NCBI GenBank assembly: GCA_000165345.1
Contig: CM000436.1
Coordinates: 512,001-576,000 of the forward strand
Direction: 5' to 3'
Length of the DNA stretch: 64,000 nucleotides
Position 1 is the first letter of the stretch, and each line of letters starts with the position of its first letter. Shown here one piece after another: positions 1 to 64,000 of the stretch. The notes under the pieces are model-generated. The model had not been told where the DNA came from, did no database searches, and saw nothing but the letters and a program-made list of their open reading frames with translations. Position numbers and translations under genes: made by a program.

Positions 1-767
1 TGAAATTATATGTGCAAGAAATTAAGTATTTTTTTTTTCACCGTAATTGGGATAGTTTTGTATATTCTTCCTTCTTTTTTTCTGTGAGTAGTGTAGTGCT
101 AGTAGTTTATAATACTAGAAAAGAAGTATAAAGTTTACATTTTTAAAAGTATTAAAAATATGGAGGAGAGAGGAAATAGTAAAGCACTTGTTAAAATTGT
201 GAAAGTTGACAAACTTAGCTTAAAATTGAGAATTTCGTTCCACATTAATTGAATATATACATATATTTTATTATTTAAATTAGAAACATTTTTCTTGATT
301 GCTCAATATTCTATTTTCATCTTTTAACATATTGGTTCTAAGTCAATATAAATATTTGTGTTGATTAACTATACAATATGGGAAAATATGTTAATTTTCT
401 ATTCAAAATTATTATGCAATATTGGTTTTGTTTTGAAAGCAATAATAATTAATGATAAATCAATAAAAGTTTCTTCAACTTATTATCTATTTTGAATTAG
501 TATCAATATTCAATTCATTTTATTATTTCACAATCAAAGAATAAAAATAAACATTTATTAATATTAATATAAATAGGAGAAAAAAAAAGAGAAAAGTGGA
601 AAGGCAAAGAGACATTGAATGCATGTAAATTAATTTTTCGTGGGGGAAAACAAAGAAAATAAATGGCGGGCAAAGTGGTCATAGAAAAGTAAAAATTAAA
701 ACAAATAAAATAATAATAAGAAAGACTGGAAACTTTAAGAGTTATGGCATAAGATAGAAAAGTTAAT

Positions 768-3509
768 ATGATAATAGAAAAAACAAAGAGAAAATCAGAA
801 GTTAGGGATTTTGGAACTCCTGGAAAATATACAAATGAGAAAAAATATGAAAGTAATGAATTAAGAACTTCATTAATTCTAAACTCCAAAACAAGGAGCA
901 TTGAGAAACCCGCACCCAAACCAATTTGCATGAATAATGCTTCTGAAAATGGACATACCGGTGTTGGGAGAGTAATCAAGTATTTAAATGAGCGGGATGC
1001 ATGCATGCAAAATGACGTGTCAAGAACTATGCAAACATGCGAATTACCGGTCAAGCATGCAAATGAAGTATGTGGACTAATCAAATTAATAAGAATAATT
1101 TTTAGTATATTTACTTATTCAGTATTTATTTTATTTATTTTATTGACTATTTTATCTTTAAATACATTATTTGAAAATAAGTATTCAAAATTGGTTGAGA
1201 TTTCTGAATTAATTACTTCAGTAACAATACCTTCGGTGGAGGATATTTACTATTTTAGTAAAGAGTCAAAAGAATCTGTGAGGGAAGCATTTAGATATTT
1301 GAGTGGAAATAAGGATGCTGATTCATTATTTGTGAAACAAAATAATAAGAAAAGAGAAAGAAAAAAAAGTTCAAAGTTATTATCAGAATTACCCAAAAAT
1401 CAAAATAAGGTCAATTCTTCAAAGTTTGGGTTTTATAATCATTCTTTTTTTGATTTAAATTATGATGGATTATCAATTGAGCATTATGATTCTTCTAGTG
1501 CTAGCGCAGATGCAAACTATGAAATTTCTTGGAGAAGAGAGTTCATTAAAGATCAAAATAAGAATTTAAATGATAATTTAAAATTTATAAATGAAATTCA
1601 AAATAAAAGTTTGACAAAAAGTTCTTCATTCGGTTATCGTAAAAATGAACAAGAACAAAAACAAGAACTGGAAAGTGTTAATAATCATTCTAATTTAACT
1701 AAATTGGTTGAGATTATTCTTGGGCAGAGCCAATTAAAGAAATCTTTCAAGGGTAAAAGTGTAAGTATATTGGAATTATTATGCTATCAAAATTTCAGCT
1801 TTCAAGAGGGAATATTATCAATGTATTATAAGGAAAATGACCATGGAATACCTTTTAATGAATATTTTTTAGAATCTGATCAAAATATTCATAAAGAATT
1901 AATTAAAAAATTACTTAATAGAACAATTCTGGATTTATTGGGAATTGAAAGAAACTATGAATTATATATTATTCCAACTATTAATTACGACTATGATAAT
2001 CAATTACAAGTAAATACTAATGATAATAAAAAAAGTATTATTCAAAATCATTTTAGAGTAAGTAGAAGAGTTATTGTATCTTCTGGATATGGTAATGAAG
2101 AAATTCGTGATTTTTGTGAATATCAAAATAAATGGATATGTACAAAATATGAAATGTTAGTATTAAAGTTATTACAAGAATATTATAAAGGAAATGGAGA
2201 AACTTTTATTTCATACTTTTTATTCCAATATAAAAATAATATTGTTGATAAGAACTTATTAGATAATATTCCATTCTTTACAAAAGATCAAATTATTGTA
2301 ATTAATGATGTATTTCCTGGATTATTTACATCATTTCAAAATTTAACAAATAGTATATATAAAAAGATTGATGATTTTGAAAAAAATAAAAAAAGAAATA
2401 ATAATCAATCTAAATATTACTTTGAGAAAGTTACACAAGAAGACATTAATTGGATTATATCTCTAGTATTATCACATTCTTTACAAGATAAAGATGGTCA
2501 TATTGCTTTTGTTCCATATTTTAACATTATACCACATAATAGTGTTAAAGTTGGTGGTATTTCTAATAAAGCTCAAACTTTAATACATCATCCAAATGAA
2601 TTATCTTTTGATTGGAGTTTCTCCAAATCATTTGATTATAAATATAATAAACATTCTGAGAATATTAAAAAAGATGATTTCATAATGATTTATTCATTTT
2701 ATGGTCATTTAAATAATATTAAGTCAGTTGTTCAATATGGTAAACTTTTATATAAGAATGAATATTCTACTGTATGGTTTATTCGAAAAGACGAAAAAGA
2801 TACTTATAAATTTAAGATATTATTTGGTACTAATACTATTTTGAATAATATGAATAATAATTATTCAGCTTATAAAGATAATTTACCAAATTGGTTAATA
2901 AATTTAACAGAAAGTAATCATCATAATTCAAAAATAAAAATAAATATGAATACTCAATTTGTTCATTATATTTCAAATAAAAAAAAGATTCCAATTCAAA
3001 AGAATAAAAAAGAATTAGAGATGGAATATATTGATTGTAATGAATATACATTCTATAATGGAATGGGATTAGGTTTTGGAACTATTCAATTTACTAGATC
3101 ATCTTATGTAGGTGGAATTAATGGAACAGTATATGTATGTTTGAGAGAAATTATGTTTAGGAATTATCAACAGAATAGCAAAAAAAATGGAATTCTCTCT
3201 AATTCTAGTAATAATAATGGAGTTAATATTACAAATGAGAAAAAAGAGGAAGTTTTAGCAAATATTATAAAAAGTAATTGTATTAAAAGATCTACACAAT
3301 TAAGAGGTGTAAAGAATCTATTAATGCATCAACTTGGTATGAAACTTGGAAAAGAAGAGGATTTAATCAATCTTTCAAGTAAAATTAAGCAAGAAATTAG
3401 AATTAATATAAAGTTATTATATGCTACAATGGAAGAATTAGAAAGTATGAAAAAGTGTGTGTCATACTTTGGTAATCTTATTTCAATGATTTCTAAGGAG
3501 AAAATTTAA
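768..3509 (+). CDS. Hypothetical lineage-specific membrane protein with an N-terminal signal anchor (IRIIFSIFTYSVFILFILLTILSL) and a K/N-rich body. The start is ambiguous: ATG 768 is the longest ORF, and alternatives are ATG 1005 or 1029 just before the hydrophobic segment.
   Basis: A 913-aa uninterrupted ORF beginning at ATG 768. An E2F-like TGGCGGGCAAA lies upstream at 664-674. An AP2/CRE composite motif (GATGCATGCATGCAAAATGACGTG, 996-1019) sits inside the 5-prime part of the ORF. This argues that the true start may be 1029 (MQTCELPVKHANEVCGLIKLIRIIF...). I recognise no conserved domain. Confidence 0.5.
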   Translation: MIIEKTKRKSEVRDFGTPGKYTNEKKYESNELRTSLILNSKTRSIEKPAPKPICMNNASENGHTGVGRVIKYLNERDACMQNDVSRTMQTCELPVKHANEVCGLIKLIRIIFSIFTYSVFILFILLTILSLNTLFENKYSKLVEISELITSVTIPSVEDIYYFSKESKESVREAFRYLSGNKDADSLFVKQNNKKRERKKSSKLLSELPKNQNKVNSSKFGFYNHSFFDLNYDGLSIEHYDSSSASADANYEISWRREFIKDQNKNLNDNLKFINEIQNKSLTKSSSFGYRKNEQEQKQELESVNNHSNLTKLVEIILGQSQLKKSFKGKSVSILELLCYQNFSFQEGILSMYYKENDHGIPFNEYFLESDQNIHKELIKKLLNRTILDLLGIERNYELYIIPTINYDYDNQLQVNTNDNKKSIIQNHFRVSRRVIVSSGYGNEEIRDFCEYQNKWICTKYEMLVLKLLQEYYKGNGETFISYFLFQYKNNIVDKNLLDNIPFFTKDQIIVINDVFPGLFTSFQNLTNSIYKKIDDFEKNKKRNNNQSKYYFEKVTQEDINWIISLVLSHSLQDKDGHIAFVPYFNIIPHNSVKVGGISNKAQTLIHHPNELSFDWSFSKSFDYKYNKHSENIKKDDFIMIYSFYGHLNNIKSVVQYGKLLYKNEYSTVWFIRKDEKDTYKFKILFGTNTILNNMNNNYSAYKDNLPNWLINLTESNHHNSKIKINMNTQFVHYISNKKKIPIQKNKKELEMEYIDCNEYTFYNGMGLGFGTIQFTRSSYVGGINGTVYVCLREIMFRNYQQNSKKNGILSNSSNNNGVNITNEKKEEVLANIIKSNCIKRSTQLRGVKNLLMHQLGMKLGKEEDLINLSSKIKQEIRINIKLLYATMEELESMKKCVSYFGNLISMISKEKI

Positions 3510-3897
3510 TCTAATTAAATGTAATTAATTCAAAATTGAGCTTTAAAATCTAAAAATACAAGTATACTTGAAAAAATATGAAGTTTGGGCGCCAACCCCA
3601 TTAATATTATTTAATTAATATAAAAATAATACTTTATTATTAAAATAATTAAATATTAATATTATATTATATTATAATAATTATTAATATATATGTTTAT
3701 ATTAATTAAATAATAATAAAAAAAAATTAATTAATTAAAAAAAAGATTAAAGTTTGATAATACAAATATTTTTTAAGAGTTGGATTTTTGCTGGTTAATG
3801 TATTTGAGATCATAAAGTTAAATTAAATCCAAAAAGTAATTTTGGTTATTTGGAATGGAAGAATCTTTTAGTTAAGTAATAAAAGTAATAAGGCAAT

Positions 3898-5463
3898 ATG
3901 GAGTTAAATGATGTTGGTCGTTTATTAATGTCAATGACAAAAAAGATGAAAAAGACTGCATCTCAAATAGTTCATCCATTAACTCAATTGGAGAAATGGT
4001 TGAAGGAAGCAACATCAAATACAAATTGGGGATGTTCATCAACTATTTTAAATGAGATAGCACGTAGTATGACAGATTACCATGATTATGTTTTGGTACA
4101 AAAATGTATAGGAGATTGTTTAAGTGAGAAAGCAATAAAATGGAGAAGAATATTTAAGACTTTAGTATTAGTAGAATATTTATTAAAGAATGGTATTGAT
4201 CGTTTTGTTGATGATTTTAAAGAATATATGTACAAGGTACGTCATTTACAGGATTTCTATTATACAGAGGAAGGTAAAGATAAAGGAGCAGGTATTAGAG
4301 AAAAATCAAAATGTATATTAAATTTAATAAATGATCCAATGCTTTTAAAATCTGAGAGAAAGAAAGCAAGAGATAATCGTGGCAAATATATTGGAATAAA
4401 TGGTAGAAGTGGAGTAATTGGAGGAAGAGGAGGATTGGATATTAGAAATAATAATTATTCAATTTCAAATACAAAATTTAATAATAATAAATCAACATCT
4501 TCTAGTACATCAATTTCCTCATATTCAGTATCAACAAATGGTGTTATGAGTACAAATATGAGTAGTACTAATATTGGAGAATTATATGATCCTTATTGTT
4601 ATAATGGTAATAACAGTATTCATAGTAATAGTAATAATAATAATAATAGGGATGATGATCATTATTCATCTTCACGAGCTGGATCTAATGTAAGTGATGG
4701 TTTGGATATGGTTAAGAATGCTGGGATTTCAGAAGAAAGAATTTTAGAAGAAAGTATTAAAGGATTTTCAGAGACTAATAACAACACAATAAATGCAGTA
4801 AAGTTACCTGTTCCACCATCTTACAAAGGGTTAGGAGCTAGAAAGAATCCAATAGGTGGAGTAGGAGGAATAAGGAGAGTTGAAGCTACAAAGGAAGTTC
4901 CAGGATTATCATCTGGATCTGGGAATGGGAATAGAATGGCATGGATTTCTGATGAGTCAATATTGAATGCAGCTCAAAAATTGGCTGGAGATAGTATTAC
5001 AATGGAAGGAGGGCCAAATAAAGAGGAAGATTTACAATGGTCAGATTGGAATTCTTTTGTTGCAGCAGAAACAACAATAACAAATATAAGTGGTAATAAA
5101 GAGTTAGAAATAGAGGAGAATTCTTTGGGTCAAAGATCTGGGATAATTAATAATAATGATAAGAGTAAAGACAACATGTCATCATTAAATCCATTCGAAT
5201 CGGATTGTTTAGAAGTTGGAGTTGGAGCTGGAGTTGGAACTCAGACAGAGATTGAGAGAAGAAAAAAGATTATGGATGAGTCCATTTTCGGAAATGATTT
5301 ATTGGATTTGGATTATACTTGTGGTAATAATGTTGGAAAAGGAGAAGGAAGAGTAGGTGATTTTGACTTTGGTTTTAGAAATGGATTTCAACAGCAGGAA
5401 AATGGAGGAGCTTCTGTTGGAAATAGCAATCATAAAGTATTGCATGTACCGTATGGATTTTAA
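3898..5463 (+). CDS. ENTH-domain protein (epsin-like clathrin adaptor). The C-terminal half is low-complexity, N/S/G-rich.
   Basis: The N-terminal 150 aa match the epsin ENTH fold. ATSNTNWGCSSTILNEIARSMTDY compares with epsin ATSNDPWGPSSSLMSEIADLTYN. KWRRIFKTLVLVEYLLKNG compares with NWRHVYKAMTLMEYLIKTG. YKVRHLQDFYYTEEGKDKGAGIREKSK compares with YAVQTLKDFQYVDRDGKDQGVNVREKAK. Start is ATG at 3898. Confidence 0.85.
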   Translation: MELNDVGRLLMSMTKKMKKTASQIVHPLTQLEKWLKEATSNTNWGCSSTILNEIARSMTDYHDYVLVQKCIGDCLSEKAIKWRRIFKTLVLVEYLLKNGIDRFVDDFKEYMYKVRHLQDFYYTEEGKDKGAGIREKSKCILNLINDPMLLKSERKKARDNRGKYIGINGRSGVIGGRGGLDIRNNNYSISNTKFNNNKSTSSSTSISSYSVSTNGVMSTNMSSTNIGELYDPYCYNGNNSIHSNSNNNNNRDDDHYSSSRAGSNVSDGLDMVKNAGISEERILEESIKGFSETNNNTINAVKLPVPPSYKGLGARKNPIGGVGGIRRVEATKEVPGLSSGSGNGNRMAWISDESILNAAQKLAGDSITMEGGPNKEEDLQWSDWNSFVAAETTITNISGNKELEIEENSLGQRSGIINNNDKSKDNMSSLNPFESDCLEVGVGAGVGTQTEIERRKKIMDESIFGNDLLDLDYTCGNNVGKGEGRVGDFDFGFRNGFQQQENGGASVGNSNHKVLHVPYGF

Positions 5464-5579
5464 AACGAATAGAGTGAGAAAAGGAAAGGGAAATGGAATA
5501 TTTTTCGTGGAAGAATTAATGATCTTATTGGGAAAAGGGTTTGTTTTTGCTATTGAAGGAAGAGTTTATAGTTTAAGGA

Positions 5580-7310
5580 TCAGAAGGTACTATCATCATG
5601 AGTACCATTAGGGAGTGTAACCATAGCAAATTTGGCTTCCTGTTTTGAAAGATGATGGAAGTATATTTCAGTGTTACACTTGGTTAGAATGGCTTTTCCT
5701 TGTATAAAAACAAGATCTTTTTGAGTTAAATGATCATTATTATGGGATAATGATGAGGAAAAGTTATTGCAATTATCTTTGGTTATTTTTTCGTTGAATG
5801 AAATGATACAATCTCCACTCAAACATAGTAATAGAGTGTATGGAGACGATTTTGAGGTTAAATATGTGAGAGGATTCGGGGAATTGTTAAAATTCATTGA
5901 TAAAATTTGAACATGGTACTCTTGAACAGAATTCACAAAATAATCGATTAAATGTGGTGATGATGAAGATGAGGATGAAGGGGATGAGAATATTTGATGG
6001 TTTTGAATGATTTTATAATTATTTGACTGAAAATTAACAGCTTTAATTAAAGTATGAACATCTTTAAATTTGGGAGTTAATCCACATCTAATAACATTAT
6101 CAGAATTTGCCATACATTCAAGACATTCTCCTGATATATATGAATGAATGGTTCCAGCACCAATAAATACAGCATCTCCAGTATTAAGTTTATAGTAATT
6201 AAGTAAAATTGGGCTGATAATTCCAATATCTAAAGGAAAATGATAGTGAAGTCTGAGAATAAGGTCTTCAATTAAAGGAATTTCAGTATTATTTGTATTA
6301 ATATTAGTAGTTTTATCAATAGAAGATGACGAATAAAAGGTTTGACTTTTCTTTTTAAGTCTATTAACCAGTTTATTTAGAGAATCATTTATAGTTTCAG
6401 TCTTAGAATTGAGCATATTTATAAATAAGTCTTTTTTAATAGTAAAAAAAGGATCTTCTTGGCTTTGATCATGAATGTTATTATTAACATTAATCACATC
6501 AGATTTTAATTTGTTGTCTTGTTGATTGTATTCATTAATAGTTTTCTTAATAAATTCTAATGATATTCCAAATATATCAAAAGTTTCTGGAAAGTTTTCA
6601 ATGATTGAAAGTATTTCAATAGTATTTCTGAATCCACAAAAAGTTTCAAATTCACTAAGTGCTATAGCAATCTCAGGTTTGTGATTATCATCAGAATAAA
6701 TGCAAGGAAATGTTGAATGTAATTCTTTAGCAAGTATTTTATCAGGATGAACTTGTAAAGATAATGGTTTTGAAATAGATAATATCTTTAATAAGAAAGG
6801 AATCTTATTATTTTGATTTTTATTATTAAGAGATATGTTTGGTGTAATTAAAGCTTGTTTTTCAAAATTACAAGAAATTACATCATCCAAAGTAAATTTA
6901 TCAATTATTTTACCATTAAAAGAAATTTGACTTGGACTTGAAATATGAGATCCATACCAAAGTTCTGCATATGGATCTTTTTCATCATAATCTTCTTCTT
7001 CTTTCTCTTTATTTTGTTCATTTTCTATTAATCTTTTCTTATTATGATCATCCAATAAATAACTTTCTTTATTTTCCACTTTTATTTTATCTTCAGATAT
7101 TAATTCAATAGAATTGGATGTATCTCCATTTTCTATATTGAATGATGAATTTATTTTATGATGATGATTTTCCAATTCTTTAATTTGTTTAATATTTCTA
7201 TAAAAAACCTTTGTTAAAGCTAATTTTTCTTTTCTACCCCACTCATATTTCTTCACAACTGGAATAATTTCCACAAAATCCATTACTTCTTGAATTGAAC
7301 AATTATTCAT
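5580..7310 (-). CDS. Mannose-6-phosphate isomerase (class I phosphomannose isomerase), with lineage-specific low-complexity insertions.
   Basis: PMI signatures are present. VVKKYEWGRKEKLALTK compares with the VQQYAWGKMGS motif. PYAELWYGSH compares with PYAELWMGTHP. LSLQVHPDK compares with LSIQAHPNK. GECLECMANSDNVIRCGLTPKFKDV compares with [25 protein letters not shown]. ATG is at 7310. Confidence 0.85.
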   Translation of the reverse strand: MNNCSIQEVMDFVEIIPVVKKYEWGRKEKLALTKVFYRNIKQIKELENHHHKINSSFNIENGDTSNSIELISEDKIKVENKESYLLDDHNKKRLIENEQNKEKEEEDYDEKDPYAELWYGSHISSPSQISFNGKIIDKFTLDDVISCNFEKQALITPNISLNNKNQNNKIPFLLKILSISKPLSLQVHPDKILAKELHSTFPCIYSDDNHKPEIAIALSEFETFCGFRNTIEILSIIENFPETFDIFGISLEFIKKTINEYNQQDNKLKSDVINVNNNIHDQSQEDPFFTIKKDLFINMLNSKTETINDSLNKLVNRLKKKSQTFYSSSSIDKTTNINTNNTEIPLIEDLILRLHYHFPLDIGIISPILLNYYKLNTGDAVFIGAGTIHSYISGECLECMANSDNVIRCGLTPKFKDVHTLIKAVNFQSNNYKIIQNHQIFSSPSSSSSSSPHLIDYFVNSVQEYHVQILSMNFNNSPNPLTYLTSKSSPYTLLLCLSGDCIISFNEKITKDNCNNFSSSLSHNNDHLTQKDLVFIQGKAILTKCNTEIYFHHLSKQEAKFAMVTLPNGTHDDSTF

Positions 7311-7685
7311 TTGCTTTCTTTTATTTTGTTTTCTTTTTTTTCTTTGTCAATATTTCTTTTGATTTTTTTTTCAATTATTTTCAGTGGTACCGACAAAAAG
7401 GCGGGAATGTGCATGCAACTCTTCTTAGCTAATATTATTCTTTAAGCGGGCCCACATGTAAAAATGATGTATAAAATTGACGTTTAGTACCGTTATAATT
7501 AAATATTTTTGTTTGGCGCAAAAAAAAAAATCACGCCAAACAATTAAATTCAAGGTAAAGAATTCAATAGGGGAAAAAAGATATGAAAAAAAAAAGAATA
7601 ATGAATCAAATAGGAGTATATTGGATATATTTTTCTTACTTTTGTTAATTTCTAAGGTTCAAAATGGTTTGTCTAATTTCATTCT

Positions 7686-7895
7686 TTCATAGCATATTAG
7701 TTTGACTATTTCCTCCTTTTTGTATTCTAATGGATTGACTATTTTCTCCTCCTTTAAGCCTAATAGTTTGAACATGTCCTCCTCCTTTCATAGCCTAAAA
7801 GTTTGACTATTTCCTCTTCCTCTTTATATTCCAATTGATTGACTATGTCCTCCTCTTTTCATAGCCTAATAGTTGGACTATAATTTCCCCTCTCT
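7686..7895. repeat. Degenerate minisatellite of about 6 tandem copies of a 34-36 bp unit, consensus roughly CATAGCCTAATAGTTTGACTATTTCCTCCTCCTTT. It lies in the spacer between the GCN1 3-prime end and the PMI 5-prime end.
   Basis: Read directly. The units start near 7686, 7720, 7754, 7789, 7826 and 7860. Each has a (G/A)TTTGACTAT core followed by a polypyrimidine TCCTCCTCCTTT (GAGA-like on the opposite strand). Confidence 0.8.
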
Positions 7896-7980
7896 CATAA
7901 CTCTTTCATAGTTATATAAATCACTATCATGATTAAAATGTATAAACAACATTTCTTTCTTAAAATTCCCAATTTAATTA

Positions 7981-10900
7981 TCAATTAATAGCTTTGGACA
8001 AAACTCTTCTAGAATATTCTTTAATAAAGTTAACTTTTTTTTGATTTAAATGACCAGGATAAATTTTCTCAATAACATTAATTATATCAGAAATCACCAA
8101 TTCAAATTGAGAAAATTCTTCATCATTTATTCCTTTATTATTGTCATTTTTGTTAATCATATGTTGATCTTCATCTTCTCTTAATTTAATTATTAATTTT
8201 ATTAAAAATACTAAAAATTGTTCAGCTTTAAGCTTAATAGCAGGAAATTTTGAACTTAAAGATTGTATTGAAGGAAGTGATATAAGTGAAAAAAGAATAT
8301 CTTGTGATGAAATTTGATCATTACTTTTAATTCTGGAATCAATATCGGATTCTTTAATGAAATTTCCAAAAGAATAACATGATAAATTAGAATCAATTTG
8401 TTGTATAAATAGTCTTCTAGAATCTTTGGATTCCACAATCTTCTCACAAATCTTTTGAATCTCAAGAATCATATGAGTATCTGAAAAAGATGGGAATAAT
8501 ACAAGTATATCCTTTTCAAAAATTAAAGGAATTACTTGAAGAACTATTGAAGCAGAAAATATATCATTATTATCAACTGATATTCTTGTTAAATTATTTA
8601 AGAAATTTAATGATAACTTTCTTAATTGAGTATAATTGGATGAATTCTGGAAATTATTATTTTCAATACAAACTAAATACTTGTATAATAAAATAACAAT
8701 CTTTTTATAAATCCACCAACTTTGATGTTTTAAAATTTCATCTGGAAGTCTTCTACCTCCTATCATAAATTCCCTGTTCTTCATACTCAAATAATTATCA
8801 ATATTTTCAAATAAACTTATTTCTTCTTCCTTTTTCTTTTCCTCTTCTTCTTCCCTTTCCTCTTCATCTCCTAAAGTAGATATAATATCTTTATCCAAAT
8901 TACTCAATGAAGAATACATCTTAATCCAACCATTAGATTCACAACAACTATTGAAAATATTGAGTATATTCTTATCATGATTAAATTGACAACCATTTTG
9001 ATTATTAAATATTAATAATGGAATTAATATATCCTTAATTTCATCATCTTTACAATAATTCATTAATATTGAAGAAAGAATCTGTCCAGAAATGTCCTTA
9101 ATTACAATATCTTTTGATTCTTCTATACAAGATAAAGACATTCCTATTAATTTATTTCTAAGTGATTCTGATATTACTGGTTTTGTTTGATTTTCTACTA
9201 ATTGATCTCGAGAATTTGTTAGTAATGAATAATTAATTGATGATAATATAGCATTCATTGATTCTCCTGATTGATTTTGTTTACTTGCTAATGAACATAA
9301 ATCATTTAATAATACTTCAGCTCTATTTCCAAGTAATCTTGATAAAAATCCAATTCCATTACTACATTGTTTTCTAACATTATCATTTGGATCTAACAAA
9401 AACTTTACCAAAATTGTTTGAATCTGTGGTAATAATGGACGTAATTGTAATCCACAAAACTCTAAAAATATTACCAAATTACTCAATAAAGCTCCTCTTA
9501 CCAAAGATGATGTTGTTCTATCTGAAATAGATCGTATTAATGGACCAACTAATTTAACTGTTATTGGTTTTAAACATTCATTATTTGTTAATTGAATTGC
9601 TTCACGTAAACCTATTGCACATTCTTCTTTTGAATCTACTGATCCTTGTGATATTCCTTGTATATATATAGCTGAGATTGAATCAATAAGTTTATTACTA
9701 GATATTAAAAGCTCATCATTTTTAGATCTTTCTAACATTTCTTCTTGGTTCATATTTGATTGTACTACTTTACAATTAAGAATCTTCCAATTATAACCAA
9801 TCAATTTATTCTCATCAAAATGTTTCTTATTATCAATTGGATCATGAACCAATATACCAATAGATTCCTTCATTACATTACACACTTGAATGATAGATTT
9901 TCTTGGAACTGAAATTGAAAACAAATAAAAAGATTTAGATGCTGATATTCTGACTTGTTCTGATATATCACACAAAGCTAAAGGTATTAAATACTTTATT
10001 AATATTGAAATTGATGTTTCATATATTGTACTTGAAGCATATAATGATAGATTCAAAAATTCGATTGCTTTAATCCTCATTAATGTTTCTCTTTCAACAA
10101 CTAATTCATTTAAATCATTAATATTTAAATTTTCAATTTGATATTTTCCAGAAATACTTAAATTAGTACTTGGAGTATTTTCACGTATAATATCCAATAA
10201 TATTGTAGCAAATGTCTCCATACTTTGAGCTTCTAATGATTGTACAATACTCATCATTGCTTCTTTTGAAGATTTTTGTATATAATCATCATATTTACCA
10301 TCAATATTTACAGTAGTTTCTAATAATTTTGGAACAATATCAAATAATGAAGATCTTAACCTGTTTTGAGATGGTATATTTGACATTGATTTAATTATCC
10401 TAATCTTATTAATTGTCATAGGATCAGAAATAATTCTTGGAAGTATATTAGAAACTATCCCAGGATGAGATAATTGAATAATAAGTTCTATAGCTGAAAT
10501 CTTTGGATCTTCATCTTCTTCATTATTATCTTTTGATTCAAGTATTTCATCCATTAACCAATTAATAATTGAAAATAGAATTTCAGTATTTTCAGATGCA
10601 AATATGTCTAAACATTCAACTGAATATGTTCTTACCATAATATCTTCATCACATAATCCAATTTTAACAACTGGTAAAAATGATGAAGTTAAACCTTTCA
10701 ATTCGCTCTTTCTTACATTCTTTAAAATCTCCAAAACACCAATACAAGATCCAATCCTTACTGATTTTTTTGGTAACGCATTTCTTCCTGTATTACAAAC
10801 TCCTCCTTTTCCAAAAGAGATGGAATTCGAGCTAGAATCTAAATCTATAGTACCATCCTCACTTAATGATCCTCCCAAATTCTGATAGAATATTGGCAAT

Positions 10901-13900
10901 AATTTATTGTATAGTGAACTCCCAAACTTGTCAAGTAAATCCTTTAAACTTTGAACTGCTATATAATGTATATTTCCACTACTAGATGTTGATAAAGCAT
11001 TGATAATTCTTCTGATTAGAATTGTTAATATATCTTTCAATGTTTGTGGAGTATTTTGCACTAGTGATTTCCATAAAGCAGTAGCACTATTCTTAACTGA
11101 TGTATTTTCATCACTTCTAGCCATATATATTGCTGCCAATATGTAAGATCTTCTATGCATTGAAAATCCTGAATCTTCAATTGCTGATGTATCTGTACTT
11201 AAAGCACGTCCACTAGAGTCCAATTGACCTTTTATTAACCTATTAAGTAAAGTACCCAAAAGTGAACAACTACTTAATCTGACTCTCCAACTATCATTCC
11301 CCAGTCCTTCCTCTAATGGTTGTAGAATATAAACGGCATGATCACTCCCAAACTGCACTACCAAAGCTTTACAAGCTTTAAGAGCTACTTCTCTCACAGA
11401 ATCTGACTCATCTCCCAATCTAGATAATAAAATCGGAAGAATCTTTGGCATTAATGGACCCAAATCATCGCCAAAAGATTGAGGTAAATATACAAATAAA
11501 CCAATGTAACCCTCTCTAGTGCTTGCTGCTGCTGCAACTGAAGTAGAAGCAGAAGTAGTTTCTATCATTGAATCAGATTCCAATCTTTCTTCTTGATTTT
11601 CAAATTGAGATGAGCTATCATCTCCACTTTTCTGGATCTGAGAAATAATAAAAGGAAGAATCTGGTTAAACTTTTCAATACCAAAAGCCGATAATACCTC
11701 AGCTAAAGAAGCTGATACTCCACTCTTCAATGTTTGTCCAACTTCCATTGATAATGTTTTGAAAAGCCAACTTAATAAAGAAGATGCTTTTTCTTGGCCA
11801 GTAACTGTTACTAATGCTCTGCATAATTTTGCTGTTAATAATCTTATTTCAGGTATAGGATCTGTTAATGTATTATGTATTGAATTCTCAATTAAATACA
11901 AGAAAGGATCAACATCTGTTTTGTCACTCAATAGTAAAAGCAAAGATGTCAAGATTTGTATAGCATCCTTTTTTAAATCTGTGCCTCCTCTTTCTTGAAT
12001 AGTTTTTAGTAAAACTGGGAATATTAAAGATAAAGTTGTAATATCAATAGCATGGACAAAAGTAACCGACTTTAAAGACAATAGAGCTTTTTTGAAATTC
12101 AACTCTGTTGGATCTATTAAAGAAGTTATCAGATCTTGAGATATACAATTCACCTCTGGGTTCTTTATTAAAGAAGCCATCTTGAAAAGAGTCTCTCTTG
12201 CTGCATCTGATACTTTTGGATGTGAATCTGAAGTTGTTTGATATATTGTTTGTATTGCCTTTGGTAAATATGATGATAATTGATGGGGTGAATTTAATGC
12301 CATAATTCCTAGTAATTGAAGGCTCGTTAATTTAATTCTCCATTGTTTTTCCTCTATACCTTCTGTTATTATTGGTAAGATTAATCTCGCTCCATATCTT
12401 GAGAGGTTCTTGATAATAATTTCTGCAGACTTTTCAGAATAAAAACGAATCCTTTGATCGTTTCCTGAAAACAAATGCATTATAGACTTTAAGAAATGTA
12501 CTGTATAAGGTTCAATAATATACTCTAAATATAAACTTAATGAACCAATACAAAGCAATAATCCCTCCAAATTATTTGATTCAGCACTTTTCTGACCATC
12601 TTGACATTTTAATGCATTTTCAATTGCTTCCAAAATACCAAAATCTCTTAATTTTCTCACAGAAATTCCTTTACTTAATGAGCCAAATATATGTGCAGCT
12701 CCTATTCTCTCTCCAGAATTTTCAGAATATAAAGCCTTACACAAAGAAATACAATAAAGCTCATAAACTGATAGCTTTTCTTCTCCTCTTGATAAATCTT
12801 CAGAATCTATCTTATAATTCAAATACTTATTCTTATCCAAGTCCTCAAATCTGGTAATTCTCAACTCTTGCTTATTTTCTTGATTATTATAAAGCATTTC
12901 AAATAATCTTGGAAGAATTCTAGAGTATTCTTGAGGAATATCTGTAAGCATTGGGAATTGTATTTTTGAATTTGAATCTGATAAACCGTTATTTTGATTG
13001 CTTTTTCTTACTAATGATCCACTAAGTAACTCATTAATTATCTTAAATGTAACCTTGTAAACCATTGGATCAGAAGGAGAACAACATGATGCTATACTAC
13101 CAATAGCAAATGCAAGAGAATTATGAAATTCCTTTGGATTAATTCTTGGCTTGTATTGTGATGATAAATCTCTTAATATAATCAATATATTAGATGAAAG
13201 CTTCTGTATATCATTTCTAGAAGATAAAGAGACAAAAAATTCAACAATTACTTTTTGTAACTCTTCCTTACTTCTTATATCATATCCTTGAATCTTAATC
13301 TTCTCTGGAGAATCCTGTTTATTGCCAAAACTACCAACCAAATTCTTTACTGTCTTCTTTTCCTTACTTTTGATATTCCCATTTGTCTCTTCTGATGATA
13401 ATCTTTCCCCTTCAGAAATATAATCCTCAAATATATTAGAATCGATAATTTTGGTGAGAATAAAATGGATTGATTCTTCTATAAAGGATGAATCAGATTC
13501 ATCCAACTTTATAATAAGATCAGATAATATCAAAACTAATCCTTTCAATGCATGTCTAGCTTGAATTCTTGAGACGATCTTTTCTAAACCGCTTTCAGTA
13601 AAATTTGGTATTACTGAATCAAAATGACGTATTGTACTTGGTACCATACCTGAAATTAATGGTTTTTTCAAATTATTTGGCCAATCTTCTTTTGAAAAGA
13701 TTCTTCTCTTTTCAAAGCCATTAAATACTCTTTCTGAACTTGCTATCACTATTTCCACAATCTCTGAACAATTTTCCTTTTCAGATAATCTTAATATTGT
13801 TTTTGAAATATTTTTTTGTTGTAAAGTTGAAATTACTGGTACCATTTGAATCTCAATCAAATCATTCACTAACTTCTTATTCTGGTCACCAATATTCAAC

Positions 13901-16900
13901 TCACCTTTGTTTCTTACTAAACTATTATACATTTCAATTAATTCTTCAGTTATGCTTGAAATTAATGATAAATCATCAGAAAAAGAGCCATTATTTGGGT
14001 GAATATCAAATATCTGAATCTCTCTGGCTATACTTAAATTCATAAAGGTAAAGTAACTTATTTCCATCTTTGAAATATCTAAAGCTCGCTTTAACGAGTC
14101 CAATGTCAATAATCTAACTTGTGGATTAGCAAACACTAGTAATGAAGATACTAAATCCATCTCAACCATATTTATTGGTCTCAATTCTGACAATGAAACC
14201 TTTAAAGGATGTAAATACTGGTCTAAATCAACCAAATCACCAAGTGCTAACACATATAAATACAGCATATTCAATAATTGTGCCATTGAAACTTTTAATC
14301 CATTATGTTTTATTGAGCCAGATAAATATTGTATCAAATGTGTAACCATTTGTATCTGCTTGTCTGAATCGGCTCCCCTCTCCTTACAATTACTATAAAG
14401 TACTCTGGAAATAATATATGTCAATACTGAAACACCACTTGAGTTCTTTAAATAATTCTGCACAGAATTTAACCTCTTGGAATTTACAGAATCCAAAATC
14501 TCTTGTAAACACATATTTCTATTCTCATCATCTTGTTTTGATAAGTATTCAACCATACTCCTTCCTAACTTAATATTCTCTAGTATTAATCTTTCAAATA
14601 AATTCTCCAAAATACTTAATCCATATTGATTTAATGGCTTAAACTCTAACATCTTACTACATATAGAATACAAAATTTCAGATAATTCTAAATCCATTTT
14701 ATGAACATCCTTACTCTCCTCTACTAATTCTGATATCCAACTCATTAATACCCCAACCATCACTTCTACTTCATTCTTTATTCTTGAAATTATCTTATTT
14801 GCACCTTTCCTTATATTATTCTGCTCTATTAATTTCTGTTTCAAAATCTCCACTTTTGTCAAATTATTACCGCCGGTGCTATTATTTACACCCAAACCTG
14901 CATTGCATGTGGACAAATTATTACCGGTATTTGAATTTGCATGACTTCTTGCATTCATGTTATTTGCATGTGAGGTGGTAGTTTTGGGGGCCTTGGCGCC
15001 TTTTGATTTGTTGTCAGCTTGAGACTTCCTGAGTTTAGCAAGTGCAAAGGCGGATGTAGTTGTTACATTTGTGGGAGTAGAAACTTTGGGCTTTGTTACG
15101 CTAGAAGTAGTGCTTGAACTCGAGTTTTTCGTATTTGATTCTGATTCTAAGTCCTTGTTTTTTATTGTCGATTGTTCGTTTAATTCTTTGTTATTATTTA
15201 TAGAGGAAATATTCTCTAAATTTGAGAGTGTACTGTTGAGCCAATGTGATGAGTTTGCTAAGGAGTTATAGAAATCAGAAAATTCATCATATCTTTGCTC
15301 ATTACTTGTGAAAGATTTTAATTTTGTAGATATATTACTTTGTATGTCTTGTATAAACCCTTTATCAGAGTTTTGAGATGCTCCTATATTTATATCAAAC
15401 TCAAAAACTTGATTTGGATCAGATATCATGAAATTACCAAATTCTAACGGCAATTCATTGAGAAATTCTAAAGAATTTATGAAATCTATTTTAAGCTCTT
15501 CTATTAAACTTAAAGTCAATCTTGAGTCTCTAGTTAATGTAATAATATTTAAAAGATTCAAACCTGCACTTCTAAATCCGGATACGTCATTTAATGGAAG
15601 AAATATCAAATCTCTATATAATTCAATGAATTTTTTATTCATTCTTTCCTTTACTTCATCTGATTTATTCCATTTATTAACCAAATCATTAATCAATGTT
15701 ACATGTAATAACTCATTCTTATTATTTAAAAAACTTTTAAATCCAGAATTCATTGTTTTTGGTCCTGAATATATTAGAGGATGGTAACTGCAAAGTAAGA
15801 AAATCAAATAATATGAATATCCTATGTTAGAAGGATCTCCTTTTGAGATCATTTCTAAATTCCCCAAAAAAACCCAAACTTTAAATAAATCCATTCTAGA
15901 TAACATTAACTCATTGTAAATCTCATTCTCCACTATCCCTTCTTCTCTTCTCTTATAGATTAAAGAATTTAATGAGCTTAAAATAGTGGCAAAAGAAAGA
16001 ATCAAATTTTGACAGAAATTCTTATCATTCAATAATAAGCTTTTCCTTTCACAATTTGAGAATGGGAACCGCTTCTCTTGTATCTTAGAACTATCTTCAT
16101 TACACAATCTATTCATAATAGGCTTTTTTAAGCCTGGAAGCATTAAGCTGGCCTGAAAAGCCTCCATATTTACCGCCGAATATTGAGAAATTGAATAACT
16201 TAAATCCTCTTCATCTGATAAAAACGATAAAACTCTACCCATTTGAATTAAAAAGCTAATTAAATAATTTGCTGAATTGATTTTACTCGGATCTGATAAT
16301 TTTAATAAATAAGACTTTAAATCCATAGATTCTTCTTCCTTATTATTCTGGAAATGTATATTAAAATTAACCTTGGAGTTCTCATTGAATACTATTTCTC
16401 TTAGAACTATTAAAATGTTAACTTCAGCATTCCTACAACTATTCGAACAAAAGCAATAACTTCCATCTAATAAAGTTCCTAATTTAGGAAACAACAATGG
16501 TGAAGTTCGAATGCTTGAAACAATATCCAGACTCTTAAATATGTTAGTTTCATCAAAAACATCTTGAATTGATATAATTTGACCTAAAACTGTCATAGAA
16601 AGCTTTTTCAAGTTCATATTCTTATTCAAAGTTGATACAAAAATTCCTGATATATGATTATTAGAGATTAATATTTGTTTTACTTTTGATTTATCAAACA
16701 AGTTAGAATCATTTGTAATTCCAAGCTTTTTAAGTAATATAATAGAATGAGTAAATGATGATATTACCAAGAGCTTGCAGCTCTCATTAATTGATGGATC
16801 ACTAATCAAAGACTGAACTTTCTCAAGGAATTTATCTGAAAAAGGATGATTCTTAGATCCATTTAATAATAGATAAGATAAAGAACAAATATGTACAGCT

Positions 16901-18168
16901 AAAGACTTGAAATAGTCCGATGATTGATTAGATATCATGGGAAGCTTAATATATATTAATGATAATAATAGATCTTGAGCTTTATTAGTAAGATTATAAT
17001 TAACAGGAATTCCTTCAATTCTGTATCTTGCAAGACTTTCATGAACTGATCCAATAATTAACAATAAAGAAACTTTGTTTTGATCATTAGTTTTGTTTGA
17101 TGAAATAGCTAATATTGTTTCCTCAATCCATTCCTGAAAGTTGAAATGGCTTGGTATTAGTTGAAAACACAAATTAAGAGAATTTTGGATGATTTGAACA
17201 TCTTCAAAGTTTTGATCAGTCTTACCATTATTCGAAATCATAGTACCAATCGAACCTGAAATTGTTTCAGATAATATAGAAATTAGCTCCATTAGTACTT
17301 CCTCCTTTTGTAAGTGGCTTATAATATTTTGGTGGGTAAAAATTTCTAATAAACTTAATTGAGTTAAAGGCTTAGAAGTATTTCTTTTTAATTGTCTCAA
17401 TAAAGAATTAACCAAAAGGTTCAATTCATGATTATAATTTGAAAGAATCTTCAACATTGATTTTAAGCTTAAATTAAAACAGTAATCAATATCAGAAGCA
17501 ATAATACTTGATAAGCCATTAACTATTCCCAAAATTAGTTCATTTGTTAAGGTCTGATCAGAATTTATATGTTCTATATAATACAAAACAATATCAAAAA
17601 CCAACTTTTGTTGAAAACTCAGCTTTTGTGAGCTATTAATTCCAGAAATTTCTACAAGTACCCAATTCTTCCATGTGTCTTTGCTAAATAGTTCAAAGTA
17701 TTTTGAAAATAAGCTCACAATTAATTTATATTCACGCCTTTTTAATGAATGTAAATAATGAGAATGTTCAATACTGATAGATTTCAAAATTTCTAGAATT
17801 CGTTGTTTTGATATTTCATCGAGATTTCCTCCATTCTTTAATGATAGAAATCCCTCAAATAACCAAAAGCTTGCTATTAACGTATTGAATTTATTAGATA
17901 ATGACAAAAAGCATTCCAAGAATACTGATTCATCATTCTTTCTCAGCCAAATACCAAATCTATTAAGGAACTTGATCCAAATGTTTCTATAAAATTTATC
18001 TTGGATCAATCCAACTTTCTGTCCCAAGATCTCAATTTCAGCAAATGCCTTTCTCAAGATCTCCTCTTTTTCTTCTTGTAAGAAAATTTCTAAATCTGGG
18101 ATAATTTTTACATTACTTCCATTTTCGAGTAATTTCTCGTTTTTAATTAAATCTGTTTCTGATTCCAT
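7981..18168 (-). CDS. GCN1: GCN1 (eIF2alpha-kinase activator / ribosome-binding HEAT-repeat protein), a giant about 3395-aa version.
   Basis: The HEAT-repeat architecture runs throughout. A diagnostic block, VREVALKACKALVVQFGSDHAVYILQPLEEGLGNDSWRVRLSSCSLLGTLL, matches human GCN1 [51 protein letters not shown]. The ORF-track start at 18183 is a TTG. The first in-frame ATG (MESETDLIK...) is at 18168-18166. Confidence 0.8.
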   Translation of the reverse strand: MESETDLIKNEKLLENGSNVKIIPDLEIFLQEEKEEILRKAFAEIEILGQKVGLIQDKFYRNIWIKFLNRFGIWLRKNDESVFLECFLSLSNKFNTLIASFWLFEGFLSLKNGGNLDEISKQRILEILKSISIEHSHYLHSLKRREYKLIVSLFSKYFELFSKDTWKNWVLVEISGINSSQKLSFQQKLVFDIVLYYIEHINSDQTLTNELILGIVNGLSSIIASDIDYCFNLSLKSMLKILSNYNHELNLLVNSLLRQLKRNTSKPLTQLSLLEIFTHQNIISHLQKEEVLMELISILSETISGSIGTMISNNGKTDQNFEDVQIIQNSLNLCFQLIPSHFNFQEWIEETILAISSNKTNDQNKVSLLLIIGSVHESLARYRIEGIPVNYNLTNKAQDLLLSLIYIKLPMISNQSSDYFKSLAVHICSLSYLLLNGSKNHPFSDKFLEKVQSLISDPSINESCKLLVISSFTHSIILLKKLGITNDSNLFDKSKVKQILISNNHISGIFVSTLNKNMNLKKLSMTVLGQIISIQDVFDETNIFKSLDIVSSIRTSPLLFPKLGTLLDGSYCFCSNSCRNAEVNILIVLREIVFNENSKVNFNIHFQNNKEEESMDLKSYLLKLSDPSKINSANYLISFLIQMGRVLSFLSDEEDLSYSISQYSAVNMEAFQASLMLPGLKKPIMNRLCNEDSSKIQEKRFPFSNCERKSLLLNDKNFCQNLILSFATILSSLNSLIYKRREEGIVENEIYNELMLSRMDLFKVWVFLGNLEMISKGDPSNIGYSYYLIFLLCSYHPLIYSGPKTMNSGFKSFLNNKNELLHVTLINDLVNKWNKSDEVKERMNKKFIELYRDLIFLPLNDVSGFRSAGLNLLNIITLTRDSRLTLSLIEELKIDFINSLEFLNELPLEFGNFMISDPNQVFEFDINIGASQNSDKGFIQDIQSNISTKLKSFTSNEQRYDEFSDFYNSLANSSHWLNSTLSNLENISSINNNKELNEQSTIKNKDLESESNTKNSSSSTTSSVTKPKVSTPTNVTTTSAFALAKLRKSQADNKSKGAKAPKTTTSHANNMNARSHANSNTGNNLSTCNAGLGVNNSTGGNNLTKVEILKQKLIEQNNIRKGANKIISRIKNEVEVMVGVLMSWISELVEESKDVHKMDLELSEILYSICSKMLEFKPLNQYGLSILENLFERLILENIKLGRSMVEYLSKQDDENRNMCLQEILDSVNSKRLNSVQNYLKNSSGVSVLTYIISRVLYSNCKERGADSDKQIQMVTHLIQYLSGSIKHNGLKVSMAQLLNMLYLYVLALGDLVDLDQYLHPLKVSLSELRPINMVEMDLVSSLLVFANPQVRLLTLDSLKRALDISKMEISYFTFMNLSIAREIQIFDIHPNNGSFSDDLSLISSITEELIEMYNSLVRNKGELNIGDQNKKLVNDLIEIQMVPVISTLQQKNISKTILRLSEKENCSEIVEIVIASSERVFNGFEKRRIFSKEDWPNNLKKPLISGMVPSTIRHFDSVIPNFTESGLEKIVSRIQARHALKGLVLILSDLIIKLDESDSSFIEESIHFILTKIIDSNIFEDYISEGERLSSEETNGNIKSKEKKTVKNLVGSFGNKQDSPEKIKIQGYDIRSKEELQKVIVEFFVSLSSRNDIQKLSSNILIILRDLSSQYKPRINPKEFHNSLAFAIGSIASCCSPSDPMVYKVTFKIINELLSGSLVRKSNQNNGLSDSNSKIQFPMLTDIPQEYSRILPRLFEMLYNNQENKQELRITRFEDLDKNKYLNYKIDSEDLSRGEEKLSVYELYCISLCKALYSENSGERIGAAHIFGSLSKGISVRKLRDFGILEAIENALKCQDGQKSAESNNLEGLLLCIGSLSLYLEYIIEPYTVHFLKSIMHLFSGNDQRIRFYSEKSAEIIIKNLSRYGARLILPIITEGIEEKQWRIKLTSLQLLGIMALNSPHQLSSYLPKAIQTIYQTTSDSHPKVSDAARETLFKMASLIKNPEVNCISQDLITSLIDPTELNFKKALLSLKSVTFVHAIDITTLSLIFPVLLKTIQERGGTDLKKDAIQILTSLLLLLSDKTDVDPFLYLIENSIHNTLTDPIPEIRLLTAKLCRALVTVTGQEKASSLLSWLFKTLSMEVGQTLKSGVSASLAEVLSAFGIEKFNQILPFIISQIQKSGDDSSSQFENQEERLESDSMIETTSASTSVAAAASTREGYIGLFVYLPQSFGDDLGPLMPKILPILLSRLGDESDSVREVALKACKALVVQFGSDHAVYILQPLEEGLGNDSWRVRLSSCSLLGTLLNRLIKGQLDSSGRALSTDTSAIEDSGFSMHRRSYILAAIYMARSDENTSVKNSATALWKSLVQNTPQTLKDILTILIRRIINALSTSSSGNIHYIAVQSLKDLLDKFGSSLYNKLLPIFYQNLGGSLSEDGTIDLDSSSNSISFGKGGVCNTGRNALPKKSVRIGSCIGVLEILKNVRKSELKGLTSSFLPVVKIGLCDEDIMVRTYSVECLDIFASENTEILFSIINWLMDEILESKDNNEEDEDPKISAIELIIQLSHPGIVSNILPRIISDPMTINKIRIIKSMSNIPSQNRLRSSLFDIVPKLLETTVNIDGKYDDYIQKSSKEAMMSIVQSLEAQSMETFATILLDIIRENTPSTNLSISGKYQIENLNINDLNELVVERETLMRIKAIEFLNLSLYASSTIYETSISILIKYLIPLALCDISEQVRISASKSFYLFSISVPRKSIIQVCNVMKESIGILVHDPIDNKKHFDENKLIGYNWKILNCKVVQSNMNQEEMLERSKNDELLISSNKLIDSISAIYIQGISQGSVDSKEECAIGLREAIQLTNNECLKPITVKLVGPLIRSISDRTTSSLVRGALLSNLVIFLEFCGLQLRPLLPQIQTILVKFLLDPNDNVRKQCSNGIGFLSRLLGNRAEVLLNDLCSLASKQNQSGESMNAILSSINYSLLTNSRDQLVENQTKPVISESLRNKLIGMSLSCIEESKDIVIKDISGQILSSILMNYCKDDEIKDILIPLLIFNNQNGCQFNHDKNILNIFNSCCESNGWIKMYSSLSNLDKDIISTLGDEEEREEEEEKKKEEEISLFENIDNYLSMKNREFMIGGRRLPDEILKHQSWWIYKKIVILLYKYLVCIENNNFQNSSNYTQLRKLSLNFLNNLTRISVDNNDIFSASIVLQVIPLIFEKDILVLFPSFSDTHMILEIQKICEKIVESKDSRRLFIQQIDSNLSCYSFGNFIKESDIDSRIKSNDQISSQDILFSLISLPSIQSLSSKFPAIKLKAEQFLVFLIKLIIKLREDEDQHMINKNDNNKGINDEEFSQFELVISDIINVIEKIYPGHLNQKKVNFIKEYSRRVLSKAIN

Positions 18169-18442
18169 CAAAAAAACATCCAAATCAGGCTTTCTTTATT
18201 TTTTTTTTTTTTTAACCTCGTAAACTTGAAAAGTTACTTTACTTCCAATTGGATGGATCTATGCCTGTGAATAAAAAATATCCTACTTAGAAGTACCAGA
18301 TCCTTCAAGTCCACCTACTAACCAAACCTAGTCTGTTTCTTGAATTTACTATTTAATTTACCTTTATCAATTCTAATTTTTTTTTCTTAAATATATATTT
18401 TGATATATACGATACCCCTTCCCCCCACCGCTTCTGACGATC

Positions 18443-18454
18443 TGGCGCCAAATG
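18443..18454. promoter_or_regulatory. E2F-like site TGGCGCCAAATG in the GCN1/XPB divergent intergenic region.
   Basis: GGCGCC core with flanking AAA/TTT. The Cryptosporidium upstream E2F-like motif is TTTGGCGCCAAA. Confidence 0.5.
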
Positions 18455-18840
18455 TCAAAGTGAATATTAATTAATATAAATCAAAAATAGAAATCTCCAA
18501 ATATTAAAATTGCAAATTTTTTTTGTGATCAGAGAAATTCATATCTTTTAGATTAAATCAAATAATTCTGGTTTAGATTTATTTTGTTTGATTCTTTCTT
18601 TTGAGATCTTTTTAACGAAAATTGCTTTCAAAATTCATAAATATTATTATTACCAAACTTTGGATGCACCAAAGAAAAAGAACTCAGTTAGAACTTTACT
18701 TAATTTTAACAGAATAAAAAATATTATCCCTTTTAACTAGATAACTATTTTTTAAATAATTTTCCCACATTTAATCTAGAGATGTGTGCTATTAGCATAT
18801 AATTATGAATTTGCTAAACTTCTTGAATTATTTTATTGCC

Positions 18841-18900
18841 AAATGCATGCATACATGCAATATAGTATATTGTATAAAAGGATTGCATGCATTTTTATAA
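18841..18900. promoter_or_regulatory. AP2-type GCATGC cluster (CAAATGCATGCATACATGCAA ... GATTGCATGCATTT) in the GCN1/XPB divergent promoter.
   Basis: Three TGCATGCA-type sites within 60 bp, about 300 bp upstream of the XPB ATG. Confidence 0.5.
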
Positions 18901-19133
18901 TACTAGAAATGCTTAACTTTATTTAAACTAAATCTTAAGCCTAGCCCACTACTTACCAAATTATATTAAAAAAAAAAATAAAGTGACCCCCTAAGAAAAC
19001 AACAAAAACATTTAAAAAAATAGACCTTCTAGCTTCTCTTGAGTTTCCCCTTTCCTCTTCTTCTTTTCCCCCAAATCAACCTGCATGTTATTTCTGTATA
19101 ATAAACCTAATAATTAGAGCACATGGCGCCAAA

Positions 19134-19154
19134 TGTTTGGCGCCGTAAGTGATA
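19134..19154. promoter_or_regulatory. Tandem double E2F-like site TGGCGCCAAATGTTTGGCGCC, 56 bp upstream of the XPB start codon.
   Basis: Two GGCGCC cores separated by AAATGTTT, directly read. Confidence 0.6.
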
Positions 19155-19209
19155 AAGGTATTTCGTTTAGGATGATTAAAAGGGAATAATTGAACTATAA
19201 AGGGGATCA

Positions 19210-21717
19210 ATGGATTTGACAACAAAGTTATCAAGATTTGTGATCAACTATGACCCTAGTTCTAATGATGGAGAGCCCCTCCCTTTGGCTTGTGACTCTC
19301 AACAGGTGGTTTTAAAGCCCTTTAGAGACTATTCTTCAGAATTAAAATTAAAGTCTGATCATGATAAAAGACCAATATGGGTTTTTCCAGATGGTTTAAT
19401 TATCATTGAGACTTTTCATCAAAGTAGTAAAGCTGCATGTGAATTTTTGGTGACTATTTCAGAACCTCTTAGTAGACCTGAACTTATACATGAATACCAA
19501 TTAACCATATTTTCTCTATATGCAGCAGTATCACTAGGAATAACAGTTGACTCTATAATAGAAACACTTGGAAAATTTAGTAAGAATGAGATTCCTGATA
19601 CTTTGGTTAATACAATTAGAGGTCATTGCAAGCTTTTTGGAAAGTTGAAGATTGTTTTATTAGAAGGAAGATACTTTGTTGAAGCTACAAGTAGACAAGA
19701 GTTATCCTATTTACTTTCTGATGAGAGAATTAAGTCTGCTAGAATTATTAGAAAAGTTAATAATTCTTTAAGTAATTCATCAATTAAAGTATTAAATAAC
19801 TCAGAATCAAAGCCAGAAGAAGAAGATGCTAATAAGTCAGATTTTAATATTACTCAGGCTCCAAGTTTGAATCCAAAAGATCTTGCTTTCAAGATTACTG
19901 AGAATCCTAATAAAGACAAGGATAATTATGAAAGTTCTGGAAATAGCTTATTACAAACAAACCCAAATTCTAGTTCTAATTCAAACTCGAATAATATGAT
20001 TTATTCCTTTGAAATTTCTGGTGATAAGGTTGATATTGTTACAATGGCATCATTTGTTAGTCTTCATAGACCTCTGTTATCTGAATATGACTTCAGATCT
20101 GACATTAAAAATCCTAATCTAGATATTTCCCTTAAACATACTACTCAAATTAGATATTATCAAGAACAAGCTTTAAGAATGATGTTTAGTAATGGACGTG
20201 CTAGATCTGGAATCATAGTATTACCATGTGGAGCAGGAAAAACCTTAACAGGTATTACTGCAGCATGTACTATGAGGAAGTCTGTATTGATATTAACAAC
20301 AAGTGCAGTGGCAGTATCACAATGGAAATTTCAATTTGAGCAATATACAACAGTGGATCCAAATAAGGTCCATTGCTTAACAAGTAGTAATAAAGAGCCA
20401 CTTGGCCCTACTTCAGAAGCTGTTGTTCTTGTTACTACGTATACTATGATGGCATTTACAGGAAAAAGAAGTGCTTCTTCTTCTCAGATTATTTCACAAA
20501 TACAAGAAAGAGAATGGGGTTTACTTATATTTGATGAAGTTCAGTTTGCACCAGCTCCAGCTTTTAGAAGAATTAATGGAATTGTCAAAGCTCATTGTAA
20601 GTTAGGTTTAACAGCTACACTTGTTAGAGAAGATGATTTGATTCAAGATCTTCAATGGTTAATTGGTCCAAAGTTGTATGAAGCAAATTGGATGGAATTG
20701 CAAGATAGAGGATATTTAGCTAAAGCTCTTTGTAGTGAAGTATGGTGTCCAATGACAGCAAGCTATTATAGAGAGTATCTGGATTGTTCTCATGCAAAGA
20801 AAAGAAAACTATGGGTATGTAATCCAAATAAACTAAGAGTTTGTGAGTTTTTGATACATTGGCATGAACAAAGAGGAGATAAGATTTTAGTTTTCAGTGA
20901 CTCACTATTTGCATTAATTAATATTGCAGTAGCTTTGAAGAAACCATTTGTATGTGGTAGTGTTGATACTTTAGAACGAATAAAAATTCTTCAACAATTC
21001 AAAGAAAATCCCAACTTTAATACTATTTTCCTTTCCAAGGTTGGTGATAATGCAATAGATATTCCTCTTGCAAATGTTGTAATACAGATATCTTTCAATT
21101 TTGCATCAAGACGTCAAGAAGCTCAACGTCTTGGTAGAATTCTAAGACCTAAACCATATTCTGGTATGAAATCAGGGAAAGTAATAAACAAGACTTCAGA
21201 TAGTCCAAATATTTCTGAACAACCATATAATGCTTTCTTTTATTCATTACTTTCAAAAGATACCGAAGAAATGGAATATGCTGATAAAAGACAGCAATTT
21301 ATCATTGATCAAGGATATAGCTATAGAGTAATTACTATGGACTCTTTTCCATTGAATAACGAGAATTTGCATTATAGTGATATTGAGACACAAGAAAAGA
21401 TGCTTGAATTAATTAAACAGAGTGATGATACTTTGGATGATGACGAATTTGGGAATAATATTGATGAAATTGGAAAGATTTCAAATAATAGTGATATTCT
21501 CAGCTCAACAATTACAAAGGTATCTAATATAGATCAGATATCATCAACATCATCTGCTTCATTTTCTTTGAATCTATCAAAGAATATAAGTAAAAATCAT
21601 TCTGTAAATACAAATCAAGCTTTAAAAAGGCCAACATTGTCATTAAAAAAGAGTACAAATAAAGCAAAGATTAATGAAATGCATTCCCTATTTAGGCAAT
21701 TTCACAAAAATAAGTAA
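19210..21717 (+). CDS. XPB: TFIIH helicase subunit XPB (ERCC3 / SSL2 / RAD25).
   Basis: The N-terminal XPB domain KRPIWVFPDGLIIIETFHQSSKAACEFLVTISEPLSRPELIHEYQLTIFSLYAAVSLG compares with human [58 protein letters not shown]. Helicase motif I is GIIVLPCGAGKT. Motif II is FDEVQ (LLIFDEVQF). The C-terminal helicase lobe is present. Confidence 0.92.
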   Translation: MDLTTKLSRFVINYDPSSNDGEPLPLACDSQQVVLKPFRDYSSELKLKSDHDKRPIWVFPDGLIIIETFHQSSKAACEFLVTISEPLSRPELIHEYQLTIFSLYAAVSLGITVDSIIETLGKFSKNEIPDTLVNTIRGHCKLFGKLKIVLLEGRYFVEATSRQELSYLLSDERIKSARIIRKVNNSLSNSSIKVLNNSESKPEEEDANKSDFNITQAPSLNPKDLAFKITENPNKDKDNYESSGNSLLQTNPNSSSNSNSNNMIYSFEISGDKVDIVTMASFVSLHRPLLSEYDFRSDIKNPNLDISLKHTTQIRYYQEQALRMMFSNGRARSGIIVLPCGAGKTLTGITAACTMRKSVLILTTSAVAVSQWKFQFEQYTTVDPNKVHCLTSSNKEPLGPTSEAVVLVTTYTMMAFTGKRSASSSQIISQIQEREWGLLIFDEVQFAPAPAFRRINGIVKAHCKLGLTATLVREDDLIQDLQWLIGPKLYEANWMELQDRGYLAKALCSEVWCPMTASYYREYLDCSHAKKRKLWVCNPNKLRVCEFLIHWHEQRGDKILVFSDSLFALINIAVALKKPFVCGSVDTLERIKILQQFKENPNFNTIFLSKVGDNAIDIPLANVVIQISFNFASRRQEAQRLGRILRPKPYSGMKSGKVINKTSDSPNISEQPYNAFFYSLLSKDTEEMEYADKRQQFIIDQGYSYRVITMDSFPLNNENLHYSDIETQEKMLELIKQSDDTLDDDEFGNNIDEIGKISNNSDILSSTITKVSNIDQISSTSSASFSLNLSKNISKNHSVNTNQALKRPTLSLKKSTNKAKINEMHSLFRQFHKNK

Positions 21718-21718
21718 C

Positions 21719-22363
21719 CTATAAAATATACTTTCTCATAAATTCTCTATGTTGATCACTATGTAAAATGTCATTAATAAATCTTTTTTTAGGTTGAGAA
21801 ACTCTATTTTGGTTTCTAAAAACAGTATCTTCCGTCCACCTTTTCTTTAGAATATATTCTTCTCTATCAGATTCATCATGATCAACTTTATCCCTATCAC
21901 TTTCATTATATTCTTCTAGTAATGGATTGTTTTGCATCATTAATTTGATATCATTGTTTTTTTTTTCTTTTTCTCTCTCTACTCTTTCTTTCTTGATTTT
22001 TTCTAATTCTTTAAGTAGCTCTTCATCATCATCCAACTCTTCTTTTTCGCTTCCACTCTCCAGCTCAAGCTCTAATTCACCCTCACTCTCTAGAAGTTCA
22101 TCTTTTGTAGGGCTTAAGTGAGTTGTTTCTTTTACAATTTGATTATCATCACTTACTTCAAAATTTGAAGAATCACTTTTTTCATTAGAGGCAAAATTAG
22201 TACCACTATACTGTTTAATATCTCTATCAATCCTAATTACTGACTCATTTTTTTTAGTTTCATTGTTATCTCTTCTATACTTTAAAGTTAAATGCCCTCT
22301 TTGATCAGACTTATGGAGCTTCCTAGATTCAATTGTGTACCTATTGACGGAATGTCCATTCAT
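21719..22363 (-). CDS. CWC15: Spliceosome-associated protein Cwc15 (AD002).
   Basis: The C-terminus KKRWTEDTVFRNQNRVSQPKKRFINDILHSDQHREFMRKYIL matches the Cwc15 tail [45 protein letters not shown]. The ORF-track start at 22381 is GTG. The first ATG (MNGHSVNRYTIESRK) is at 22363. The stop codon lies 1 nt from the XPB stop (convergent). Confidence 0.8.
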   Translation of the reverse strand: MNGHSVNRYTIESRKLHKSDQRGHLTLKYRRDNNETKKNESVIRIDRDIKQYSGTNFASNEKSDSSNFEVSDDNQIVKETTHLSPTKDELLESEGELELELESGSEKEELDDDEELLKELEKIKKERVEREKEKKNNDIKLMMQNNPLLEEYNESDRDKVDHDESDREEYILKKRWTEDTVFRNQNRVSQPKKRFINDILHSDQHREFMRKYIL

Positions 22364-22480
22364 AATTGGTCTACAAATCACCTGTTTCTATTATTGCATT
22401 CTCTGCTCACTTTGAATCTACTTTATTCTCATTTATCTCTTTTCTTTTCTTTATCTTGAAATAATATATAAAAATGCGAA

Positions 22481-22512
22481 TGCCGCCAAAACAGAGAAGT
22501 TCCCGCCAATTG
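22481..22512. promoter_or_regulatory. E2F-like pair TGCCGCCAAAA ... GTTCCCGCCAATT in the Cwc15 / acidic-protein divergent promoter.
   Basis: TTCCCGCC is a canonical E2F core (TTTSSCGC). Confidence 0.45.
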
Positions 22513-22725
22513 CTTTGTAAGTATTAAAAATTTCACTAATCAGAAAAGACTAGAATAGAAAAAAGAATAACAATGCGTGGGTAAAAGAGATACTGAAAAA
22601 ATGTTGGTCAAAGAAGTGTGTATATTAAAGTGAGTATAAGCTCTTACTTCTTTTTTTTTCTAATGTGTTTTATTTTCTATTAATAAATTTAATGAATAAT
22701 AATTGATAAATATTAATGTGGGGTA

Positions 22726-22767
22726 TGACGTCATTTAGTATTGCAAATTTGCATGCGCATGCAAACA
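22726..22767. promoter_or_regulatory. Composite module ATGACGTCAT (CRE-like palindrome), then TTGCAAATTTGCA palindrome, then TGCGCATGCAAAC (AP2-type).
   Basis: Read directly. The same ordered combination recurs at 996-1019, 35595-35656, 41008-41063, 55441-55503 and 62880-62911. Confidence 0.5.
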
Positions 22768-23077
22768 GGCAGAGAAATGTGTTAATAGGTGATTGCATTA
22801 ATTTGAGAGAATTTCAATTCAAGAGGAATAATATTTGAAGAAATTTTTTTTTTGTTTTGTTACTTGAAACAAAATGTTCTAACTTGGTTTTGAATCATAA
22901 TTAGAGAAGGTAATAACCATAATAATTGGGAATGTTTGAGAAATCATTTGGCAAAATAGTGCCTGAAGAAATAAATATTTAAGTGAGAAAAATCAATTAG
23001 TTGAAAATTCTTGGAAAAAAAACGAATCATTAAGAAACTAGAGTTGATCATTCAAATTTAAAAAAAAAAAAAGCAAA

Positions 23078-25177
23078 ATGAATGAATCAGAAATAGAATT
23101 TATAGAGGATGAAAAGAACAAAATAATCATAATTGATTCCCAGGACCAAGAAGATTTTTCCGTAGTTGAGGAGATTGTGAATGAAGAAAATATCTTGATT
23201 GAGGGATATTTATGGGAAGAACGTTCAATTTTGCACCAATTTGACGAAATTAATCAAAATTTGAGCAAAAGCTTAGAAGATACAAAAGAAGAAACTCCAA
23301 TAATAAATACAGGCGAAGATTATGGAGATGATAATGATGATGATTTGGAATATGAAATAATCAATAACTTGGAAGTGATTGAATTAGAGAATAAAGTAAT
23401 GAAAACGGAAATATCAAAAAGTGAAAAGAAAGATGAAAACGAAAATAAGCTATGTTTTGATATTTTCAAAACAGAAGAGTTACCTATTTCTTCTCAAAAA
23501 TCTCCCAGAATAGAAGAATCTGAGGTAGATTTGAAATCAGAAAATCAATTAATTAAACATGCAATGAGTAAAAGTCAGCTAAAAGCTTTGTTTTCAATAT
23601 TTAAGATATCAAATTACACTCAGACTTTTAGATCGATTGCTTATTTAAACAGGATCCAAGCCATTATGAGTGATTATTTTCGAAGATCAAGGTATCAAAA
23701 TAGAATGGTCATATTAAACTTAATAAAAAAGAAAAGGACAAAAAGTTCCTCAAAAACGGAGTTCAAGTTTATGAAAAAGGAGAATTATCTGTTGAAAAAC
23801 GAACAAAATAATAATAAATGTCTGCAATTGGAAGACTCAATACTCCAAAACAAAGTTAAAGAGAAGGATCTCCAAGCCAAAAATGCAAATAACATATTTG
23901 AATTAACAGTTTGTGAAAAAGCAAGTCATGAGGAAGAGTTGAAGAATTTTGATCAAACTATTGAGGAGGACATATTGGTCATTGAAATAAAAGATTCTGA
24001 AGAGCCTGAGTTTAACGAATTAATGGAAAATCGTATTTTTGAAGTTTTAGAGGAAGCTGAGGATGGAGATTTCCAAATTTTAGATTCAGACGGTGTTAAT
24101 CCAGATATTGAAAAAAATCTTGAATTAGATGCAAATTTAGAAACTGGTTCTCAAAAACCTATTGAAATAGTAGAATTCTCCGTAAATAATACCTCAGAAT
24201 TGGATCTAGAATTAAAGTCTGAATCGGATGTGGGATCAAAGCTGGATTTAGAAGCTGTATTCGAACTGGAAGGATTTAATGAATACTCTGAAGTTGAGCT
24301 GTCAAATCCAATTGTAAATATGGAATGCAAAATAAGTCAAGGAAATCCAATGCTTGAAGGACTTGAACACATAAATCATGAACTAGAATTTATGGAAAAT
24401 AGGGAAGCAGCTATGGAAACTTTGAATTTCAAGTTAGAAAGCCAAAATATAGACAATAATATATTGAAAGAAGTAGAGCTAGACGGAGTTTTGACTGAAA
24501 AAGACAAAAGTAACGAAAAACAAAATGATAATGATGAAAGAAATGTGACTTCTCCTCAATTAACAACAGAAGGAAATTGTGATGTATTTGTTGAAATAAT
24601 AGCTAAAGAAGATTTGGAAAATGCTCAAACTGATAATTATTCTGGATTTGAGTCAATAGAAAACTTTGAGCTTACAAGAAAATCTTCTCAAATGTCACAT
24701 AATTTGACGGGAATAATTAGTTTTGAAGAAACAAATGCTAATAATGAAACTGAAATCATAGAAAAGCAAACTGGAACCACTAACCAAGAAGATGAAAATA
24801 ATAATAGTTATCAGCCAGGCATTGAACAGATAGAAATTAATGTTGATATTGAAGAATTAAAGCAAAACAGCCAAGAAAAGTTGAGTAAACTTGATAATGA
24901 AAAAGATGTTTTTGAGCTCGTAAAAGATATCCAAAACAGTAAAAATGACAAATGCTCTCCTTTCTACGAAAAATCTGAAACCTACAATAGCAATAAGACT
25001 ATCAGATCTTCACCATATGAATCTCTCCAAGGAATCAAGAAAAAAAGTTTTGGAGTATTTGATAAACTAGTTAGTTTAGCGCAAAATCGGAGCATTGCAA
25101 GACCTATTTCTAAAGATCTATCCAGGGAAAGTATTCGAGCAATTGAAATAATTAAAAAATCTAGAAAACTTAAATAG
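23078..25177 (+). CDS. Hypothetical acidic (E/D/N-rich) low-complexity protein with no recognisable domain.
   Basis: A 699-aa ORF from ATG 23078 with consistent codon usage and an upstream E2F/AP2 motif cluster. I detect no conserved domain. Confidence 0.5.
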   Translation: MNESEIEFIEDEKNKIIIIDSQDQEDFSVVEEIVNEENILIEGYLWEERSILHQFDEINQNLSKSLEDTKEETPIINTGEDYGDDNDDDLEYEIINNLEVIELENKVMKTEISKSEKKDENENKLCFDIFKTEELPISSQKSPRIEESEVDLKSENQLIKHAMSKSQLKALFSIFKISNYTQTFRSIAYLNRIQAIMSDYFRRSRYQNRMVILNLIKKKRTKSSSKTEFKFMKKENYLLKNEQNNNKCLQLEDSILQNKVKEKDLQAKNANNIFELTVCEKASHEEELKNFDQTIEEDILVIEIKDSEEPEFNELMENRIFEVLEEAEDGDFQILDSDGVNPDIEKNLELDANLETGSQKPIEIVEFSVNNTSELDLELKSESDVGSKLDLEAVFELEGFNEYSEVELSNPIVNMECKISQGNPMLEGLEHINHELEFMENREAAMETLNFKLESQNIDNNILKEVELDGVLTEKDKSNEKQNDNDERNVTSPQLTTEGNCDVFVEIIAKEDLENAQTDNYSGFESIENFELTRKSSQMSHNLTGIISFEETNANNETEIIEKQTGTTNQEDENNNSYQPGIEQIEINVDIEELKQNSQEKLSKLDNEKDVFELVKDIQNSKNDKCSPFYEKSETYNSNKTIRSSPYESLQGIKKKSFGVFDKLVSLAQNRSIARPISKDLSRESIRAIEIIKKSRKLK

Positions 25178-25263
25178 AAACGTTCCTTCCTCCCCCCCCC
25201 CCCTTAACCGAATTTAAAATCTGCATTTCTTGCAATGAATATAATTATATACAAAATGCGGGA

Positions 25264-25278
25264 ATTTGGCGCCTAAAT
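25264..25278. promoter_or_regulatory. E2F-like site AATTTGGCGCCTAAA upstream of the NAD kinase gene.
   Basis: GGCGCC core about 210 bp upstream of ATG 25485. A 13-nt C-run lies at 25186-25200. Confidence 0.45.
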
Positions 25279-25484
25279 GCATTCGAAGATTAATTAGTTT
25301 CGAAGCTTAAAGGAAGTTTTTTCACAAAACGTTGCTTTAAAGAAAGAGAAGAAGAAAGATTTTGAATTTATCCTGGCTCGGATATGAATAGTAATAATAA
25401 TATTTACTTTCTATCTGAGTAGCCTTAGTGACATGGTAAACTCGAATTAAATGATAATTAATCTTTCCAGCAAATTATCCCAAT

Positions 25485-27194
25485 ATGACAGGTGCTGACG
25501 AGTTTATGTATGGAGATAATACATGTAGGTTCTCAAAAACTCCTCAGAATATCCTAATAATTAAGAGACCAAAATCTCCAAATTCAACAATATTAGCAGT
25601 GGAACTATCTGTCTCTTTAACTAAAGTGTATGATGCTGTTGTATATTGCGAAGATGAAGCTATAAGTGACATGAAAGCTATAAATCCTGAGCTAGAACTA
25701 AATTCGATATCCCAAACTAAAGTTGATTTAGGTGAGATGATTGATCTTGCAATTTCACTGGGTGGGGATGGAACATTACTTTGGTTATCACACTTATTTC
25801 AAACATCAGTTCCTCCTGTAATAAGCATTGCAATGGGATCTCTTGGTTATATGTCCTTATTTCACTACTCCAAGGCTAATGAAATTATTGATAGAATTAT
25901 GAGGAAACAGACTTTTGCAGTTTCCTTAAGATCAAGACTAACTCTTTATATTCCTCAAGAAAATGGAGATACACTACAAACTTCTTGTTTAAATGAGTGT
26001 GTGTTTGAAAGGGGAAGCAGACATTGTCTTGCCTCCATTGATGTCTATTGTTCTGGAAGCTACTTTACAAGAGTATTTGCCGATGGCTTAATTCTAGCAA
26101 CACCCTCTGGATCTACGGCATATTCAATGTCAGCAGGTGGAAGTATTGTGCATCCCAAAGTTTCTGGAATACTCTTCACTCCTATTTGCCCACATACATT
26201 ATCTTTTAGACCAGTAATACTACCAGGTTCAACAGAACTTTTGATTCATGTTCCAGAATCATCCAGAGATGGCGTCCAGGTTGCTTTGGATGGAAGAAGA
26301 GTTGCAGAACTAAGGATTGGTCAGTTTGCTGCAGTTACAATGTGTTCATACCCTCTTCCTTTGGTAATTTGTCCACAAGTTTTTGATTATAGAGAAAGCT
26401 TAAGTCCAGGATTAGAATTAAGAAGTAAAAAAATAATTGACTCCACCTACACTTATCAAGATATTCTTCAAAGTATACGAGAAGCAAAAACTATGAACTC
26501 TTTGGGAACTGATGAGCATTGTATTTATTCAAATGATAGTCAAATTTTTGTATGTCCATGCTGTAGAAAACCAGATAGTTGTTTTTGTGGGATTGAAAAA
26601 GATGTTAATATTAATCAAGAAAATGATTTTAAAGAAAAAGGACTTTTATACAAAGAGGACTATTGGTTGGATTGTTTAAATAATTATTTGGACTGGAATT
26701 CTCAGAGAGCTGCTCAAATTCCTATAGACTTACAGGAAACTGTTTCTGGTAGCAAATACTCAGAGTTTCAGTCAAACCTAAGTAAAAAAAGCAATGGATC
26801 TAGTCCCAGAAGCCTTAATAATACAGATAGAAAGATTGCGCCTCCTGAGACTTTAAAGTTTCTTGAGAAAGTAAGAGTAATTTGGAAGCATGATAATGAA
26901 TTTAAGCACGAATGTCTACCTGACTTTAATAATTCAGTGACATGTTTAAACTCAAAAATCAGGTATCCGTCACCTCTTACAGCAAAAACTCCAGATAACT
27001 TATGTTCAACTACTTGTAGAAACAAGATGGAAAATTCAATCTCCATGCAAATAAATGCAACAGATTTTGACTCGTGTAATTGGAGTCAAAAGAGTAATAA
27101 TACGGATTCCACAGCCAAGTCTAATAAAAGTAAAACTCCCTTCTTTACTCCTGTAAAAATTCCAGGTGTAATAATCTTAGATCGTAAACTATAA
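25485..27194 (+). CDS. NADK: NAD+ kinase (ATP-NAD kinase) with a long C-terminal Cys-rich extension.
   Basis: GGDGTLL (the GGDGT signature). IAMGSLGYM compares with the NGSLGFL motif. DGLILATPSGSTAYSMSAGGSIVHP compares with [25 protein letters not shown]. Confidence 0.85.
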   Translation: MTGADEFMYGDNTCRFSKTPQNILIIKRPKSPNSTILAVELSVSLTKVYDAVVYCEDEAISDMKAINPELELNSISQTKVDLGEMIDLAISLGGDGTLLWLSHLFQTSVPPVISIAMGSLGYMSLFHYSKANEIIDRIMRKQTFAVSLRSRLTLYIPQENGDTLQTSCLNECVFERGSRHCLASIDVYCSGSYFTRVFADGLILATPSGSTAYSMSAGGSIVHPKVSGILFTPICPHTLSFRPVILPGSTELLIHVPESSRDGVQVALDGRRVAELRIGQFAAVTMCSYPLPLVICPQVFDYRESLSPGLELRSKKIIDSTYTYQDILQSIREAKTMNSLGTDEHCIYSNDSQIFVCPCCRKPDSCFCGIEKDVNINQENDFKEKGLLYKEDYWLDCLNNYLDWNSQRAAQIPIDLQETVSGSKYSEFQSNLSKKSNGSSPRSLNNTDRKIAPPETLKFLEKVRVIWKHDNEFKHECLPDFNNSVTCLNSKIRYPSPLTAKTPDNLCSTTCRNKMENSISMQINATDFDSCNWSQKSNNTDSTAKSNKSKTPFFTPVKIPGVIILDRKL

Positions 27195-27374
27195 CTATCG
27201 ATTTAACTCAAATTAGTACTTTAGAAATATTTTAATTTAATATTTTCTTTAACAACTAATAATTACTAGCTCTATATCAAAGAAATTGGCTTCTTTTTAA
27301 TTATCCATCTCCTCACTAATTGATTTCAGGATTCAAAAATCTCTGAATGTTTTATATATCTTTTCTTAATATAA

Positions 27375-28612
27375 CTATTCATGGGACTCCAACTCCCATA
27401 TAGAATATTTACCGTCAAAACCATAACAAACCAAAGTTGATGGGTTTGGAACCAAAACCTTCATTATCGGTCTCTTATGCACTGAATTCTGAGTATAATG
27501 TTTTATTGGGTCAAAATTCAATTGCCATACTGGGTCTAAATAATTTGGCAATATGGCGCCATTTAGCGTGGTTGCATGTGTCCACATGCAACCATTTGTT
27601 TGCATGAATAACACCGGTATGCAGTCATGTCCGACGGCGGCCAACAGATTTTCATGCACAAATTTTAAATTAATTAGGGGCAATCCATTCCATTTAAGGG
27701 AAGAGTTTAAGAATTCTAATTTTTTACTAATTTGTGTAAAGTAAAGAAATGAATCCTTATCGGTGAAAGCTATTTGGTTTCCCTTGGGACTGAAATCGCA
27801 AGCCATTATGGCGTTTTGACTATTAATTGATGAAAGGGCTTGAAGAGAAAGAGTTTCTGACGAGTTTTCATCGAAATTTTCATCTTTGAAGTTAGAATCT
27901 TCAATTGAGACTCCAAGAATAATGCCCTTATTTTCAAGCCCACCGCATGCAAGGAACTTGCTGCTATTACTCCAAGCTAAGCATGTAAGAGGGAGCTCAG
28001 AAAGTCCAATTTTAAGTTGGTCAAATACATACAAATCTCTCTGTTTAGCTTCAGAGAAAGAAGTTTTCTCGTTTTCCAAGCCTGAATTTTTTTTAGAAGT
28101 AAAGAAGAATACTTCTCCAGAAGTTGTGGATACTGCAAAACTACAGAACTCTTGAAATGGGGAGATTCTACAAAATGTCGGGTAACAATCTGATTGGATA
28201 CAGTTTAATATAGAAGAAACAATCACCAGCTTTTCAGAAAAACTATCTTTTTCTGCCTCTACTTTGAGAAGCCATACGATAACGAGACGATCTTCTCCAA
28301 CTGAAACTAGCTGGCTATAAGAAGAATCCAACGAGTACTTTGTAGGAAGTAAGGACCAGTCTATTGAAACTATTCTGTTCCTATGCTTTGATAGCTTTGC
28401 CAGAGAGTTGCTTGGATGTAATCCATTAAGCTGATAAATTTTAATATTTCTCTTTTCACATACCAATGAAATATCTAAAAAGAACAAAAAGTCAAGTCAA
28501 ATCAAATCGTCAAGAGCCACTCATTCAGAGTCTAAAACTTACATTTCAAATTCGGATGAAAGCCTATCCCAGTAATGCTGGTTTCCAATTGCTTATCAAT
28601 TAAAAGCTTCAT
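27375..28612 (-). CDS. ARPC1: ARPC1-like WD40 protein (Arp2/3 complex p41 subunit homologue), two exons: join(28612..28543, 28474..27375), about 389 aa.
   Basis: LPLINLKFVHENLLAAVGHDCIPVLF compares with human ARPC1 [41 protein letters not shown] compares with CTTGMDGGMSIWDVKSLE. The ORF-track start at 28487 is TTG. The real N-terminus MKLLIDKQLETSITGIGFHPNLK is in a 70-nt upstream exon (ATG 28612). The 68-nt intron has a GTAAGT donor and a TTTTTAG acceptor. It restores ISLVCEKRNIKIYQLNG, which compares with ARPC1 [29 protein letters not shown]. Confidence 0.75.
28475..28542 (-). other. 68-nt spliceosomal intron (phase 1) of the ARPC1-like gene.
   Basis: The minus-strand donor is AAAT|GTAAGTTTTAG and the acceptor is TTGTTCTTTTTAG|ATATTTCA. 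Splicing joins a conserved N-terminal exon in frame. Confidence 0.7.
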
Positions 28613-28799
28613 TTCTCTCAACTTATTCCTTCATTAACTCAGTCTGAAACTCAGCAAAAACCACCTTTTGATTCAGACTATATAAATTGAAAGCATCCAG
28701 TTCAGTCTATACTTACTCTGCTATTTCCCTATTCCATCCGTTAGCCAACTCTTTTCCCACTCTAACTTGTGGGATTATTTATATTGTGGTACTCAACTT

Positions 28800-28831
28800 A
28801 GGGCGCCAAGTGTGGAGCCTGATTTGGCGGT
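28800..28831. promoter_or_regulatory. E2F-like pair GGGCGCCAAG ... GATTTGGCGG in the ARPC1 / dynamin-like bidirectional promoter.
   Basis: GGCGCC and GGCGG cores lie between the divergent starts at 28612 (-) and 28950 (+). Confidence 0.5.
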
Positions 28832-28949
28832 AATACAAATCAATATTGCATGAATTTATGCACAAGAAAAGTCTCAATATAAAGAATTTGATGATTTCAA
28901 AGTTTATATATTTTTAAAAACTTTTTTAGATCAGAAAACTTTGTTTTAA

Positions 28950-31850
28950 ATGATTGAAAACAATGAAAGAGAGTTTCAAGAGTTTCTGGATTTTGATAAC
29001 CCAGATATTGAGAAAATCATGGCTATGCTTAAAAGTATGAGAGAGGTTGAGAATGTTCCCACAAAGCACCTTTACTTATACCTATCAGAGCTATTAAAGT
29101 TAAATGGTTTGGGAGAAGAAATTCCGAGAATTGTTATATTAGGGCAACAAAGCATGGGAAAAACTACAGTAATTGATTATTTGATAGGTCATCCATTAGG
29201 ATACTCAACAAACGATATTGGAACATGTTGTCCAATTGTGTTTCATATATCTCCTTCTGAAGAAAAAGATAGAGAGAGTTATTTGTCTTCTAAATTAGTA
29301 TCTGACTGTTTGTTAGGGTCAGGTATTCTTAATGAGGAAGAGATCACAGAATGTTTAATTGGAGGTGAAAAAGTGACCTTCGAGACGCTTCCTGAGAAGA
29401 TCTTGGAGAGGATGAAGGAAATCAAAATGCAAATAAGCTCTCAAGAGTTGAGAATAGATATCAGATCCAAAGGTGCTATAGAAATGATTATTGTAGATTT
29501 ACCAGGTTTAAAAGAAGATACAAAAGAAGGGTCAAAGATAACACAAAAAATAGTTTATGAGTATGTGAAGAACCACCCAAATGACATTTATATTCTTGTC
29601 AAGAGATCAATTGATGATCCTGCTAATTGGTCTTGGAGGCAGAAATCATTTCTTCTTGAAGAATTGGGATTAGGAAAAGAACAAGCAATAGTTGTTGGAA
29701 CCCGAGCTTTGGAATATCTACAGGAAGAAGTTAAAGAAATATCCAATGGAAAGCAACTACTGGAGAGAATTAAAAAGAGAGAACTCAATTCTGGAGATGC
29801 ATCTGGAGCTCCACTACCTTTGTTCATGTTGGAATTATTTAGTTTAAGTAGGGAGGAAAGAGCTATTAAAAAAATGAGTTCTAGAAAGAATGCCATGGAA
29901 AGGAGAATTTCTGCTGGTGAGAAAGCCATAAAAGAGATTATAACCCAACTTTGTGATCAAGATCATGAAACAGAAGTTAAAGAGAGGCTCCTATCTTACT
30001 TCTCAAGAGATTTGTTTGAAATGGAATTAAGATCTAAATTTGGTCGAATACTCTTAAAACAACTTAATTCTCTAGAAAGGTTGTTTAAAAATAAATCCTG
30101 TTCTTCTATTTATACTTGTGAGGAATTACCAAACCACCAACTATGGAGAGAAGATATTATTTTAATTATAAGAAAATTTGCTGAAATTGTCTATGAAATA
30201 GTAACTGGTAACTTTAAAATACTAGATTTCAATGGAAGTCAGTTTTTGGATAACTTTGGTGGAAACTTGTGGATGAACTTAAATGATGCCAAAGAAACCT
30301 TGAATGACGAAAACCTCATATATCGAAATCAAAATAATTCACTTAATAAGCAAAAACAAAAGTATTTAATGGGATCTTTTAATCTGAACTCCTCCTCCGA
30401 AATTATTTATCTTAGGCAGAAAAGAAGTCCATACTTAATCGGAAAGTGTATCTCTTTAAATTTCGTCTCCGATTCTTCTAAAGAAAGTAACTCTGATCTA
30501 ATCAAAGTCGAATTCCAATACAAAAAGAAGGATGGACTATCTACTGGAGATCATATAAAGTATCTTAGTAAAAGTCAATTAGTACCAGTTAAGAAGGTTC
30601 AAGTATCTAAAGTTGAGCAGAATAACTGCTACTGGCTTGTTGGATTCAAAGAAGAAAGATGGAAGAAACTCATCCCGGTTCAAGTTTTGTCTAAAACAGG
30701 AAATAAAATCTTCTTTAAACAAATAGACGATATTAAAACAATAGCAAAGAATATGAATGAAAATGAAGATAGTAATAACAAAGAGAATACTAGATTAGGA
30801 GTGAATTCTGGATTACCCAGAGATACAAACAGGGATGTTTACTATTTAGAACTTTGTGGAGAATATGCTCTGTATATTGATTCAAACTGGGACCAAATTG
30901 ATATTCTCAATCAATCTGTTGATCAAAGCTCAGATATTCTGGAAGAAAAAACTAGTTATCCAACTCAAGTTATAAATAAAAGAATTGAATTTACTCAAGA
31001 TATTAATAAGTCAAATATTAATAATGACCCAATGTATGATCTACTACTACTAAATGAAATGTCATTCAGACTCATTTTTAAATGGTTTAAAGAGACCTTT
31101 AAATCCCTAAAACTAAAAAGTACTTACAATGAACAAATACTATGTCAAATGCTTAGAAGTGTTTCAAATGTAATGAGTACCTCAAATTGGGAGCCAGCTG
31201 TTGTTGATGTACTACAGATGAATGTAAAAGAGTTGGTTATTCCTTTAGTTAATTTAACCTCTTTTGCTTGTTCTGAGGCTTTAAAGAGAATTATGAAAGC
31301 AGCTTTGAATGTACTAAAGAAAGAATCAGAGCAAGTAACAACTTCAAATCTTTTGTTCAAATCAACAGAATTTTCTTCAGTATTTAAAACAACAATTGAT
31401 CACTTTTGTCTAGAGAAAGCAAGAATATGTTCAGAATCCATGAAAGAGTTGATTATAGAACAAGCCAGTGCAATTGTAATGGATTTGAATTATGATGATC
31501 TGTATACAGACTGGGAGAAAGTACACCAAGCTTCCAAAAGTCATTTTGAGAAACTCAAAGAGAGCCTTTCTTCTTCTTTATGTACCAAGCTATATCTTAG
31601 TTTTGTTAATGACTTCAAAGAAATAGGAATTAGGCATAAACAAAAGCTTAATATAGAGAGTTATCTCAAAGAATCCATATTAGATGGTTTATTATCAGAG
31701 GAAGAAGTCATTCAAAGATATAAACTAGACAAAGCTATCAAAGACAATGAAAAATTTAAAGAAAAACACAAAAACCTAAAAGAGAACTACTTGTTTATTC
31801 TAAAGATCATAAAGATGTTGAAATATAATATTCAATTTGAAAGAATGTGA
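28950..31850 (+). CDS. Dynamin-related GTPase, highly divergent (possibly Drp-C-like). It has a dynamin GTPase domain, and the rest is lineage-specific.
   Basis: [24 protein letters not shown] compares with the dynamin P-loop [34 protein letters not shown] compares with [25 protein letters not shown] compares with LILAVSPANSDLANSD. I see no obvious PH or GED region. Confidence 0.72.
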   Translation: [966 protein letters not shown]

Positions 31851-31906
31851 ATCATTGCTCTGACAAATAATAAAAGACAATTGGCAGAACCAATATTATA
31901 ATGCAA

Positions 31907-34900
31907 TTAAGAAGAGCTAGAGTCATACTTCTTCTTCTTCTTATTTTTATTACCATTGGAATCCAAACTCCTTTTACAATTGGAACCTTGAGTGCCATCC
32001 TTTGATTCAGTTTGTAAATAATTATCATCAGAAAGAATATTCAATTCTGATTTAGATTGGTGATTAATATTAGAAGAATGATCTTCATTTGCAATATCTT
32101 CTTTACTATTAGCTGCCAAATATAAATTATGAATATGGGAATTAATCTTGTAAATGGCTTTATTGAATAATGCAAGAAGTTGAGTAGAAGGTGTGGATAG
32201 CTCTGAAGAAAGTTCATCAATACTTTTTCTTTGAGATCCAAGTCCAAGCAAAACTGCTGATTGTAAGAAAGAGATAGATACATTTGAAATCCTATTTTCG
32301 AAATAAAGCTGACTTATGATTGGAACTAAGTCAGAAATGGAAGAATAATCAGCCATTTGTCTTGCATATCTTGTAAGACGAACGCAATCATTATCAGTTA
32401 AAAAGCAATGCAAATTTCTTTCATTCAAAATAGGCTTCAATTGAGTGAGATCTTGATTAGAGCATGACTCAGAAGATGGAATTGTGTCTTTTTTTGAAAT
32501 AAGATTCTTATAAGACATAGTAAGAGAAAGTGCAAGAGGAACAGGCATTTGCTTGAACTGAGGAGATGATACATATTGAATAGTTCTTGATGAGAAATCC
32601 TGAACAAATGAAGATAGCCAACAATCTCCAATAGATCTAAGTAAAATAGCAGAATGCTCTCCAGTTACTTCACTGACTTGTTGTCTAATATATACAGGTA
32701 AGAATCCCAATTTTGACCAGAATTTAAGAAGTTCAGAAGTAATACCAAAGGCTGTTCCAATATAGTCAATACGTTCAGTTTCTTTAAGAATATATTGGAT
32801 ATCTTCAATAGGTTCTAACAAGGGTGGAATTTCTTTTGACCTTTCTATTACCTCACTTCTAAGATCCGAAGAATTATGATTATTATTTTCTCTAATAGAA
32901 GGAACAATTTCCTTTCGTATTTTTACTTGAGACTTCGGTAAATCTCCCATTTGTATATGTTCAATAGGGTCAGAATATAAGCCTTGATTACTTTCACGAA
33001 GATTTTCCAGCTTGTTGATGAGTTGTTTAATGGCATAAGTACCATATCCCATTCTTTGAGCTGAAGGGTGAGTAGCTATCCTTACAATTCTAAGCCCAGT
33101 TAACTTTCCAAAATCATCTCTAGCAAGATGATTGCATAATGTCCACGGAATAAGATCTCCAGAAGGTCTTAATCCTCTAGAAAGAGAGGCTTTAATATGT
33201 TCAGATGTTATTGAACCTTCAACAGCAACTTGAATTGCAACAAGAATTGGTGGGATACTTTTAGTATTTGGGTCAAATGGAGGCAATAACACAAATATTC
33301 TATGTGTTGGAGCATCTGAAAGAAGCATCAAGTCATTTGGGGTATTTTTATAATGTGAAGAAACAAATAAAGACATTAAATTATGAAGGAATTTTTCGCT
33401 GGCTGAATGATAAGAAAATAATGCATCCCTATCAACATGATATAAGGTGCATAAAGATGGAGGTGCCAAAGTCTTGGAGAGAGATTTAGAAGGAGATCCA
33501 ATATCTTTAGAAATATCTACCCCAGAAAAGAGAGGAGGATTTGTAGAGTCCAAACATAGAAGATTGTGTAGCCAAGACTCAATGGGATCTTTTCTTCCAT
33601 ATCTTATAGGCTCTTCTAAATTAAGCTCAGAGAATGAATTCACAGAATAATCAGACTGATTGTTTGTATTAGAGCTAATGGGTAAATTTTCATTATTATT
33701 TAATGATTTCTTTTTAAGATCATTAATAAGTTTAAGAGAAAGAGCTCTACCGGTACCCTCGTATCCATTAATAGTTGATGAAAAGATGAACAAATGATTT
33801 CCAAGGAACTTTTTAACAATTGGAAGTGGTATAGCAGCAGCTTCGTCCATTACAACTATCTCAGCTTGGGAAACTAGGTGGTAATCTTCTGGTTTAATAT
33901 ACTGAATAGTTTGTCTATGGTCCTTAAATATATTTACTCGAATAAGCCTGGAAACTGAATGAGAGAAATCCCCTCCAACTCTGGAGTCTATTGTTTTAGA
34001 TCTAACAAGTTCAAAATGCTTATGTTCAAGATATCCAAGGCTTTGAAGCCCAATCTCAATAAATTCAAAAACTGTTAATACATTTTCAGCTGAAGGAGCT
34101 GTGATAAATATGTTACTAAATCCTTGAGAAACTGCGCATGCAAGAGAAAGTCCTAATGCTGCAGACTTTCCTCTTCCTCTTCCAGCTGTTAAAGAAATGA
34201 TTGCATTCATATTTTTTTGGATTATAATTTCAGCCATTTTAAGAACTGTTTGAGCTTGATCAAAAGTGATACAATTAGAAATAACTTTACCAATCTCAGT
34301 ATCCTTAACATTCTCCTCCAATTGAATGTGTTCTGGAGTTTTCTTACATAATAATGCATTACTACCTATAGATTTCAGGAATCCATTGCTTTTTTCCCCA
34401 ACAGAATCAATTTCTTTATTTTTAGATGTTTTCATCTCCAAGATATGGCTAGAAATTGGAAGTACATTCAACTCATCGTCAACTACAACGCAGTTATTGC
34501 AAGAAGATAAAGAAAGAATAAATCTGGGAATAAATCTTGAAATAATACTCCCTGAATATAAATCTTCATTACACTTCAACTTTCCATGAAAATCCATTGC
34601 AGTTTCATATAAATTCCTTAAAGACGACATTGTTTGAAGGGTAATACAAATCACACCTCCCCCAGAAACTGTTTCAATTGTTCTGCATAAAATATTTGGA
34701 GTAATTGCCTCAAAATCCTGAAGTATACACATTCCAAAAGTTCTACCTAAAATACTATGACTGTCTTTATAATAACAATATCTAATTTCTGCATTTGTAA
34801 CAAAAAGCTCAAATGGATCCTCTAATTGTTCATCTATTTTTCCCTGCTTTGCCTTCTTATTTCTTTGCTTCTGCCTGACCTTTTTATGACTACTAAATCC

Positions 34901-35083
34901 CAATTCCTTCTTATAACACCATAATACTGAAGGCTTCTTTGAATGAATATTACTTAAGATATAATATAAATTACAAATCTGGTACCTGCTGTTATCACCA
35001 ACTATCATAAACATACATCTAACTCTCTTCTCCCTGCATTCTTCCAATAGCAGTTTTAATCTGCTGTCCACTAACTTTTTCAT
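31907..35083 (-). CDS. NAT10: RNA cytidine acetyltransferase NAT10 / Kre33.
   Basis: The N-terminus MKKLVDSRLKLLLEECREKRVRCMFMIVGDNSRYQ compares with human MHRKKVDNRIRILIENGVAERQRSLFVVVGDRGKDQ. SVLWCYKKELGFSSHKK is shared with human PSVLWCYKKELGFSSHRK. The Walker A motif is TAGRGRGKSAALGLSLA. The C-terminal GNAT domain contains QRMGYGTYA. Confidence 0.92.
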   Translation of the reverse strand: MKKLVDSRLKLLLEECREKRVRCMFMIVGDNSRYQICNLYYILSNIHSKKPSVLWCYKKELGFSSHKKVRQKQRNKKAKQGKIDEQLEDPFELFVTNAEIRYCYYKDSHSILGRTFGMCILQDFEAITPNILCRTIETVSGGGVICITLQTMSSLRNLYETAMDFHGKLKCNEDLYSGSIISRFIPRFILSLSSCNNCVVVDDELNVLPISSHILEMKTSKNKEIDSVGEKSNGFLKSIGSNALLCKKTPEHIQLEENVKDTEIGKVISNCITFDQAQTVLKMAEIIIQKNMNAIISLTAGRGRGKSAALGLSLACAVSQGFSNIFITAPSAENVLTVFEFIEIGLQSLGYLEHKHFELVRSKTIDSRVGGDFSHSVSRLIRVNIFKDHRQTIQYIKPEDYHLVSQAEIVVMDEAAAIPLPIVKKFLGNHLFIFSSTINGYEGTGRALSLKLINDLKKKSLNNNENLPISSNTNNQSDYSVNSFSELNLEEPIRYGRKDPIESWLHNLLCLDSTNPPLFSGVDISKDIGSPSKSLSKTLAPPSLCTLYHVDRDALFSYHSASEKFLHNLMSLFVSSHYKNTPNDLMLLSDAPTHRIFVLLPPFDPNTKSIPPILVAIQVAVEGSITSEHIKASLSRGLRPSGDLIPWTLCNHLARDDFGKLTGLRIVRIATHPSAQRMGYGTYAIKQLINKLENLRESNQGLYSDPIEHIQMGDLPKSQVKIRKEIVPSIRENNNHNSSDLRSEVIERSKEIPPLLEPIEDIQYILKETERIDYIGTAFGITSELLKFWSKLGFLPVYIRQQVSEVTGEHSAILLRSIGDCWLSSFVQDFSSRTIQYVSSPQFKQMPVPLALSLTMSYKNLISKKDTIPSSESCSNQDLTQLKPILNERNLHCFLTDNDCVRLTRYARQMADYSSISDLVPIISQLYFENRISNVSISFLQSAVLLGLGSQRKSIDELSSELSTPSTQLLALFNKAIYKINSHIHNLYLAANSKEDIANEDHSSNINHQSKSELNILSDDNYLQTESKDGTQGSNCKRSLDSNGNKNKKKKKYDSSSS

Positions 35084-35288
35084 CTTAAATACAACACTTC
35101 TCCTTAACTTGCCTTATTTCATATATCTTTTAAACTATTGTTATAAACTAATTTGTTAAGAATTATTCGTCTCCACCAAGAATTTACTTTTAGAGAGCTT
35201 ATATTTCTATCTCTAATTTTTCAACAATTTCCTTTTGTTTCTTCTCCTTTACCTGGAATTGTCAATTATGGACATTAATACTTTCCAC

Positions 35289-35313
35289 CATGGCGCCTGG
35301 TGTTTGGCGCCCT
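35289..35313. promoter_or_regulatory. Double E2F-like site ATGGCGCCTGGTGTTTGGCGCCC about 205 bp upstream of the NAT10 start.
   Basis: Two GGCGCC cores, directly read. Confidence 0.55.
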
Positions 35314-35594
35314 TGATGCCTTAAAATGTATTAAAATTGTATAATTTCTTTTGTTTAATTTCTTCCTAAATTTGTAATTGTTTTATCGTTCTTACTGAAA
35401 GCAGCTTCAATAATGCGACTGCATATTTTTTTTCATTCTTTCTTCACTTTTTACATCTCAACTCACTTCGCCTATTCTCTCTCGAATTCTTTAATCACTA
35501 CCCGTATATTTAATTTTTTAAATAGCTGTCATGCATGCATTAATCATTTTTCTTCTTTGTAATTTTATGTGGACTGCATGTACAAAAAAATTTA

Positions 35595-35656
35595 ATACCG
35601 GCGTGCAAATGATTTGGCAAAAAAAAAAGTACACGTCATTGCATGCGTTGCAAATA
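35595..35656. promoter_or_regulatory. Composite module ATACCGG-CGTGCAAATG ... ACACGTCAT-TGCATGCG-TTGCAAATATG.
   Basis: The same element types (TATACCGG-like, TGCAAAT, CACGTCAT/ATGACGTG, GCATGC) occur as at 41008-41063, here in the opposite orientation. The location is the spacer between the NAT10 start and the NAA60-like gene 3-prime end. Confidence 0.45.
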
Positions 35657-35789
35657 TGAAATTAATTCTAAACAATTACTAATAGAAAAATGGATAAACA
35701 GAAAAAAATTATAAAAATATACTTTTCCAATAAAAACGTAGAAATTGATTGGAAAATATTCAAGTAGTATTAGTAAAGAAAAGTTTTTA

Positions 35790-36662
35790 CTAATTCTTAG
35801 GGAGTTTGGATGAATTAGAAATGAACTTATTAATATAATTAAAAAGGCCATATTTCCTTCTTTGATCAGCTTGGAAATTGGAACCAATATCAATGTAACT
35901 ATCAAACAAATTTGTAGAATCTGATCGATCATAATTGTAGGAAAAGAGATAAGAGCCATAAAATCCGTCCAAGATTTTGTAAAAGTTATTCCAATGGAGA
36001 ATTTCTTCAAATTTAAGACGTCTATACAAGTTAATTGCGCTTGAATTATAATCAACAACATGAAGAAATAATGCATTAACTGTTGGGCTGAATTTCTGAT
36101 AATATCCTATTACAGTATTTAAAAGTTGTTTGGCAATCCCAAGAAACCTGAACTCTTCGACTACTCCCATTGTTAAAATATAAACCAGATATTTGTAAAC
36201 ATTCACCCCAAATGGAGATGGACTAATTTCAAAACTTTCATCTTGAATTTTCTCACGTAACTCTTGTAATAAAAATGGTTCAGGTATACTCTTAATCACA
36301 TGCTTATAATCATTATCTTTAATAATTCTACAATCTTGAGAAGTTGTAACAAATCCGATAATCAACTCATCGCTTTCAAAATAACTGGATTCTAAACTCT
36401 CTCTAAGCCTCCAAACAGCTACCCAGCCGTGAGTTATTCCAGAAGCAATGCCTTCGTAAAATTGTTTATCGTAAACTATTGGAAAGAGCTCCTTATGAAG
36501 CTCTTCGAGCTGAGCAACATCCTCAGGAATTACTCTTCTAAAATCAATAATTGGATTCTTTGTAGGGTTTTCATGTTTCCAACCCTGGTAAACATCGTGG
36601 ACTCTACTGCATTTAGCTGGATTCTTAAGTTCTGGAGGAAAGGCTGAAGATATAGTAGTCAT
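35790..36662 (-). CDS. GNAT-family N-terminal acetyltransferase, NAA60 (HAT4)-like.
   Basis: LHKELFPIVYDKQFYEGIAS compares with human NAA60 LCGDWFPIEYPDSWYRDITS. VYILTMGVVEEFRFLGIAKQLL compares with AYILSLGVVKEFRKHGIGSLLL. ALFLHVVDYNSSAINLYRRLKFEE compares with AIYLHVLTTNNTAINFYENRDFKQ. The overlapping ORF 35636..36076 looks spurious. Confidence 0.7.
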   Translation of the reverse strand: MTTISSAFPPELKNPAKCSRVHDVYQGWKHENPTKNPIIDFRRVIPEDVAQLEELHKELFPIVYDKQFYEGIASGITHGWVAVWRLRESLESSYFESDELIIGFVTTSQDCRIIKDNDYKHVIKSIPEPFLLQELREKIQDESFEISPSPFGVNVYKYLVYILTMGVVEEFRFLGIAKQLLNTVIGYYQKFSPTVNALFLHVVDYNSSAINLYRRLKFEEILHWNNFYKILDGFYGSYLFSYNYDRSDSTNLFDSYIDIGSNFQADQRRKYGLFNYINKFISNSSKLPKN

Positions 36663-37007
36663 TAATAAATATATATCTCAAGTAGCCCCAACTTAACTTA
36701 AATGTAAATACAAGAACTAATGCATTTCCCCCACCTTATTGGGTTCTATATCAGCTTTCAGAAGAGCTTTCAGTTCCAAAATCTAATTCAACAAAGTCTT
36801 ACCCTTTGAGAATAATTGTCAAACAAACTTCACTCTCGTTATGGAGCAATAAAGAAAGCCAGAACTCTTCTTTCTCTCACGTTTAAATTACTTATTTGTT
36901 ATAACAAATCAACTTTTATTGCAAGTAGTAATTTTTATTTACATCATACAGAGGCAAATTAAATTCCGGGAGTTATATTCTTTTTTTTAAACCAATACCA
37001 TTTGAAG

Positions 37008-37020
37008 TTGGCGCCCAAAT
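37008..37020. promoter_or_regulatory. E2F-like site TTGGCGCCCAAAT upstream of the NAA60-like gene.
   Basis: GGCGCC core with a palindromic TTGG..CCAA context, about 350 bp upstream of ATG 36662 (minus strand). Confidence 0.45.
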
Positions 37021-37077
37021 ATTAATTACATGCAAAGAACTTATAATAAATTTAATAGAAAGATTGAAAATGATCAA

Positions 37078-38244
37078 TTACTTCAAAACTGAGGAACTAA
37101 ATAAAACAAGTTGGGCCCATCCAGGAAGCAGACGAAATTTGTCTCTAAAAAATTGAGCACCCATTACGTATTTGTTTTTGCTAAGTGAAGTATTATTAAG
37201 AAATTTAACGTGTTTACAAATATATTTGAGGATGTGAGTATCTACAGGAACAGCAGCAGAAAAACCAAATCCAGACAAAAGAACAAAATCTGCAACTTTT
37301 TGACCGATTCCATGGAACTTTTGAAGATATAATGTTGCATTCGAATAATCCAAAGACTTAATATAGTCAACAAATACCCTATCGCTTTCAAATTTTTGAT
37401 TCAATTCTTTTGATATGGAGATAATACTCTTGGCACGATATCCTACTCCACACTTTTCTCTGAGCATTTCTTCTGAAGCGTTATTGAAGATTTGTAAGGA
37501 TGTTGGAAATGAAAAATAATGGTAATCTATATCTAATTCACTCTCATCAGTTTCATTGCAGGAAACTATTTCAGAATCACTAATGTTACACAAAAATGTT
37601 CCAAGATTTTTTCTCATGTTTTTGACTATTGAAGTGATTCTTGATATATTATTATTTGCAGTAATAACTCCAACAAAGAGAGCTTCAATTGGATCAATAT
37701 TTAAAAGTCTAATCCCTTTAGGAGAAGATGATATACAAGGATCAGCCTCATTCCAGTTCATGTAAGCTTCAGAAAGTGAGTGTATTGGTTGTTCTAGTTC
37801 TGCCATTTTTGATTCATTTTCCCAATTGAAATCAAGGTTCAAATAATGTCTGATATGTTCATTTGGAGTTGAATTGCAGCAGTAAAATATCGATAATTTA
37901 ATTGAAGTCTCCCTCTTACATAAATCATCGTCTATATTTGGTATTAATATATTCTTTTCATCTTTTATTACCTTATTCTTCTTTAATGGAATATTCTCAA
38001 TTTCTTGATCATCATAATCATCCAATTCCTCATCTTTGATTACTTTGCTACATCCATCGTAAAGGCACCTGTAAAGTGTATCATTTTCAAGCTCTTTAAG
38101 CTGGAATACTCTATGTCCAAGAATTCCAACAAATGAATCTTTTGAGACTTTTCTCCAAGAAAAAGACTGACCAGCTGGTAAACATTTTGAGATTCTTAAT
38201 TCTTCCCTAGGAACATTCAAGCTCTCAAACTTTATTTGATTCAT
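37078..38244 (-). CDS. OGG1: 8-oxoguanine DNA glycosylase OGG1 (HhH-GPD superfamily).
   Basis: [18 protein letters not shown] compares with OGG1 [46 protein letters not shown] compares with [39 protein letters not shown] compares with [24 protein letters not shown]...AVPVDTH compares with PGVGTKVADCICL...AVPVDVH. Confidence 0.87.
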   Translation of the reverse strand: [388 protein letters not shown]

Positions 38245-38741
38245 TAATATTTAAGAGAACAACCTATAAAAATTTCATCAAAACTATACCTTCTAATACT
38301 TTTGAAACTCTTGGTATATATATTATATTTATTTCTAAAGAATTTGCGCTCAACTCTTTACTTGGAGTAACTCAATTTCAAGAAAACCAAGATTGCTGTT
38401 TAATTATCACAAATTCTACAAACACTCTCAAATATTTCGTCAAATAGTGAAGATGGCTAATGATTATTCAGCAAACCAATTTTTTTTGTTGCTACCTTAA
38501 CTTTGTCAAAGAATCGCAAATAAGCCCTAATACAAGAGGAAAAAACTTATCTAAATCAACATGATGAAACAATGACTACAATTTCCTAAAGGTACCTAGC
38601 ATATTGTTGGAAATATTATTTATATCGTTATATCATTATACTAAATTAAGTGGGGTATCTTTATATTCCTTAATCCTTTATTTTTAATACGTGCAATACC
38701 TCCACTTCAATTACAACTTCATTGTAATGTAATTCAGAATT

Positions 38742-38765
38742 AGGCGCCAGTCTATTGGCGCCAAA
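38742..38765. promoter_or_regulatory. Double E2F-like site AGGCGCCAGTCTATTGGCGCCAAAA in the OGG1 / TBP divergent promoter.
   Basis: Two GGCGCC cores 8 nt apart, between the OGG1 start (38244, -) and the TBP start (39135, +). Confidence 0.55.
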
Positions 38766-39134
38766 AGGGATAATATATACATTTTTTGACTGGATAATTT
38801 AGATAATTAAGTGGAAGGGAAAGGGAAAGGAAAAGCAACAGAAATAATTGGAAGAAAGTGACATTTTGGTTTAAGGAGTAAAAGGTTCCTTCAACTTTTA
38901 TATGACTTCTGGAGTCTTTTTAAATTACGAAAACTCGATTTGAAATCTCAGTAATTTGTTGGAATTATCAGATTTGGCAAGGTACTACTACAATAATTTC
39001 GTACTAAAGAAGCTAAGAACGTGTAATTACATGTAGATATTTGTAATATATAAGAGAATAAGAAGAGAATATATTTAGGAAGAATAGAAGAAATAATTAT
39101 TAAATGCAAAAGAATTTGTATATAACAAAAAAAA

Positions 39135-39884
39135 ATGAGTGATGACATACTAAGTTCACTATTTGATCCTCCTTCGACTCCTTCATCAGGCTCTAGATCT
39201 ACCTCAGCATCTTTTCTATATGATATGGAATTGATGCCTGACAAGAGCGTAGTGAATGAGAAGATTATTGAAGCATCTAATAGTATTATAGAAAGCTCAA
39301 ATGAAATTGTGGATTTAACAATTAGAAATGAGAGTATAACACCTGAGATTCAGAATATTATTGCAAGTGTTCATTTGCAGTGTGAGTTGGATTTAAGGAT
39401 GATTGCCATTAGTGCTAGAAATGCAGAGTATAATCCTAAAAAGGTGAATGCAGTTGTAATGAGATTAAGAGACCCTAAATGTACAGGCTTACTATTTAGA
39501 AGTGGGAGACTAATGATAACTGGAGCAAGGCTAGAAAATGATGCTAAATTAGGTGGAAAGAAAATGGCTAAAATTTGTCAAAAGAGTGGATTTCCAAAGG
39601 TAAAGTTTACAAATTTCAAGATGGAAAACATTATAGCAACAGCAGATTGTAAGTTCCCAATAAGGTTAGAAGGTTTGGCTTATGACCACAGAGACTTTTG
39701 TAATTATGAACCAGAATTATTTCCTGGTTTAGTTTATCGTTACCACCCAGATAACTCACCAACTAAAGCTGTTTTGCTATTGTTTGTTTCCGGTAAAGTA
39801 ATTGTGACTGGTTGTAAGAATTATCAGGAAATCTGTAATGTTTTTGATAATATCTACCCTGTTCTTTGTCAATACAGAAAGTAA
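39135..39884 (+). CDS. TBP: TATA-box binding protein (TBP).
   Basis: Both TBP repeats are present. [60 protein letters not shown] compares with [89 protein letters not shown] compares with [29 protein letters not shown]. Confidence 0.93.
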   Translation: [249 protein letters not shown]

Positions 39885-39999
39885 GGTAAAAGTTAAAGCT
39901 CAAACTTAAGCTCGAGAATTTACAGTTATATGTTATATATTTATAATTATTATACTTTATAATTTATTATTGTTTAGTTGAAATTAATTTTTATTTTAA

Positions 40000-40713
40000 T
40001 TAAAAATCCTCATCTAAAGAAAATTCGAACTTTAAATAGTTCTTTTCTGTGTTGTTCTCATTTTCCTTTAAAGAATTATTTTCTGTATCATAATAATGAG
40101 AATATATACTATTTATAAAATGTGAATTATATAAATATTCTTTCTTCACGATATCATTTATCATTGGCGCATTAAACTCTGAAATATCGGACATATTTGT
40201 TTGACTTTGGTTATATATTTGACTTTGGCTTTGACTTTGCAATTGGCTTTGGCATTGGCTTTGGAATTGGCTTTGAATTTGGCATTGGCTTTGGTTCTGA
40301 CTTTGACTTTGACTTTGGCTTTGACTTTGGCTTTGGCTTGCAATCAAATTAATATTTGAGTTTAACTTTTCCATACTTTGTTCAAGTAGTTTATTTGAAA
40401 GAATAGAACATAAGGACTCCAAGAGGTAAAAATCTGCCTCAATTAATAAACCCCTAATTATATGGTCTTTATTCGGTATAGCTACAATTGTTCCAGTTCT
40501 TAGATAGTCTAAAATATATTGAAATAGAAACCCATTTCTATCAATAAACAATTCAATAACTTCTTCACTTTGTAAATTTGTATTATAACTGTTTTCTGTT
40601 CTTGATAAATATGCAGAAAAGTAATTTGAATCGCCATTTACACTTAGTAAAGTAGTATTTGTTGTCTCATAGAAAATTCCTCCCACATTTAATTTAATTC
40701 TTTTCTCATCCAT
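40000..40713 (-). CDS. T1-type BTB/POZ (KCTD-like) domain protein with an internal (SQ)n low-complexity tract.
   Basis: The N-terminus IKLNVGGIFYETTNTTLLS compares with the T1/KCTD signature RLNVGGTYFLTTRQTL. ...FLFQYILDYLRTG compares with ...FRYILNYLRTG. The (SQ)n tract is encoded at 40201-40340. Confidence 0.7.
   Translation of the reverse strand: MDEKRIKLNVGGIFYETTNTTLLSVNGDSNYFSAYLSRTENSYNTNLQSEEVIELFIDRNGFLFQYILDYLRTGTIVAIPNKDHIIRGLLIEADFYLLESLCSILSNKLLEQSMEKLNSNINLIASQSQSQSQSQSQSQNQSQCQIQSQFQSQCQSQLQSQSQSQIYNQSQTNMSDISEFNAPMINDIVKKEYLYNSHFINSIYSHYYDTENNSLKENENNTEKNYLKFEFSLDEDF
40201..40340. repeat. Coding hexanucleotide microsatellite (TTGRCT/TTGGCA)n, about 23 units, encoding (SQ)n in the BTB protein.
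   Basis: Read directly: gactttggctttgactttg..., degenerate, period 6. Confidence 0.8.
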
Positions 40714-41007
40714 TTTTATAATAATTTCTTATCTATATCTCAAGCAACGCACTTGTAATTTAAGTCAAGTCTTTTAAAGTTTGAGATTTGTTTTATTTTT
40801 CAATTATGAAACTTTAAATAACTTTAATAACTCAAACCTTTGAAATATCTTGATTATTTTTTTTAATTACTTTAATCAAAAAAATATTTCATAAATTTAA
40901 ATATATTTAATTTTTTTTCAACTATTGTAAAAATGACTATCCACTAATTTTACTCACCCCATATTTGAAGAGATCCAATAATCCCTCTATATTCACACGC
41001 AGTTTTT

Positions 41008-41063
41008 CTATACCGGTGTCTGCAAATTTTGCAAATGCATGCATGCAATTACATGACGTGGCG
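41008..41063. promoter_or_regulatory. Best exemplar of the composite cis-module: CTATACCGG-TGTC-TGCAAATTTTGCAAATGCATGCATGCAA-TTAC-ATGACGTGGCG.
   Basis: Ordered TATACCGG box, then TGCAAAT(T)TTGCA palindrome, then a double AP2-type GCATGCATGCAA, then a CRE-like ATGACGTG. The location is the BTB / Rrp5 divergent intergenic region. A (TA)7 microsatellite follows at 41087-41102. Confidence 0.5.
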
Positions 41064-41250
41064 ACCAGATAGTTTAATATAAAAAAATATATATATATAT
41101 TTATTAAATTTGAGGATAAATATATATATTAAATATTTTTAAAAAATAAAAATTAATTTTAAAGAATAAATGTTCTTCATATAATTGATAAATACACACA
41201 AAACAGAAAAAAAAAAAAATTTTAAGACTAAAATAATTAAAATCCACTAC

Positions 41251-41276
41251 GTGGCGCGCATGGAATGGCGGGCAAG
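41251..41276. promoter_or_regulatory. E2F-like pair GTGGCGCGCATGGAATGGCGGGCAAG upstream of Rrp5.
   Basis: GGCGCGC and GGCGGGC cores lie about 365 bp upstream of ATG 41639. TGGCGGGCAAA also occurs at 664-674. Confidence 0.45.
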
Positions 41277-41638
41277 TCTGTCGAGACTGTCTAGGTAATA
41301 GATTTGAGTCAAAATTGACCAGGGTGAAAAATAAATAATTAATATAACAAATTTAATTTCCTTATTTTTTTTTTTTTTTGGGGAAGAGAATTAATTAAAA
41401 ATCCTTCTTTGATTCTTCTAATTCCATCACTGAGAGTGAGTCGAGTTTAGTGAGAAAAGAATATATTCAAGAAGGAAATTGAATTAAAAGAAATTTAAGA
41501 TATTTTAAATCGTATGAAAAGGAAGCTAGGACAAAAATTTGGTAGCTGGTAGTTATCACTATCAGAAAAATTTAAGAAATATTTGAAGCTGAAAAATTAT
41601 AATTTTTAAGAAAAATAATTGCGTGAGGAAAGGTTGTC

Positions 41639-44600
41639 ATGAGTCGAAAGAGGAACCTGAAGAATATTCAAGATGATATTGATGAAGTGGAAGATTTAGA
41701 ACATGGTGATTTTATTGGAATTAAAAGCAAAAATTTGAAAACAATAACATCTTTTACAAATATTGAACGTAGAGATTTAAAGTTAGGAACTTTATTATTT
41801 GGAGTTATCGACCATGTCAGTGAAAAGGAACTTATTATTTCATTACCAGGATCTAACACTGCAATCATATCTATAGAGAATACTCTAGAGGATTCAAGAA
41901 CTATTCCAATTGAATTATTTCAAGAATTGAAGAAGAAATCTCTTGAAGATAGGTTTTCTGTGGGTCAATTTGTAAATGGAGCTATCATTTCCAACAATAA
42001 GATTAAGAATAATATCACTTTGAAACCTTCAATATTGAATGCTGGTTTGAACTCGAATTCAAAATGCTTAAATGTTTTTGGTTATGTTATTTCTGCCTTA
42101 ATTATTTCAAAGGAAAATCATGGATTTAACATCTATACTGGTATTCAAGGAGTGAAAACTGTTTTTATGAAAGTTGAAGAGTCTGAATTTAAAGAATATA
42201 GACTTGGCCAGATTCTTCCTGTTAGTATACATCAATTCTTCAAAGAAAAATCATTATTGATTTGTACTCCAATTTACGATCAGAATGAGAATTCAAAAAT
42301 TGGTAGAAAAGAAATTCTGAGTATTCATGAAATAAAGCCTGGTCTTATGGTTGAATGTCTAATTCATGCTTATAGTCATACTAATCAAAAAGACCAAATC
42401 AGCCAAACCCAAAGTCCTAACAAGAAAAAGAAAGTCTCTGACAAAGTTTCAGTACAACCAAATACAAAATTATTACAATTAAAGAAGGTTGACAAGCAAT
42501 ATGTTACTGACCAGGAATTGGAATCAATTAAAGATTTTCTTCAAAGTGAACATTCTCTTCAAGTTAGCTTTTGTATGGGAACTATGTTGGGTGTTATTCC
42601 AGATGAACATTCTATTCATCCATTATCTTGTTTTTACCCTCAAGAATTTGAATCTTCTTTGACTACGGAAGTTATCAGAAAATCTCCCAAATCCAAGTTT
42701 ATCACTGCTAGAATTATTGCAGTTTCTTCTGGAGCTGATAATAAAATCATTTTATCAACACTTGCTCATAATATTAATCTTAAAAGAGGTAATCAGAAAG
42801 CTATCAGTGAAATATCTATTGGAACAGTCATATCTCCCTCAAATCTTCAAATGAATGATTCTAATACTTTATTAAATTCACTTTCAAATATTACACTATT
42901 TAACTCACAAAGTCAAAAGAAATCTCAAAGTAAAATCAACTTTTTGACCAGAATTTCTGATAAATGGATCTCACTTTCCACCAACCAATTCTCTAAAGAT
43001 TACGATAAAATCGATCAAACCATCAAAACGCAACCATTTAGAGTTATTTCCCATTCTAGATTAGAAAACTCTTTCTTTGTTTCATTTGATCAAAAAGTAG
43101 TACAAGAGAAATACTTCTCATCATATGATGCACTACCTGGTCAAATTGTTAAAGCCACTGTTACTGAAGTTAACAATTGGGGAATCTCTGTTAGACTATC
43201 AGAATATTTCTCAGGTAGAATTTATGCAGAACATCTTTTCAATAGTTCAAGTTCAGGATCAGGATCAATAACAGGAACGAACTTAAGTTCTAATAGCTCT
43301 AAAAGTATGTCCAAAGAACAGATGGATTACATAAAGAAACATTATCAAATTGGAAGAAGCTATCAATTTAAAGTTTTAAGATATGAATATAGTGATAATA
43401 GCTGGAATCCTCTGCTTCTTCTTACAGCTAAACATCTATTAATCAATGATCAATTACCATTAGTAAGATCTATTGATAAATCCTTAAAAATTGGACAAAA
43501 AGTTACAGGATATATTAGTAGAATATGCATACAAAGTACTCAAAAGTCTAATTATAACTCAGATTTGAACCAATCTGAAAAAAGTGACTTTATTATTATT
43601 AGATTCTATGGAGAAGCTTATGGATCAATGTCTTACAAAGAATATATCGACTATTATCAATTTGATAATATTGATGGTATTTCAAAAAAACCAACTATTG
43701 GAGAGGTAATTACTGTTCAAATTAAGAGTATTGATTTAACCAATAAATCTTTAAAACTAACTTTTAGAATGGAAAGTAATGGAGAAGTTGAAGATCCAAA
43801 AACAAGTTCAAATACTCCCTTAAATAGACAATTCCTTGCTCAACTGAAGAACATTAAGTACTCTTTTTATGATGGAATCTTTGATGAGACTATTATCAAT
43901 AGTAAAGGATTTATTTTATTAGGAGTTACAAATCAGGGTCTTTTATTTTCACAAGGTTTAAAAGATTTAGTATATGTACCCAAGTTCTCTATATCAGACA
44001 ATAAGGAGAACTCTGAAAAGATTTATTGTTTATTGGGAGAGGTATATCGAAAATCTAATTCTGTCTCAGACCTTAATTCCAAGATTTCAAAGCTTAAATT
44101 AGCTCCGAGCACTTTAACAGATACTGTTTCAAGACAAACCTTGGAAATGAATTTAATTGGAAGTTCTGGATCTAGTATTAATGTCGAGAATAACTCTATT
44201 ACTTTGAATTTGAATGTCAAGCTTGGATATCTAAAACATTCTATTTTGAATGGAAAACAAGGAGAAGTCATTATCAAAAACCTGAAGAGTCTTACAAATA
44301 ATACCTTATGTCTGGGTTATATTAATCATATTGATCATTATGGATTACTAGTATCAATATTAAGTTCAGAACCTTTAACAGGTATCGTTCCAAGACACTT
44401 AATTAGCTCCAAAGTTTTCTTTGATAGTAAGGAAGAGTTGATGAGACATTTTTCTATTGGAGAGACTTTGCTTCTTAAGGTAGTAAAGCTTGATGAGACA
44501 AACAAAAAAATCACTCTAAGTTTGAAAGATTTGGAAGATGGGACATCGTTAGTTAGAAATTCAACTATTACAAAAAGTATTCTAAAGGATAGACTTGGAG

Positions 44601-47600
44601 GACTTGATAGAGATGAACAAGTTATCCAACTTTTACTGAACAAATCCCTTGGAATTAATGAAGATAAAGATTTGTTGGTTTCTAATTCCAACTTTGTTGG
44701 TAGAGTCTTAGAACTTAGTGTATTAACTGAAGCTGGATGCGATGGAATATATATGGGTTCGTTAAATTTGAATAAGACCAAAAAAACAATCTATTTTAAG
44801 CTTGTTTCAAGAGATAAAAATCAAGATTCTAATAAGGAGGTATCTAAAGGAATTGTCACTAAAGGATTATTTCTTGGAGGAAGTTATTTATATCAAAATG
44901 AATCCAGAAATCATAAGAAGGAGATTCATTCTGAGATGAAGTATGTACATTATATTTGCTGTGACGATCAAATAGTGGCCAGTTTTAGTCGAGTTATGGA
45001 AGAGACAGAAAAAACAGCAAGTTTCAAGGTAAACAAAAAATATAAGAAGTTCTTAGAGTCTATTGTTAATGAGACAAAGTCTATAAAGATTAACAATAAA
45101 GAGGATATTCTTTATCGTACTGAATCTTACACGCTATCTATTTTAATGATAAAGAATGATCAAGACGAGAAGGTACCGGTGATCATTATATGTCCAAATA
45201 AATCAGAAGAAAGAGAAGGGATTTCCAAAGATTTAAGTTGCATTGTTTTGGATAAAAACAGTAATATACCAGTACTTATTGGAGTTTTATACTCTAGTAA
45301 GGAGTCTGGTTCTATTTTAAAAAAAGAGTTTAATAAAAAAGATCGATTTGAATTAAATAGTCGAGTTCAATGTAAGATCATAGATCATATGAAATCTTAC
45401 CAAGGATTAATTGTTCAATTATCAAACAAAAGCTTTGGGAGAATATCAGTTTTAGAGCTGGATGATGATAAGATAGACAATCCTCTAAATCTTGAAAAGT
45501 TCAAAGTTGGTGGTACAATTCAAGGAATAATCATAGGAGATCTCAGGAATAATAGTAAAAAGAAGAGAATAGTAAGCTTGGGAGGAGAGAAATCTTCTAA
45601 GCTTAAGTATGCCCAAATAGATTTTGAAATTTCGAGTCGTATTTCAAGGATTCGAGATATCTTGGATAAGAAGGATGAGTTGAAAGAAATTGAGTCATTT
45701 TCTCAAGTTAAAGTTGGATCTATTTTGAGTGGATATGTATGTAATAGTGGTAAGGAAGGAGTTTTTGTACGTGTAGGACGAGAATTAGTTGGAAGGATTA
45801 AGCTCAGAGAATTAACATCTGGAACAATTACCCCAGAGGAAGCTTCAAGAAGGTTTTTCATTGGAAAGTTCATCAACCAAATGGTTGTAGTTAATATTAA
45901 CAAGGATGAGAAAAAAGTAGATTTAAGTATTTCTAAGTTGGAATCTGATGATATTAAGTTAAGGTTGTCCCAAATTGAGACAAAAAAGCAAGTTGAATCT
46001 GAGGATGAATACGTAGATATGGGAATTGATAAAGAGGTAGATCTTGGAAATAAAGTAAAGAAAATGGCTCAAAGCTTGGGGGATATTAATGAGAAACTAT
46101 CATTTGAAGATTTGTATATTGGTAGAGTCTTAACAGGAGTAATAATAAATGTTTCCAAGAAACATGGATTGTTTATAAGACTGAATGATATAAAGGATGA
46201 CTTAACTGCTCTTTGTAAGCTTTCTGAATGCTTGGATGGTAGATCAAATAGGAATAAAATTTCCTCAGTTTTCAATGTTGGAGACAATGTATTGTGTAAG
46301 GTACTTAAGTTTAACTCCGAGAAGAGGAGAGTATGGGTTGGAATTAAACCAAGTTACTTCTCTGAACTTAAAGGTGAGGAAGGAGATAATCTCAGCTTTG
46401 AAAACAATCAATTAATGGATATTGAAAGTGTTGAGACAGTAGAAAGTGAAAATGAGGAGGAACTCAAAGATGTGGAGATGACACTTGGATTGAATGATGA
46501 AGGACTAGAGTACCGAGAATCTGATCATATGAATGATGGTGAAGAAGATTTCTTAGGAAATAGGAACTTAGAAGTGATGAAAGAAGATTCAGAATATGAG
46601 AAAAGTCAAGAATCTGAATCAAAGCTGGAGTCTAAGAACTTGAACAGGAAACAAAAAGTACAGAGACAGTTGGAACACGAGCACAGAATCAGAGAAGAAG
46701 AGGAAAAAGGAATGAGATCACATCTTAATCCCTCAACAATTGATGATTTTGAAAGACTTTTAATAACTCATAGGGATGTCTCATCGCTTTGGATTAGATA
46801 TATGTCATATTACTTAGACTTGGAAGACTTAGATAAAGCTCGAATGGTTGCAGAAAGGTCTTTAAAACAAATCTCAGTAAAGGAAGAGATGGAGAGGTGG
46901 AATATATGGATTGCTTATATTAATATGGAGATAGTTTATGGAAAGAATGAGTTACTTACAAGTACAGGGGAGAATAATATTTCTTCTTTGAGAGGAAAAG
47001 AAGATGGAATTCCAAAGAACGTTAGACAAATCTTAGATCGCGCTTTAATGAATGTTACAGATCAAAAGAAGCTTTATATACAAATATTCAGTTCTTTGAG
47101 AAGACATTCGAAAGAGGAGCAAGGCTTGGCTTTACTTGAGGAAGGATTAAAAAAATTCCAAACTAGTAGAAAGCTTTGGGTAACTTATTTAACTTGTTTA
47201 TACGAGAGTGATAACCAAAAGAAAGCAAGGGACGAGGTTATTCAAAAGTCTTTAAAGAGTGTATCTAAGGATAAGGTGGTGCGTTTGATTACGGACATTG
47301 CGAGATTGGAATTTGAATATGGTAATATAAATAGAGGGAGGACCATTTTTGAGAATTTATTAGAGGAAAACTCAAAGAGGATGGATTTATGGTCTCAATA
47401 TTTTGATATATTAACAAAACTATGTAGTAAAGACAATCCTAAATCCAACTCTTCTATGGCAGATCATATAGAAATGGCAAGATCCATATTTAGCTCATGC
47501 ATAGAAAAGAACTTTAAGCCAAGGAGTATGAAGATGATCTTCACCAGATGGCTATCTTTTGAAAAGGAGTTTGGATCATTACAGAGTCAGAAGCACGTTC

Positions 47601-47647
47601 AGGATCTTGCAATTAACTATGTGAACAAGTTTGAATCAAACCTTTAA
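41639..47647 (+). CDS. RRP5: rRNA biogenesis protein Rrp5 (PDCD11-like): multiple S1 RNA-binding repeats plus C-terminal HAT/TPR repeats.
   Basis: A 2002-aa ORF. Repeated S1-like segments run through the body (e.g. GQIVKATVTEVNNWGISVRLSEYFSGRIY, GSILSGYVCNSGKEGVFVRVGRELVGRIK, GRVLTGVIINVSKKHGLFIRLND). The C-terminus has HAT repeats (WIRYMSYYLDLEDLDKARMVAERSL ... WNIWIAYINMEIVYG ... KLWVTYLTCLYESDNQKKA), as in Rrp5. Confidence 0.8.
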   Translation: MSRKRNLKNIQDDIDEVEDLEHGDFIGIKSKNLKTITSFTNIERRDLKLGTLLFGVIDHVSEKELIISLPGSNTAIISIENTLEDSRTIPIELFQELKKKSLEDRFSVGQFVNGAIISNNKIKNNITLKPSILNAGLNSNSKCLNVFGYVISALIISKENHGFNIYTGIQGVKTVFMKVEESEFKEYRLGQILPVSIHQFFKEKSLLICTPIYDQNENSKIGRKEILSIHEIKPGLMVECLIHAYSHTNQKDQISQTQSPNKKKKVSDKVSVQPNTKLLQLKKVDKQYVTDQELESIKDFLQSEHSLQVSFCMGTMLGVIPDEHSIHPLSCFYPQEFESSLTTEVIRKSPKSKFITARIIAVSSGADNKIILSTLAHNINLKRGNQKAISEISIGTVISPSNLQMNDSNTLLNSLSNITLFNSQSQKKSQSKINFLTRISDKWISLSTNQFSKDYDKIDQTIKTQPFRVISHSRLENSFFVSFDQKVVQEKYFSSYDALPGQIVKATVTEVNNWGISVRLSEYFSGRIYAEHLFNSSSSGSGSITGTNLSSNSSKSMSKEQMDYIKKHYQIGRSYQFKVLRYEYSDNSWNPLLLLTAKHLLINDQLPLVRSIDKSLKIGQKVTGYISRICIQSTQKSNYNSDLNQSEKSDFIIIRFYGEAYGSMSYKEYIDYYQFDNIDGISKKPTIGEVITVQIKSIDLTNKSLKLTFRMESNGEVEDPKTSSNTPLNRQFLAQLKNIKYSFYDGIFDETIINSKGFILLGVTNQGLLFSQGLKDLVYVPKFSISDNKENSEKIYCLLGEVYRKSNSVSDLNSKISKLKLAPSTLTDTVSRQTLEMNLIGSSGSSINVENNSITLNLNVKLGYLKHSILNGKQGEVIIKNLKSLTNNTLCLGYINHIDHYGLLVSILSSEPLTGIVPRHLISSKVFFDSKEELMRHFSIGETLLLKVVKLDETNKKITLSLKDLEDGTSLVRNSTITKSILKDRLGGLDRDEQVIQLLLNKSLGINEDKDLLVSNSNFVGRVLELSVLTEAGCDGIYMGSLNLNKTKKTIYFKLVSRDKNQDSNKEVSKGIVTKGLFLGGSYLYQNESRNHKKEIHSEMKYVHYICCDDQIVASFSRVMEETEKTASFKVNKKYKKFLESIVNETKSIKINNKEDILYRTESYTLSILMIKNDQDEKVPVIIICPNKSEEREGISKDLSCIVLDKNSNIPVLIGVLYSSKESGSILKKEFNKKDRFELNSRVQCKIIDHMKSYQGLIVQLSNKSFGRISVLELDDDKIDNPLNLEKFKVGGTIQGIIIGDLRNNSKKKRIVSLGGEKSSKLKYAQIDFEISSRISRIRDILDKKDELKEIESFSQVKVGSILSGYVCNSGKEGVFVRVGRELVGRIKLRELTSGTITPEEASRRFFIGKFINQMVVVNINKDEKKVDLSISKLESDDIKLRLSQIETKKQVESEDEYVDMGIDKEVDLGNKVKKMAQSLGDINEKLSFEDLYIGRVLTGVIINVSKKHGLFIRLNDIKDDLTALCKLSECLDGRSNRNKISSVFNVGDNVLCKVLKFNSEKRRVWVGIKPSYFSELKGEEGDNLSFENNQLMDIESVETVESENEEELKDVEMTLGLNDEGLEYRESDHMNDGEEDFLGNRNLEVMKEDSEYEKSQESESKLESKNLNRKQKVQRQLEHEHRIREEEEKGMRSHLNPSTIDDFERLLITHRDVSSLWIRYMSYYLDLEDLDKARMVAERSLKQISVKEEMERWNIWIAYINMEIVYGKNELLTSTGENNISSLRGKEDGIPKNVRQILDRALMNVTDQKKLYIQIFSSLRRHSKEEQGLALLEEGLKKFQTSRKLWVTYLTCLYESDNQKKARDEVIQKSLKSVSKDKVVRLITDIARLEFEYGNINRGRTIFENLLEENSKRMDLWSQYFDILTKLCSKDNPKSNSSMADHIEMARSIFSSCIEKNFKPRSMKMIFTRWLSFEKEFGSLQSQKHVQDLAINYVNKFESNL

Positions 47648-47831
47648 ATTTTAAACAAGCTTTGTTTTTTTTATTAGCATTGACCTGTAGAAATATTTTG
47701 TTAGGTACCGATTAAAATATATAGATCATGAGACGAGACAATAATTTATTTATTTTTAAAATTTACGAATATAATCTTATAATAAAATAAAAAATTTTAA
47801 CAATACGTAATTTTGAGGAGATAAGAATCAA

Positions 47832-49973
47832 TCAAAATTTGAAATCTTGGATCAAATTGAAATCCTGTAAAGGATTATGATATCCAGACCTCATAATTTG
47901 ATCACTAGAAATTTGATTATTAGTTAGAATGTTGAGGAGAGTAATTCCAGTAATTGCTCCAAATATTACAGTAGAGACTACTCCATATAGTACGGCTTTA
48001 ACTTTTTTGAGTGATTTTAACTTAGGAATACTGAGGATTAGGAATCTATTATTTAGGTTATTATAGTCGCCATGAGGATCTTGAGTATCAAATACTTTTT
48101 CAATAGCTGGATTAATATCTTCTTGTCTAAAATGCTTGAGATATGATCTGTGAAAAGTGGCTCTACACTTTAGAATTGCAATACAAACATAATAGATTGA
48201 AGAGTAGTCTAAAATTACATCTCTAGGTGAGTTGGTCTTTAATGGTCTGTATTTTCTTTTATTAATTTTAATAAGTTTTGCAAGCCAAAAGTATCTAATA
48301 AGTATAAAGCATGCCTCTAAATTAGGCCTATTTCCAATTTTCTGCATCTTCATTGGGATATGTAGAATGTCCTTAACAGTGATCTTTATTGGATTGATTC
48401 TAAATCTGGCAAAAGTTCGAGTATATTCAGTAGTAGTCCAGAGGAGACACCAGACAAATTGATTTCTGCTAGGGAAAAGTGCTTTGCTATTGGATGGAAG
48501 GTAACTAATATATCCAGAAAGTGAGTCCCAATCAGGAGTCTGCCAATAGAAGTAGCTGCTCGGATCTGGTCTGTATTCATTCACAGATTGGTAATAGTAG
48601 GCTTGATATAAAGTCTGTAACTTAATAGTTCTCGTACATAGATTGAGCGATGTAAAGGATGTTGTGAGTGAATGCTCAAAGTACCTATATAATTTACCAA
48701 ATTGGATGTATTTTGGAGTCTTAGTAATTCCAAGCTGAATTCGGTAGCCATTATTTAGAGATAAAGCAACCAAATTATTAGAACAGGACTTAGGCATTGT
48801 TGTGTATTCAAAGAAATCAGGAGGAATATTAGGAATAGACATTCTTTCTTTAGTAGGCAAAAGAGGTAAATCTCCATTGCTGAGGCCAAATACCGTTAAA
48901 TCTCCTCTAATTGGAATAATTTGCTTAAATAAGTACCACATTGCATCGCTTGGAGACCTTAAATAAAGCTTTTTCCAAGTGTGATAGATTTTTGATTCTA
49001 CTTGAATCTTTTTAAAATCATACTGTTCATATTCATCTCTCAAATAGCCCTGAATTTCCCTCATTGCTTTCATATAAAATTCACATGTGAGTCTTAATAA
49101 GAACTTGTTTCTGTCGTTTTGTTTACCTAACATTTTACTTTTCTTGTTTACTTTTGGAATATTTGAAATTGGTTCTACAAGTTTTACAGCATCCTCAATT
49201 CCCAATTTCTTTAGAGACTCTTCATTATATTCAAACCTTTTCCATATTATGGTATTTTCTGGATTACTTTCTTCTTCCAAATAAGTATCAGAAGTTGAAT
49301 CTTGGGTCTCAGAATCTTTAAAAGAGTCAAAATATCTTTCGAATAATTCAAAACCATAACTTGCTGTTATTTTTGAATAAATATCCCAACACTTTGAGAT
49401 TGAATTTATAGGCCTGGATAATTCTTTAATGAATTTATCATCTTTCTTTTTTCTTTCTAAATTAAAAAATACAGAATCCTCATTAGGATCTTCTCTATTT
49501 AATATACTTTTCTTATCAATTTCATCAATGACTTGTTCTTTTCTAATTTCTTTAGAATTTATAGTTTTTCTGACAAAATACATAATAATTCTAAAATGAG
49601 TTTCTTTTACTACAATATTTGATCCATATTTAATGTTAAATGCCCAATTTCTTATCAAATCTTCTCTAATTGTTTCCAGAGATTGATATTTGTTCTCAAC
49701 GTAGTTTTTTTCCTCCTTTTTTGTAAATATCTCTTCCTCCTGATTGGAGAGTTTCTCACCTTTTGGATCTACATCTAAGATATTTGAATCTTCGATAGAA
49801 AGGTCAAATGTACGAGTGTTGTTCCTAATGTATGAGAATCTCTCTTTCACATTCCAAAATTTAGGTAATATAAAACTTTTTTTTTTTTTGTAAATAGCAC
49901 TCTCAATTACTCCAAATCCACATATTATTGTAAAAACCAATACTAATAACCTTGTTTTGTATTTGAATTTCAT
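47832..49973 (-). CDS. Lineage-specific secretory-pathway membrane protein (signal peptide plus C-terminal TM anchor). It is a paralogue of the adjacent divergent gene 50370-52751.
   Basis: The N-terminal signal peptide is MKFKYKTRLLVLVFTIICGFGVIESA. The C-terminal TM is LYGVVSTVIFGAITGITLLNIL. It shares blocks with the neighbour: KIYHTWKKLYLRSPSDAMWYLFKQI vs QLYIRWMELYKVDPPRSQWFILRKL, and LIKINKRKYRPLKTNSPRDV vs GIKINNRNFRIINPDDISEL. No known domain. Confidence 0.6.
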   Translation of the reverse strand: MKFKYKTRLLVLVFTIICGFGVIESAIYKKKKSFILPKFWNVKERFSYIRNNTRTFDLSIEDSNILDVDPKGEKLSNQEEEIFTKKEEKNYVENKYQSLETIREDLIRNWAFNIKYGSNIVVKETHFRIIMYFVRKTINSKEIRKEQVIDEIDKKSILNREDPNEDSVFFNLERKKKDDKFIKELSRPINSISKCWDIYSKITASYGFELFERYFDSFKDSETQDSTSDTYLEEESNPENTIIWKRFEYNEESLKKLGIEDAVKLVEPISNIPKVNKKSKMLGKQNDRNKFLLRLTCEFYMKAMREIQGYLRDEYEQYDFKKIQVESKIYHTWKKLYLRSPSDAMWYLFKQIIPIRGDLTVFGLSNGDLPLLPTKERMSIPNIPPDFFEYTTMPKSCSNNLVALSLNNGYRIQLGITKTPKYIQFGKLYRYFEHSLTTSFTSLNLCTRTIKLQTLYQAYYYQSVNEYRPDPSSYFYWQTPDWDSLSGYISYLPSNSKALFPSRNQFVWCLLWTTTEYTRTFARFRINPIKITVKDILHIPMKMQKIGNRPNLEACFILIRYFWLAKLIKINKRKYRPLKTNSPRDVILDYSSIYYVCIAILKCRATFHRSYLKHFRQEDINPAIEKVFDTQDPHGDYNNLNNRFLILSIPKLKSLKKVKAVLYGVVSTVIFGAITGITLLNILTNNQISSDQIMRSGYHNPLQDFNLIQDFKF

Positions 49974-50081
49974 TGATTTAATTCGAATTTAATTTCATCT
50001 TCTATAATTAACTAACTTTAAATTAATTGAACTAATTTTTTTTATTTAAGAAATTTCTTCAATTCATGACAATTGAAATGC

Positions 50082-50197
50082 ACCGGTATGCAATTTAAAC
50101 AAAAAAATTTATTACTAATAAATTTATCCACATGAAAATAACCGGTATAGAAATTTTGTACAAAAATAATTACATCCACATGAAAATGCCGGTATAG
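50082..50197. promoter_or_regulatory. Direct-repeat promoter elements in the bidirectional spacer between the paralogue pair: ACCGGTATGCA (50082-50092) and two copies of CCACATGAAAAT(R)(R)CCGGTATAG (50128-50150 and 50176-50197).
   Basis: Read directly. The CCGGTATAG/CTATACCGG box also occurs at 41008, 55441, 35595 and 63514 next to GCATGC motifs. Confidence 0.45.
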
Positions 50198-50369
50198 TGC
50201 AAAGAAAATGCGCATGACAGGAAAAAAAAAAAATAATTCAAGTCAAAAAAACAAAAAAAAAGAAGAAAAAATTTTATTTGGTAGTAAGATAAGAAAATGA
50301 TTTTGATTCTTTAAATTAAATTATGAATTTTGGTTATTTAATAAGAATCCAATTAAGTTAAATAAAAAA

Positions 50370-52751
50370 ATGAAACTATTAAAACAACCATTAACTGCAT
50401 TAATTGTGTTAACACTAGTTTTTAGTTGGTTGTTTAATTTGAGAGAATGTAAAGAAGTGAATACATCCAATTTAAATTTGAAATCAGAGACAAATAAAAT
50501 AAGTTATTTAACAGAGAAAATTGATACAAATATTTATAATAGAAGAATAACTCACAATAGTGAGGATTCTGAAATAAAGCAAGAAAAAAAAGAGGAAATT
50601 GAAATTAAGACTTTGGAAAGTGATGATTTAATAAAAATTAATATTAGTCAAAATATTATTCATGTTTTAAGAGTAAATTTTGAACTAGGAAATGATAATC
50701 TTAAAACACAAATTCACTGGGTACTTTTGTTATTGATATTGAAGGCAGACAAATACAAAGAAAGGCCCAAAGGAATGAAACAACTTGATGATTATAATGA
50801 TTGTTTATATTTTATCAAAAAACATCATAAGTTACTGTTAAAGAGTAATCTTTCAAGGGAGGAGAAAATAAAATCAACACAGAGAGCTTGTATAGCATTT
50901 TTTGATAATTTATTCAAGATTAAAAGTAAATGGAGCGATATAAGTTCAAAAGAGTATCTTCAATTATCTAGAAGAATTACCTCTTCTCAGCTTTATATTA
51001 GATGGATGGAGCTATACAAAGTTGATCCTCCACGTTCTCAATGGTTTATTTTAAGAAAATTGGCAATCAATCAGTTTGATGAGATTTTAAGGTTATTTAA
51101 AATATTGACCAAAAATACTAATGAGTATAAATCATTTGAAAATATTCTCATTGAGTTTATGACTCAATTTACTTCTTATTGTAAGGATTACGAATTAAAT
51201 GATAAACTTTATAAACGGGAGTTGGGGAAATACTTGAAAGATGATTACTCTTATAGCTTTAAAGATAAAGCTAACATGATTAAAATTGGGTTTAAAAGCA
51301 AGACTAAAAAAAAAAATAAAAGAAATTTCCGGATTTACCTTCCAGAAGAAATGCCAGATCTTTATGTATATCATCATCAGGTAAATACGTGCGTATTAAA
51401 TTTAGGAATAATGTCTTTATATCCAGAATTAAAGGTTTTTTTCTATGATGTATTTAAGAGAAAACCAACATATTATTTGTTCCATAGAAAGCCCATCACA
51501 ATTAGCAGAAAGACTTTATTAAGATCAAATCAACTCTGTAATTTAATGCTTGAACTTACCAATAAATTGGAAAGATCTTATTATTTGTTAAATATCGAAC
51601 AATACAAGTTTACATATCTTCAAGACACAAATACAGTAGGGAAAACAAATTCTACAAAAAAATTCATTAATAATTTTAGTCTAAGTGAATACATACAAAA
51701 AAAAGGGTTGGTTAAGCCATTACCATTTCATCCCTATTACTATTCAAATCCATTGGATATTGAAATTCAAAATATATTTACAAATTGGCTATTTATTAGC
51801 CATTTTGAAAAGCAAAGTTTGATTAACTCATTAAAGCATTATACAAAAGATATGGAAAAGAAACATAAAGATTTGTTTTTAAATGCAAAACTTGATTTAT
51901 TAAAAAAGTTAATTTCTGAGGATGAACAAATGTTAAAGAATTATGTTTCTAAAGAAGAGAAACAATCGAAAGATGGATTATTCTTGCTTTATTTTCAAAA
52001 AAGAGCAAATAAATTAAAAAACAACGTTGAGAAGGTAATCGATCATTTAAATTCAGTGGAAAATAATATATTCAACAATACGAAACTTTATGAATTGATT
52101 GACCAAGAAAATCCATCTCCTAACGTATTTTCTTTAATTCCAATAATATATTTAAATTCCAAACTTTGGAATGTTCAAAAACTTTTATATAAATACCCTG
52201 TTTCACTTAAAGTGAACTTAAAAATGCTTGTAAATTTATCAGAAACTCTTAAAATTGGCGAGAAAAGCCTTGGGGATATTAAAGTTGGAGATATCTCAAC
52301 CTGTATTAAAGTTACCACCATTTTTTGGAAAAATCAGGGTATTAAAATAAATAATCGAAATTTTAGGATAATTAACCCAGATGATATATCCGAATTATAT
52401 GAAAAAAGCAACGAATTGTCTGAAATTTACATGGACTATGCAACATTATACTTACTTTGTGTAAAATCAGTTTCACAAAGCTTAATTTATTATAGAAGAA
52501 TTCTTAAATATTACTTTGGAGATAACTTTGATAATTACTGGAAATTCAACATGTTATTAGATATGAATAATGAAGAAAGCTCCAATAGTTTCCAATATAT
52601 CAATAAGAAGAATATACATCTTCATTCTCTACCAAATGATTTTATTATGCCAAATTTAACAAAAGGAATATACATCTCAATTTTGAGTGCTTACCTTCTA
52701 TTGACAGTGGGAGCAGTTTGTATTCAGTCATTAATTACCATAATATTTTAA
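50370..52751 (+). CDS. Lineage-specific secretory-pathway membrane protein (signal peptide plus C-terminal TM anchor). It is a paralogue of 47832-49973.
   Basis: The signal peptide is MKLLKQPLTALIVLTLVFSWLFNLREC. The C-terminal TM is ISILSAYLLLTVGAVCIQSLITIIF. It has an internal duplicated RNFRI(Y/I)xP(E/D)(E/D)(M/I)x(D/E)LY motif at about aa 318-333 and about aa 668-683. The homologous blocks with the upstream neighbour are listed there. Confidence 0.6.
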   Translation: MKLLKQPLTALIVLTLVFSWLFNLRECKEVNTSNLNLKSETNKISYLTEKIDTNIYNRRITHNSEDSEIKQEKKEEIEIKTLESDDLIKINISQNIIHVLRVNFELGNDNLKTQIHWVLLLLILKADKYKERPKGMKQLDDYNDCLYFIKKHHKLLLKSNLSREEKIKSTQRACIAFFDNLFKIKSKWSDISSKEYLQLSRRITSSQLYIRWMELYKVDPPRSQWFILRKLAINQFDEILRLFKILTKNTNEYKSFENILIEFMTQFTSYCKDYELNDKLYKRELGKYLKDDYSYSFKDKANMIKIGFKSKTKKKNKRNFRIYLPEEMPDLYVYHHQVNTCVLNLGIMSLYPELKVFFYDVFKRKPTYYLFHRKPITISRKTLLRSNQLCNLMLELTNKLERSYYLLNIEQYKFTYLQDTNTVGKTNSTKKFINNFSLSEYIQKKGLVKPLPFHPYYYSNPLDIEIQNIFTNWLFISHFEKQSLINSLKHYTKDMEKKHKDLFLNAKLDLLKKLISEDEQMLKNYVSKEEKQSKDGLFLLYFQKRANKLKNNVEKVIDHLNSVENNIFNNTKLYELIDQENPSPNVFSLIPIIYLNSKLWNVQKLLYKYPVSLKVNLKMLVNLSETLKIGEKSLGDIKVGDISTCIKVTTIFWKNQGIKINNRNFRIINPDDISELYEKSNELSEIYMDYATLYLLCVKSVSQSLIYYRRILKYYFGDNFDNYWKFNMLLDMNNEESSNSFQYINKKNIHLHSLPNDFIMPNLTKGIYISILSAYLLLTVGAVCIQSLITIIF

Positions 52752-52848
52752 AAAAAATTAAAACTCTAATTAAAATTCTACTTAAAATCATAAAGTTAAT
52801 CAAACTAAGCTTAAAAATGTTTATAATCGCATCAAAAAAAAAGGAATT

Positions 52849-54675
52849 CTAGTGATGCATTGGTGGATGAATCGGCAAATTAAACCCAGAATTAATGTTA
52901 AAATTACCATTAGACATGTATTGATTAGGATGACACTGAGAAGCTTTATTAGTAACAATTTTCGTGATTGATTCAGAAAATGGGTTTTCTCCAAGTATAT
53001 TTACTGGCACAGAAGCTTTAAATGAAAAACATGTTGGGGAAGAAGGGGGTGAAATCTGAGATTGTTGGTCAGTGTTGGTTTCTAACTCTGGATTATGGCT
53101 TTGATTAGCTAAAATTGGAGCCTGATCTGGAAAAGGGCATTGACCACCAGCCAATGGAGTACCGTAATTTGGATTTGCCACTTTTGGCCTTCTTTTACAT
53201 TTCTTTTTGAATACATCTTGAGAAAAACATGCGGGAGAAGAAAAGTCAATTTCAACTTTTGGAGGTTGGATAAGTGGACGAATATTTGGAGATTGGAAAA
53301 GCGTGCTAGTTGAGATGTTTGTATGACCACCTTGAGAAATACCTGCTTGATCTTTTGGAGGTCCGTTTCCATCTTCAGCTCCAGATGACTTTTTTTTAGT
53401 GAGACATTCTTCTGCCATTGCTGTGAGTAAGTATTTAGCGAGCATTTGAGAGTCCATTCCGAGAGGGTTTGGAACGGTTGGTGCTTGAACTCCAGAGGGA
53501 CCTGGTATTCCTGGAGCTACTCCAGCAACAATTTCTGGAGAAATTGGAGCTTGAATATGTGGAGGGGGGCCGCCTGCCATTGTGGGTAGTGGCATACCCA
53601 TTGGGTGAATATTTGTTGGATCGAATTGCATCTGCATATTTGGAGGTGGTGGGAGGTGGGGGGGGTTCATATTCATGTTAGGGATTTGTATTGGGCCTGG
53701 AGCTACCATTGGCATTGGCATTGGCATTGGTATTGGCATTGACATCGGCATTGGCATTGGCACTGGCATTGGCATTGGAGTTGGCAAATGCGCTGGAATA
53801 GGCATTTGCATGGGCATGGGAGCTGGCATTTGCATATTTTGCGGAGGTAATGGAGGCATTGGAAGTTGATGATGTGGCTGATAAGGAAATGGATTTGGAG
53901 TTTGAATCGTTGCTGGCAATGATTGCATTCTACCATTTAACTGCATTTGGGTGGGATAATGTTGTTCTTGCTGATGAATAGAATGGAAAACTGGAATTTG
54001 AGGAGCCATTTGAACATATTCATTTGGCTGTTTATGTATTGGGATTGGCTGTAATTGAGCCCCGTGTCCATGGGATGGCATTTGAATTGGGTGAGCCATC
54101 ATTGGATTTTGATGAGGCTGTGGATACGGCTGCGATAGAGGGATTTGAGGAGGCTGATGAATCTGGATTGGGACTGAACCTCGGAGATCTAGTGGAACTC
54201 CTTTTTCCTGGATTGAATTCAACTCAGAAGAAGTTCCATAAATATCAGAGCACGATATATTAGATTCTGGACTTTGTTCAATATTTATCAAGTTTTTTGA
54301 TCGTTTTGGGGAAATATTAGTTGAGACAACTCTACTTAAAACAACATTATTTTCAATATGCCCCTCAGAGATGTAATTATTACCATTATTAGGCTTTTCA
54401 TTGATCTCTTGTTTCTCTTTAATAGAATCAAAGTTTCGGCTATCTAATTCATTCTTATTTACAATTCTGGTTTCTTTCATTGGAGAGTTACTAAAATCTT
54501 CTTTATTATTAATACTAGAAATATGAGAACTATTATCTATGGAACTCTGACTTGCTGGAGAAGCAAATTGTTTTTTCTTCAAGAGTAATTCATTCTCAAG
54601 ATTTTTAACAGTTGCATCCAACTCATTAAGATTTTCATCTAAGATTTCCATTTCTTGCTTTTCTTTTGGGAACAT
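52849..54675 (-). CDS. Hypothetical protein with an N-terminal coiled coil, then a P/Q/M-rich region containing (PM)n repeats (PMPMPVPMPMPMSMPIPMPMPMPM).
   Basis: A 608-aa ORF. The ORF-track start at 54687 is TTG, and the first ATG (MFPKEKQEMEILDE) is at 54675 with an in-frame TGA just upstream. The (GGCATT)n tract encodes (PM)n. No conserved domain. Confidence 0.55.
   Translation of the reverse strand: MFPKEKQEMEILDENLNELDATVKNLENELLLKKKQFASPASQSSIDNSSHISSINNKEDFSNSPMKETRIVNKNELDSRNFDSIKEKQEINEKPNNGNNYISEGHIENNVVLSRVVSTNISPKRSKNLINIEQSPESNISCSDIYGTSSELNSIQEKGVPLDLRGSVPIQIHQPPQIPLSQPYPQPHQNPMMAHPIQMPSHGHGAQLQPIPIHKQPNEYVQMAPQIPVFHSIHQQEQHYPTQMQLNGRMQSLPATIQTPNPFPYQPHHQLPMPPLPPQNMQMPAPMPMQMPIPAHLPTPMPMPVPMPMPMSMPIPMPMPMPMVAPGPIQIPNMNMNPPHLPPPPNMQMQFDPTNIHPMGMPLPTMAGGPPPHIQAPISPEIVAGVAPGIPGPSGVQAPTVPNPLGMDSQMLAKYLLTAMAEECLTKKKSSGAEDGNGPPKDQAGISQGGHTNISTSTLFQSPNIRPLIQPPKVEIDFSSPACFSQDVFKKKCKRRPKVANPNYGTPLAGGQCPFPDQAPILANQSHNPELETNTDQQSQISPPSSPTCFSFKASVPVNILGENPFSESITKIVTNKASQCHPNQYMSNGNFNINSGFNLPIHPPMHH
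53705..53782. repeat. Coding hexanucleotide microsatellite (GGCATT)n, about 12 units, encoding (PM)n on the minus strand.
   Basis: ggcattggcattggcattggtattggcattgacatcggcattggcattggcactggcattggcattgg, read directly. Confidence 0.8.
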
Positions 54676-54897
54676 TTTTCTATCCAATTCTCAAAGGAAT
54701 ATATCACATATAATTCCCACAAATTGTTTATTCTGGCTTTTTTGTTTTTGTAAGAACAATTTATTCAATTTAACAACTAACCACTATCTCCACTAAGTTA
54801 AATTTAAACAATTCCTCTTTATTTTTTTACTGCCACAAAAAGTGTCAAGTTTTACAGTTGACTGCATCTAAATTCTTACTCCTAGCTACCAGTAAAC

Positions 54898-54960
54898 GAG
54901 TGCAAATCCGCCACACGTGGTGCATGCATACACAGATGGATGCATGCGCGCGCCAAAACT
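54898..54960. promoter_or_regulatory. Motif cluster GTGCAAATCCGCCACACGTGGTGCATGCATACACAGATGGATGCATGCGCGCGCCAAAAC upstream of the PM-rich gene.
   Basis: TGCAAAT, a CACGTG E-box/G-box, two TGCATGCA AP2-type sites and an E2F-like GCGCGCCAAAA, about 220 bp upstream of ATG 54675 (minus strand). Confidence 0.5.
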
Positions 54961-55440
54961 CTAACTTAGGCCGGAGTAACCTATATTTGCACACGTAAAG
55001 GAAAAAAGAAGAAGAAAAAAAAATCAAATAACTGCATCCAAATAATGGGTGATATTTGCGAGAAAATTACACAGTAATGGACGTAAAGTTTGAAAGGGGG
55101 GTCGTTAAATTTTTTTTTTTCTTTTAATTCCTTAAGCCAGAATACAAAGACGAATAAAAAAATGAAAAATATTTGAATGAAAAATAAACGAGTTATATAC
55201 GCAATTCTTGAGAGCGTTTTTACTTATAATATAAAAATAAACTATGAATCATTTATAGCTTTTTCTTAATTGAATGAGGTTTACTCATTACGTTTGTAAC
55301 TCAATCTTAAATAGCATAACTCAGAAACAAAAGCAATCCCTTAGTTGTATAAAAGCATCTAAAATAGATATTTGAATACATATGATTTTCTTGAATTAAT
55401 ATCTACCTGTTTTTTTTTTTTTTTTTAATTTTTTTTTATG

Positions 55441-55503
55441 TATACCGGCATTCGCACATGCATGACTAATTTGCATACGTGTCTGCAAATTTGCATGTGG
55501 ATA
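55441..55503. promoter_or_regulatory. Second composite module TATACCGG-CATTCGCACATGCATGAC-TAATTTGCATACGTGTC-TGCAAATTTGCATGTGG. It is not adjacent to any annotated start.
   Basis: The same ordered elements occur as at 41008-41063. It lies about 90 bp downstream of the ATPase stop and about 765 bp upstream of the PM-rich gene ATG. Confidence 0.4.
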
Positions 55504-55591
55504 ACAACTTGGTAAATATAAAATACAACATATAATCAGGCGGTTGACAGGTTAAATATAAATAGACTATGAAACAAATCTCAATGTTAAA

Positions 55592-58500
55592 TTAAATAAA
55601 GTTCGGATTAATTTTCCATTCTAGTTTGCTCTTTGGCATTCGAAGAGGATGAAAGTGAGGGAAATAAGTTGGACCATTACTGTGCAATTCTTTTAGGTAT
55701 ACTGCTTTAATAATGTAGTTCATAGTGAATATGCTAATGACAATATTCAAGGTAAATGAAATGATTAAAATATAATTTGAAGAACCCGGAAGGGCGACAA
55801 TGTTAAGGAATTTGGAAAGTAAAGAGGTTGGTACCAAAGTGATTGCAATAGTCGAAATTATGATAAAAAATATTTGGATAACGAAAAGCTTGTTTGTAAA
55901 TAGCGAGAGTCTGAATGGTTTAGTTTTGTGGATTGCAATTCCAGTTGCCACATATTGAATACAGGAAACAAGAAAGGTTACAGTGTTTTCAACACACATT
56001 TGAAGGCCAGCATTCTCGTTGTTATCAGCATAACTTCTTCCAGATAAATATGGTGTAAATCCTGGCTGTTTGGAAACTACCATAATGTTTATAATAAGGA
56101 AGGTCAGTTGAATCACACATTGAGAAACAATTCCAATGATAACATTGCTGCTTAGAATATCTTTATAAGCAGGTATTTCTGATGGAAAACGTTTAGCGCT
56201 TTTAGTTAATGTAGCCAATACAGAAATTGGGAGGAAAGTAACAACATCGTTCCAAATAAATTGATGGTCTGTGAAGTTTGTACCCTTACTATATAAGTAC
56301 AGTACTGATGTAAATTGGATGAAGATATATAATACAAAGAACTGGAATGATTGAATTGTTGATGTTAGGGCAGCTCTACCCTCAACAATAATGTCTGGAA
56401 CTGCTGCAATGTTTCTTTCATTTGAAACAAATGAGGCAGCAACAGAAGCCTCGTGATCAGCTATGGCTATTCCAATATTGGCAGATTGTATTGCAAGAAT
56501 ATCATTATTTCCGTCACCACACATACCAACCATTGGATCTGGCTTAAGCTTTTGAAGTAAGTTAATGTGCATGGCTTTATCTTCAGGTGTCATTCTTGAA
56601 TATACATGACAGTATCTAATAATGAATTCCAAAGCTGATATACGTAATGTTAAGGGGATATCGTTCACCATTGTAACAAAATTAAGAATCATTAATTTCT
56701 CAAGTTCATTAGCAACTCCAATTGAGCTCTCCAAAATTATATTAGATTTCCTTTGATGTCTGGTGCAGTCAAGATGGTATGGAACGTAATCAGATTTAAT
56801 AAACTCTTCTCCGTCGTCAGTATCAATAATTATACGTTCAAGACGATTTGAGCTAGACTCACGTGTATTGGATCTTAAAGTCATCCAACATGGTAGACTT
56901 TGATGATTGTTTCTTATTTGTCTATAAAATCTCTCAGCTTTTTTATTGTAATTAAAGAAAGAGAAAGTGTGGTTATTATGATTTGGAGGTCTTTCAGGAT
57001 CATTGGATAAGTCTAAATATTCAAGTTCAAACGTATTGTGAAGTTTATGAAGTAACCTTAAACATTGTCCTGTGATTACCCAATTAATATTTTCAAGTGA
57101 ATATTTCTCCAATATTTCTTGAATACTATTAAAAACTTTGATGTTCTTGTAATTACAATTCATCATTGTCCATCTTATACATTCTTCTCCAGATTGAGAT
57201 CCAATAATATCACCAATTACAATCTTTTTATTAGATTGCCCTCCTCCAATTGAACTATAAGATGAGAATATTCCACATTCTTGAGCAACTGCTACAGAAG
57301 TAAAAATATGGTCCCCAGTTGACATTATACAATTAATATTGGCATCTTTAAGAGTTGAAATAACATCAATGGTACTTGGACGAAGTTTATTTGCAAATAC
57401 CATTAAACCAATGAAGTTAAGTCTTTCCTCTGCTTCATTTCTCGATAAAGTTTCTAAGAAAGATGTAGGATCTTCGTTTGGACAGTTAATATGACCAACA
57501 GCAAACCCAAGAATACGCATTCCACATCTTGAATAGTTAATGATGCATTCATCTAAATTCGAAGGAATAGATTCCGGCTGGCAAATTGATTTTAATTGTT
57601 CAGGACTACCTTTACAAAAAACCAAAAATTCATAAGGTTTAATAGGGTTTCTACAAACTACAGTCATTCTTCGTAGCTTTGAGCAAAATTCATATACCTT
57701 AAGAATCTCAAGTTCTTCAAATTCTTGTGATCCAAACATATGAGTTCCTTCCCCACGTTCAAAGTATCTTCTAACAGTTCTTGGAGGTGGAAGTTCAGAA
57801 AGATCAAAGTTTTCAGGGTTCATAAAGCTGATATCAATTTCAAAGTTGCTACATGAATTATTGTTTACTTGCGCAGATAAAGAATCTTTCACAGTATTCT
57901 TATTGATTTGATTTGGAGTAGAGTCAGAAATTGAAGATTTTGAACATGATCTATCAGGTTTAAAGTTCTTACCATTATTATTGCTATTCAGACATTCAGC
58001 GTTGCACTCATAATTCTCATTCATACATTGAATATGGTTTCGATTATAATCATCACATAATACCCATCCACTAAACTCGAACATGCACATTTCTAAAGGT
58101 TCGCCAACAATTACTCTCGAATTTAGCGACTGCTCTGCAGTATTATTTTCGTTCTTATATTGACTACCAAAACTGTGTGTGTGTTCATTATCTATATAAC
58201 TCACAGTATGACAAGTTGCAAGAGCTTGAGATAAAAGATGCGTTGCTTGGGATCCTGATGTACATAATCCATCTAGATAAGGTATTGAACCAGGTACTGA
58301 CGATATACATCCTACGGCGTCTAATCCATCAGTGGTAAGAGTTCCAGTTTTATCAAAAACTACAGTATTTACTTGACCTGCAATATTTACAGAACTTGGA
58401 TTAGAGCAAGAAACCTTCTTATTCTTAAGTTTCCTTACTGCTACAGTTGAACCTGCAGCAATAGTAGCAGGTAGAGCTGGTGGAGCAACAATTGTGAATA

Positions 58501-60067
58501 AATCAAAAGAGCGAAGTATGATAATTATTGGTTCTATGCCAATGGTAAATCCTATAGAAGCAGTAATAATTGACCCAATTATTCCAATAAAGAAGCAGAA
58601 TTTAACAAATCTCATCGAATCTTGATAAAGTTTATCGTTCTGATAATGTAGCCTATTGGTTATTACATCACAATACATTGTTTGAAGAAATCTACCTTGA
58701 AGAGTTGAAAATCCAATTCTGATTACAAGACCAACTCCTTGGACATTGTTTGCTCCTTGAACTCCCATTATAACTGTTCTAGAGTAAGCAATATGTTTAT
58801 TATCTTTTTCAAAATCAAAAAGTTCACTGGAATATTTAGGTATTGGTGATTTCAGAACAGGAACAGATTCTCCAGTTAGAGCTGCTTCATTTACAATAAC
58901 GTTTGAAGTCAATATTATTGCGTCACATGGAAGTACCATCCCAGGTTTTAATATAATTAGATCACCAGGAAGAAGATCTGAAGAGTTAATTGTTCGTTCA
59001 TATGGTTCTCTAGATGTTGGATTTCTTGATATTATTGAAACTTTATATTCAAGTTTTGATATTTCATTCATCTTAATATGACTGCATCTTGTTTCATATA
59101 TTGAATTAATTAATGAAACTATTGTAATTAATATAATGAAAATGGCATATTCAACATAACTATTTTTGAACCAAATACATACAGCACATACTTGAAATAT
59201 GAAGAAAGGATGTAAAATTTCATTCTTAATAAGGTATGCAATTGGAACAATAGGAATATCGCAGGAACATTTACCAAAGATTTTCTGAAGATTTTGCCTT
59301 ATTGAATCTTCTTGAATATATTCAATCGAGTCCATATTGTTTGAGTCATCTGTATTTTCATTATTTAGAAAAGATCCAACAAGTTTTCCAAATCTATTTC
59401 TAATCACTGAATATGGATTGTTATCAAGTGAAGGAATTGTAATAATAAATTTGTTTAATACTGAATCAAAAACATAAATTGAACCACAGAATGTAAAAAA
59501 TGTTATTTCAATTGATGGAATAAATAATTGAGAATTTATATGGCAAATCTGAGTATTATTGCAATTTATAATACTTGTACGGTGGCTATTTGATATATTA
59601 TTGTTACTATTCTTTTGTCCTTTTAAATCACTAAATTTATATTGTGATGGAAGAATATTAAGAAATCTTAAAAGATTTAATTCATCATTTGAAAAGTTCT
59701 TATTTAAACTAAAGAACTTATTTCTATTAACAACAGAATAATATGATTCTTTTGTAATGACTAAAAAAGAGTCACATTCACTAATTGTTGAAGCTTTAAA
59801 GTTCATCCATCTGTAAAAGTTTGGAAACCAATGGCAAATAATTGAAATTATCCCAAGTGTAAATATTTGAAATATCAAGTAAACTTTTTCAAGATAAAGT
59901 CTACGACAAATTGGAGTAATGTATACAGGATAATCAAATTTATGTGAATCTTCGTGGAATTTACTTTCTACATTGTTATTCTGAGAAATTACTGAATATA
60001 CTATACAATTATTAATTCCACCAAAAGTGACATATTCTTTTGTTGATACGTTAACTTTACTTTGCAT
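55592..60067 (-). CDS. P5-type cation-transporting P-type ATPase (ATP13A-like). The PPALP motif suggests the P5B subgroup.
   Basis: The phosphorylation motif VVFDKTGTLT is present. MSTGDHIFTSVAVAQECGI corresponds to the TGD region. GDGNNDILAIQSANIGIAI is the GDGxND hinge. The P5-specific M4 motif is IVAPPALPATIAAG. It has a large cytosolic insertion. The ORF-track start at 60100 is TTG, and the first ATG (MQSKVNVSTKEY) is at 60067. Confidence 0.85.
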   Translation of the reverse strand: MQSKVNVSTKEYVTFGGINNCIVYSVISQNNNVESKFHEDSHKFDYPVYITPICRRLYLEKVYLIFQIFTLGIISIICHWFPNFYRWMNFKASTISECDSFLVITKESYYSVVNRNKFFSLNKNFSNDELNLLRFLNILPSQYKFSDLKGQKNSNNNISNSHRTSIINCNNTQICHINSQLFIPSIEITFFTFCGSIYVFDSVLNKFIITIPSLDNNPYSVIRNRFGKLVGSFLNNENTDDSNNMDSIEYIQEDSIRQNLQKIFGKCSCDIPIVPIAYLIKNEILHPFFIFQVCAVCIWFKNSYVEYAIFIILITIVSLINSIYETRCSHIKMNEISKLEYKVSIISRNPTSREPYERTINSSDLLPGDLIILKPGMVLPCDAIILTSNVIVNEAALTGESVPVLKSPIPKYSSELFDFEKDNKHIAYSRTVIMGVQGANNVQGVGLVIRIGFSTLQGRFLQTMYCDVITNRLHYQNDKLYQDSMRFVKFCFFIGIIGSIITASIGFTIGIEPIIIILRSFDLFTIVAPPALPATIAAGSTVAVRKLKNKKVSCSNPSSVNIAGQVNTVVFDKTGTLTTDGLDAVGCISSVPGSIPYLDGLCTSGSQATHLLSQALATCHTVSYIDNEHTHSFGSQYKNENNTAEQSLNSRVIVGEPLEMCMFEFSGWVLCDDYNRNHIQCMNENYECNAECLNSNNNGKNFKPDRSCSKSSISDSTPNQINKNTVKDSLSAQVNNNSCSNFEIDISFMNPENFDLSELPPPRTVRRYFERGEGTHMFGSQEFEELEILKVYEFCSKLRRMTVVCRNPIKPYEFLVFCKGSPEQLKSICQPESIPSNLDECIINYSRCGMRILGFAVGHINCPNEDPTSFLETLSRNEAEERLNFIGLMVFANKLRPSTIDVISTLKDANINCIMSTGDHIFTSVAVAQECGIFSSYSSIGGGQSNKKIVIGDIIGSQSGEECIRWTMMNCNYKNIKVFNSIQEILEKYSLENINWVITGQCLRLLHKLHNTFELEYLDLSNDPERPPNHNNHTFSFFNYNKKAERFYRQIRNNHQSLPCWMTLRSNTRESSSNRLERIIIDTDDGEEFIKSDYVPYHLDCTRHQRKSNIILESSIGVANELEKLMILNFVTMVNDIPLTLRISALEFIIRYCHVYSRMTPEDKAMHINLLQKLKPDPMVGMCGDGNNDILAIQSANIGIAIADHEASVAASFVSNERNIAAVPDIIVEGRAALTSTIQSFQFFVLYIFIQFTSVLYLYSKGTNFTDHQFIWNDVVTFLPISVLATLTKSAKRFPSEIPAYKDILSSNVIIGIVSQCVIQLTFLIINIMVVSKQPGFTPYLSGRSYADNNENAGLQMCVENTVTFLVSCIQYVATGIAIHKTKPFRLSLFTNKLFVIQIFFIIISTIAITLVPTSLLSKFLNIVALPGSSNYILIISFTLNIVISIFTMNYIIKAVYLKELHSNGPTYFPHFHPLRMPKSKLEWKINPNFI

Positions 60068-61547
60068 TTTGAAAGTATTAATCAAGTATAACCGTAACAA
60101 TAATAAAATATTAATATAATAAAAGGAAAACAGAGAAAGAGTTTATTAATGTATTTCTTTTTCTTCTATATATTGTTGGGATAATAATTGAATAATAATG
60201 ACCAGTTTTAAAAGGAAATATAATTATAAATTGAAATGAATTTCACTATTTAAAGTAATGCCAAGTTTTGAGAGTTTAATAATTAAGGTAAAATATATAC
60301 CTTAATTATTCCCCTATATAGGCCATGCAAGTTCTGGGAATATTAATACAAAACAATTTTTATGATGAAATTATATATTATTAACCAAAAAATTACAGTT
60401 AAAGCTTTCAAGAACAACTAGGAATAGTAATTCTCTTGGAAGTCCAGTAAATGCTATTCCATCAAATGATGAGGTTTTTTTATATTAAAAAAAGTATAAA
60501 ATAATAAAAATCAATTTTGGGTAAGATTGATTTTTTCCTTTTTTTTTTCTCACTATAATTTGACAGGAAAATTTCAATATTTTTGACTTGTCAAAAATAT
60601 GTACTAGTAAAAAATACTGCAAAAATATTTCTTAATGATGTCAAATTATCATATTATTAATTCAAATTAAGTAATTTAAAGGCCTATTTAATTAGAGACA
60701 ATTCAAAATAAATAATTTGGGGGTGGCGCGCTTTAACAAGCTATTATTAATATTTCTATTAATAAATAATTGTAACAAGAGGAGTTGGTCTAGGCGGGTC
60801 AATTTATAATATTTATAATTTATATTGAAATATAAATGAAGTTAATATAATTAGAAGAAGTAATCAAATAAATAATAATAAAATTAGTATTTTTGATGGA
60901 TAAATAAGATGATAAAAAGAAGAGAAGAAAAAGAATGTATTTAAGGGAATGGAAAAATATTATTAAATAATTGAGGATAATATTTGAGGTCTAAATATAT
61001 ATATTTATCAAGTTGGATTAAATCAAGTATATATTTCTCATATATTATATATACATACTTTACTTTTACTTTTTCTTTTTATTAAAAGCAAATTATGAAA
61101 TAAATTAATTAAAATCAAAATGGGACTATAGTTCAAAACTTTTGGTAATATAGTTAAATTTTGGGTCTTAATTAATAAATAAGGAATTAACAAGAGATTA
61201 TTTATTGATATTATTTTTAATTATCAAATTTAATTATCAAATAACATGTATGCATGCATGCAAAAAGGTATTATATATTATGGACCAAAAATAAATTAAT
61301 GGACAGTTTTGGCGGTAAACTGATGAATTAAAAAGTAAAAATATAAGGTAATTTTAAATATTAAAGGGAGTAAAGAGATTAAAAGATATAATAATAGTAA
61401 AAGTAATTGTATTAATTTTTCTCCTTTTAGAGGGATAGATTACGGATAAGAGGAATACTTGGTGACTATAAATAAAGTTTTGAAAAGTTTTCTTCAAGTT
61501 AATAAATAAAAAGGAAAAGAACATATTTTGGGATTATTTGTACAATA

Positions 61548-62768
61548 ATGTCAAAAAGAGTGGCTGATTTTCAATTAACTAGTGAAAATTATGATTTAGA
61601 GGAGAGAAAGTTGTGTGGATTATCGTCTAAAGAAAATGGCAAGAATGAGGAAGGTATAGGAGGAGATGTAATAGAAAATAAGGAAGAGATAAGTACAAGA
61701 AAGATTGTTAGAATAAGAAAAAGGTATGATGATTTAGGCGATTCTGGAAGTTTACTCACACCTGATACTGCCACGAATTCTGAGCCGATTCCAGTAGTTT
61801 CAACTTTTGGAAAAGACTTAAAAGATGAGAAATCAGGTATTAATGATAACATTATAGATAGTAGTTTGGATGAAAAACAAAATAAAGAGGAAGAGAAGAA
61901 CGAAAATAAGGATAAAGATGAGGAGGAAAAGAATGAAAATGAGGATAAGGAAGAAGCGAATGAAAAGAAGAATGAAGAAGAAGCGAACGATAAGAAAGGA
62001 GAAGGTGAGATTGAAACTCAAAAAGAGGTTGAAAATAAGGAAGAAGAAAACCATAAGGAGGAAATCCTTCCATTTGGAAATTCGGGATTAAGTAGTAGTT
62101 TCAAGAATCCATTTATATCTTTAGCAGCGAATACTGAAAATAGTAACTTCTTATTTTCAGGTTTCAGTGGAGCTACAAAGAATAATAGTATCGGAATATT
62201 TGGAGCATCAGGTGGAGATGGTACGGGCACTACTGGAGGTGAAGAAGATGAGGAAAATAATGAAGAAGCAAATGAGGAACCTGAGATTGAAAGTAAAGCT
62301 TTCACAGGTGAGGAACACGAGGAAACTGTTTATCAATGCAAAAATGTGGATTTGTTTATGCTCAAAGTTTTAGAAAATGAGGAGAAGTCATTTAGAAAGT
62401 TAGCAACGGGAATAATTCATTTGAATATTCCAAAAGATCAGAATCTTTCTGAATTGCCAGAAACTTCTGATAAAAACGAGGATACTCTTGAAGATCAAGT
62501 TTCAAAAACTATTACTCAGCCTAGAATAATCTTTCGTCAAAAAGGAATTTATAAGGTATTATTGAATTCCCCTTTGAATCCTGAAATTTCTAAAACTTTT
62601 CAAAGGAATTCTAATATACGTAAAGGTTATGCTGTTAATTTTATAGCTGTTGGTCCAGAATCAGAAATTCAGCAATGTATGCTTAGATTCCAAAATGAGT
62701 CAGATTTGATTGATTTTACTGATAAAGTTCACCAAATTGTTCACCAACATTACTCCAAATCTGAATAG
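61548..62768 (+). CDS. Nup50/Nup2-like nucleoporin: an N-terminal importin-alpha-binding motif, an acidic/FG-like middle and a C-terminal Ran-binding domain.
   Basis: MSKRVADFQLTSENYDLEE compares with human NUP50 MAKRNAEKELTDRNWDQED. FG-like FSGFSGATKNNSIGIFGASGG is present. The C-terminal RanBD FTGEEHEETVYQCKNVDLFML...RIIFRQKGIYKVLLNSPL...CMLRFQNESDLIDF compares with RanBP1 TGEEDEEVLFKMRAKLFRF...IRLLMRRDKTLKICANHYI...LAIRFLNAENAQKF. Confidence 0.75.
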   Translation: MSKRVADFQLTSENYDLEERKLCGLSSKENGKNEEGIGGDVIENKEEISTRKIVRIRKRYDDLGDSGSLLTPDTATNSEPIPVVSTFGKDLKDEKSGINDNIIDSSLDEKQNKEEEKNENKDKDEEEKNENEDKEEANEKKNEEEANDKKGEGEIETQKEVENKEEENHKEEILPFGNSGLSSSFKNPFISLAANTENSNFLFSGFSGATKNNSIGIFGASGGDGTGTTGGEEDEENNEEANEEPEIESKAFTGEEHEETVYQCKNVDLFMLKVLENEEKSFRKLATGIIHLNIPKDQNLSELPETSDKNEDTLEDQVSKTITQPRIIFRQKGIYKVLLNSPLNPEISKTFQRNSNIRKGYAVNFIAVGPESEIQQCMLRFQNESDLIDFTDKVHQIVHQHYSKSE

Positions 62769-63318
62769 TCAATTAATTTAGTTTATTACAATGCTAGCTT
62801 TACTTTTTTTTTTCTTATTTGATTTCTGCATGAACTTCCCGCCAATTTTAGAAATTTATTTTTTTCCCTTCTTCAAGTTACATGCAGTAATTGCATGCAA
62901 TATTGACGTTGTTTTGAATTGTTGGATATACCCGTAAGTACATAATAATTATTTAATTAAATTAAACAAAAGTTGTATATTTTAGGGATAGAATTAAAGA
63001 AGGAAAGATATACAAAGGAAAGGAGATAGAAAAAACAAGACGAAGGAAAAAAAGAGAAGGAGATAGGAAAAACAAGACGAGAGAAAAAGAGAAAGAAAAG
63101 AAATAAAAGGCGCGTTATCATGCGTATATTCATTCATTGAAGGAGAAAAGTATGATGTTTTAGACAATATAAAAAAACACTGGATAAAAGTTAAGTAAAA
63201 TAAAGTAAACCATTTATTGAAGTTAATAGCTACCAAATTTATGAACATTTATTTGGGGCTTATTATTAATTATTATATATTTCAAATATATTAATTCCCC
63301 ACTATAGAAATCAACACA

Positions 63319-63332
63319 TTGGCGCCGGCGGG
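63319..63332. promoter_or_regulatory. E2F-like site TTGGCGCCGGCGGG upstream of the PX-domain gene. A CTTCCCGCCAAT site lies at 62835-62846.
   Basis: GGCGCC core about 270 bp upstream of ATG 63600. A TATACCGGG box lies at 63513-63521. Confidence 0.45.
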
Positions 63333-63599
63333 ATCGATACATGGAATAAGTCATTTCAAATAGATCCAGGGACCGAGGGAAAATTGTAGGAGAGGATGTA
63401 TGGTGAAGGAAAGTAGGGGAAAAAAGTAGGTAAATGATAGAATATAAAATTTTAAAATAACAAATTCTATTTTGATTTGGGATGTTGAAGTAAATCGAGA
63501 GTTAAAAAGTATACCGGGTTTCTTTTTTTTCATATCAAATTTTGAAGGTATTATTGATTTTAGTTAGAGTGGGAAGGTAATTATAGAAAGAAAGCTAAA

Positions 63600-64000
63600 A
63601 TGGATACTGAAAGATTTAAGATTGAAATGCTGGATTATTATAATAGTTCTCAGGGAATGGTTTATCGTATAAATATATATAATAAAAAGAATAATGAATC
63701 ATGGGATATAGAAAGAAGTTTTAAGGATTTTGAACAAGTTGATCAATTATTTCAATATAGATATCCAAATATTCCAAAAGTAAGTAATAATTACTTTATT
63801 CTACTACCTATTTCTTTATAAGTTTTTCTTAACTTTATTCTTTCTAATATATTTTACAGCTTCCTTCAAGAGGATGGTGGTGGCAGAAGAATAAAGAATT
63901 CTACGAAAATAGGTTTCACAACCTTAAAGAATATCTTTATAGTGTCTTAGAAAGCGATTTTAGTATTGAAAATATGGTTTTAGCATATTTTTTGGATTTA
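63600..64000 (+). CDS. PX-domain protein (sorting-nexin-like), 5-prime partial in this window: join(63600..63779, 63860..>64000).
   Basis: Exon 1 is MDTERFKIEMLDYYNSSQGMVYRINIYNKKNNESWDIERSFKDFEQVDQLFQYRYPNIPK. Exon 2 is LPSRGWWWQKNKEFYENRFHNLKEYLYSVLESDFSIENMVLAYFLDL. Together these give the PX consensus R(R/S)(Y/F)xDFxxLxxxL...PxLPxK...(E/D)xRxxxLxx(F/Y)L. The ORF-track protein runs into the intron (VSNNYFILLPISL), which breaks the domain. Confidence 0.7.
63780..63859 (+). other. 80-nt phase-0 spliceosomal intron in the PX-domain gene.
   Basis: The donor is CCAAAA|GTAAGTAAT and the acceptor is ATATATTTTACAG|CTTCCTTCA. Removing it restores an uninterrupted PX domain. Confidence 0.7.

What the first reader, a model, noticed from the sequence alone, without database searches (positions are those of the whole stretch)
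27551..27650. Promoter-like motif cluster, including a perfect 9+9 palindrome, embedded inside the ARPC1 coding exon
Within 100 bp of ARPC1 exon 2 (minus strand) several motifs appear. One is an E2F-like ATGGCGCCAT. One is the perfect inverted repeat TTGCATGTG-tc-CACATGCAA (27571-27590). Others are TTTGCATG and ACACCGGTATGCAGTCATG (the CCGGTATGCA box seen in intergenic promoters). A GC-rich CGACGGCGGCC is also present. The region still encodes the most conserved ARPC1 block (HDCIPVLF...). So the DNA appears dual-use. It could be an internal or antisense promoter, a regulatory element for the downstream NAD-kinase 3-prime region, or a constrained coincidence. The plus-strand ORF 27553-27744 is in the alternative frame of this GC-rich patch.
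Basis: seen in the sequence. Interest (0 to 1): 0.5.

Follow-up and report, generated by a model that had tools for sequence, protein, structure and literature searches.

The report
Promoter-type motif module inside ARPC1 exon
A 90-base stretch near the end of the Cryptosporidium parvum ARPC1 gene both encodes a conserved protein block and carries a packed set of the parasite's promoter motifs, whose silent codon positions are unusually conserved between species, so it is probably a regulatory element (likely an internal or antisense promoter) hidden in coding DNA, a kind of arrangement already described for this compact genome.

Summary
Window 27553-27644 lies in exon 2 of C. parvum ARPC1 (minus strand). 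It holds an exact E2F octamer TGGCGCCA, a perfect inverted repeat that is 12+12 rather than 9+9 (27569-27594), three TTGCATG-type sites, GTGTCCACATG, ATACCGGTGT and a second E2F-like GGCGGCC.

These words are 10-25 times commoner in intergenic than in coding DNA of this window. E2F, TTGCATG and GTCCACATG match motifs published upstream of C. parvum antisense lncRNAs.

Part of the cluster is forced by the protein: Met-Trp-Thr always gives ATGTGGAC. The rest needs rare codons (GGC, GCC, CCG, TGC). In 11 Cryptosporidium orthologues, motif codons show 11 synonymous changes against 19 expected (p about 0.002). Spacer codons in the same block show no deficit.

A second four-motif cluster sits inside a GCN1-like gene (14866-15000). 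It is the local peak of nucleotide conservation against C. canis.

No transcript could be shown. The held parts of the lncRNA supplement list none here, and the two most distant lineages lack the cluster.

Verdict: probably a functional DNA-level module embedded in coding sequence, most likely an intragenic promoter. It is a new member of a known kind, of moderate interest.

The parts
27553..27562 (.). E2F/DP-type palindrome ATGGCGCCAT (core TGGCGCCA). It is read on the minus strand as AAT GGC GCC ATA (Asn-Gly-Ala-Ile), using two rare codons: GGC is 6% of Gly codons and GCC is 10% of Ala codons.
   Evidence: 4 copies in the window against 0.05 expected; the other 3 copies are intergenic; codon usage. 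GGC is kept in all 10 species that keep Gly, and GCC in 8 of 9 that keep Ala.
27569..27594 (.). Perfect 12+12 inverted repeat TGGTTGCATGTG-tc-CACATGCAACCA. It consists of two inverted TTGCATG(T) sites of the lncRNA-upstream 'ApiAP2' motif type. It encodes Gly-Cys-Met-Trp-Thr-His-Ala-Thr.
   Evidence: near-identical instances (AGTTGCATGTG, GTTTGCATGTG, GGTTGCATGAA) are listed in Table S3 of PMC7840661.
27578..27588 (+). GTGTCCACATG, a match to the published lncRNA-upstream motif 5 (TTGTCCACATK). It overlaps the centre of the inverted repeat. On the minus strand it is part of TTGCATGTGGACA, a 13-mer shared with the second intragenic cluster at 14903. The core ATGTGGAC is forced by Met-Trp-Thr.
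   Evidence: motif 5 and the identical instance listed for Cp_lnc_353, which is a different locus..
27597..27606 (+). Third GCATG site, TGTTTGCATG. It continues as TTTGCATGAATAA, a 13-mer also present at 926-938. It encodes Phe-Met-Gln-Thr on the minus strand.
   Evidence: (repeat I4).
27611..27620 (-). It encodes Ile-Pro-Val-(Leu) with the rare codons CCG (4%) and GTG (11%).
   Evidence: 3 exact copies, and 5 within 1 mismatch against 0.59 expected. ATACCGG at 0.59/kb intergenic against 0.06/kb coding.. ATACCGGT is kept in 9 of 11 orthologues.
27632..27644 (-). Second E2F-like site, TTGGCCGCCGTCG. It encodes Leu-Ala-Ala-Val with two rare GCC codons and flanks the cluster on the far side from the first E2F site.
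   Evidence: GCC at 27641 is identical in 6 of 8 lineages and at 27638 in 5 of 8; a similar instance, TGGCCGCCATT, is listed in Table S3. This site was not counted as motif in the conservation tests.
27375..28474 (-). ARPC1 exon 2, including the stop codon. It is the host coding sequence of the module, which lies 176-270 nt upstream of the last base of the stop codon (27375).
   Evidence: the block AVGHDCIPVLF aligns with AAGHDCCPMLF of human ARPC1A.
28543..28612 (-). ARPC1 exon 1 (ATG at 28612-28610). The canonical promoter region is shared with the divergent dynamin-like gene (28613-28949) and has its own E2F-type sites.
   Evidence: GGCGCC at 28802.
27553..27744 (+). It is judged not to be a gene.
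   Evidence: the frame is interrupted by stop codons in the chipmunk genotype, C. ubiquitum, C. canis, C. felis and C. bovis.

Best explanation
The 27553-27644 stretch is a composite cis-regulatory module written into the coding sequence of ARPC1.

Its layout is an E2F/DP site, then a cluster of ApiAP2-type TTGCATG sites arranged as a 12+12 palindrome. That palindrome overlaps a GTCCACATG box. An ATACCGGTGT box and a second E2F-like site follow.

The protein needs the amino acids: GHDCxPxLF is conserved in ARPC1 from other eukaryotes. The regulatory reading is carried by the choice among synonymous codons, several of them rare (GGC, GCC, CCG, TGC, GTG).

The most likely activity is that of an intragenic promoter, possibly bidirectional. 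It would be of the type that drives the many antisense or overlapping non-coding transcripts of this compact genome. Such a transcript would either run on the plus strand antisense to ARPC1, or run on the minus strand out of the ARPC1 3' end into the antisense of the convergent NAD-kinase gene.

Shown here: the motifs, their intergenic bias, their match to published lncRNA-upstream motifs, motif-specific synonymous conservation, and a second conserved intragenic module of the same composition.

Inferred: protein binding, open chromatin, transcription initiation and its direction.
For: 1. Motif identity.
- TGGCGCCA is the most over-represented upstream motif of C. parvum (PMC3734150).
- E2F motifs dominate ATAC-seq peaks in sporozoites (PMC11761812).
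- The 100 bp upstream of 396 lncRNAs (363 of them antisense, biased to the 3' end of the sense gene) yield TTSSCGCCWAA, ANTTGCATGYA and TTGTCCACATK (PMC7840661). The region carries instances of all three.

2. Genomic bias in this window.
- GGCGCC: 12 intergenic, 2 coding (1.01 against 0.04 per kb).
- ATACCGG: 7 intergenic, 3 coding.
- All the coding hits of GGCGCC and GTCCACAT, and two of the three coding hits of ATACCGG, fall in just two places: this one and 14866-15000.

3. Codon shuffles that keep every protein and each gene's codon pool.
- A four-class cluster anywhere in about 52 kb of coding DNA arises in 0.75% of 2000 trials.
- Two such clusters never arise.

4. Eleven orthologous ARPC1 sequences.
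- Motif codons show 11 synonymous changes against 18.95 expected after matching for degeneracy (p=0.002). Spacer codons of the same block show 25 against 22.5.
- The C. parvum codon is kept in other lineages at 82% of rare motif codons against 52% of rare codons elsewhere (p=0.003). For common codons the figures are 87% against 62% (p=0.002).

5. The second module lies in a low-complexity linker of a GCN1-like protein.
- It keeps ATACCGGT and TTTGTCCACATGCA unchanged in C. canis.
- It is the nucleotide-identity peak of a 1.5-kb alignment: 0.80 against a mean of 0.60.

6. Position. The module sits in roughly the last quarter of the CDS (176-270 nt from the end of the stop codon in a 1170-nt CDS), which matches the 3' bias reported for antisense lncRNAs.
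Against: - No RNA or chromatin data could be examined. No lncRNA overlapping ARPC1 or NAD kinase, and no upstream-motif entry matching this locus, was found in the held parts of the Li et al. supplement. Those files are truncated, so this is weak negative evidence.
- Much of the cluster comes free with the protein. ATGTGGAC is forced by Met-Trp-Thr. CAT-GCA and ATG-CAA are common codons. With only the three published motif classes, shuffles recreate a cluster in ARPC1 in 4.6% of trials.
- The unbiased sliding-window scan of synonymous identity peaks exactly here (0.68 against 0.55), but that maximum is not significant after correction for scanning (p=0.20).
- Conserved rare codons also occur elsewhere in the gene.
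- The motif set was delimited after looking at the C. parvum sequence.
- The E2F, ATACCGG and GTCCACAT elements are all absent in the two most distant lineages, C. bovis and the SRR31860995 contig. GTCCACAT is also lost in C. ubiquitum, C. canis and C. felis.
- No exact TGCATGCA is present in C. parvum.
Confidence: 0.55

Rival explanations
1. Coincidence plus protein constraint. The amino-acid sequence of a highly conserved ARPC1 block happens to spell promoter-like words. The apparent synonymous conservation reflects general constraint or low divergence in the most conserved part of the gene, combined with post-hoc choice of motifs. The DNA has no regulatory role.
For: - Met-Trp-Thr forces ATGTGGAC, and His-Ala and Met-Gln give GCATG words with the commonest codons.
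- Shuffles give an E2F+GTCCACAT+GCATG cluster in ARPC1 in 4.6% of trials.
- The scan-wide maximum of synonymous identity has p=0.20.
- 13 of the 18 rare codons identical in at least 6 of 8 lineages lie outside the region.
- The GC3 peak is seen in C. parvum and one relative but not in C. canis, C. felis or C. bovis.
- The cluster is absent in the two deepest lineages.
- No transcript is known.
Against: - Spacer codons inside the same conserved block are not conserved at synonymous sites (25 changes against 22.5 expected). Motif codons are conserved (11 against 19, p=0.002). A regional effect does not explain this difference.
- The E2F and ATACCGGTGT words need four rare codons in a row-wise combination. 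From the codon frequencies I estimate their joint probability by hand at about 0.005 x 0.0009; this is my own arithmetic, not a tool output.
- A second four-class cluster in an unrelated gene never appears in 2000-3000 shuffles, and it is conserved in C. canis within a poorly conserved linker.
Confidence: 0.27
2. RNA-level element in the ARPC1 mRNA or in an overlapping transcript. The 11-bp hairpin formed by the palindrome, or repeated UGCAUG words bound by an RNA-binding protein, would affect translation, stability or 3'-end formation. That would be the source of the synonymous constraint.
For: - The palindrome folds as an 11-bp stem with a 4-nt loop in both the MFE and the centroid structure on either strand.
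- A perfect 12+12 repeat of this composition is expected about 0.05 times per window.
- It lies 195-220 nt from the end of the stop codon (27375) of a gene whose 3' end converges on NAD kinase, with 180 nt between the two coding regions.
Against: - Folding energy of the 111-nt region is not unusual (z = -1.3 and -0.9).
- There is no Rfam match.
- The long stem is not kept in C. ubiquitum, C. canis, C. felis or C. bovis beyond what the short GCATG palindromes give. No compensatory changes are available to test.
- A hairpin does not explain conservation of the E2F and ATACCGGT words. It also does not explain why the same words are strongly intergenic and promoter-associated in the window.
Confidence: 0.1
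3. Transcription-factor binding without local initiation. The module would be an enhancer-like or boundary element housed in ARPC1 that tunes a neighbouring promoter: the ARPC1/dynamin-like bidirectional promoter 1 kb away, or NAD kinase.
For: - The evidence for DNA-level constraint is the same as for the best explanation.
- NAD kinase is the only neighbour kept next to ARPC1 in all species. The upstream neighbour differs: it is dynamin-like in the C. parvum group, the chipmunk genotype and SRR31860986, and NAT10/TmcA-like in C. ubiquitum, C. canis, C. felis and C. bovis.
Against: - Distal enhancers have not been described in Cryptosporidium. This rests on my own knowledge and on the review PMC12246861, which does not mention them.
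- The same motif classes are reported immediately upstream (within 100 bp) of transcript starts.
Confidence: 0.07
4. The plus-strand ORF 27553-27744 encodes a small overlapping protein.
For: An ATG-initiated 63-codon ORF exists. It starts in the E2F palindrome.
Against: The frame contains stop codons in five of the seven lineages outside the C. parvum group. Three members of the C. parvum group also have a slightly earlier stop.
Confidence: 0.01

Closest known systems
Upstream regions of C. parvum antisense lncRNAs (Li, Baptista, Sateriale, Striepen and Kissinger 2021, PMC7840661)
   Same: - Same organism.
- Those promoters necessarily lie inside or at the 3' ends of coding genes.
- Same motif vocabulary within about 100 bp: E2F/DP TTSSCGCCWAA, ApiAP2-type ANTTGCATGYA and TTGTCCACATK, with frequent co-occurrence of the last two.
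- The published lncRNAs show a bias toward the 3' part of the sense gene, which this module shares.
   Different: - No transcript is known here, and the locus was not found among the held parts of their lists.
- That paper did not examine codon-level (synonymous) constraint or conservation of the motif sites.
- The ATACCGGTGT box corresponds only loosely to their motif 4, which is dominated by one tandem repeat.
Canonical C. parvum E2F/DP promoter element (Oberstaller et al. 2013, PMC3734150; ATAC-seq peaks in PMC11761812)
   Same: Exact TGGCGCCA core with A/T-rich flanks. The other three copies in the window sit in intergenic promoter regions.
   Different: This copy is inside a coding exon about 1 kb from the nearest gene start. 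Those studies deliberately excluded coding sequence from their motif searches.
Dual-use codons ('duons'), meaning transcription-factor sites within exons. This comparison is recalled from my own knowledge of Stergachis et al. 2013 and the later debate, and was not checked here.
   Same: Coding nucleotides that also match transcription-factor recognition sequences and show reduced synonymous variation.
   Different: The human claim rests on genome-wide footprints and is contested. Here there is one locus (plus one more) with comparative evidence only and no binding data.
Second intragenic module in the same window (14866-15000, GCN1-like gene)
   Same: - The same four motif classes within about 135 nt, flanked on both sides by E2F-like sites.
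- It shares the 13-mer TTGCATGTGGACA.
- It is conserved in another species.
   Different: - It lies mid-gene, about 3.2 kb from the 5' end of a 10.2-kb ORF, in a low-complexity linker where the protein imposes little constraint.
- The order of the ATACCGG and GTCCACAT boxes is reversed.

Membership tests
E2F/DP binding site of Cryptosporidium | Sequence: symmetric [C/G]GCGC[G/C] core, consensus TGGCGCCA, flanked by T- and A-rich sequence. | tested here: met
   ATATGGCGCCATTT at 27551-27564. The exact octamer occurs 4 times against 0.05 expected. The definition comes from PMC3734150.
E2F/DP binding site of Cryptosporidium | Location in a non-coding upstream region or accessible chromatin. | tested here: not met
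   The site lies in ARPC1 exon 2, 1050 nt from the ARPC1 ATG. Accessibility is not testable with these tools.
E2F/DP binding site of Cryptosporidium | Bound by the E2F/DP heterodimer. | not testable with these tools
   This needs ChIP or CUT&RUN, or an in-vitro binding assay.
ApiAP2 'AP2_1' site (BGCATGCAH / TGCATGCA) | Full palindromic GCATGCA core. | tested here: not met
   There is no TGCATGCA or GCATGCA in the C. parvum region. Only TGCATG half-type words are present (TTGCATGTG, CATGCAAC, TTGCATGAA). C. canis and C. felis do have ATGCATGCA at the homologous place.
lncRNA-upstream motif 2 (ANTTGCATGYA) of Li et al. 2021 | Match to the published motif instances. | tested here: met
   GGTTGCATGTG (both arms of the palindrome) and GTTTGCATGAA were compared with the listed instances AGTTGCATGTG, GTTTGCATGTG, GGTTGCATGAA and ATTTGCATGAA.
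lncRNA-upstream motif 5 (TTGTCCACATK) of Li et al. 2021 | Match to the published motif instances. | tested here: met
   GTGTCCACATG at 27578-27588 is identical to the instance listed for Cp_lnc_353, which is another locus. Caveat: the core is forced by Met-Trp-Thr.
Promoter of an antisense/overlapping lncRNA in C. parvum | A transcript whose 5' end lies within about 100 nt of the motifs. | not testable with these tools
   No RNA-seq or 5'-end data are available. Searches of the held, truncated supplement with 18-mers from ARPC1, NAD kinase and the spacer found nothing.
Promoter of an antisense/overlapping lncRNA in C. parvum | Position toward the 3' end of the sense gene. | tested here: met
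   The module lies 176-270 nt upstream of the last base of the ARPC1 stop codon (27375) in a 1170-nt CDS. The 3' bias is described in PMC7840661.
Functionally constrained non-coding signal within a CDS (dual-use codons) | Synonymous sites under the signal evolve more slowly than matched synonymous sites elsewhere in the gene. | tested here: met
   11 changes against 18.95 expected (p=0.002), with spacers at 25 against 22.5. Codon retention is 0.82 against 0.52 for rare codons and 0.87 against 0.62 for common codons. Caveats: the scan-wide window test gives p=0.20, and the motif boundaries were set after inspecting the sequence.
Structured RNA element | Folding more stable than shuffled controls, with conserved pairing or a known family match. 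| tested here: not met
   z = -1.3 and -0.9. There is no Rfam hit at E of 1 or less. The stem is not maintained in divergent species.

The most novel reading that the evidence does not exclude
The E2F - TTGCATG - GTCCACATG - ATACCGGT(GT) combination may be a distinct, recurrent class of intragenic promoter module in intestinal Cryptosporidium.

Two or three copies lie inside annotated coding sequence in a single 64-kb window, which would imply on the order of a hundred or more genome-wide. Each would impose measurable codon-level constraint on its host protein gene. The GTCCACATG and ATACCGGT boxes would be recognised by factors that have not yet been assigned.

These modules would then be the physical basis of the parasite's widespread antisense transcription. 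They would also be a case of regulatory code shaping codon choice in a eukaryote with almost no intergenic space.
Probability: 0.3. Interest if true: 0.6.

Novelty: new member of a known kind. Interest (0 to 1): 0.42.

Why it matters
About 10% of C. parvum genes have antisense transcripts of unknown function. Motif studies in this parasite have excluded coding sequence by design.

This locus and the GCN1-like one are concrete, testable cases. Promoter-type sites sit inside exons and appear to be maintained by selection on silent codon positions.

If confirmed, three things would follow:
- Regulatory annotation in Cryptosporidium would have to include exons.
- Some synonymous sites in this genome would not be neutral, which matters for population-genetic and dN/dS analyses.
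- The GTCCACATG and ATACCGGT boxes would become candidates for binding sites of unassigned transcription factors.

It is not a new principle, and the gene concerned has no special medical relevance.

Tried and rejected
1. Annotated lncRNA at the locus. I searched the held supplement of PMC7840661 for gene identifiers, for motif strings and for 18-mers from ARPC1, NAD kinase, the spacer, the GCN1-like cluster and two intergenic modules. Nothing was found. The files are truncated, so this is not decisive. The one identical motif-5 string (Cp_lnc_353) belongs to a locus with other motifs that are absent here.

2. ATAC-seq and long-read tables of PMC11761812. No supplement is held.

3. Antisense ORF 27553-27744. 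Rejected, because stops interrupt it in orthologues.

4. RNA structure or a known RNA family. Energy z-scores are unremarkable and there is no Rfam hit.

5. Whole-region synonymous conservation by sliding window. The peak falls exactly on the region but is not significant after scanning. The signal became clear only when motif codons were separated from spacer codons.

6. Conserved GC3 patch. Present in C. parvum and one relative only, so a shared compositional island is rejected.

7. First protein search for orthologues of the GCN1-like segment. It failed because of low-complexity sequence. The second search gave only a C. canis fragment, so the second cluster could be compared with one species only.

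8. The window-wide repeat tool listing was dominated by A+T-rich imperfect palindromes. It was replaced by an exact count.

9. Literature searches for ATACCGG- or GTGGAC-type words in the two Oberstaller papers found nothing.
Full report
**What the window is.** The 370-codon minus-strand ORF at 27375-28487 is 100% identical to Cryptosporidium parvum 'actin-related protein 2/3 complex subunit 1'. The annotated copies sit on records of 1.34-1.38 Mb. The gene has a 70-nt first exon (28612-28543), a 68-nt intron and a second exon (28474-27375). Joining the exons reproduces the 389-aa protein. NAD kinase (25485-27194, plus strand) converges on its 3' end with 180 nt between the coding regions. A dynamin-like gene (28950 onward, plus strand) diverges from its 5' end.

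**The observation.**
- ATGGCGCCAT is at 27553-27562.
- The inverted repeat is longer than reported: 12+12, perfect, 2-nt spacer, 27569-27594.
- A third GCATG word is at 27597-27606.
- ACACCGGTAT is at 27611-27620.
- CGACGGCGGCC is at 27632-27642.

The stretch is 49% G+C in a window of 29.7%, which puts it in the top 0.7% of 100-nt windows. The largest rise is at third codon positions: 0.545 against 0.334 for the gene. Perfect inverted repeats with arms of at least 12 and spacer of at most 8 occur twice in the window, against 0.175 expected from first-order Markov simulated sequences and 0.05 for arms this G+C-rich.

**Are these promoter words in this genome?** Yes, by two independent lines.

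The first line is the literature.
- TGGCGCCA is the most over-represented upstream motif of C. parvum (PMC3734150).
- E2F motifs dominate sporozoite ATAC-seq peaks (PMC11761812).
- MEME on the 100 bp upstream of 396 lncRNAs gave five motifs (PMC7840661). Of those lncRNAs, 363 are antisense and they are biased to the 3' end of the sense gene. The motifs are E2F/DP TTSSCGCCWAA, ApiAP2-type ANTTGCATGYA, poly-T, CCCATACCAGGTGGA and TTGTCCACATK.
- The region holds near-verbatim instances of motifs 1, 2 and 5. GTGTCCACATG is literally one of the listed instances, for another locus. The region also shows a loose resemblance to motif 4.

The second line is the window itself.
- TGGCGCCA: 4 copies against 0.05 expected, with the other three intergenic.
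- GGCGCC: 12 intergenic and 2 coding.
- ATACCGG: 7 intergenic and 3 coding.
- ATACCGGTGT: exact copies at 955, 27611 and 41010.

**An unexpected second case.** The few coding hits are not scattered. Both coding GGCGCC hits, both TGTCCACAT hits and two of the three coding ATACCGG hits fall in two places. One is the flagged region. The other is 14866-15000, inside a 3400-codon GCN1-like ORF. These are the only two places in 64 kb where all four motif classes co-occur.

They share the 13-mer TTGCATGTGGACA. They also share a layout in which E2F-like sites flank GCATG, GTCCACAT and ACCGGTAT boxes.

The second cluster encodes a low-complexity linker. Even so, in C. canis ATACCGGT and TTTGTCCACATGCA are unchanged. 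The cluster is the nucleotide-identity peak (0.80) of a 1.5-kb alignment that averages 0.60.

**How much does the protein force?** This point tempers the claim.
- Met-Trp-Thr always spells ATGTGGAC.
- His-Ala and Met-Gln give CATGCA words with the commonest codons.
- The block GHDCxPxLF is conserved in human ARPC1A.

I ran within-gene synonymous codon shuffles. With only the three published motif classes, an E2F+GTCCACAT+GCATG cluster reappears in ARPC1 in 4.6% of trials. With the ATACCGG class added, a four-class cluster appears anywhere in the coding DNA in 0.75% of trials. Two such clusters appear in none of 2000 trials. The GCN1-like cluster never arises in shuffles.

What is not free are the rare codons: GGC (6% of Gly), GCC (10% of Ala), CCG (4% of Pro), GTG (11% of Val) and TGC (24% of Cys).

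I fetched the orthologous loci of C. hominis, C. meleagridis, C. tyzzeri, chipmunk genotype I, C. ubiquitum, C. canis, C. felis, C. bovis and two unnamed Cryptosporidium contigs. I then built a codon alignment.

A plain 33-codon sliding window puts the gene's maximum of synonymous identity exactly on the region: 0.68 at 27557-27653 against 0.55 for the gene. The maximum is not significant after scanning (p=0.20). The a-priori interval gives p=0.018.

Separating motif codons from spacer codons sharpens the picture.
- The 17 degenerate codons whose third base lies in a motif show 11 synonymous changes against 18.95 expected after matching for degeneracy and depth (p=0.002).
- The 17 spacer codons in the same block show 25 against 22.5.
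- In the seven lineages outside the C. parvum group, the C. parvum codon is retained at 82% of rare motif codons against 52% of rare codons elsewhere (p=0.003).
- For common codons the figures are 87% against 62% (p=0.002).

The individual rare codons are kept widely.
- GGC is kept in all ten species that keep Gly.
- The TGC of Asp-Cys-Ile is kept in all eleven species.
- CCG is kept in nine of eleven.

Retention of whole words varies.
- TGGCGCCA survives in 8 of 11 species, including C. felis, whose protein is only 55% identical.
- ATACCGG survives in 9 of 11.
- GTCCACAT survives only in the C. parvum group and three relatives.
- C. canis and C. felis instead carry a full ATGCATGCA at that spot.
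- C. bovis and a further distant contig (SRR31860995) lack E2F, ATACCGG and GTCCACAT altogether.

**Alternatives examined.**
- The plus-strand ORF is broken by stops in five lineages.
- The palindrome forms an 11-bp hairpin, but the region's folding energy is unremarkable (z = -1.3 and -0.9). Nothing matches Rfam. The long stem is not kept in divergent species.
- A shared GC3 island is not seen outside the C. parvum lineage.

**What could not be shown.** I have no RNA or chromatin data. Searches of the truncated supplement of PMC7840661 found no lncRNA overlapping ARPC1, NAD kinase, the spacer or the other modules. The 2025 preprint has no held supplement. A later annotation is said to list 766 lncRNAs (PMC12246861), which I could not consult.

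The direction of any transcript is open, because the E2F site and much of the cluster are palindromic. One weak hint comes from synteny. NAD kinase is the only neighbour retained beside ARPC1 in all species. The upstream neighbour changes from dynamin-like to NAT10-like in C. ubiquitum, C. canis, C. felis and C. bovis. A role tied to the dynamin-like gene is therefore unlikely.

**Conclusion.** The most probable reading (about 0.55) is a DNA-level regulatory module embedded in coding sequence and maintained through codon choice. It would act as an intragenic promoter of the kind already described for C. parvum antisense lncRNAs.

The main rival (about 0.27) is that a conserved protein block happens to spell these words and the conservation signal is inflated by post-hoc motif definition.

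The finding is a new, unannotated member of a known kind. Its added value is the comparative evidence for silent-site constraint, together with the recurrence of the same four-motif grammar inside a second gene.

Noticed in passing
window 14866-15000 (minus-strand ORF 7981-18183, GCN1-like); L011 4960-5070: A second intragenic cluster carries the same four motif classes: TTACCGCC, TTGCATGTGGACA, TACCGGTAT, three TTGCATG and TTGGCGCC. It lies in a low-complexity linker of a 3400-codon ORF. In C. canis it is conserved and forms the local peak of nucleotide identity (0.80 against a mean of 0.60). No lncRNA was found for it in the held supplement.
   Followed up: partly
window 926-1077: A third cluster contains TTTGCATGAATAA, CATACCGGTGTT, TGCATGCATGCA, GCATGCAA and ATGTGGAC. 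It lies inside the annotated CDS of CPATCC_004011, whose ATG at 768 was confirmed by exact protein look-up. The cluster sits before the predicted transmembrane segment. Either the true start codon is further downstream, or this is another promoter-type module in coding sequence. It shares 12-13-mers with the ARPC1 module.
   Followed up: partly
window 50080-50200: The divergent intergenic region between genes 47832-49973(-) and 50370-52751(+) has a repeated dyad, ATCCACATGAAAAT[A/G][A/C]CGGTATAG (twice), plus GCACCGGTATGCAA. This suggests that the CCACATG and CCGGTAT boxes work as a pair with fixed spacing in some promoters.
   Followed up: no
window 35532-35640 and 55442-55503: GTCCACAT/ATGTGGA[C/T] plus ATACCGG pairs sit 90-260 nt beyond the stop codons of minus-strand genes (35790-36662 and 55592-60100). 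That is where promoters of 3'-antisense transcripts would be expected. No matching lncRNA was found in the held supplement.
   Followed up: partly
L002, L003, L007, L008 versus L001, L004-L006, L010 (upstream of ARPC1): There is a synteny break directly upstream of ARPC1. A dynamin-like gene lies there, divergent, in the C. parvum group, the chipmunk genotype and SRR31860986. A NAT10/TmcA-like gene lies there, on the same strand, in C. ubiquitum, C. canis, C. felis and C. bovis. The NAD-kinase side is conserved in all.
   Followed up: no
window 28613-28949: The ARPC1/dynamin-like bidirectional intergenic region carries its own E2F-type sites, GGGCGCCAAG at about 28800 and TTACCGCCAAA at about 28825. 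ARPC1 therefore already has a conventional E2F promoter in addition to the internal module.
   Followed up: no
L011 (C. canis GCA_027243965.1) 1774-11826: The GCN1-like gene of this C. canis assembly is annotated as several separate gene models (1339, 575 and 596 aa, plus an opposite-strand 521-aa model), although it is one long ORF in C. parvum. This is probably an annotation or assembly fragmentation.
   Followed up: no
window 60278-60310: This is the only other perfect inverted repeat with arms of at least 12 in the window: AATAATTAAGGTA, 13+13 with a 7-nt spacer, A+T-rich. It lies just upstream of the 5' end of the ORF 55592-60100(-).
   Followed up: no

Follow-up and report, generated by a model that had tools for sequence, protein, structure and literature searches.

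Recurring clusters of five conserved DNA words as probable promoter or enhancer modules on chromosome 8 of Cryptosporidium parvum

On chromosome 8 of Cryptosporidium parvum, five classes of short DNA words recur together in conserved clusters, and these modules are probably combinatorial clusters of transcription-factor binding sites that act as promoter or enhancer modules. They were studied in a stretch of 64,000 nucleotides, the whole of which is referred to here as the window. The original prediction had proposed a composite cis-regulatory module, with the site at 41008–41063 as its index copy, in which four elements are joined in a fixed order. The regulatory part of this proposal is supported by the intergenic location of the modules, by footprints that extend over eight species and by the lack of extended repeat homology, while the fixed linkage and order are not; the observation is real but over-specified, and there is no fixed grammar between loci.

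The window is AT-rich (G+C ~30%), carries densely packed genes, and spans roughly cgd8_1900–cgd8_2100, the numbering having been fixed partly via product names. Its proteins are identical to the C. parvum Iowa II and IOWA-ATCC entries EAK89392–89408 and CPATCC_004011–004032. Table S2 of Oberstaller et al. 2013 names cgd8_2030 as TBP, cgd8_2040 as a POZ/BTB protein, cgd8_2050 as RRP5, cgd8_2070 as a membrane protein and cgd8_2080 as a hypothetical protein. Pfam labels identify NAT10, a GNAT-type acetyltransferase (N-alpha-acetyltransferase 60, or NAA60-like, in UniRef), OGG1 and a P5-ATPase among the called genes, and ENTH, PMI, GCN1, XPB, Cwc15, NAD kinase, a WD40 protein, a dynamin-like protein and a NUP50-like protein among the others. 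The motif vocabulary of the window comprises the following classes:

Class A: consensus ATACCGGY, scored as ATACCGG or ACCGGT.
Class B: TGCAAAT, scored as ATTTGCA.
Class C: GCATGC(A), scored as GCATGC, often fused to TTT as ATTTGCATGC.
Class D: ACGT-core words (TGACGTCA, TGACGTGK, CACGTGG, TKACGTGGC), scored as TGACGT, CACGTG or ACGTGG.
Class E: (C)ATGTGGA(C), also written GTCCACATG, found by following up CATGTGG.

The set of four elements first proposed does recur in clustered form, but the fifth element, class E, had been overlooked. What had been called a CRE-like half-site is indeed an ACGT site, better described as a member of an ACGT-core family. Class D sites read TGACGTCA at 22726, TGACGTGK at 1013, 35632 (reverse strand) and 41054, CACGTGG at 54914, and TACGTGK at 41248 and 55476.

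Enrichment of these words is pronounced. GCATGCA occurs 31 times in the window against 2.6 expected; 24 of the 31 matches are non-coding by an ORF mask, and five of the other seven lie at 998–1061, in the annotated 5' end of cgd8_1900. ATACCGG occurs 10 times against 0.56 expected, each match being either non-coding or within one of two conserved embedded modules, and wherever it falls within a long ORF it is part of a motif cluster. When k-mers in the 12.3 kb of non-coding sequence of the window were ranked without prior selection, against an order-2 Markov background, the GCATGCA family came first (29 GCATGCA observed, 0.7 expected), the E2F family second and ATACCGG/CCGGTATA third (8 vs 0.3, p ~1e-9), with ACGTCAT and CATGTGG further down the same ranking. 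CATGTGG has seven matches in the window, five of which lie within 52 bp of an A box. The words also keep company with one another: 34 of 47 non-coding motif instances have at least two other classes inside 80 bp, whereas random re-placement (5000 trials) averaged 2.8 such instances and never exceeded 15, a p-value that is optimistic because the motif classes were picked after inspecting the data. Clusters of at least three classes lie at 924–1077, 14906–14969, 22726–22764, 35533–35656, 41010–41063, 54901–54992 and 55442–55501, and A–E pairs at 27580–27621 and 50082–50196. Within a module the A box tends to sit at one edge, with 25 partner motifs lying 3' of it and 12 lying 5' of it in A-box orientation; a strict polarity of the A box was rejected, the bias being only 25:12.

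The ten sites named in the original prediction all carry the strings quoted for them, at the places where these had been put. GCATGCA is present in nine of the ten and absent from 50082–50197. Nine lie outside long ORFs; the exception, 996–1019, falls within the annotated 5' extension of cgd8_1900, and two A boxes near it, at 955 and 1046, had been missed. The elements do not follow one order, since the arrangement is D-B-C at 22726, A-B-D-C-B at 35595, B-D-C-C at 54898 and A-C-B-D-B-E at 55441. Nor does the index site hold the perfect palindrome TGCAAATTTGCA ascribed to it: it reads TGCAAATTTTGCAAAT, and TGCAAATTTGCA itself is found only at 22742 and 55484, a count that alone is not significant (two matches are reached in 9 of 100 shuffles, one mismatch allowed). 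The CTATACCGG box is missing from 22726, 54898 and 62880. The linkage of GCATGCA to TGACGT, by comparison, does exceed chance, with GCATGCA-N(0-8)-TGACGT at four loci of the window and in none of 100 shuffles; the gaps are 3, 1, 6 and 4 nt rather than the N(0-3) first proposed, and on the 8-mers used in that proposal the spacing is N = 1, -1 and 4, a range of N(-1..4). The modules, partial copies and isolated words of the window, other than the index module, are as follows:

924–1077: five-class module, with A at 955 and 1046, D at 1013, E at 1070, plus B and C; within the annotated 5' end of the cgd8_1900 CDS.
7400–7484: small cluster of an E2F-like site, GCATGC, CCACATG and ACGTCA.
14903–14969: module CATGCAAAT-N4-ATACCGG-N10-GTCCACATGCA embedded in the coding sequence of GCN1.
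18841–18900: partial copy of two TGCATGCA (C class only), the first of which is GCATGC in C. parvum, the chipmunk genotype and C. canis.
22717–22766: module of TGTGGGG (G-box), ATGACGTCAT (palindromic ACGT site) and TGCAAATTTGCATGCGCATGCAAAC, kept from C. parvum to C. felis.
27570–27632: 63-nt module of ATACCGGTG, TGCAAAC, TTGCATGTGGAC and CATGCAA embedded in the 3' part of the WD40 CDS; an E2F-like TGGCGCC lies just outside, at ~27557–27563.
35533–35656: five-class module, 450–570 bp upstream of NAT10 (cgd8_2000) and 135–250 bp past the 3' end of the NAA60-like gene.
50082–50197, plus strand: three CCGGTAT boxes, two of them in the tandem unit TCCACATGAAAAT[AA/G]CCGGTATAG, 181–287 bp upstream of cgd8_2070.
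54898–54992: module GAGTGCAAATCCGCCACACGTGGTGCATGCAT...ATGCATGCGCGCGCC, kept to C. felis and partly to C. bovis, 223–317 bp upstream of the cgd8_2080 start codon (54675).
55441–55503: module of TATACCGG, CATGCATGAC, ATTTGCAT, ACGTGTC and TGCAAATTTGCATGTGGA, ~90–150 bp past the 3' end of the P5-ATPase gene.
61246–61268: isolated TGCATGCATGCA (C class only).
62880–62911, plus strand: C-D pair GCATGCAATATTGACGTTG, ~125 bp past the 3' end of the NUP50-like gene.
63510–63517, plus strand: solitary TATACCGG box with no partner motif within 90 bp.

These positions evoke the question of whether the words might work in RNA rather than in DNA, as UTR elements that recruit RNA-binding proteins and affect stability or translation, with UGCAUG resembling an RBFOX site. 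The modules at 35533, 55441 and 62880 do lie just past stop codons, where 3' UTRs are expected, and that at 27570 lies in the 3' part of a CDS. The words, however, are largely palindromic (GCATGC, TGACGTCA, ACCGGT, TGCAAATTTGCA), those without such symmetry point either way with respect to nearby genes, and the modules at 22717, 41008 and 50082 lie between two divergent 5' ends; in addition, GTCCACATK and TTGCATGYA were detected ahead of mapped transcription starts, on one strand or the other. A role in RNA is thus unlikely, even if it is the best placed of the alternatives to a cluster of promoter sites. One feature of the layout counts against the promoter-cluster reading itself: for two modules the next start codon downstream is 512 and 767 bp away, which is far for a genome this compact, and a further promoter-like block intervenes.

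The index module is part of a longer conserved block, which was delimited by MAFFT alignment of the BTB/RRP5 intergenic region of eight species and lies 220–355 bp upstream of the BTB/POZ gene cgd8_2040 (minus strand). This block is kept from C. parvum to C. felis between flanks that are unalignable, and it joins the index module to CCAAT-, CACAC- and G-box-like words at its left. Its parts, and a neighbouring block, are:

40934–41068: conserved block of ~135 nt.
41008–41017, plus strand: A box CTATACCGGT, in which ATACCGG is identical at 7/7 positions in C. parvum, the chipmunk genotype, C. canis and C. felis.
41021–41036: B boxes, two TGCAAAT in TGCAAATTTTGCAAAT, which differs from the perfect palindrome.
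41036–41048: C box TGCATGCATGCAA, with overlapping AP2_1-type GCATGCA sites.
41053–41062, plus strand: D box ATGACGTGGC, with an ACGT core and ACGTGG conserved at 6/6 positions.
41237–41320: separate block nearer RRP5, with ACGTGGCGCGC, GGCGGGC (E2F-like), CGAGACTGTCTAG and GAGTCAAAATTGAC.

As further evidence for the A box, AAATACCGGTG is present in the BTB/RRP5 intergenic region of C. bovis. Since the ATGACGTG of the index site reads ATTACGTG in four species, that is, TTACGT in place of TGACGT, the conserved core of the D box is ACGTGGC. The block at 41237–41320 stands outside the index module and is probably the RRP5 promoter; it contains, beside RRP5, the word HGAGACR, a motif of ribosomal-protein promoters, while TGCATGYR has been linked to macrogamont genes (Hasan et al. 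2024, PMC11078545).

The density of conservation in the block at 40934–41068 could also be read as a small non-coding RNA gene with an snRNA-type promoter, composed of the octamer-like ATTTGCA, the TATA-like CCGGTATAG and a T-run terminator. In keeping with such a gene, ~75 nt beside the A box match the motifs in degree of conservation, and on the minus strand this stretch finishes with four or more T that are likewise conserved. On the other hand, an Rfam scan of the whole window (E <= 1) returned nothing relevant and a tRNA scan was empty, RNAalifold, applied to the conserved nucleotides beside the A box, gave -8.3 kcal/mol with an unfavourable covariation term of +0.43, the stretch parses into the CCAAT-, CACAC- and G-box-like words, and the other modules lack a comparable downstream block, all of which makes a non-coding RNA gene very improbable.

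Conservation of the modules was assessed through the comparison of 11 orthologous loci of 22–26 kb each, anchored either on RRP5 (C. hominis, C. meleagridis, chipmunk genotype, C. ubiquitum, C. canis, C. felis and C. bovis) or on XPB (chipmunk genotype, C. canis, C. felis and C. bovis), the latter replacing GCN1, an N-terminal fragment of which gave no match as a homologue query. Gene order is common to all compared loci, except that the dynamin-like gene is missing from three species. In orthologous alignments, the modules at 22717, 35533, 50082, 54898 and 55441 form footprints like that of the index module. Identity across four species (C. parvum, chipmunk genotype, C. canis and C. felis; aligned intergenic positions) is 63% for A, 45% for B, 63% for C, 83% for D and 41% for E, with 75% at E2F sites and 16.8% (732/4358) at the remaining intergenic positions; the D sites are thus the most highly conserved of the five classes, and orthologous copies are not independent of one another. 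C. bovis retains A/C/D, A/B/E and B/C/D clusters in three intergenic regions that are orthologous yet unalignable, and one of these clusters, ATACCGGTG…TTTTGCATTT…CATGCATGCAT…TACGTGAA, follows the order seen at the index site. The arrangement is kept within each orthologous locus and differs between loci.

The two modules embedded in exons show that this constraint is not confined to intergenic DNA. The GCN1 module is hosted by a poorly conserved, low-complexity linker rich in S, T and N, whose DNA is nonetheless conserved from C. parvum to C. felis: 32 of 43 module positions are identical in four species, against 121 of 278 in the flanks, and the difference extends to third codon positions (9/14 vs 25/93). 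Third-codon-position identity in the WD40 module (four species) is 52%, compared with 22% elsewhere in that gene (p = 0.003), with no excess at codon positions 1 and 2, and a rare CCG codon is kept in all four species, as are, almost, the GGC and GCC codons, which end in G/C, of the adjacent E2F-like TGGCGCC. The embedded copies are under DNA-level constraint beyond that of coding.

Modules inside genes, and the indirect nature of the tie between modules and transcription, also suit a non-transcriptional role, in which the modules would mark replication origins, chromatin boundaries or recombination sites. One component, however, is an experimentally defined transcription-factor site, two are over-represented in the 100 bp that precede mapped lncRNA starts, and elements of the sort imagined are undescribed for Cryptosporidium in the searched literature, so that this explanation is as hard to sustain as that of a non-coding RNA gene. 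The idea that the copies are remnants of a dispersed repeat or mobile element, or that AT-rich words have come together by chance, is effectively refuted, for despite identical 12-14-mers between sites (for instance GTGTCTGCAAATTT at 41017 and 55480) the longest stretches shared between modules are of 14–16 nt and never more, the spacers are unrelated, the copies are conserved at orthologous positions in up to eight species, and the observed counts were never reached by shuffles.

Class C is the well-known word of the vocabulary. It corresponds to the AP2_1 family of Cryptosporidium and other Apicomplexa (BGCATGCAH / TGCATGCA; PMC3734150), which is over-represented in non-coding DNA and whose GCATGCA is bound in protein-binding microarrays by the ApiAP2 proteins cgd2_3490, cgd1_3520, cgd8_3230 and cgd5_4250 (PMC4117751). 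AP2_1 was published as a single motif, whereas here it is one word of five, fused as ATTTGCATGC or followed by TGACGT 1-6 nt later. Neither the 25 motifs of Oberstaller et al. 2013 (PMC3734150) nor the six upstream families of a 2025 review (AP2_1, AP2_2, G-box, E2F, GAGA and CAAT-box) include ATACCGG or an ACGT-core word.

The claim that no described element accounts for the remaining boxes has to be qualified, as GTCCACATK and, weakly, an ATACCGG-containing motif are the unnamed motifs 5 and 4 of Li et al. 2021, who applied MEME to the 100 bp upstream of 396 C. parvum lncRNA starts (PMC7840661, Table S3). Their motif 5, TTGTCCACATK, is the E box, to which the E boxes GTCCACATG and TCCACATG match, and motif 2, ANTTGCATGYA, is the fused B+C word. 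With motif 4, CCCATACCAGGTGGA, the A box shares only the CATACCGG part and three listed instances with (C/T)ATACCGG; the instances include CCTATACCGGCTGTC and CCCATACCGGCGTTC (PMC7840661), and in the table ATACCGG is clear twice, at -20 and -80, both times on the minus strand. A tandem repeat in one lncRNA, with six copies of CCCATACCAGGTGGA, dominates motif 4, so that it gave no real definition of the A box. Their motifs are unnamed, confined to a supplement and given without co-occurrence or conservation analysis; they come from the 100-bp upstream regions of lncRNAs only, whereas the modules of the window also lie upstream of protein-coding genes, and no ACGT-core motif was reported. A tally of Table S3 counts 18 lncRNAs with motif 5 and 55 with motif 2, and 11 carry both against 2.5 expected (hypergeometric P = 2e-6, or 0.003 if the universe is the 190 motif-bearing lncRNAs), a genome-scale co-occurrence that covers E with B/C only, and only upstream of lncRNAs. 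In 8 of these 11, motif 5 is the nearer to the start (-16 to -52), and only 7 of the 18 motif 5 lncRNAs carry the E2F motif. This tally supports, independently and genome-wide, both the link between E and B/C and a role in promoters. K-mers of candidate antisense transcripts had no match in the portion of the lncRNA FASTA of Li et al. that was searched, nor did locus tags of the window in the portion of the supplement searched. A literature string search for TATACCGG returned primer noise only, one for Cryptosporidium bZIP proteins returned plant papers only, and the motif CAMCAACAR of the F-RBP preprint is unrelated to the module words. In sum, GCATGCA is well known, E is found only in a supplement and A only faintly there, and the ACGT-core word, the composite, the genus-wide conservation and the embedding in exons appear undescribed in the searchable literature.

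ACGT-core elements bound by bZIP proteins include the animal CRE TGACGTCA and the plant C-box, G-box and ABRE (ACGTGGC / ACGTGTC). The D sites share this core, flanked by TGAC, TTAC or CAC to one side and by GTGG, GTGT or GTCA to the other; the D site ATGACGTCAT is a perfect palindrome, and orthologues exchange TGACGT and TTACGT, both of which are classical bZIP half-sites. The likeness is one of sequence form, and an ApiAP2 domain could equally read the D words; no evidence was found for cAMP or ABA-type signalling. An annotated C. parvum bZIP, cgd6_740, shares expression cluster 102 with the module-bearing cgd8_2070.

A second point of reference is the E2F/DP site TTGGCGCC, the dominant promoter motif of C. 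parvum, whose copies resemble the modules in being conserved footprints in the same intergenic regions. Unlike the module words, E2F sites mostly form blocks of their own, at a median of ~240 bp from the nearest module motif (label shuffle p ~0.01). That the modules stand largely apart from E2F blocks suggests a different, probably stage-restricted programme, and implies that each gene of a divergent region may own a block, the index module serving cgd8_2040 and the E2F/GAGAC block serving RRP5. ATAC-seq peaks of sporozoites contain the E2F motif and are reported to lack AP2 motifs (bioRxiv 10.1101/2025.01.17.633476), so that module activity, if any, would be expected at other stages.

Taking these observations together, we infer protein binding to the words, the factors concerned, the direction of transcription and the active stage along the following lines. 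Each site would be a 40-150 bp cluster for sequence-specific DNA-binding proteins, with the GCATGC(A) words presumably bound by ApiAP2 proteins, as in vitro microarrays indicate, the ACGT-core words having the form that bZIP dimers would bind, and ATACCGGY, TGCAAAT and GTCCACATG serving as putative orphan boxes. Factors on adjoining words may act jointly, and GCATGCA followed by TGACGT after 1-6 nt, as at four loci, may be a composite site. The arrangement would be billboard-like, free between loci yet fixed within a locus through the divergence of the intestinal Cryptosporidium clade. Copies at the 3' ends of genes and inside CDS could drive antisense or internal transcripts, and such positions agree with a report that antisense lncRNAs in C. 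parvum tend to start near the 3' end of the sense gene. A more specific scheme can be offered only tentatively, and is appreciably less probable than the general one: the modules could represent an undescribed, genus-wide promoter class in which CCGGTATAG would be a TATA-like, start-proximal element and GTCCACATG a second proximal one, with ApiAP2 and bZIP proteins (e.g., cgd6_740) acting cooperatively on GCATGCA/ACGT, and whose activity would be stage-restricted, silent in sporozoites, and would include antisense or internal transcripts from the synonymously constrained exon copies.

Gene control in Cryptosporidium is poorly understood, and ATACCGGY, the ACGT-core words and GTCCACATG are real, deeply conserved companions of GCATGCA. 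No current view is overturned by these findings, which provide three orphan motifs to be set against candidate factors such as the bZIP cgd6_740, unassigned ApiAP2 domains, and Myb or zinc-finger proteins. The conserved cassettes are compact (50-130 bp) and could be employed in stage-specific reporters, and regulatory DNA inside coding sequence bears on the design of recoding and knock-in experiments.

With regard to the BTB/POZ gene downstream of the index block, a hidden first mini-exon (ATGGG|GTGAGT) was considered and rejected: the protein begins with MDEKRIKLNVGG or a close variant in all species, and in several of them GTGAAC or GTGAAT stands where the 5' splice site would be.

The intergenic region shared by the BTB/POZ gene cgd8_2040 and RRP5 (cgd8_2050) contains, besides the block that carries the index module, a second conserved block on the side of RRP5, and two further motif clusters are embedded within coding sequence:

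41237-41320, second conserved block, upstream of RRP5, with AAATCCACTACGTGGCGCGC, GGCGGGC, CGAGACTGTCTAG and GAGTCAAAATTGAC
14903-14969, embedded motif cluster, GCN1 linker
27570-27632, embedded motif cluster, 3' part of the WD40 gene

The RRP5-side block is kept in all eight species compared, and brings together E2F-like sites and the word HGAGACR, which has been reported for ribosomal-protein promoters (PMC11078545). Within the index block, three elements that lie outside the original finding are found at 40955-40990: a CCAAT box, GATCCAATAATCCC, kept out to C. felis; TTCACACGCAG, kept out to C. canis; and CCCCATA, kept out to C. ubiquitum and altered by one base in C. canis.

Both coding-embedded clusters display conservation of synonymous sites in excess and are candidate internal or antisense promoters. 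A third cluster, the five-class module at 924-1077, is counted as coding because the public annotation begins cgd8_1900 at the ATG at 768. An in-frame methionine at 1029 precedes the transmembrane segment by approximately 25 residues, and therefore the annotated start may be placed too far upstream (region 768-1100).

The WD40 ORF (27375-28487) starts with TTG, and the span of the annotated orthologues exceeds their coding length by 50-170 nt, from which it follows that this gene contains an intron as well as an upstream exon not represented in the ORF list. At window positions 28950-31850 in C. parvum, and likewise in the chipmunk genotype, a dynamin-like gene separates the WD40 gene from NAT10. 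C. hominis and C. meleagridis carry such a gene directly upstream of NAT10, and none is called between NAT10 and the WD40 gene in C. canis, C. felis or C. bovis, in which the two genes are only 0.5-1.1 kb apart.

Upstream of cgd8_2070, the unit TCCACATGAAAAT[AA/G]CCGGTATAG is duplicated in tandem at 50120-50197, with a period of 47 nt; one copy is present in C. meleagridis and two in every other species out to C. canis. Approximately 130 nt (55290-55440) lying between the pair of modules upstream of cgd8_2080 are conserved from C. parvum to C. ubiquitum, this conservation not extending to C. canis, and the minus strand of the stretch carries GT...AG pairs, which might delimit a short intron.

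Follow-up and report, generated by a model that had tools for sequence, protein, structure and literature searches.

A conserved head-to-head pair of Cryptosporidium paralogues encoding predicted membrane proteins co-induced in the sexual programme

Two divergently transcribed genes in a 64,000-nucleotide window of the Cryptosporidium parvum genome are best explained, taken as a whole, as a co-regulated membrane pair of the sexual stages and not as host-directed effectors (probability about 0.6). The grounds for this reading are the paralogy of the two proteins, their restriction to the genus, synteny, purifying selection, the conservation of a promoter motif and published sexual-stage co-induction. 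Gene A (47832..49973, minus strand) encodes a predicted type I membrane protein of 713 aa, and gene B (50370..52751, plus strand) encodes its paralogue of 793 aa with a hydrophobic C-terminal end. The two open reading frames originally described, of about 700-800 aa, have exactly the coordinates then given, and the divergent head-to-head arrangement was borne out, with 396 bp between the genes. Both reading frames match GenBank entries of C. parvum Iowa II at 100% (A, EAK89404, CPATCC_004027; B, EAK89405, CPATCC_004028). The name cgd8_2060 for A was deduced from the flanking anchors cgd8_2030, cgd8_2040, cgd8_2050 and cgd8_2090 in the supplements of Tandel 2019, while the product name of cgd8_2070 in the supplement of Oberstaller 2013 is the GenBank name of B. 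Neither cgd8_2060 nor cgd8_2070 is named in the main texts of the literature searched.

Sequence comparison identifies A and B as distant yet true paralogues. Their pairwise alignment is significant by BLASTP (E=2e-6 across 104 aa), and alignment of the two orthologue profiles with hhalign gives 96% probability and E=3.3e-9 over 135 columns, with collinear secondary matches at E=0.0028 and 0.054; forward-versus-reversed profile controls reach E=0.04 at best. The joint alignment contains three collinear blocks; 25 columns are invariant, among them six cysteines, W333, P341 and W346 (A numbering), at an identity of about 18-22% and with large insertions separating the paralogues. Both of the diverged blocks that had been quoted as common to the two proteins were recovered. 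The Y-W-LY-P-W block SKIYHTWKKLYLRSPSDAMWYLFKQI of A (residues 327-352; 48918..48995, minus strand), in which W333, P341 and W346 are invariant in both families, pairs with SQLYIRWMELYKVDPPRSQWFILRKL of B (residues 206-231; 50985..51062, plus strand) in BLASTP, hhalign and the joint alignment. Similarly, LIKINKRKYR of A pairs with GIKINNRNFR of B within the C-terminal homology domains, which span residues 550-684 of A (47922..48326, minus strand; hhalign E=3.3e-9, BLASTP E=2e-6) and residues 640-790 of B (52287..52739, plus strand; recovered by BLASTP, hhalign and the joint alignment). The protein encoded at 768-3509, once suggested as a possible third relative, was rejected (hhalign E=0.26 and 0.32 against the A/B pair), and its KIKIN string resembles theirs by chance.

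In Kyte-Doolittle scans, A and B each show two hydrophobic segments, one at the N-terminus and one at the C-terminus, with none in between, and nearly all orthologues keep this pattern. These scans and the conservation of the segments agree with the secretory and membrane-anchor features originally attributed to the pair. In A, residues 1-25 (MKFKYKTRLLVLVFTIICGFGVIES; 49899..49973, minus strand) form a conserved signal-peptide-like segment with a Kyte-Doolittle maximum of 2.4-3.0, while residues 659-684 (47922..47999, minus strand) form a predicted transmembrane helix, beyond which lies a conserved tail of 29 aa. This tail measures 23-34 residues among orthologues, and across 13 of them its residues N700 and L702 never vary. 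In B, a signal-peptide-like segment at residues 1-24 (50370..50441, plus strand) is likewise kept in orthologues, and the terminal hydrophobic segment at residues 766-793 (52665..52748, plus strand), which aligns with the transmembrane helix of A, may be either a tail-less transmembrane helix or a GPI signal. B is almost without a tail, and this complementarity between a tailed and a tail-less partner is kept across orthologues. Annotators of other species describe the orthologues as 'signal peptide and a transmembrane domain-containing protein'. Both proteins appear mostly helical in AlphaFold2 models, which are of low confidence (mean pLDDT 40 and 37.5).

The family is confined to Cryptosporidium and comprises exactly two members. 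A joint A+B profile run exhaustively with hmmsearch against 1.84 billion representative proteins returned five matches, all Cryptosporidium A-type or B-type proteins, and detected no further relatives within the genus. No Pfam family matched any of 15 A/B members at E<=10, and no relatives were found in the PDB. The description of the proteins as lineage-specific and domain-less holds. The gene order RRP5 - A - B - cgd8_2080 - P5-ATPase is the same in C. parvum and in six other species, namely C. ubiquitum, the gastric C. serpentis, C. felis, C. ryanae, C. canis and C. meleagridis. The genes lie head-to-head in all seven, with spacers of 270-455 bp in the six besides C. parvum. The orthologous locus of C. 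meleagridis is placed at 561-584 kb of a 1.37 Mb chromosome-scale record, and the locus appears to be mid-chromosomal. The pair is an ancient inverted duplicate predating the divergence of living Cryptosporidium species. Both genes are under purifying selection resembling that on the housekeeping neighbour RRP5, with omega values of 0.15 (A) and 0.19 (B) compared with 0.13 (RRP5) and 0.08 (P5-ATPase).

The shared spacer (49974..50369), a putative bidirectional promoter, carries the three CCGGTAT boxes that had been reported in it, all on the plus strand. Box 1 (CCGGTATGC; 50083..50091) is kept in C. meleagridis, C. ubiquitum and C. canis and aligns to a CCGGTAT in C. felis. Box 2 (CCGGTATAG; 50142..50150) is kept in C. 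ubiquitum and C. canis and is missing from C. meleagridis through a deletion of about 50 bp, while box 3 (CCGGTATAG; 50189..50197) lies within a block where C. parvum and C. ubiquitum show 100% identity. The reported direct-repeat context was also found for boxes 2 and 3, each of which is directly preceded by a copy of a 23-nt repeat, AATAAWTWHATCCACATGAAAAT (50117..50187, plus strand; family D1, 87% identity). The copies are 48 nt apart, the two boxes lie within a 48-bp tandem duplication, and the repeat core ATCCACATGAAAAT occurs exactly twice, before these boxes. The conserved core of the spacer (50119..50212) constitutes a phylogenetic footprint: C. parvum is 80-100% identical there to C. 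ubiquitum or C. canis, whereas identity elsewhere in the spacer is roughly 45-60% and synonymous sites are near saturation (dS about 1.0).

Within the window, CCGGTAT occurs 10 times against an expectation of 0.79, with seven copies intergenic. Of the 7-mer families enriched between genes it ranks third, behind the known motifs AP2_1 (GCATGCA) and E2F (GGCGCCA). A copy upstream of and in sense with the BTB protein gene cgd8_2040 (41010..41016, minus strand) is kept genus-wide: each of the five other species whose locus extends to this gene, C. serpentis and C. ryanae included, has a copy upstream of it and in the same sense. This conserved copy supports CCGGTAT as a real cis-element. Another copy, upstream of cgd8_2080 (55442..55448, minus strand), recurs at the corresponding site both in C. 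ubiquitum (L001, 11067) and in C. meleagridis (L006, 4741). The known C. parvum promoter motifs comprise AP2_1 (TGCATGCA), AP2_2 (GCACAC), E2F (TGGCGCCA), the G-box, GAGA and the CAAT-box; like them, CCGGTAT is strongly over-represented intergenically and conserved at orthologous positions. It is not in the motif table of a 2025 review, in the accessible portions of Oberstaller 2013 (motif table, text and supplements), or in the texts of Oberstaller 2014 and Mullapudi 2007.

Published data place both genes in the sexual, female-sorted programme, in which they are co-induced. In sorted populations (Tandel 2019, PMC6877471), log2 CPM in asexual stages, females in vitro and females in vivo is 2.65, 7.43 and 5.15 for A and 0.96, 4.73 and 4.91 for B, corresponding to female-sorted log2 fold changes of +4.79 and +3.77. 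In a compound panel (PMC11078545), A and B shift the same way in all six treatments in which both pass the FDR threshold. In view of this sexual-stage co-induction the genes look like candidates for fertilisation or oocyst formation instead of host-attack factors.

On the preferred reading, the short spacer serves A and B as a common promoter for transcription in opposite directions, and its conserved core holds the three CCGGTAT boxes, of which two follow a copy of ATCCACATGAAAAT. The proteins would enter the secretory pathway through their N-terminal signal sequences and possibly adopt a type I membrane topology. Each would carry a large, apparently mostly helical domain of about 630-740 residues, extracellular or luminal, in which the six cysteines invariant in both paralogues may form three disulfides. 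One C-terminal helix would anchor each protein, leaving the 23-34-residue tail of A in the cytoplasm. The two proteins would act together and most likely form a heteromer, to which the tail of A could supply the sorting signal. We infer that their site is the secretory system or surface of the macrogamont or zygote, and their role may lie in fertilisation or in zygote or oocyst formation.

The original prediction likened the pair to secreted or surface virulence and host-interaction families of the MEDLE, SKSR, FGLN or WYLE type. On such a view the proteins would belong to invasive or intracellular asexual stages and would reach the host interface from micronemes or dense granules. The description of a paralogous, lineage-specific, secretory-type pair with conserved boxes stands, and the virulence framing is not supported; that reading is very improbable and largely refuted. 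A and B share with the MEDLE, SKSR, FGLN, WYLE and GGC families genus restriction, a signal-like N-terminus and the lack of a Pfam domain, and A contains a WYLF string. However, those families consist of small soluble proteins, multi-copy, often subtelomeric, species-variable and associated with asexual or invasive stages. A and B, in contrast, are two copies of 713-793 aa, predicted to be membrane-anchored, with no other Cryptosporidium protein found by the joint profile. Their apparently mid-chromosomal locus is conserved genus-wide and syntenic in every species examined, and their omega values of 0.15-0.19 are RRP5-like. The asexual or invasive expression expected of a virulence family is contradicted by the sorted RNA-seq, in which both genes are near-silent, close to the detection floor, in asexual stages and induced in female-sorted ones (PMC6877471), whereas WYLE and SKSR genes are labelled 'asexual specific' in the same published tables.

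The remaining alternatives concern when, where and whether the two proteins act together. Many female transcripts of the parasite encode components of the oocyst and sporozoite, and the female-sorted induction of A and B is also compatible with maternal or zygotic mRNAs, possibly translationally repressed, that are transcribed in the macrogamont and whose products act later, during sporulation, within the oocyst, or on the surface or in the interior of sporozoites. A PLoS Pathogens 2024 study that lists A and B deals with translational repression as macrogamonts differentiate, which favours this possibility, while the absence of both genes from the available portion of the Tandel lists of sporozoite-shared genes argues weakly against it; some modest chance may be given to it. 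That A and B are functionally independent, their adjacency and co-expression being relics of an old inverted duplication in a compact genome and CCGGTAT a generic promoter element with no part in stage control, is unlikely. Over half of the C. parvum ATAC-seq regulatory peaks are annotated as bidirectional (PMC11761812), and consequently co-regulation alone is no proof of an A-B interaction. Moreover, cgd8_2040 and cgd8_2000 have CCGGTAT upstream yet are not female-induced, so the motif alone cannot explain stage specificity, and the paralogues have diverged to about 18-22% identity with large insertions. Against independence stand the head-to-head arrangement retained across the genus, the conserved tail and no-tail architecture, and parallel responses in two independent data sets. 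It is less likely again that one or both genes are male (microgamont) or pan-sexual, with the female label arising from contaminated sorted populations. HAP2 (cgd8_2220), a male gamete fusion factor, also scored as female-enriched in these populations and is at the floor in vivo, and A falls by 2.3 log2 units from females in vitro to females in vivo (7.43 to 5.15), so a male or mixed contribution is possible. B, however, is unchanged (4.73 and 4.91), and A stands at 5.1-6.7 in three well-sequenced in vivo samples and at the floor only in a low-depth fourth.

The preferred reading, a sexual-stage membrane pair, can be compared with two known systems. The nuclear-fusion proteins KAR5/GEX1/Brambleberry (Pfam Tht1) resemble A and B in outline: they are expressed in sexual stages and combine a signal peptide with a luminal domain that contains cysteines, long stretches of helix or coiled coil, and a transmembrane segment near the C-terminus. 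No A/B member matches Tht1 at E<=10, and the relatives of A and B are Cryptosporidium-only, whereas KAR5/GEX1 is pan-eukaryotic. The Plasmodium 6-Cys pairs P48/45-P47 and P230-P230p are adjacent, cysteine-stabilised paralogues with a signal peptide and a transmembrane or GPI anchor; 6-Cys proteins are gamete-expressed, form complexes and act in fertilisation. Unlike them, none of the 15 A/B members has an s48/45 domain in Pfam, the genes are head-to-head instead of in tandem, and the low-confidence models appear mostly helical where 6-Cys domains are beta-sandwiches. The likeness would be one of how the pairs work.

The two divergent genes of the pair, A (47832-49973, minus strand, 713 aa) and B (50370-52751, plus strand, 793 aa), come from the ORF listing of the window, a stretch of C. 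parvum DNA with a G+C content of 21-35%. A gap of 396 bp separates the two ORFs. The A protein is 100% identical to C. parvum Iowa II EAK89404 (CPATCC_004027, 'hypothetical protein'), and the B protein is 100% identical to EAK89405 (CPATCC_004028) of the same strain. [quoted passage not shown] Because the order around the pair matches these named genes exactly, A is cgd8_2060 and B is cgd8_2070; the identity of the latter is confirmed by the same product name in the Oberstaller 2013 supplement. In the tables of Tandel 2019 (PMC6877471), the two genes fall into different orthologue groups, OG5_195749 and OG5_195750.

The relationship between the two proteins was evaluated with pairwise and profile-based alignments. 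BLASTP aligns the C-terminal 104 residues of A and B (E=2e-6) and also picks up a Y-W-LY-P-W block (E=0.049). With profiles built from orthologue alignments (13 sequences for A, 10 for B), hhalign gives a probability of 96% and E=3.3e-9 over 135 columns. Two further collinear hits are obtained, one spanning the tryptophan block together with the PPDFFEY/MPDLYVY block (E=0.0028) and one covering the N-terminal NWAFNIKYGS/RVNFELGN block (E=0.054). Aligning one profile to the reverse of the other, as a control, yields a best E of 0.04, over 19 hydrophobic columns. In a joint MAFFT alignment of 15 sequences, 25 columns are invariant across both groups, including six cysteines (C195, C297, C397, C446, C555 and C597 of A), W333, P341 and W346. 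Judged by these alignments, A and B are distant but true relatives, collinear over their full length. The two shared sequence blocks of the original prediction were correctly identified, and they belong to this longer, statistically significant relationship. Each paralogue also carries a large private insertion: in A, an acidic Ser/Asp/Glu-rich stretch at residues ~150-290 (window ~49104-49526), and in B, a Lys/Glu-rich stretch with predicted long helices at residues ~465-590 (window ~51762-52139). Most of the difference in length between the proteins is due to these insertions, which also explain why simple pairwise alignment fails outside the conserved blocks.

The signal-anchor protein encoded at 768-3509 on the plus strand (EAK89392, 913 aa), suggested earlier as a possible third member, does not belong to the family. 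Against the two profiles it reaches only E=0.26 and 0.32 (probability 0.2%), and its layout is also unlike that of A and B, with one internal signal-anchor-like hydrophobic segment at about residues 101-137 and no C-terminal transmembrane (TM) segment. No Pfam domain was found in this protein. A CCGGTAT copy lies at 955, on the opposite strand, within the 5' region of its ORF.

The hydrophobic segments on which the predicted membrane topology of A and B rests were examined with Kyte-Doolittle scans of the window proteins and 21 orthologues, and they are borne out. Each protein has just two such segments, one within its first 25 residues and the other near the C-terminus, with none between. This layout is kept in nearly all orthologues, the exceptions being one truncated B and the C. 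serpentis A, in which the N-terminal segment is weaker; other annotators describe A and B orthologues likewise, with a signal peptide and a transmembrane domain. The six invariant cysteines of the predicted ectodomain are consistent with an oxidising compartment, in which case the ectodomain would be luminal or extracellular. The two C-termini differ in what follows the hydrophobic segment. In A orthologues it is followed by 23-34 residues, among which N700 and L702 are invariant. The predicted cytoplasmic tail of A, residues 685-713 (window 47835-47921, minus strand), contains the genus-wide core R-x-G-(Y/F/H)-(H/N)-N-(P/S/T)-L, which could be a sorting or interaction motif. In B, the terminal hydrophobic stretch of 27-28 residues is followed by only 0-9 residues in all orthologues, an arrangement that may reflect either a glycosylphosphatidylinositol (GPI) signal or a transmembrane anchor lacking a tail. 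No convincing omega/omega+2 pair of small residues for a GPI signal is visible by eye at the C-terminus of B. The tail-less transmembrane segment is favoured, because the terminal segment of B aligns with the TM helix of A in both the profile and the joint alignments.

Published transcriptomes place both genes in sexual stages. In the sorted RNA-seq data of Tandel 2019 (PMC6877471), the log2 CPM of cgd8_2060 is 2.65 in asexual parasites, 7.43 in females in vitro and 5.15 in females in vivo, and the corresponding values for cgd8_2070 are 0.96 (the floor), 4.73 and 4.91. The log2 fold changes between females and asexual parasites are +4.79 and +3.77, respectively, and the same study lists both among the female genes that lack a counterpart in Plasmodium or Eimeria. 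An independent RNA-seq panel of ten compounds (PMC11078545) gives both genes the label female specific. Six of its treatments bring both past the FDR threshold, and in each of these the two shift the same way, falling with beloranib, BAY 61-3606, mycophenolate, oligomycin A and AGM-1470 and rising with S-1255. These labels are subject to the caveat that the male factor HAP2 is also scored as female-enriched in the tables of the two studies; consequently, the population sorted in vitro carries some male signal. Cluster 102 of Oberstaller contains cgd8_2070; the main text of that paper holds no mention of the cluster, nor was an expression profile for it found there. Neither gene is listed in the AP2-F knock-out supplements, and searches of literature main texts with CPATCC, EAK, cgd8 and cpbgf identifiers returned no mention of either.

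Outside these studies, the family was traced by sequence and synteny. A word-indexed protein search returned only Cryptosporidium orthologues for A and B, the lowest identities being 38% for A (C. serpentis) and 37% for B (C. ryanae and C. bovis). A joint-profile hmmsearch of 1.84 billion representative proteins gave five matches at E<=0.001, every one far below 1e-30, of which two are A-type and three B-type. Only one of them is new, and it shares 85% identity with the B orthologue of C. serpentis. The family thus consists of two members, confined to Cryptosporidium and both present in the deep-branching gastric lineage. The earlier view that the proteins carry no known domain is borne out. 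Pfam gives no known family at E<=1 for the two window proteins and only scattered single-member noise across the 15 aligned members, in which 6-Cys s48/45, CPW-WPC, HAP2-GCS1, LCCL, TSP1, EGF and Tht1/KAR5 have no match at E<=10. Profile searches of PDB sequences found no relatives. AlphaFold2, run on orthologue alignments of 13 and 10 sequences from a single genus, reached a mean pLDDT of 40.1 for A and 37.5 for B, and the models are unusable; a Foldseek comparison of the low-confidence B model with the PDB gave no match at E<=0.001 and TM-scores <0.1, a meaningless outcome, as expected from such a model.

The gene order RRP5 - A - B - cgd8_2080 - P5-ATPase is the same in C. ubiquitum, C. serpentis, C. 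felis, C. ryanae, C. canis and C. meleagridis, and in these six species A and B stand head to head across a spacer of 270-455 bp. With C. parvum, one copy of each gene is found at the syntenic site in seven species. In the sole chromosome-scale record (C. meleagridis), which is 1.37 Mb long, the locus is found at 561-584 kb. Omega, estimated by the Nei-Gojobori method for C. parvum vs C. meleagridis, is 0.15 for A, 0.19 for B, 0.13 for RRP5, 0.30 for cgd8_2080 and 0.08 for the P5-ATPase. The comparison with C. ubiquitum, at a dS of about 1, gives similar estimates. A and B are ordinary constrained genes, not fast-evolving effectors.

These data bear directly on the original prediction that the pair could be a secreted or surface family akin to the MEDLE, SKSR, FGLN and WYLE virulence candidates. 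Membership by homology is contradicted by the hmmsearch, in which only A- and B-type proteins were recovered at E<=0.001 from a library that draws on public genomes and should include the published Cryptosporidium proteomes. The fast evolution and variable copy number of such families are not seen either, with omega at 0.15-0.19 and a single syntenic A and B in seven species. Such a family would be expressed in asexual or invasive stages; A and B are instead induced in female-sorted parasites (Tandel 2019, PMC6877471). The virulence-family idea therefore fails on copy number, conservation, selection, genomic position, expression stage and homology alike.

The spacer between A and B contains three CCGGTAT boxes, at 50083, 50142 and 50189. 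The direct-repeat context first described for them was recovered: all three are on the plus strand, and boxes 2 and 3, each preceded by a ATCCACATGAAAAT element, sit in a 48-bp tandem duplication. In the whole window, CCGGTAT occurs 10 times vs 0.79 expected (~12-fold over-representation), a count reached in 0 of 100 shuffles. Large ORFs leave 19% of the window free, and seven of the ten copies fall there; besides the spacer boxes, these are at 35595, 41010, 55442 and 63511, all on the minus strand. The remaining copies are inside ORFs at 955 (minus), 14924 (plus) and 27614 (plus). When the 7-mers in the 11,980 intergenic bases of the window are scanned without bias, with order-1 and order-2 background models, the known AP2_1 motif GCATGCA ranks first (24 copies) and the known E2F motif GGCGCCA second (15 copies). 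The next distinct motif that is not of low complexity is ATACCGG/CCGGTAT, with 7 copies vs 0.25-0.28 expected; the independent count is below 7, because three of these copies share one spacer and two of them were born by duplication. Many copies in the window have TGCAT or CATGCA within 25 nt upstream.

Conservation of the element was assessed in the orthologous loci. The spacer has three boxes in C. ubiquitum, two and one CCGGTAA in C. canis, and two in C. meleagridis; C. felis also keeps the boxes, C. ryanae has degenerate forms and C. serpentis has none. A footprint at 50119-50212 retains 80-100% identity to C. ubiquitum and C. canis, vs about 45-60% in the remaining spacer, at a distance at which synonymous sites are saturated. 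Upstream of the BTB gene cgd8_2040 (window 41010-41016, minus strand), a sense-oriented CCGGTAT is present in all six species covering the gene, at 16431, 18929, 19362, 19036 and 18895 in the fetched loci L002 to L006, respectively; in C. serpentis it lies only 81 nt from the ATG. The conservation of the boxes, the footprint and the cgd8_2040 copy supports a function for this putative element. In C. meleagridis (L006 9713-10000 vs window 50128-50178), ~50 bp are missing from the spacer, exactly one unit of the tandem duplication. This deletion takes out box 2 and its ATCCACATG element, leaving a natural two-box promoter variant.

Divergent genes, a short 396-bp spacer, co-induction and a conserved spacer element are together the features of a bidirectional promoter, in which the function of the boxes is putative. 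A role of CCGGTAT as a female-specific determinant was dropped, given that other genes with an upstream copy are not female-induced. The motif is absent from the motif table of a 2025 review and from the texts of three primary C. parvum motif papers, and it is not among the readable motifs of the Oberstaller 2013 table; a literature search combining CCGGTAT with Cryptosporidium returned irrelevant primer matches only. It is consequently a candidate cis-element outside the published C. parvum catalogues, as far as these are readable. If the pattern is true genome-wide, it would extend the very small set of regulatory motifs described for this species.

Taken together, these findings agree with A and B being co-regulated type I membrane proteins of the sexual stages whose genes have stayed together as a unit from a time preceding the Cryptosporidium radiation. 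The two proteins may act together, with the conserved tail of A supplying trafficking information for the tail-less B, and their role might lie in macrogamont, zygote or oocyst biology. A more specific reading is that, on the surface of the macrogamete, A and B make up a heterodimeric receptor which the microgamete would have to engage for fertilisation, and that CCGGTAT is the binding site of a putative ApiAP2 or Myb factor contributing to the sexual-stage programme. This reading is allowed by the sexual-stage co-induction, the membrane anchoring with a large cysteine-stabilised ectodomain, the genus-wide conservation and the conserved tail on one subunit only, and it is a long shot, with a probability of roughly 8%. 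If it were true, Cryptosporidium would have in this pair the long-missing partner, on the female side, of its HAP2-bearing male gamete. The sexual cycle of this parasite is completed in one host, transmission depends on fertilisation and oocyst formation, and a role has been assigned to very few membrane proteins of the female stage. Being genus-conserved, co-regulated, membrane-anchored and absent from the host and all other organisms, the pair lends itself to tagging and conditional knock-out, and it is possibly also a candidate for transmission blocking. The paralogy tells experimenters to study both genes together.

Other genes of the window also have features of note. The neighbour cgd8_2080 (52849-54687, minus strand) encodes a 612-aa protein with a long Pro/Met/Gln-rich low-complexity region (PMPMPVPMPMPMSMPIPMPMPMP). 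Its listed ORF begins with TTG, and the true ATG is probably a few codons downstream. Its omega, 0.27-0.30, is the maximum of the neighbourhood, and its expression is 10.0 in in vivo females vs 7.4 in asexual parasites (Tandel 2019, PMC6877471). Further away, cgd8_1980 (ARPC1) and cgd8_1990 (dynamin-like), at 27375-31850, are strongly induced in female-sorted parasites in the same data, with a log2 fold change of +5.7 for the dynamin-like gene. Consequently, several sexual-stage genes are interspersed with housekeeping genes in the window.
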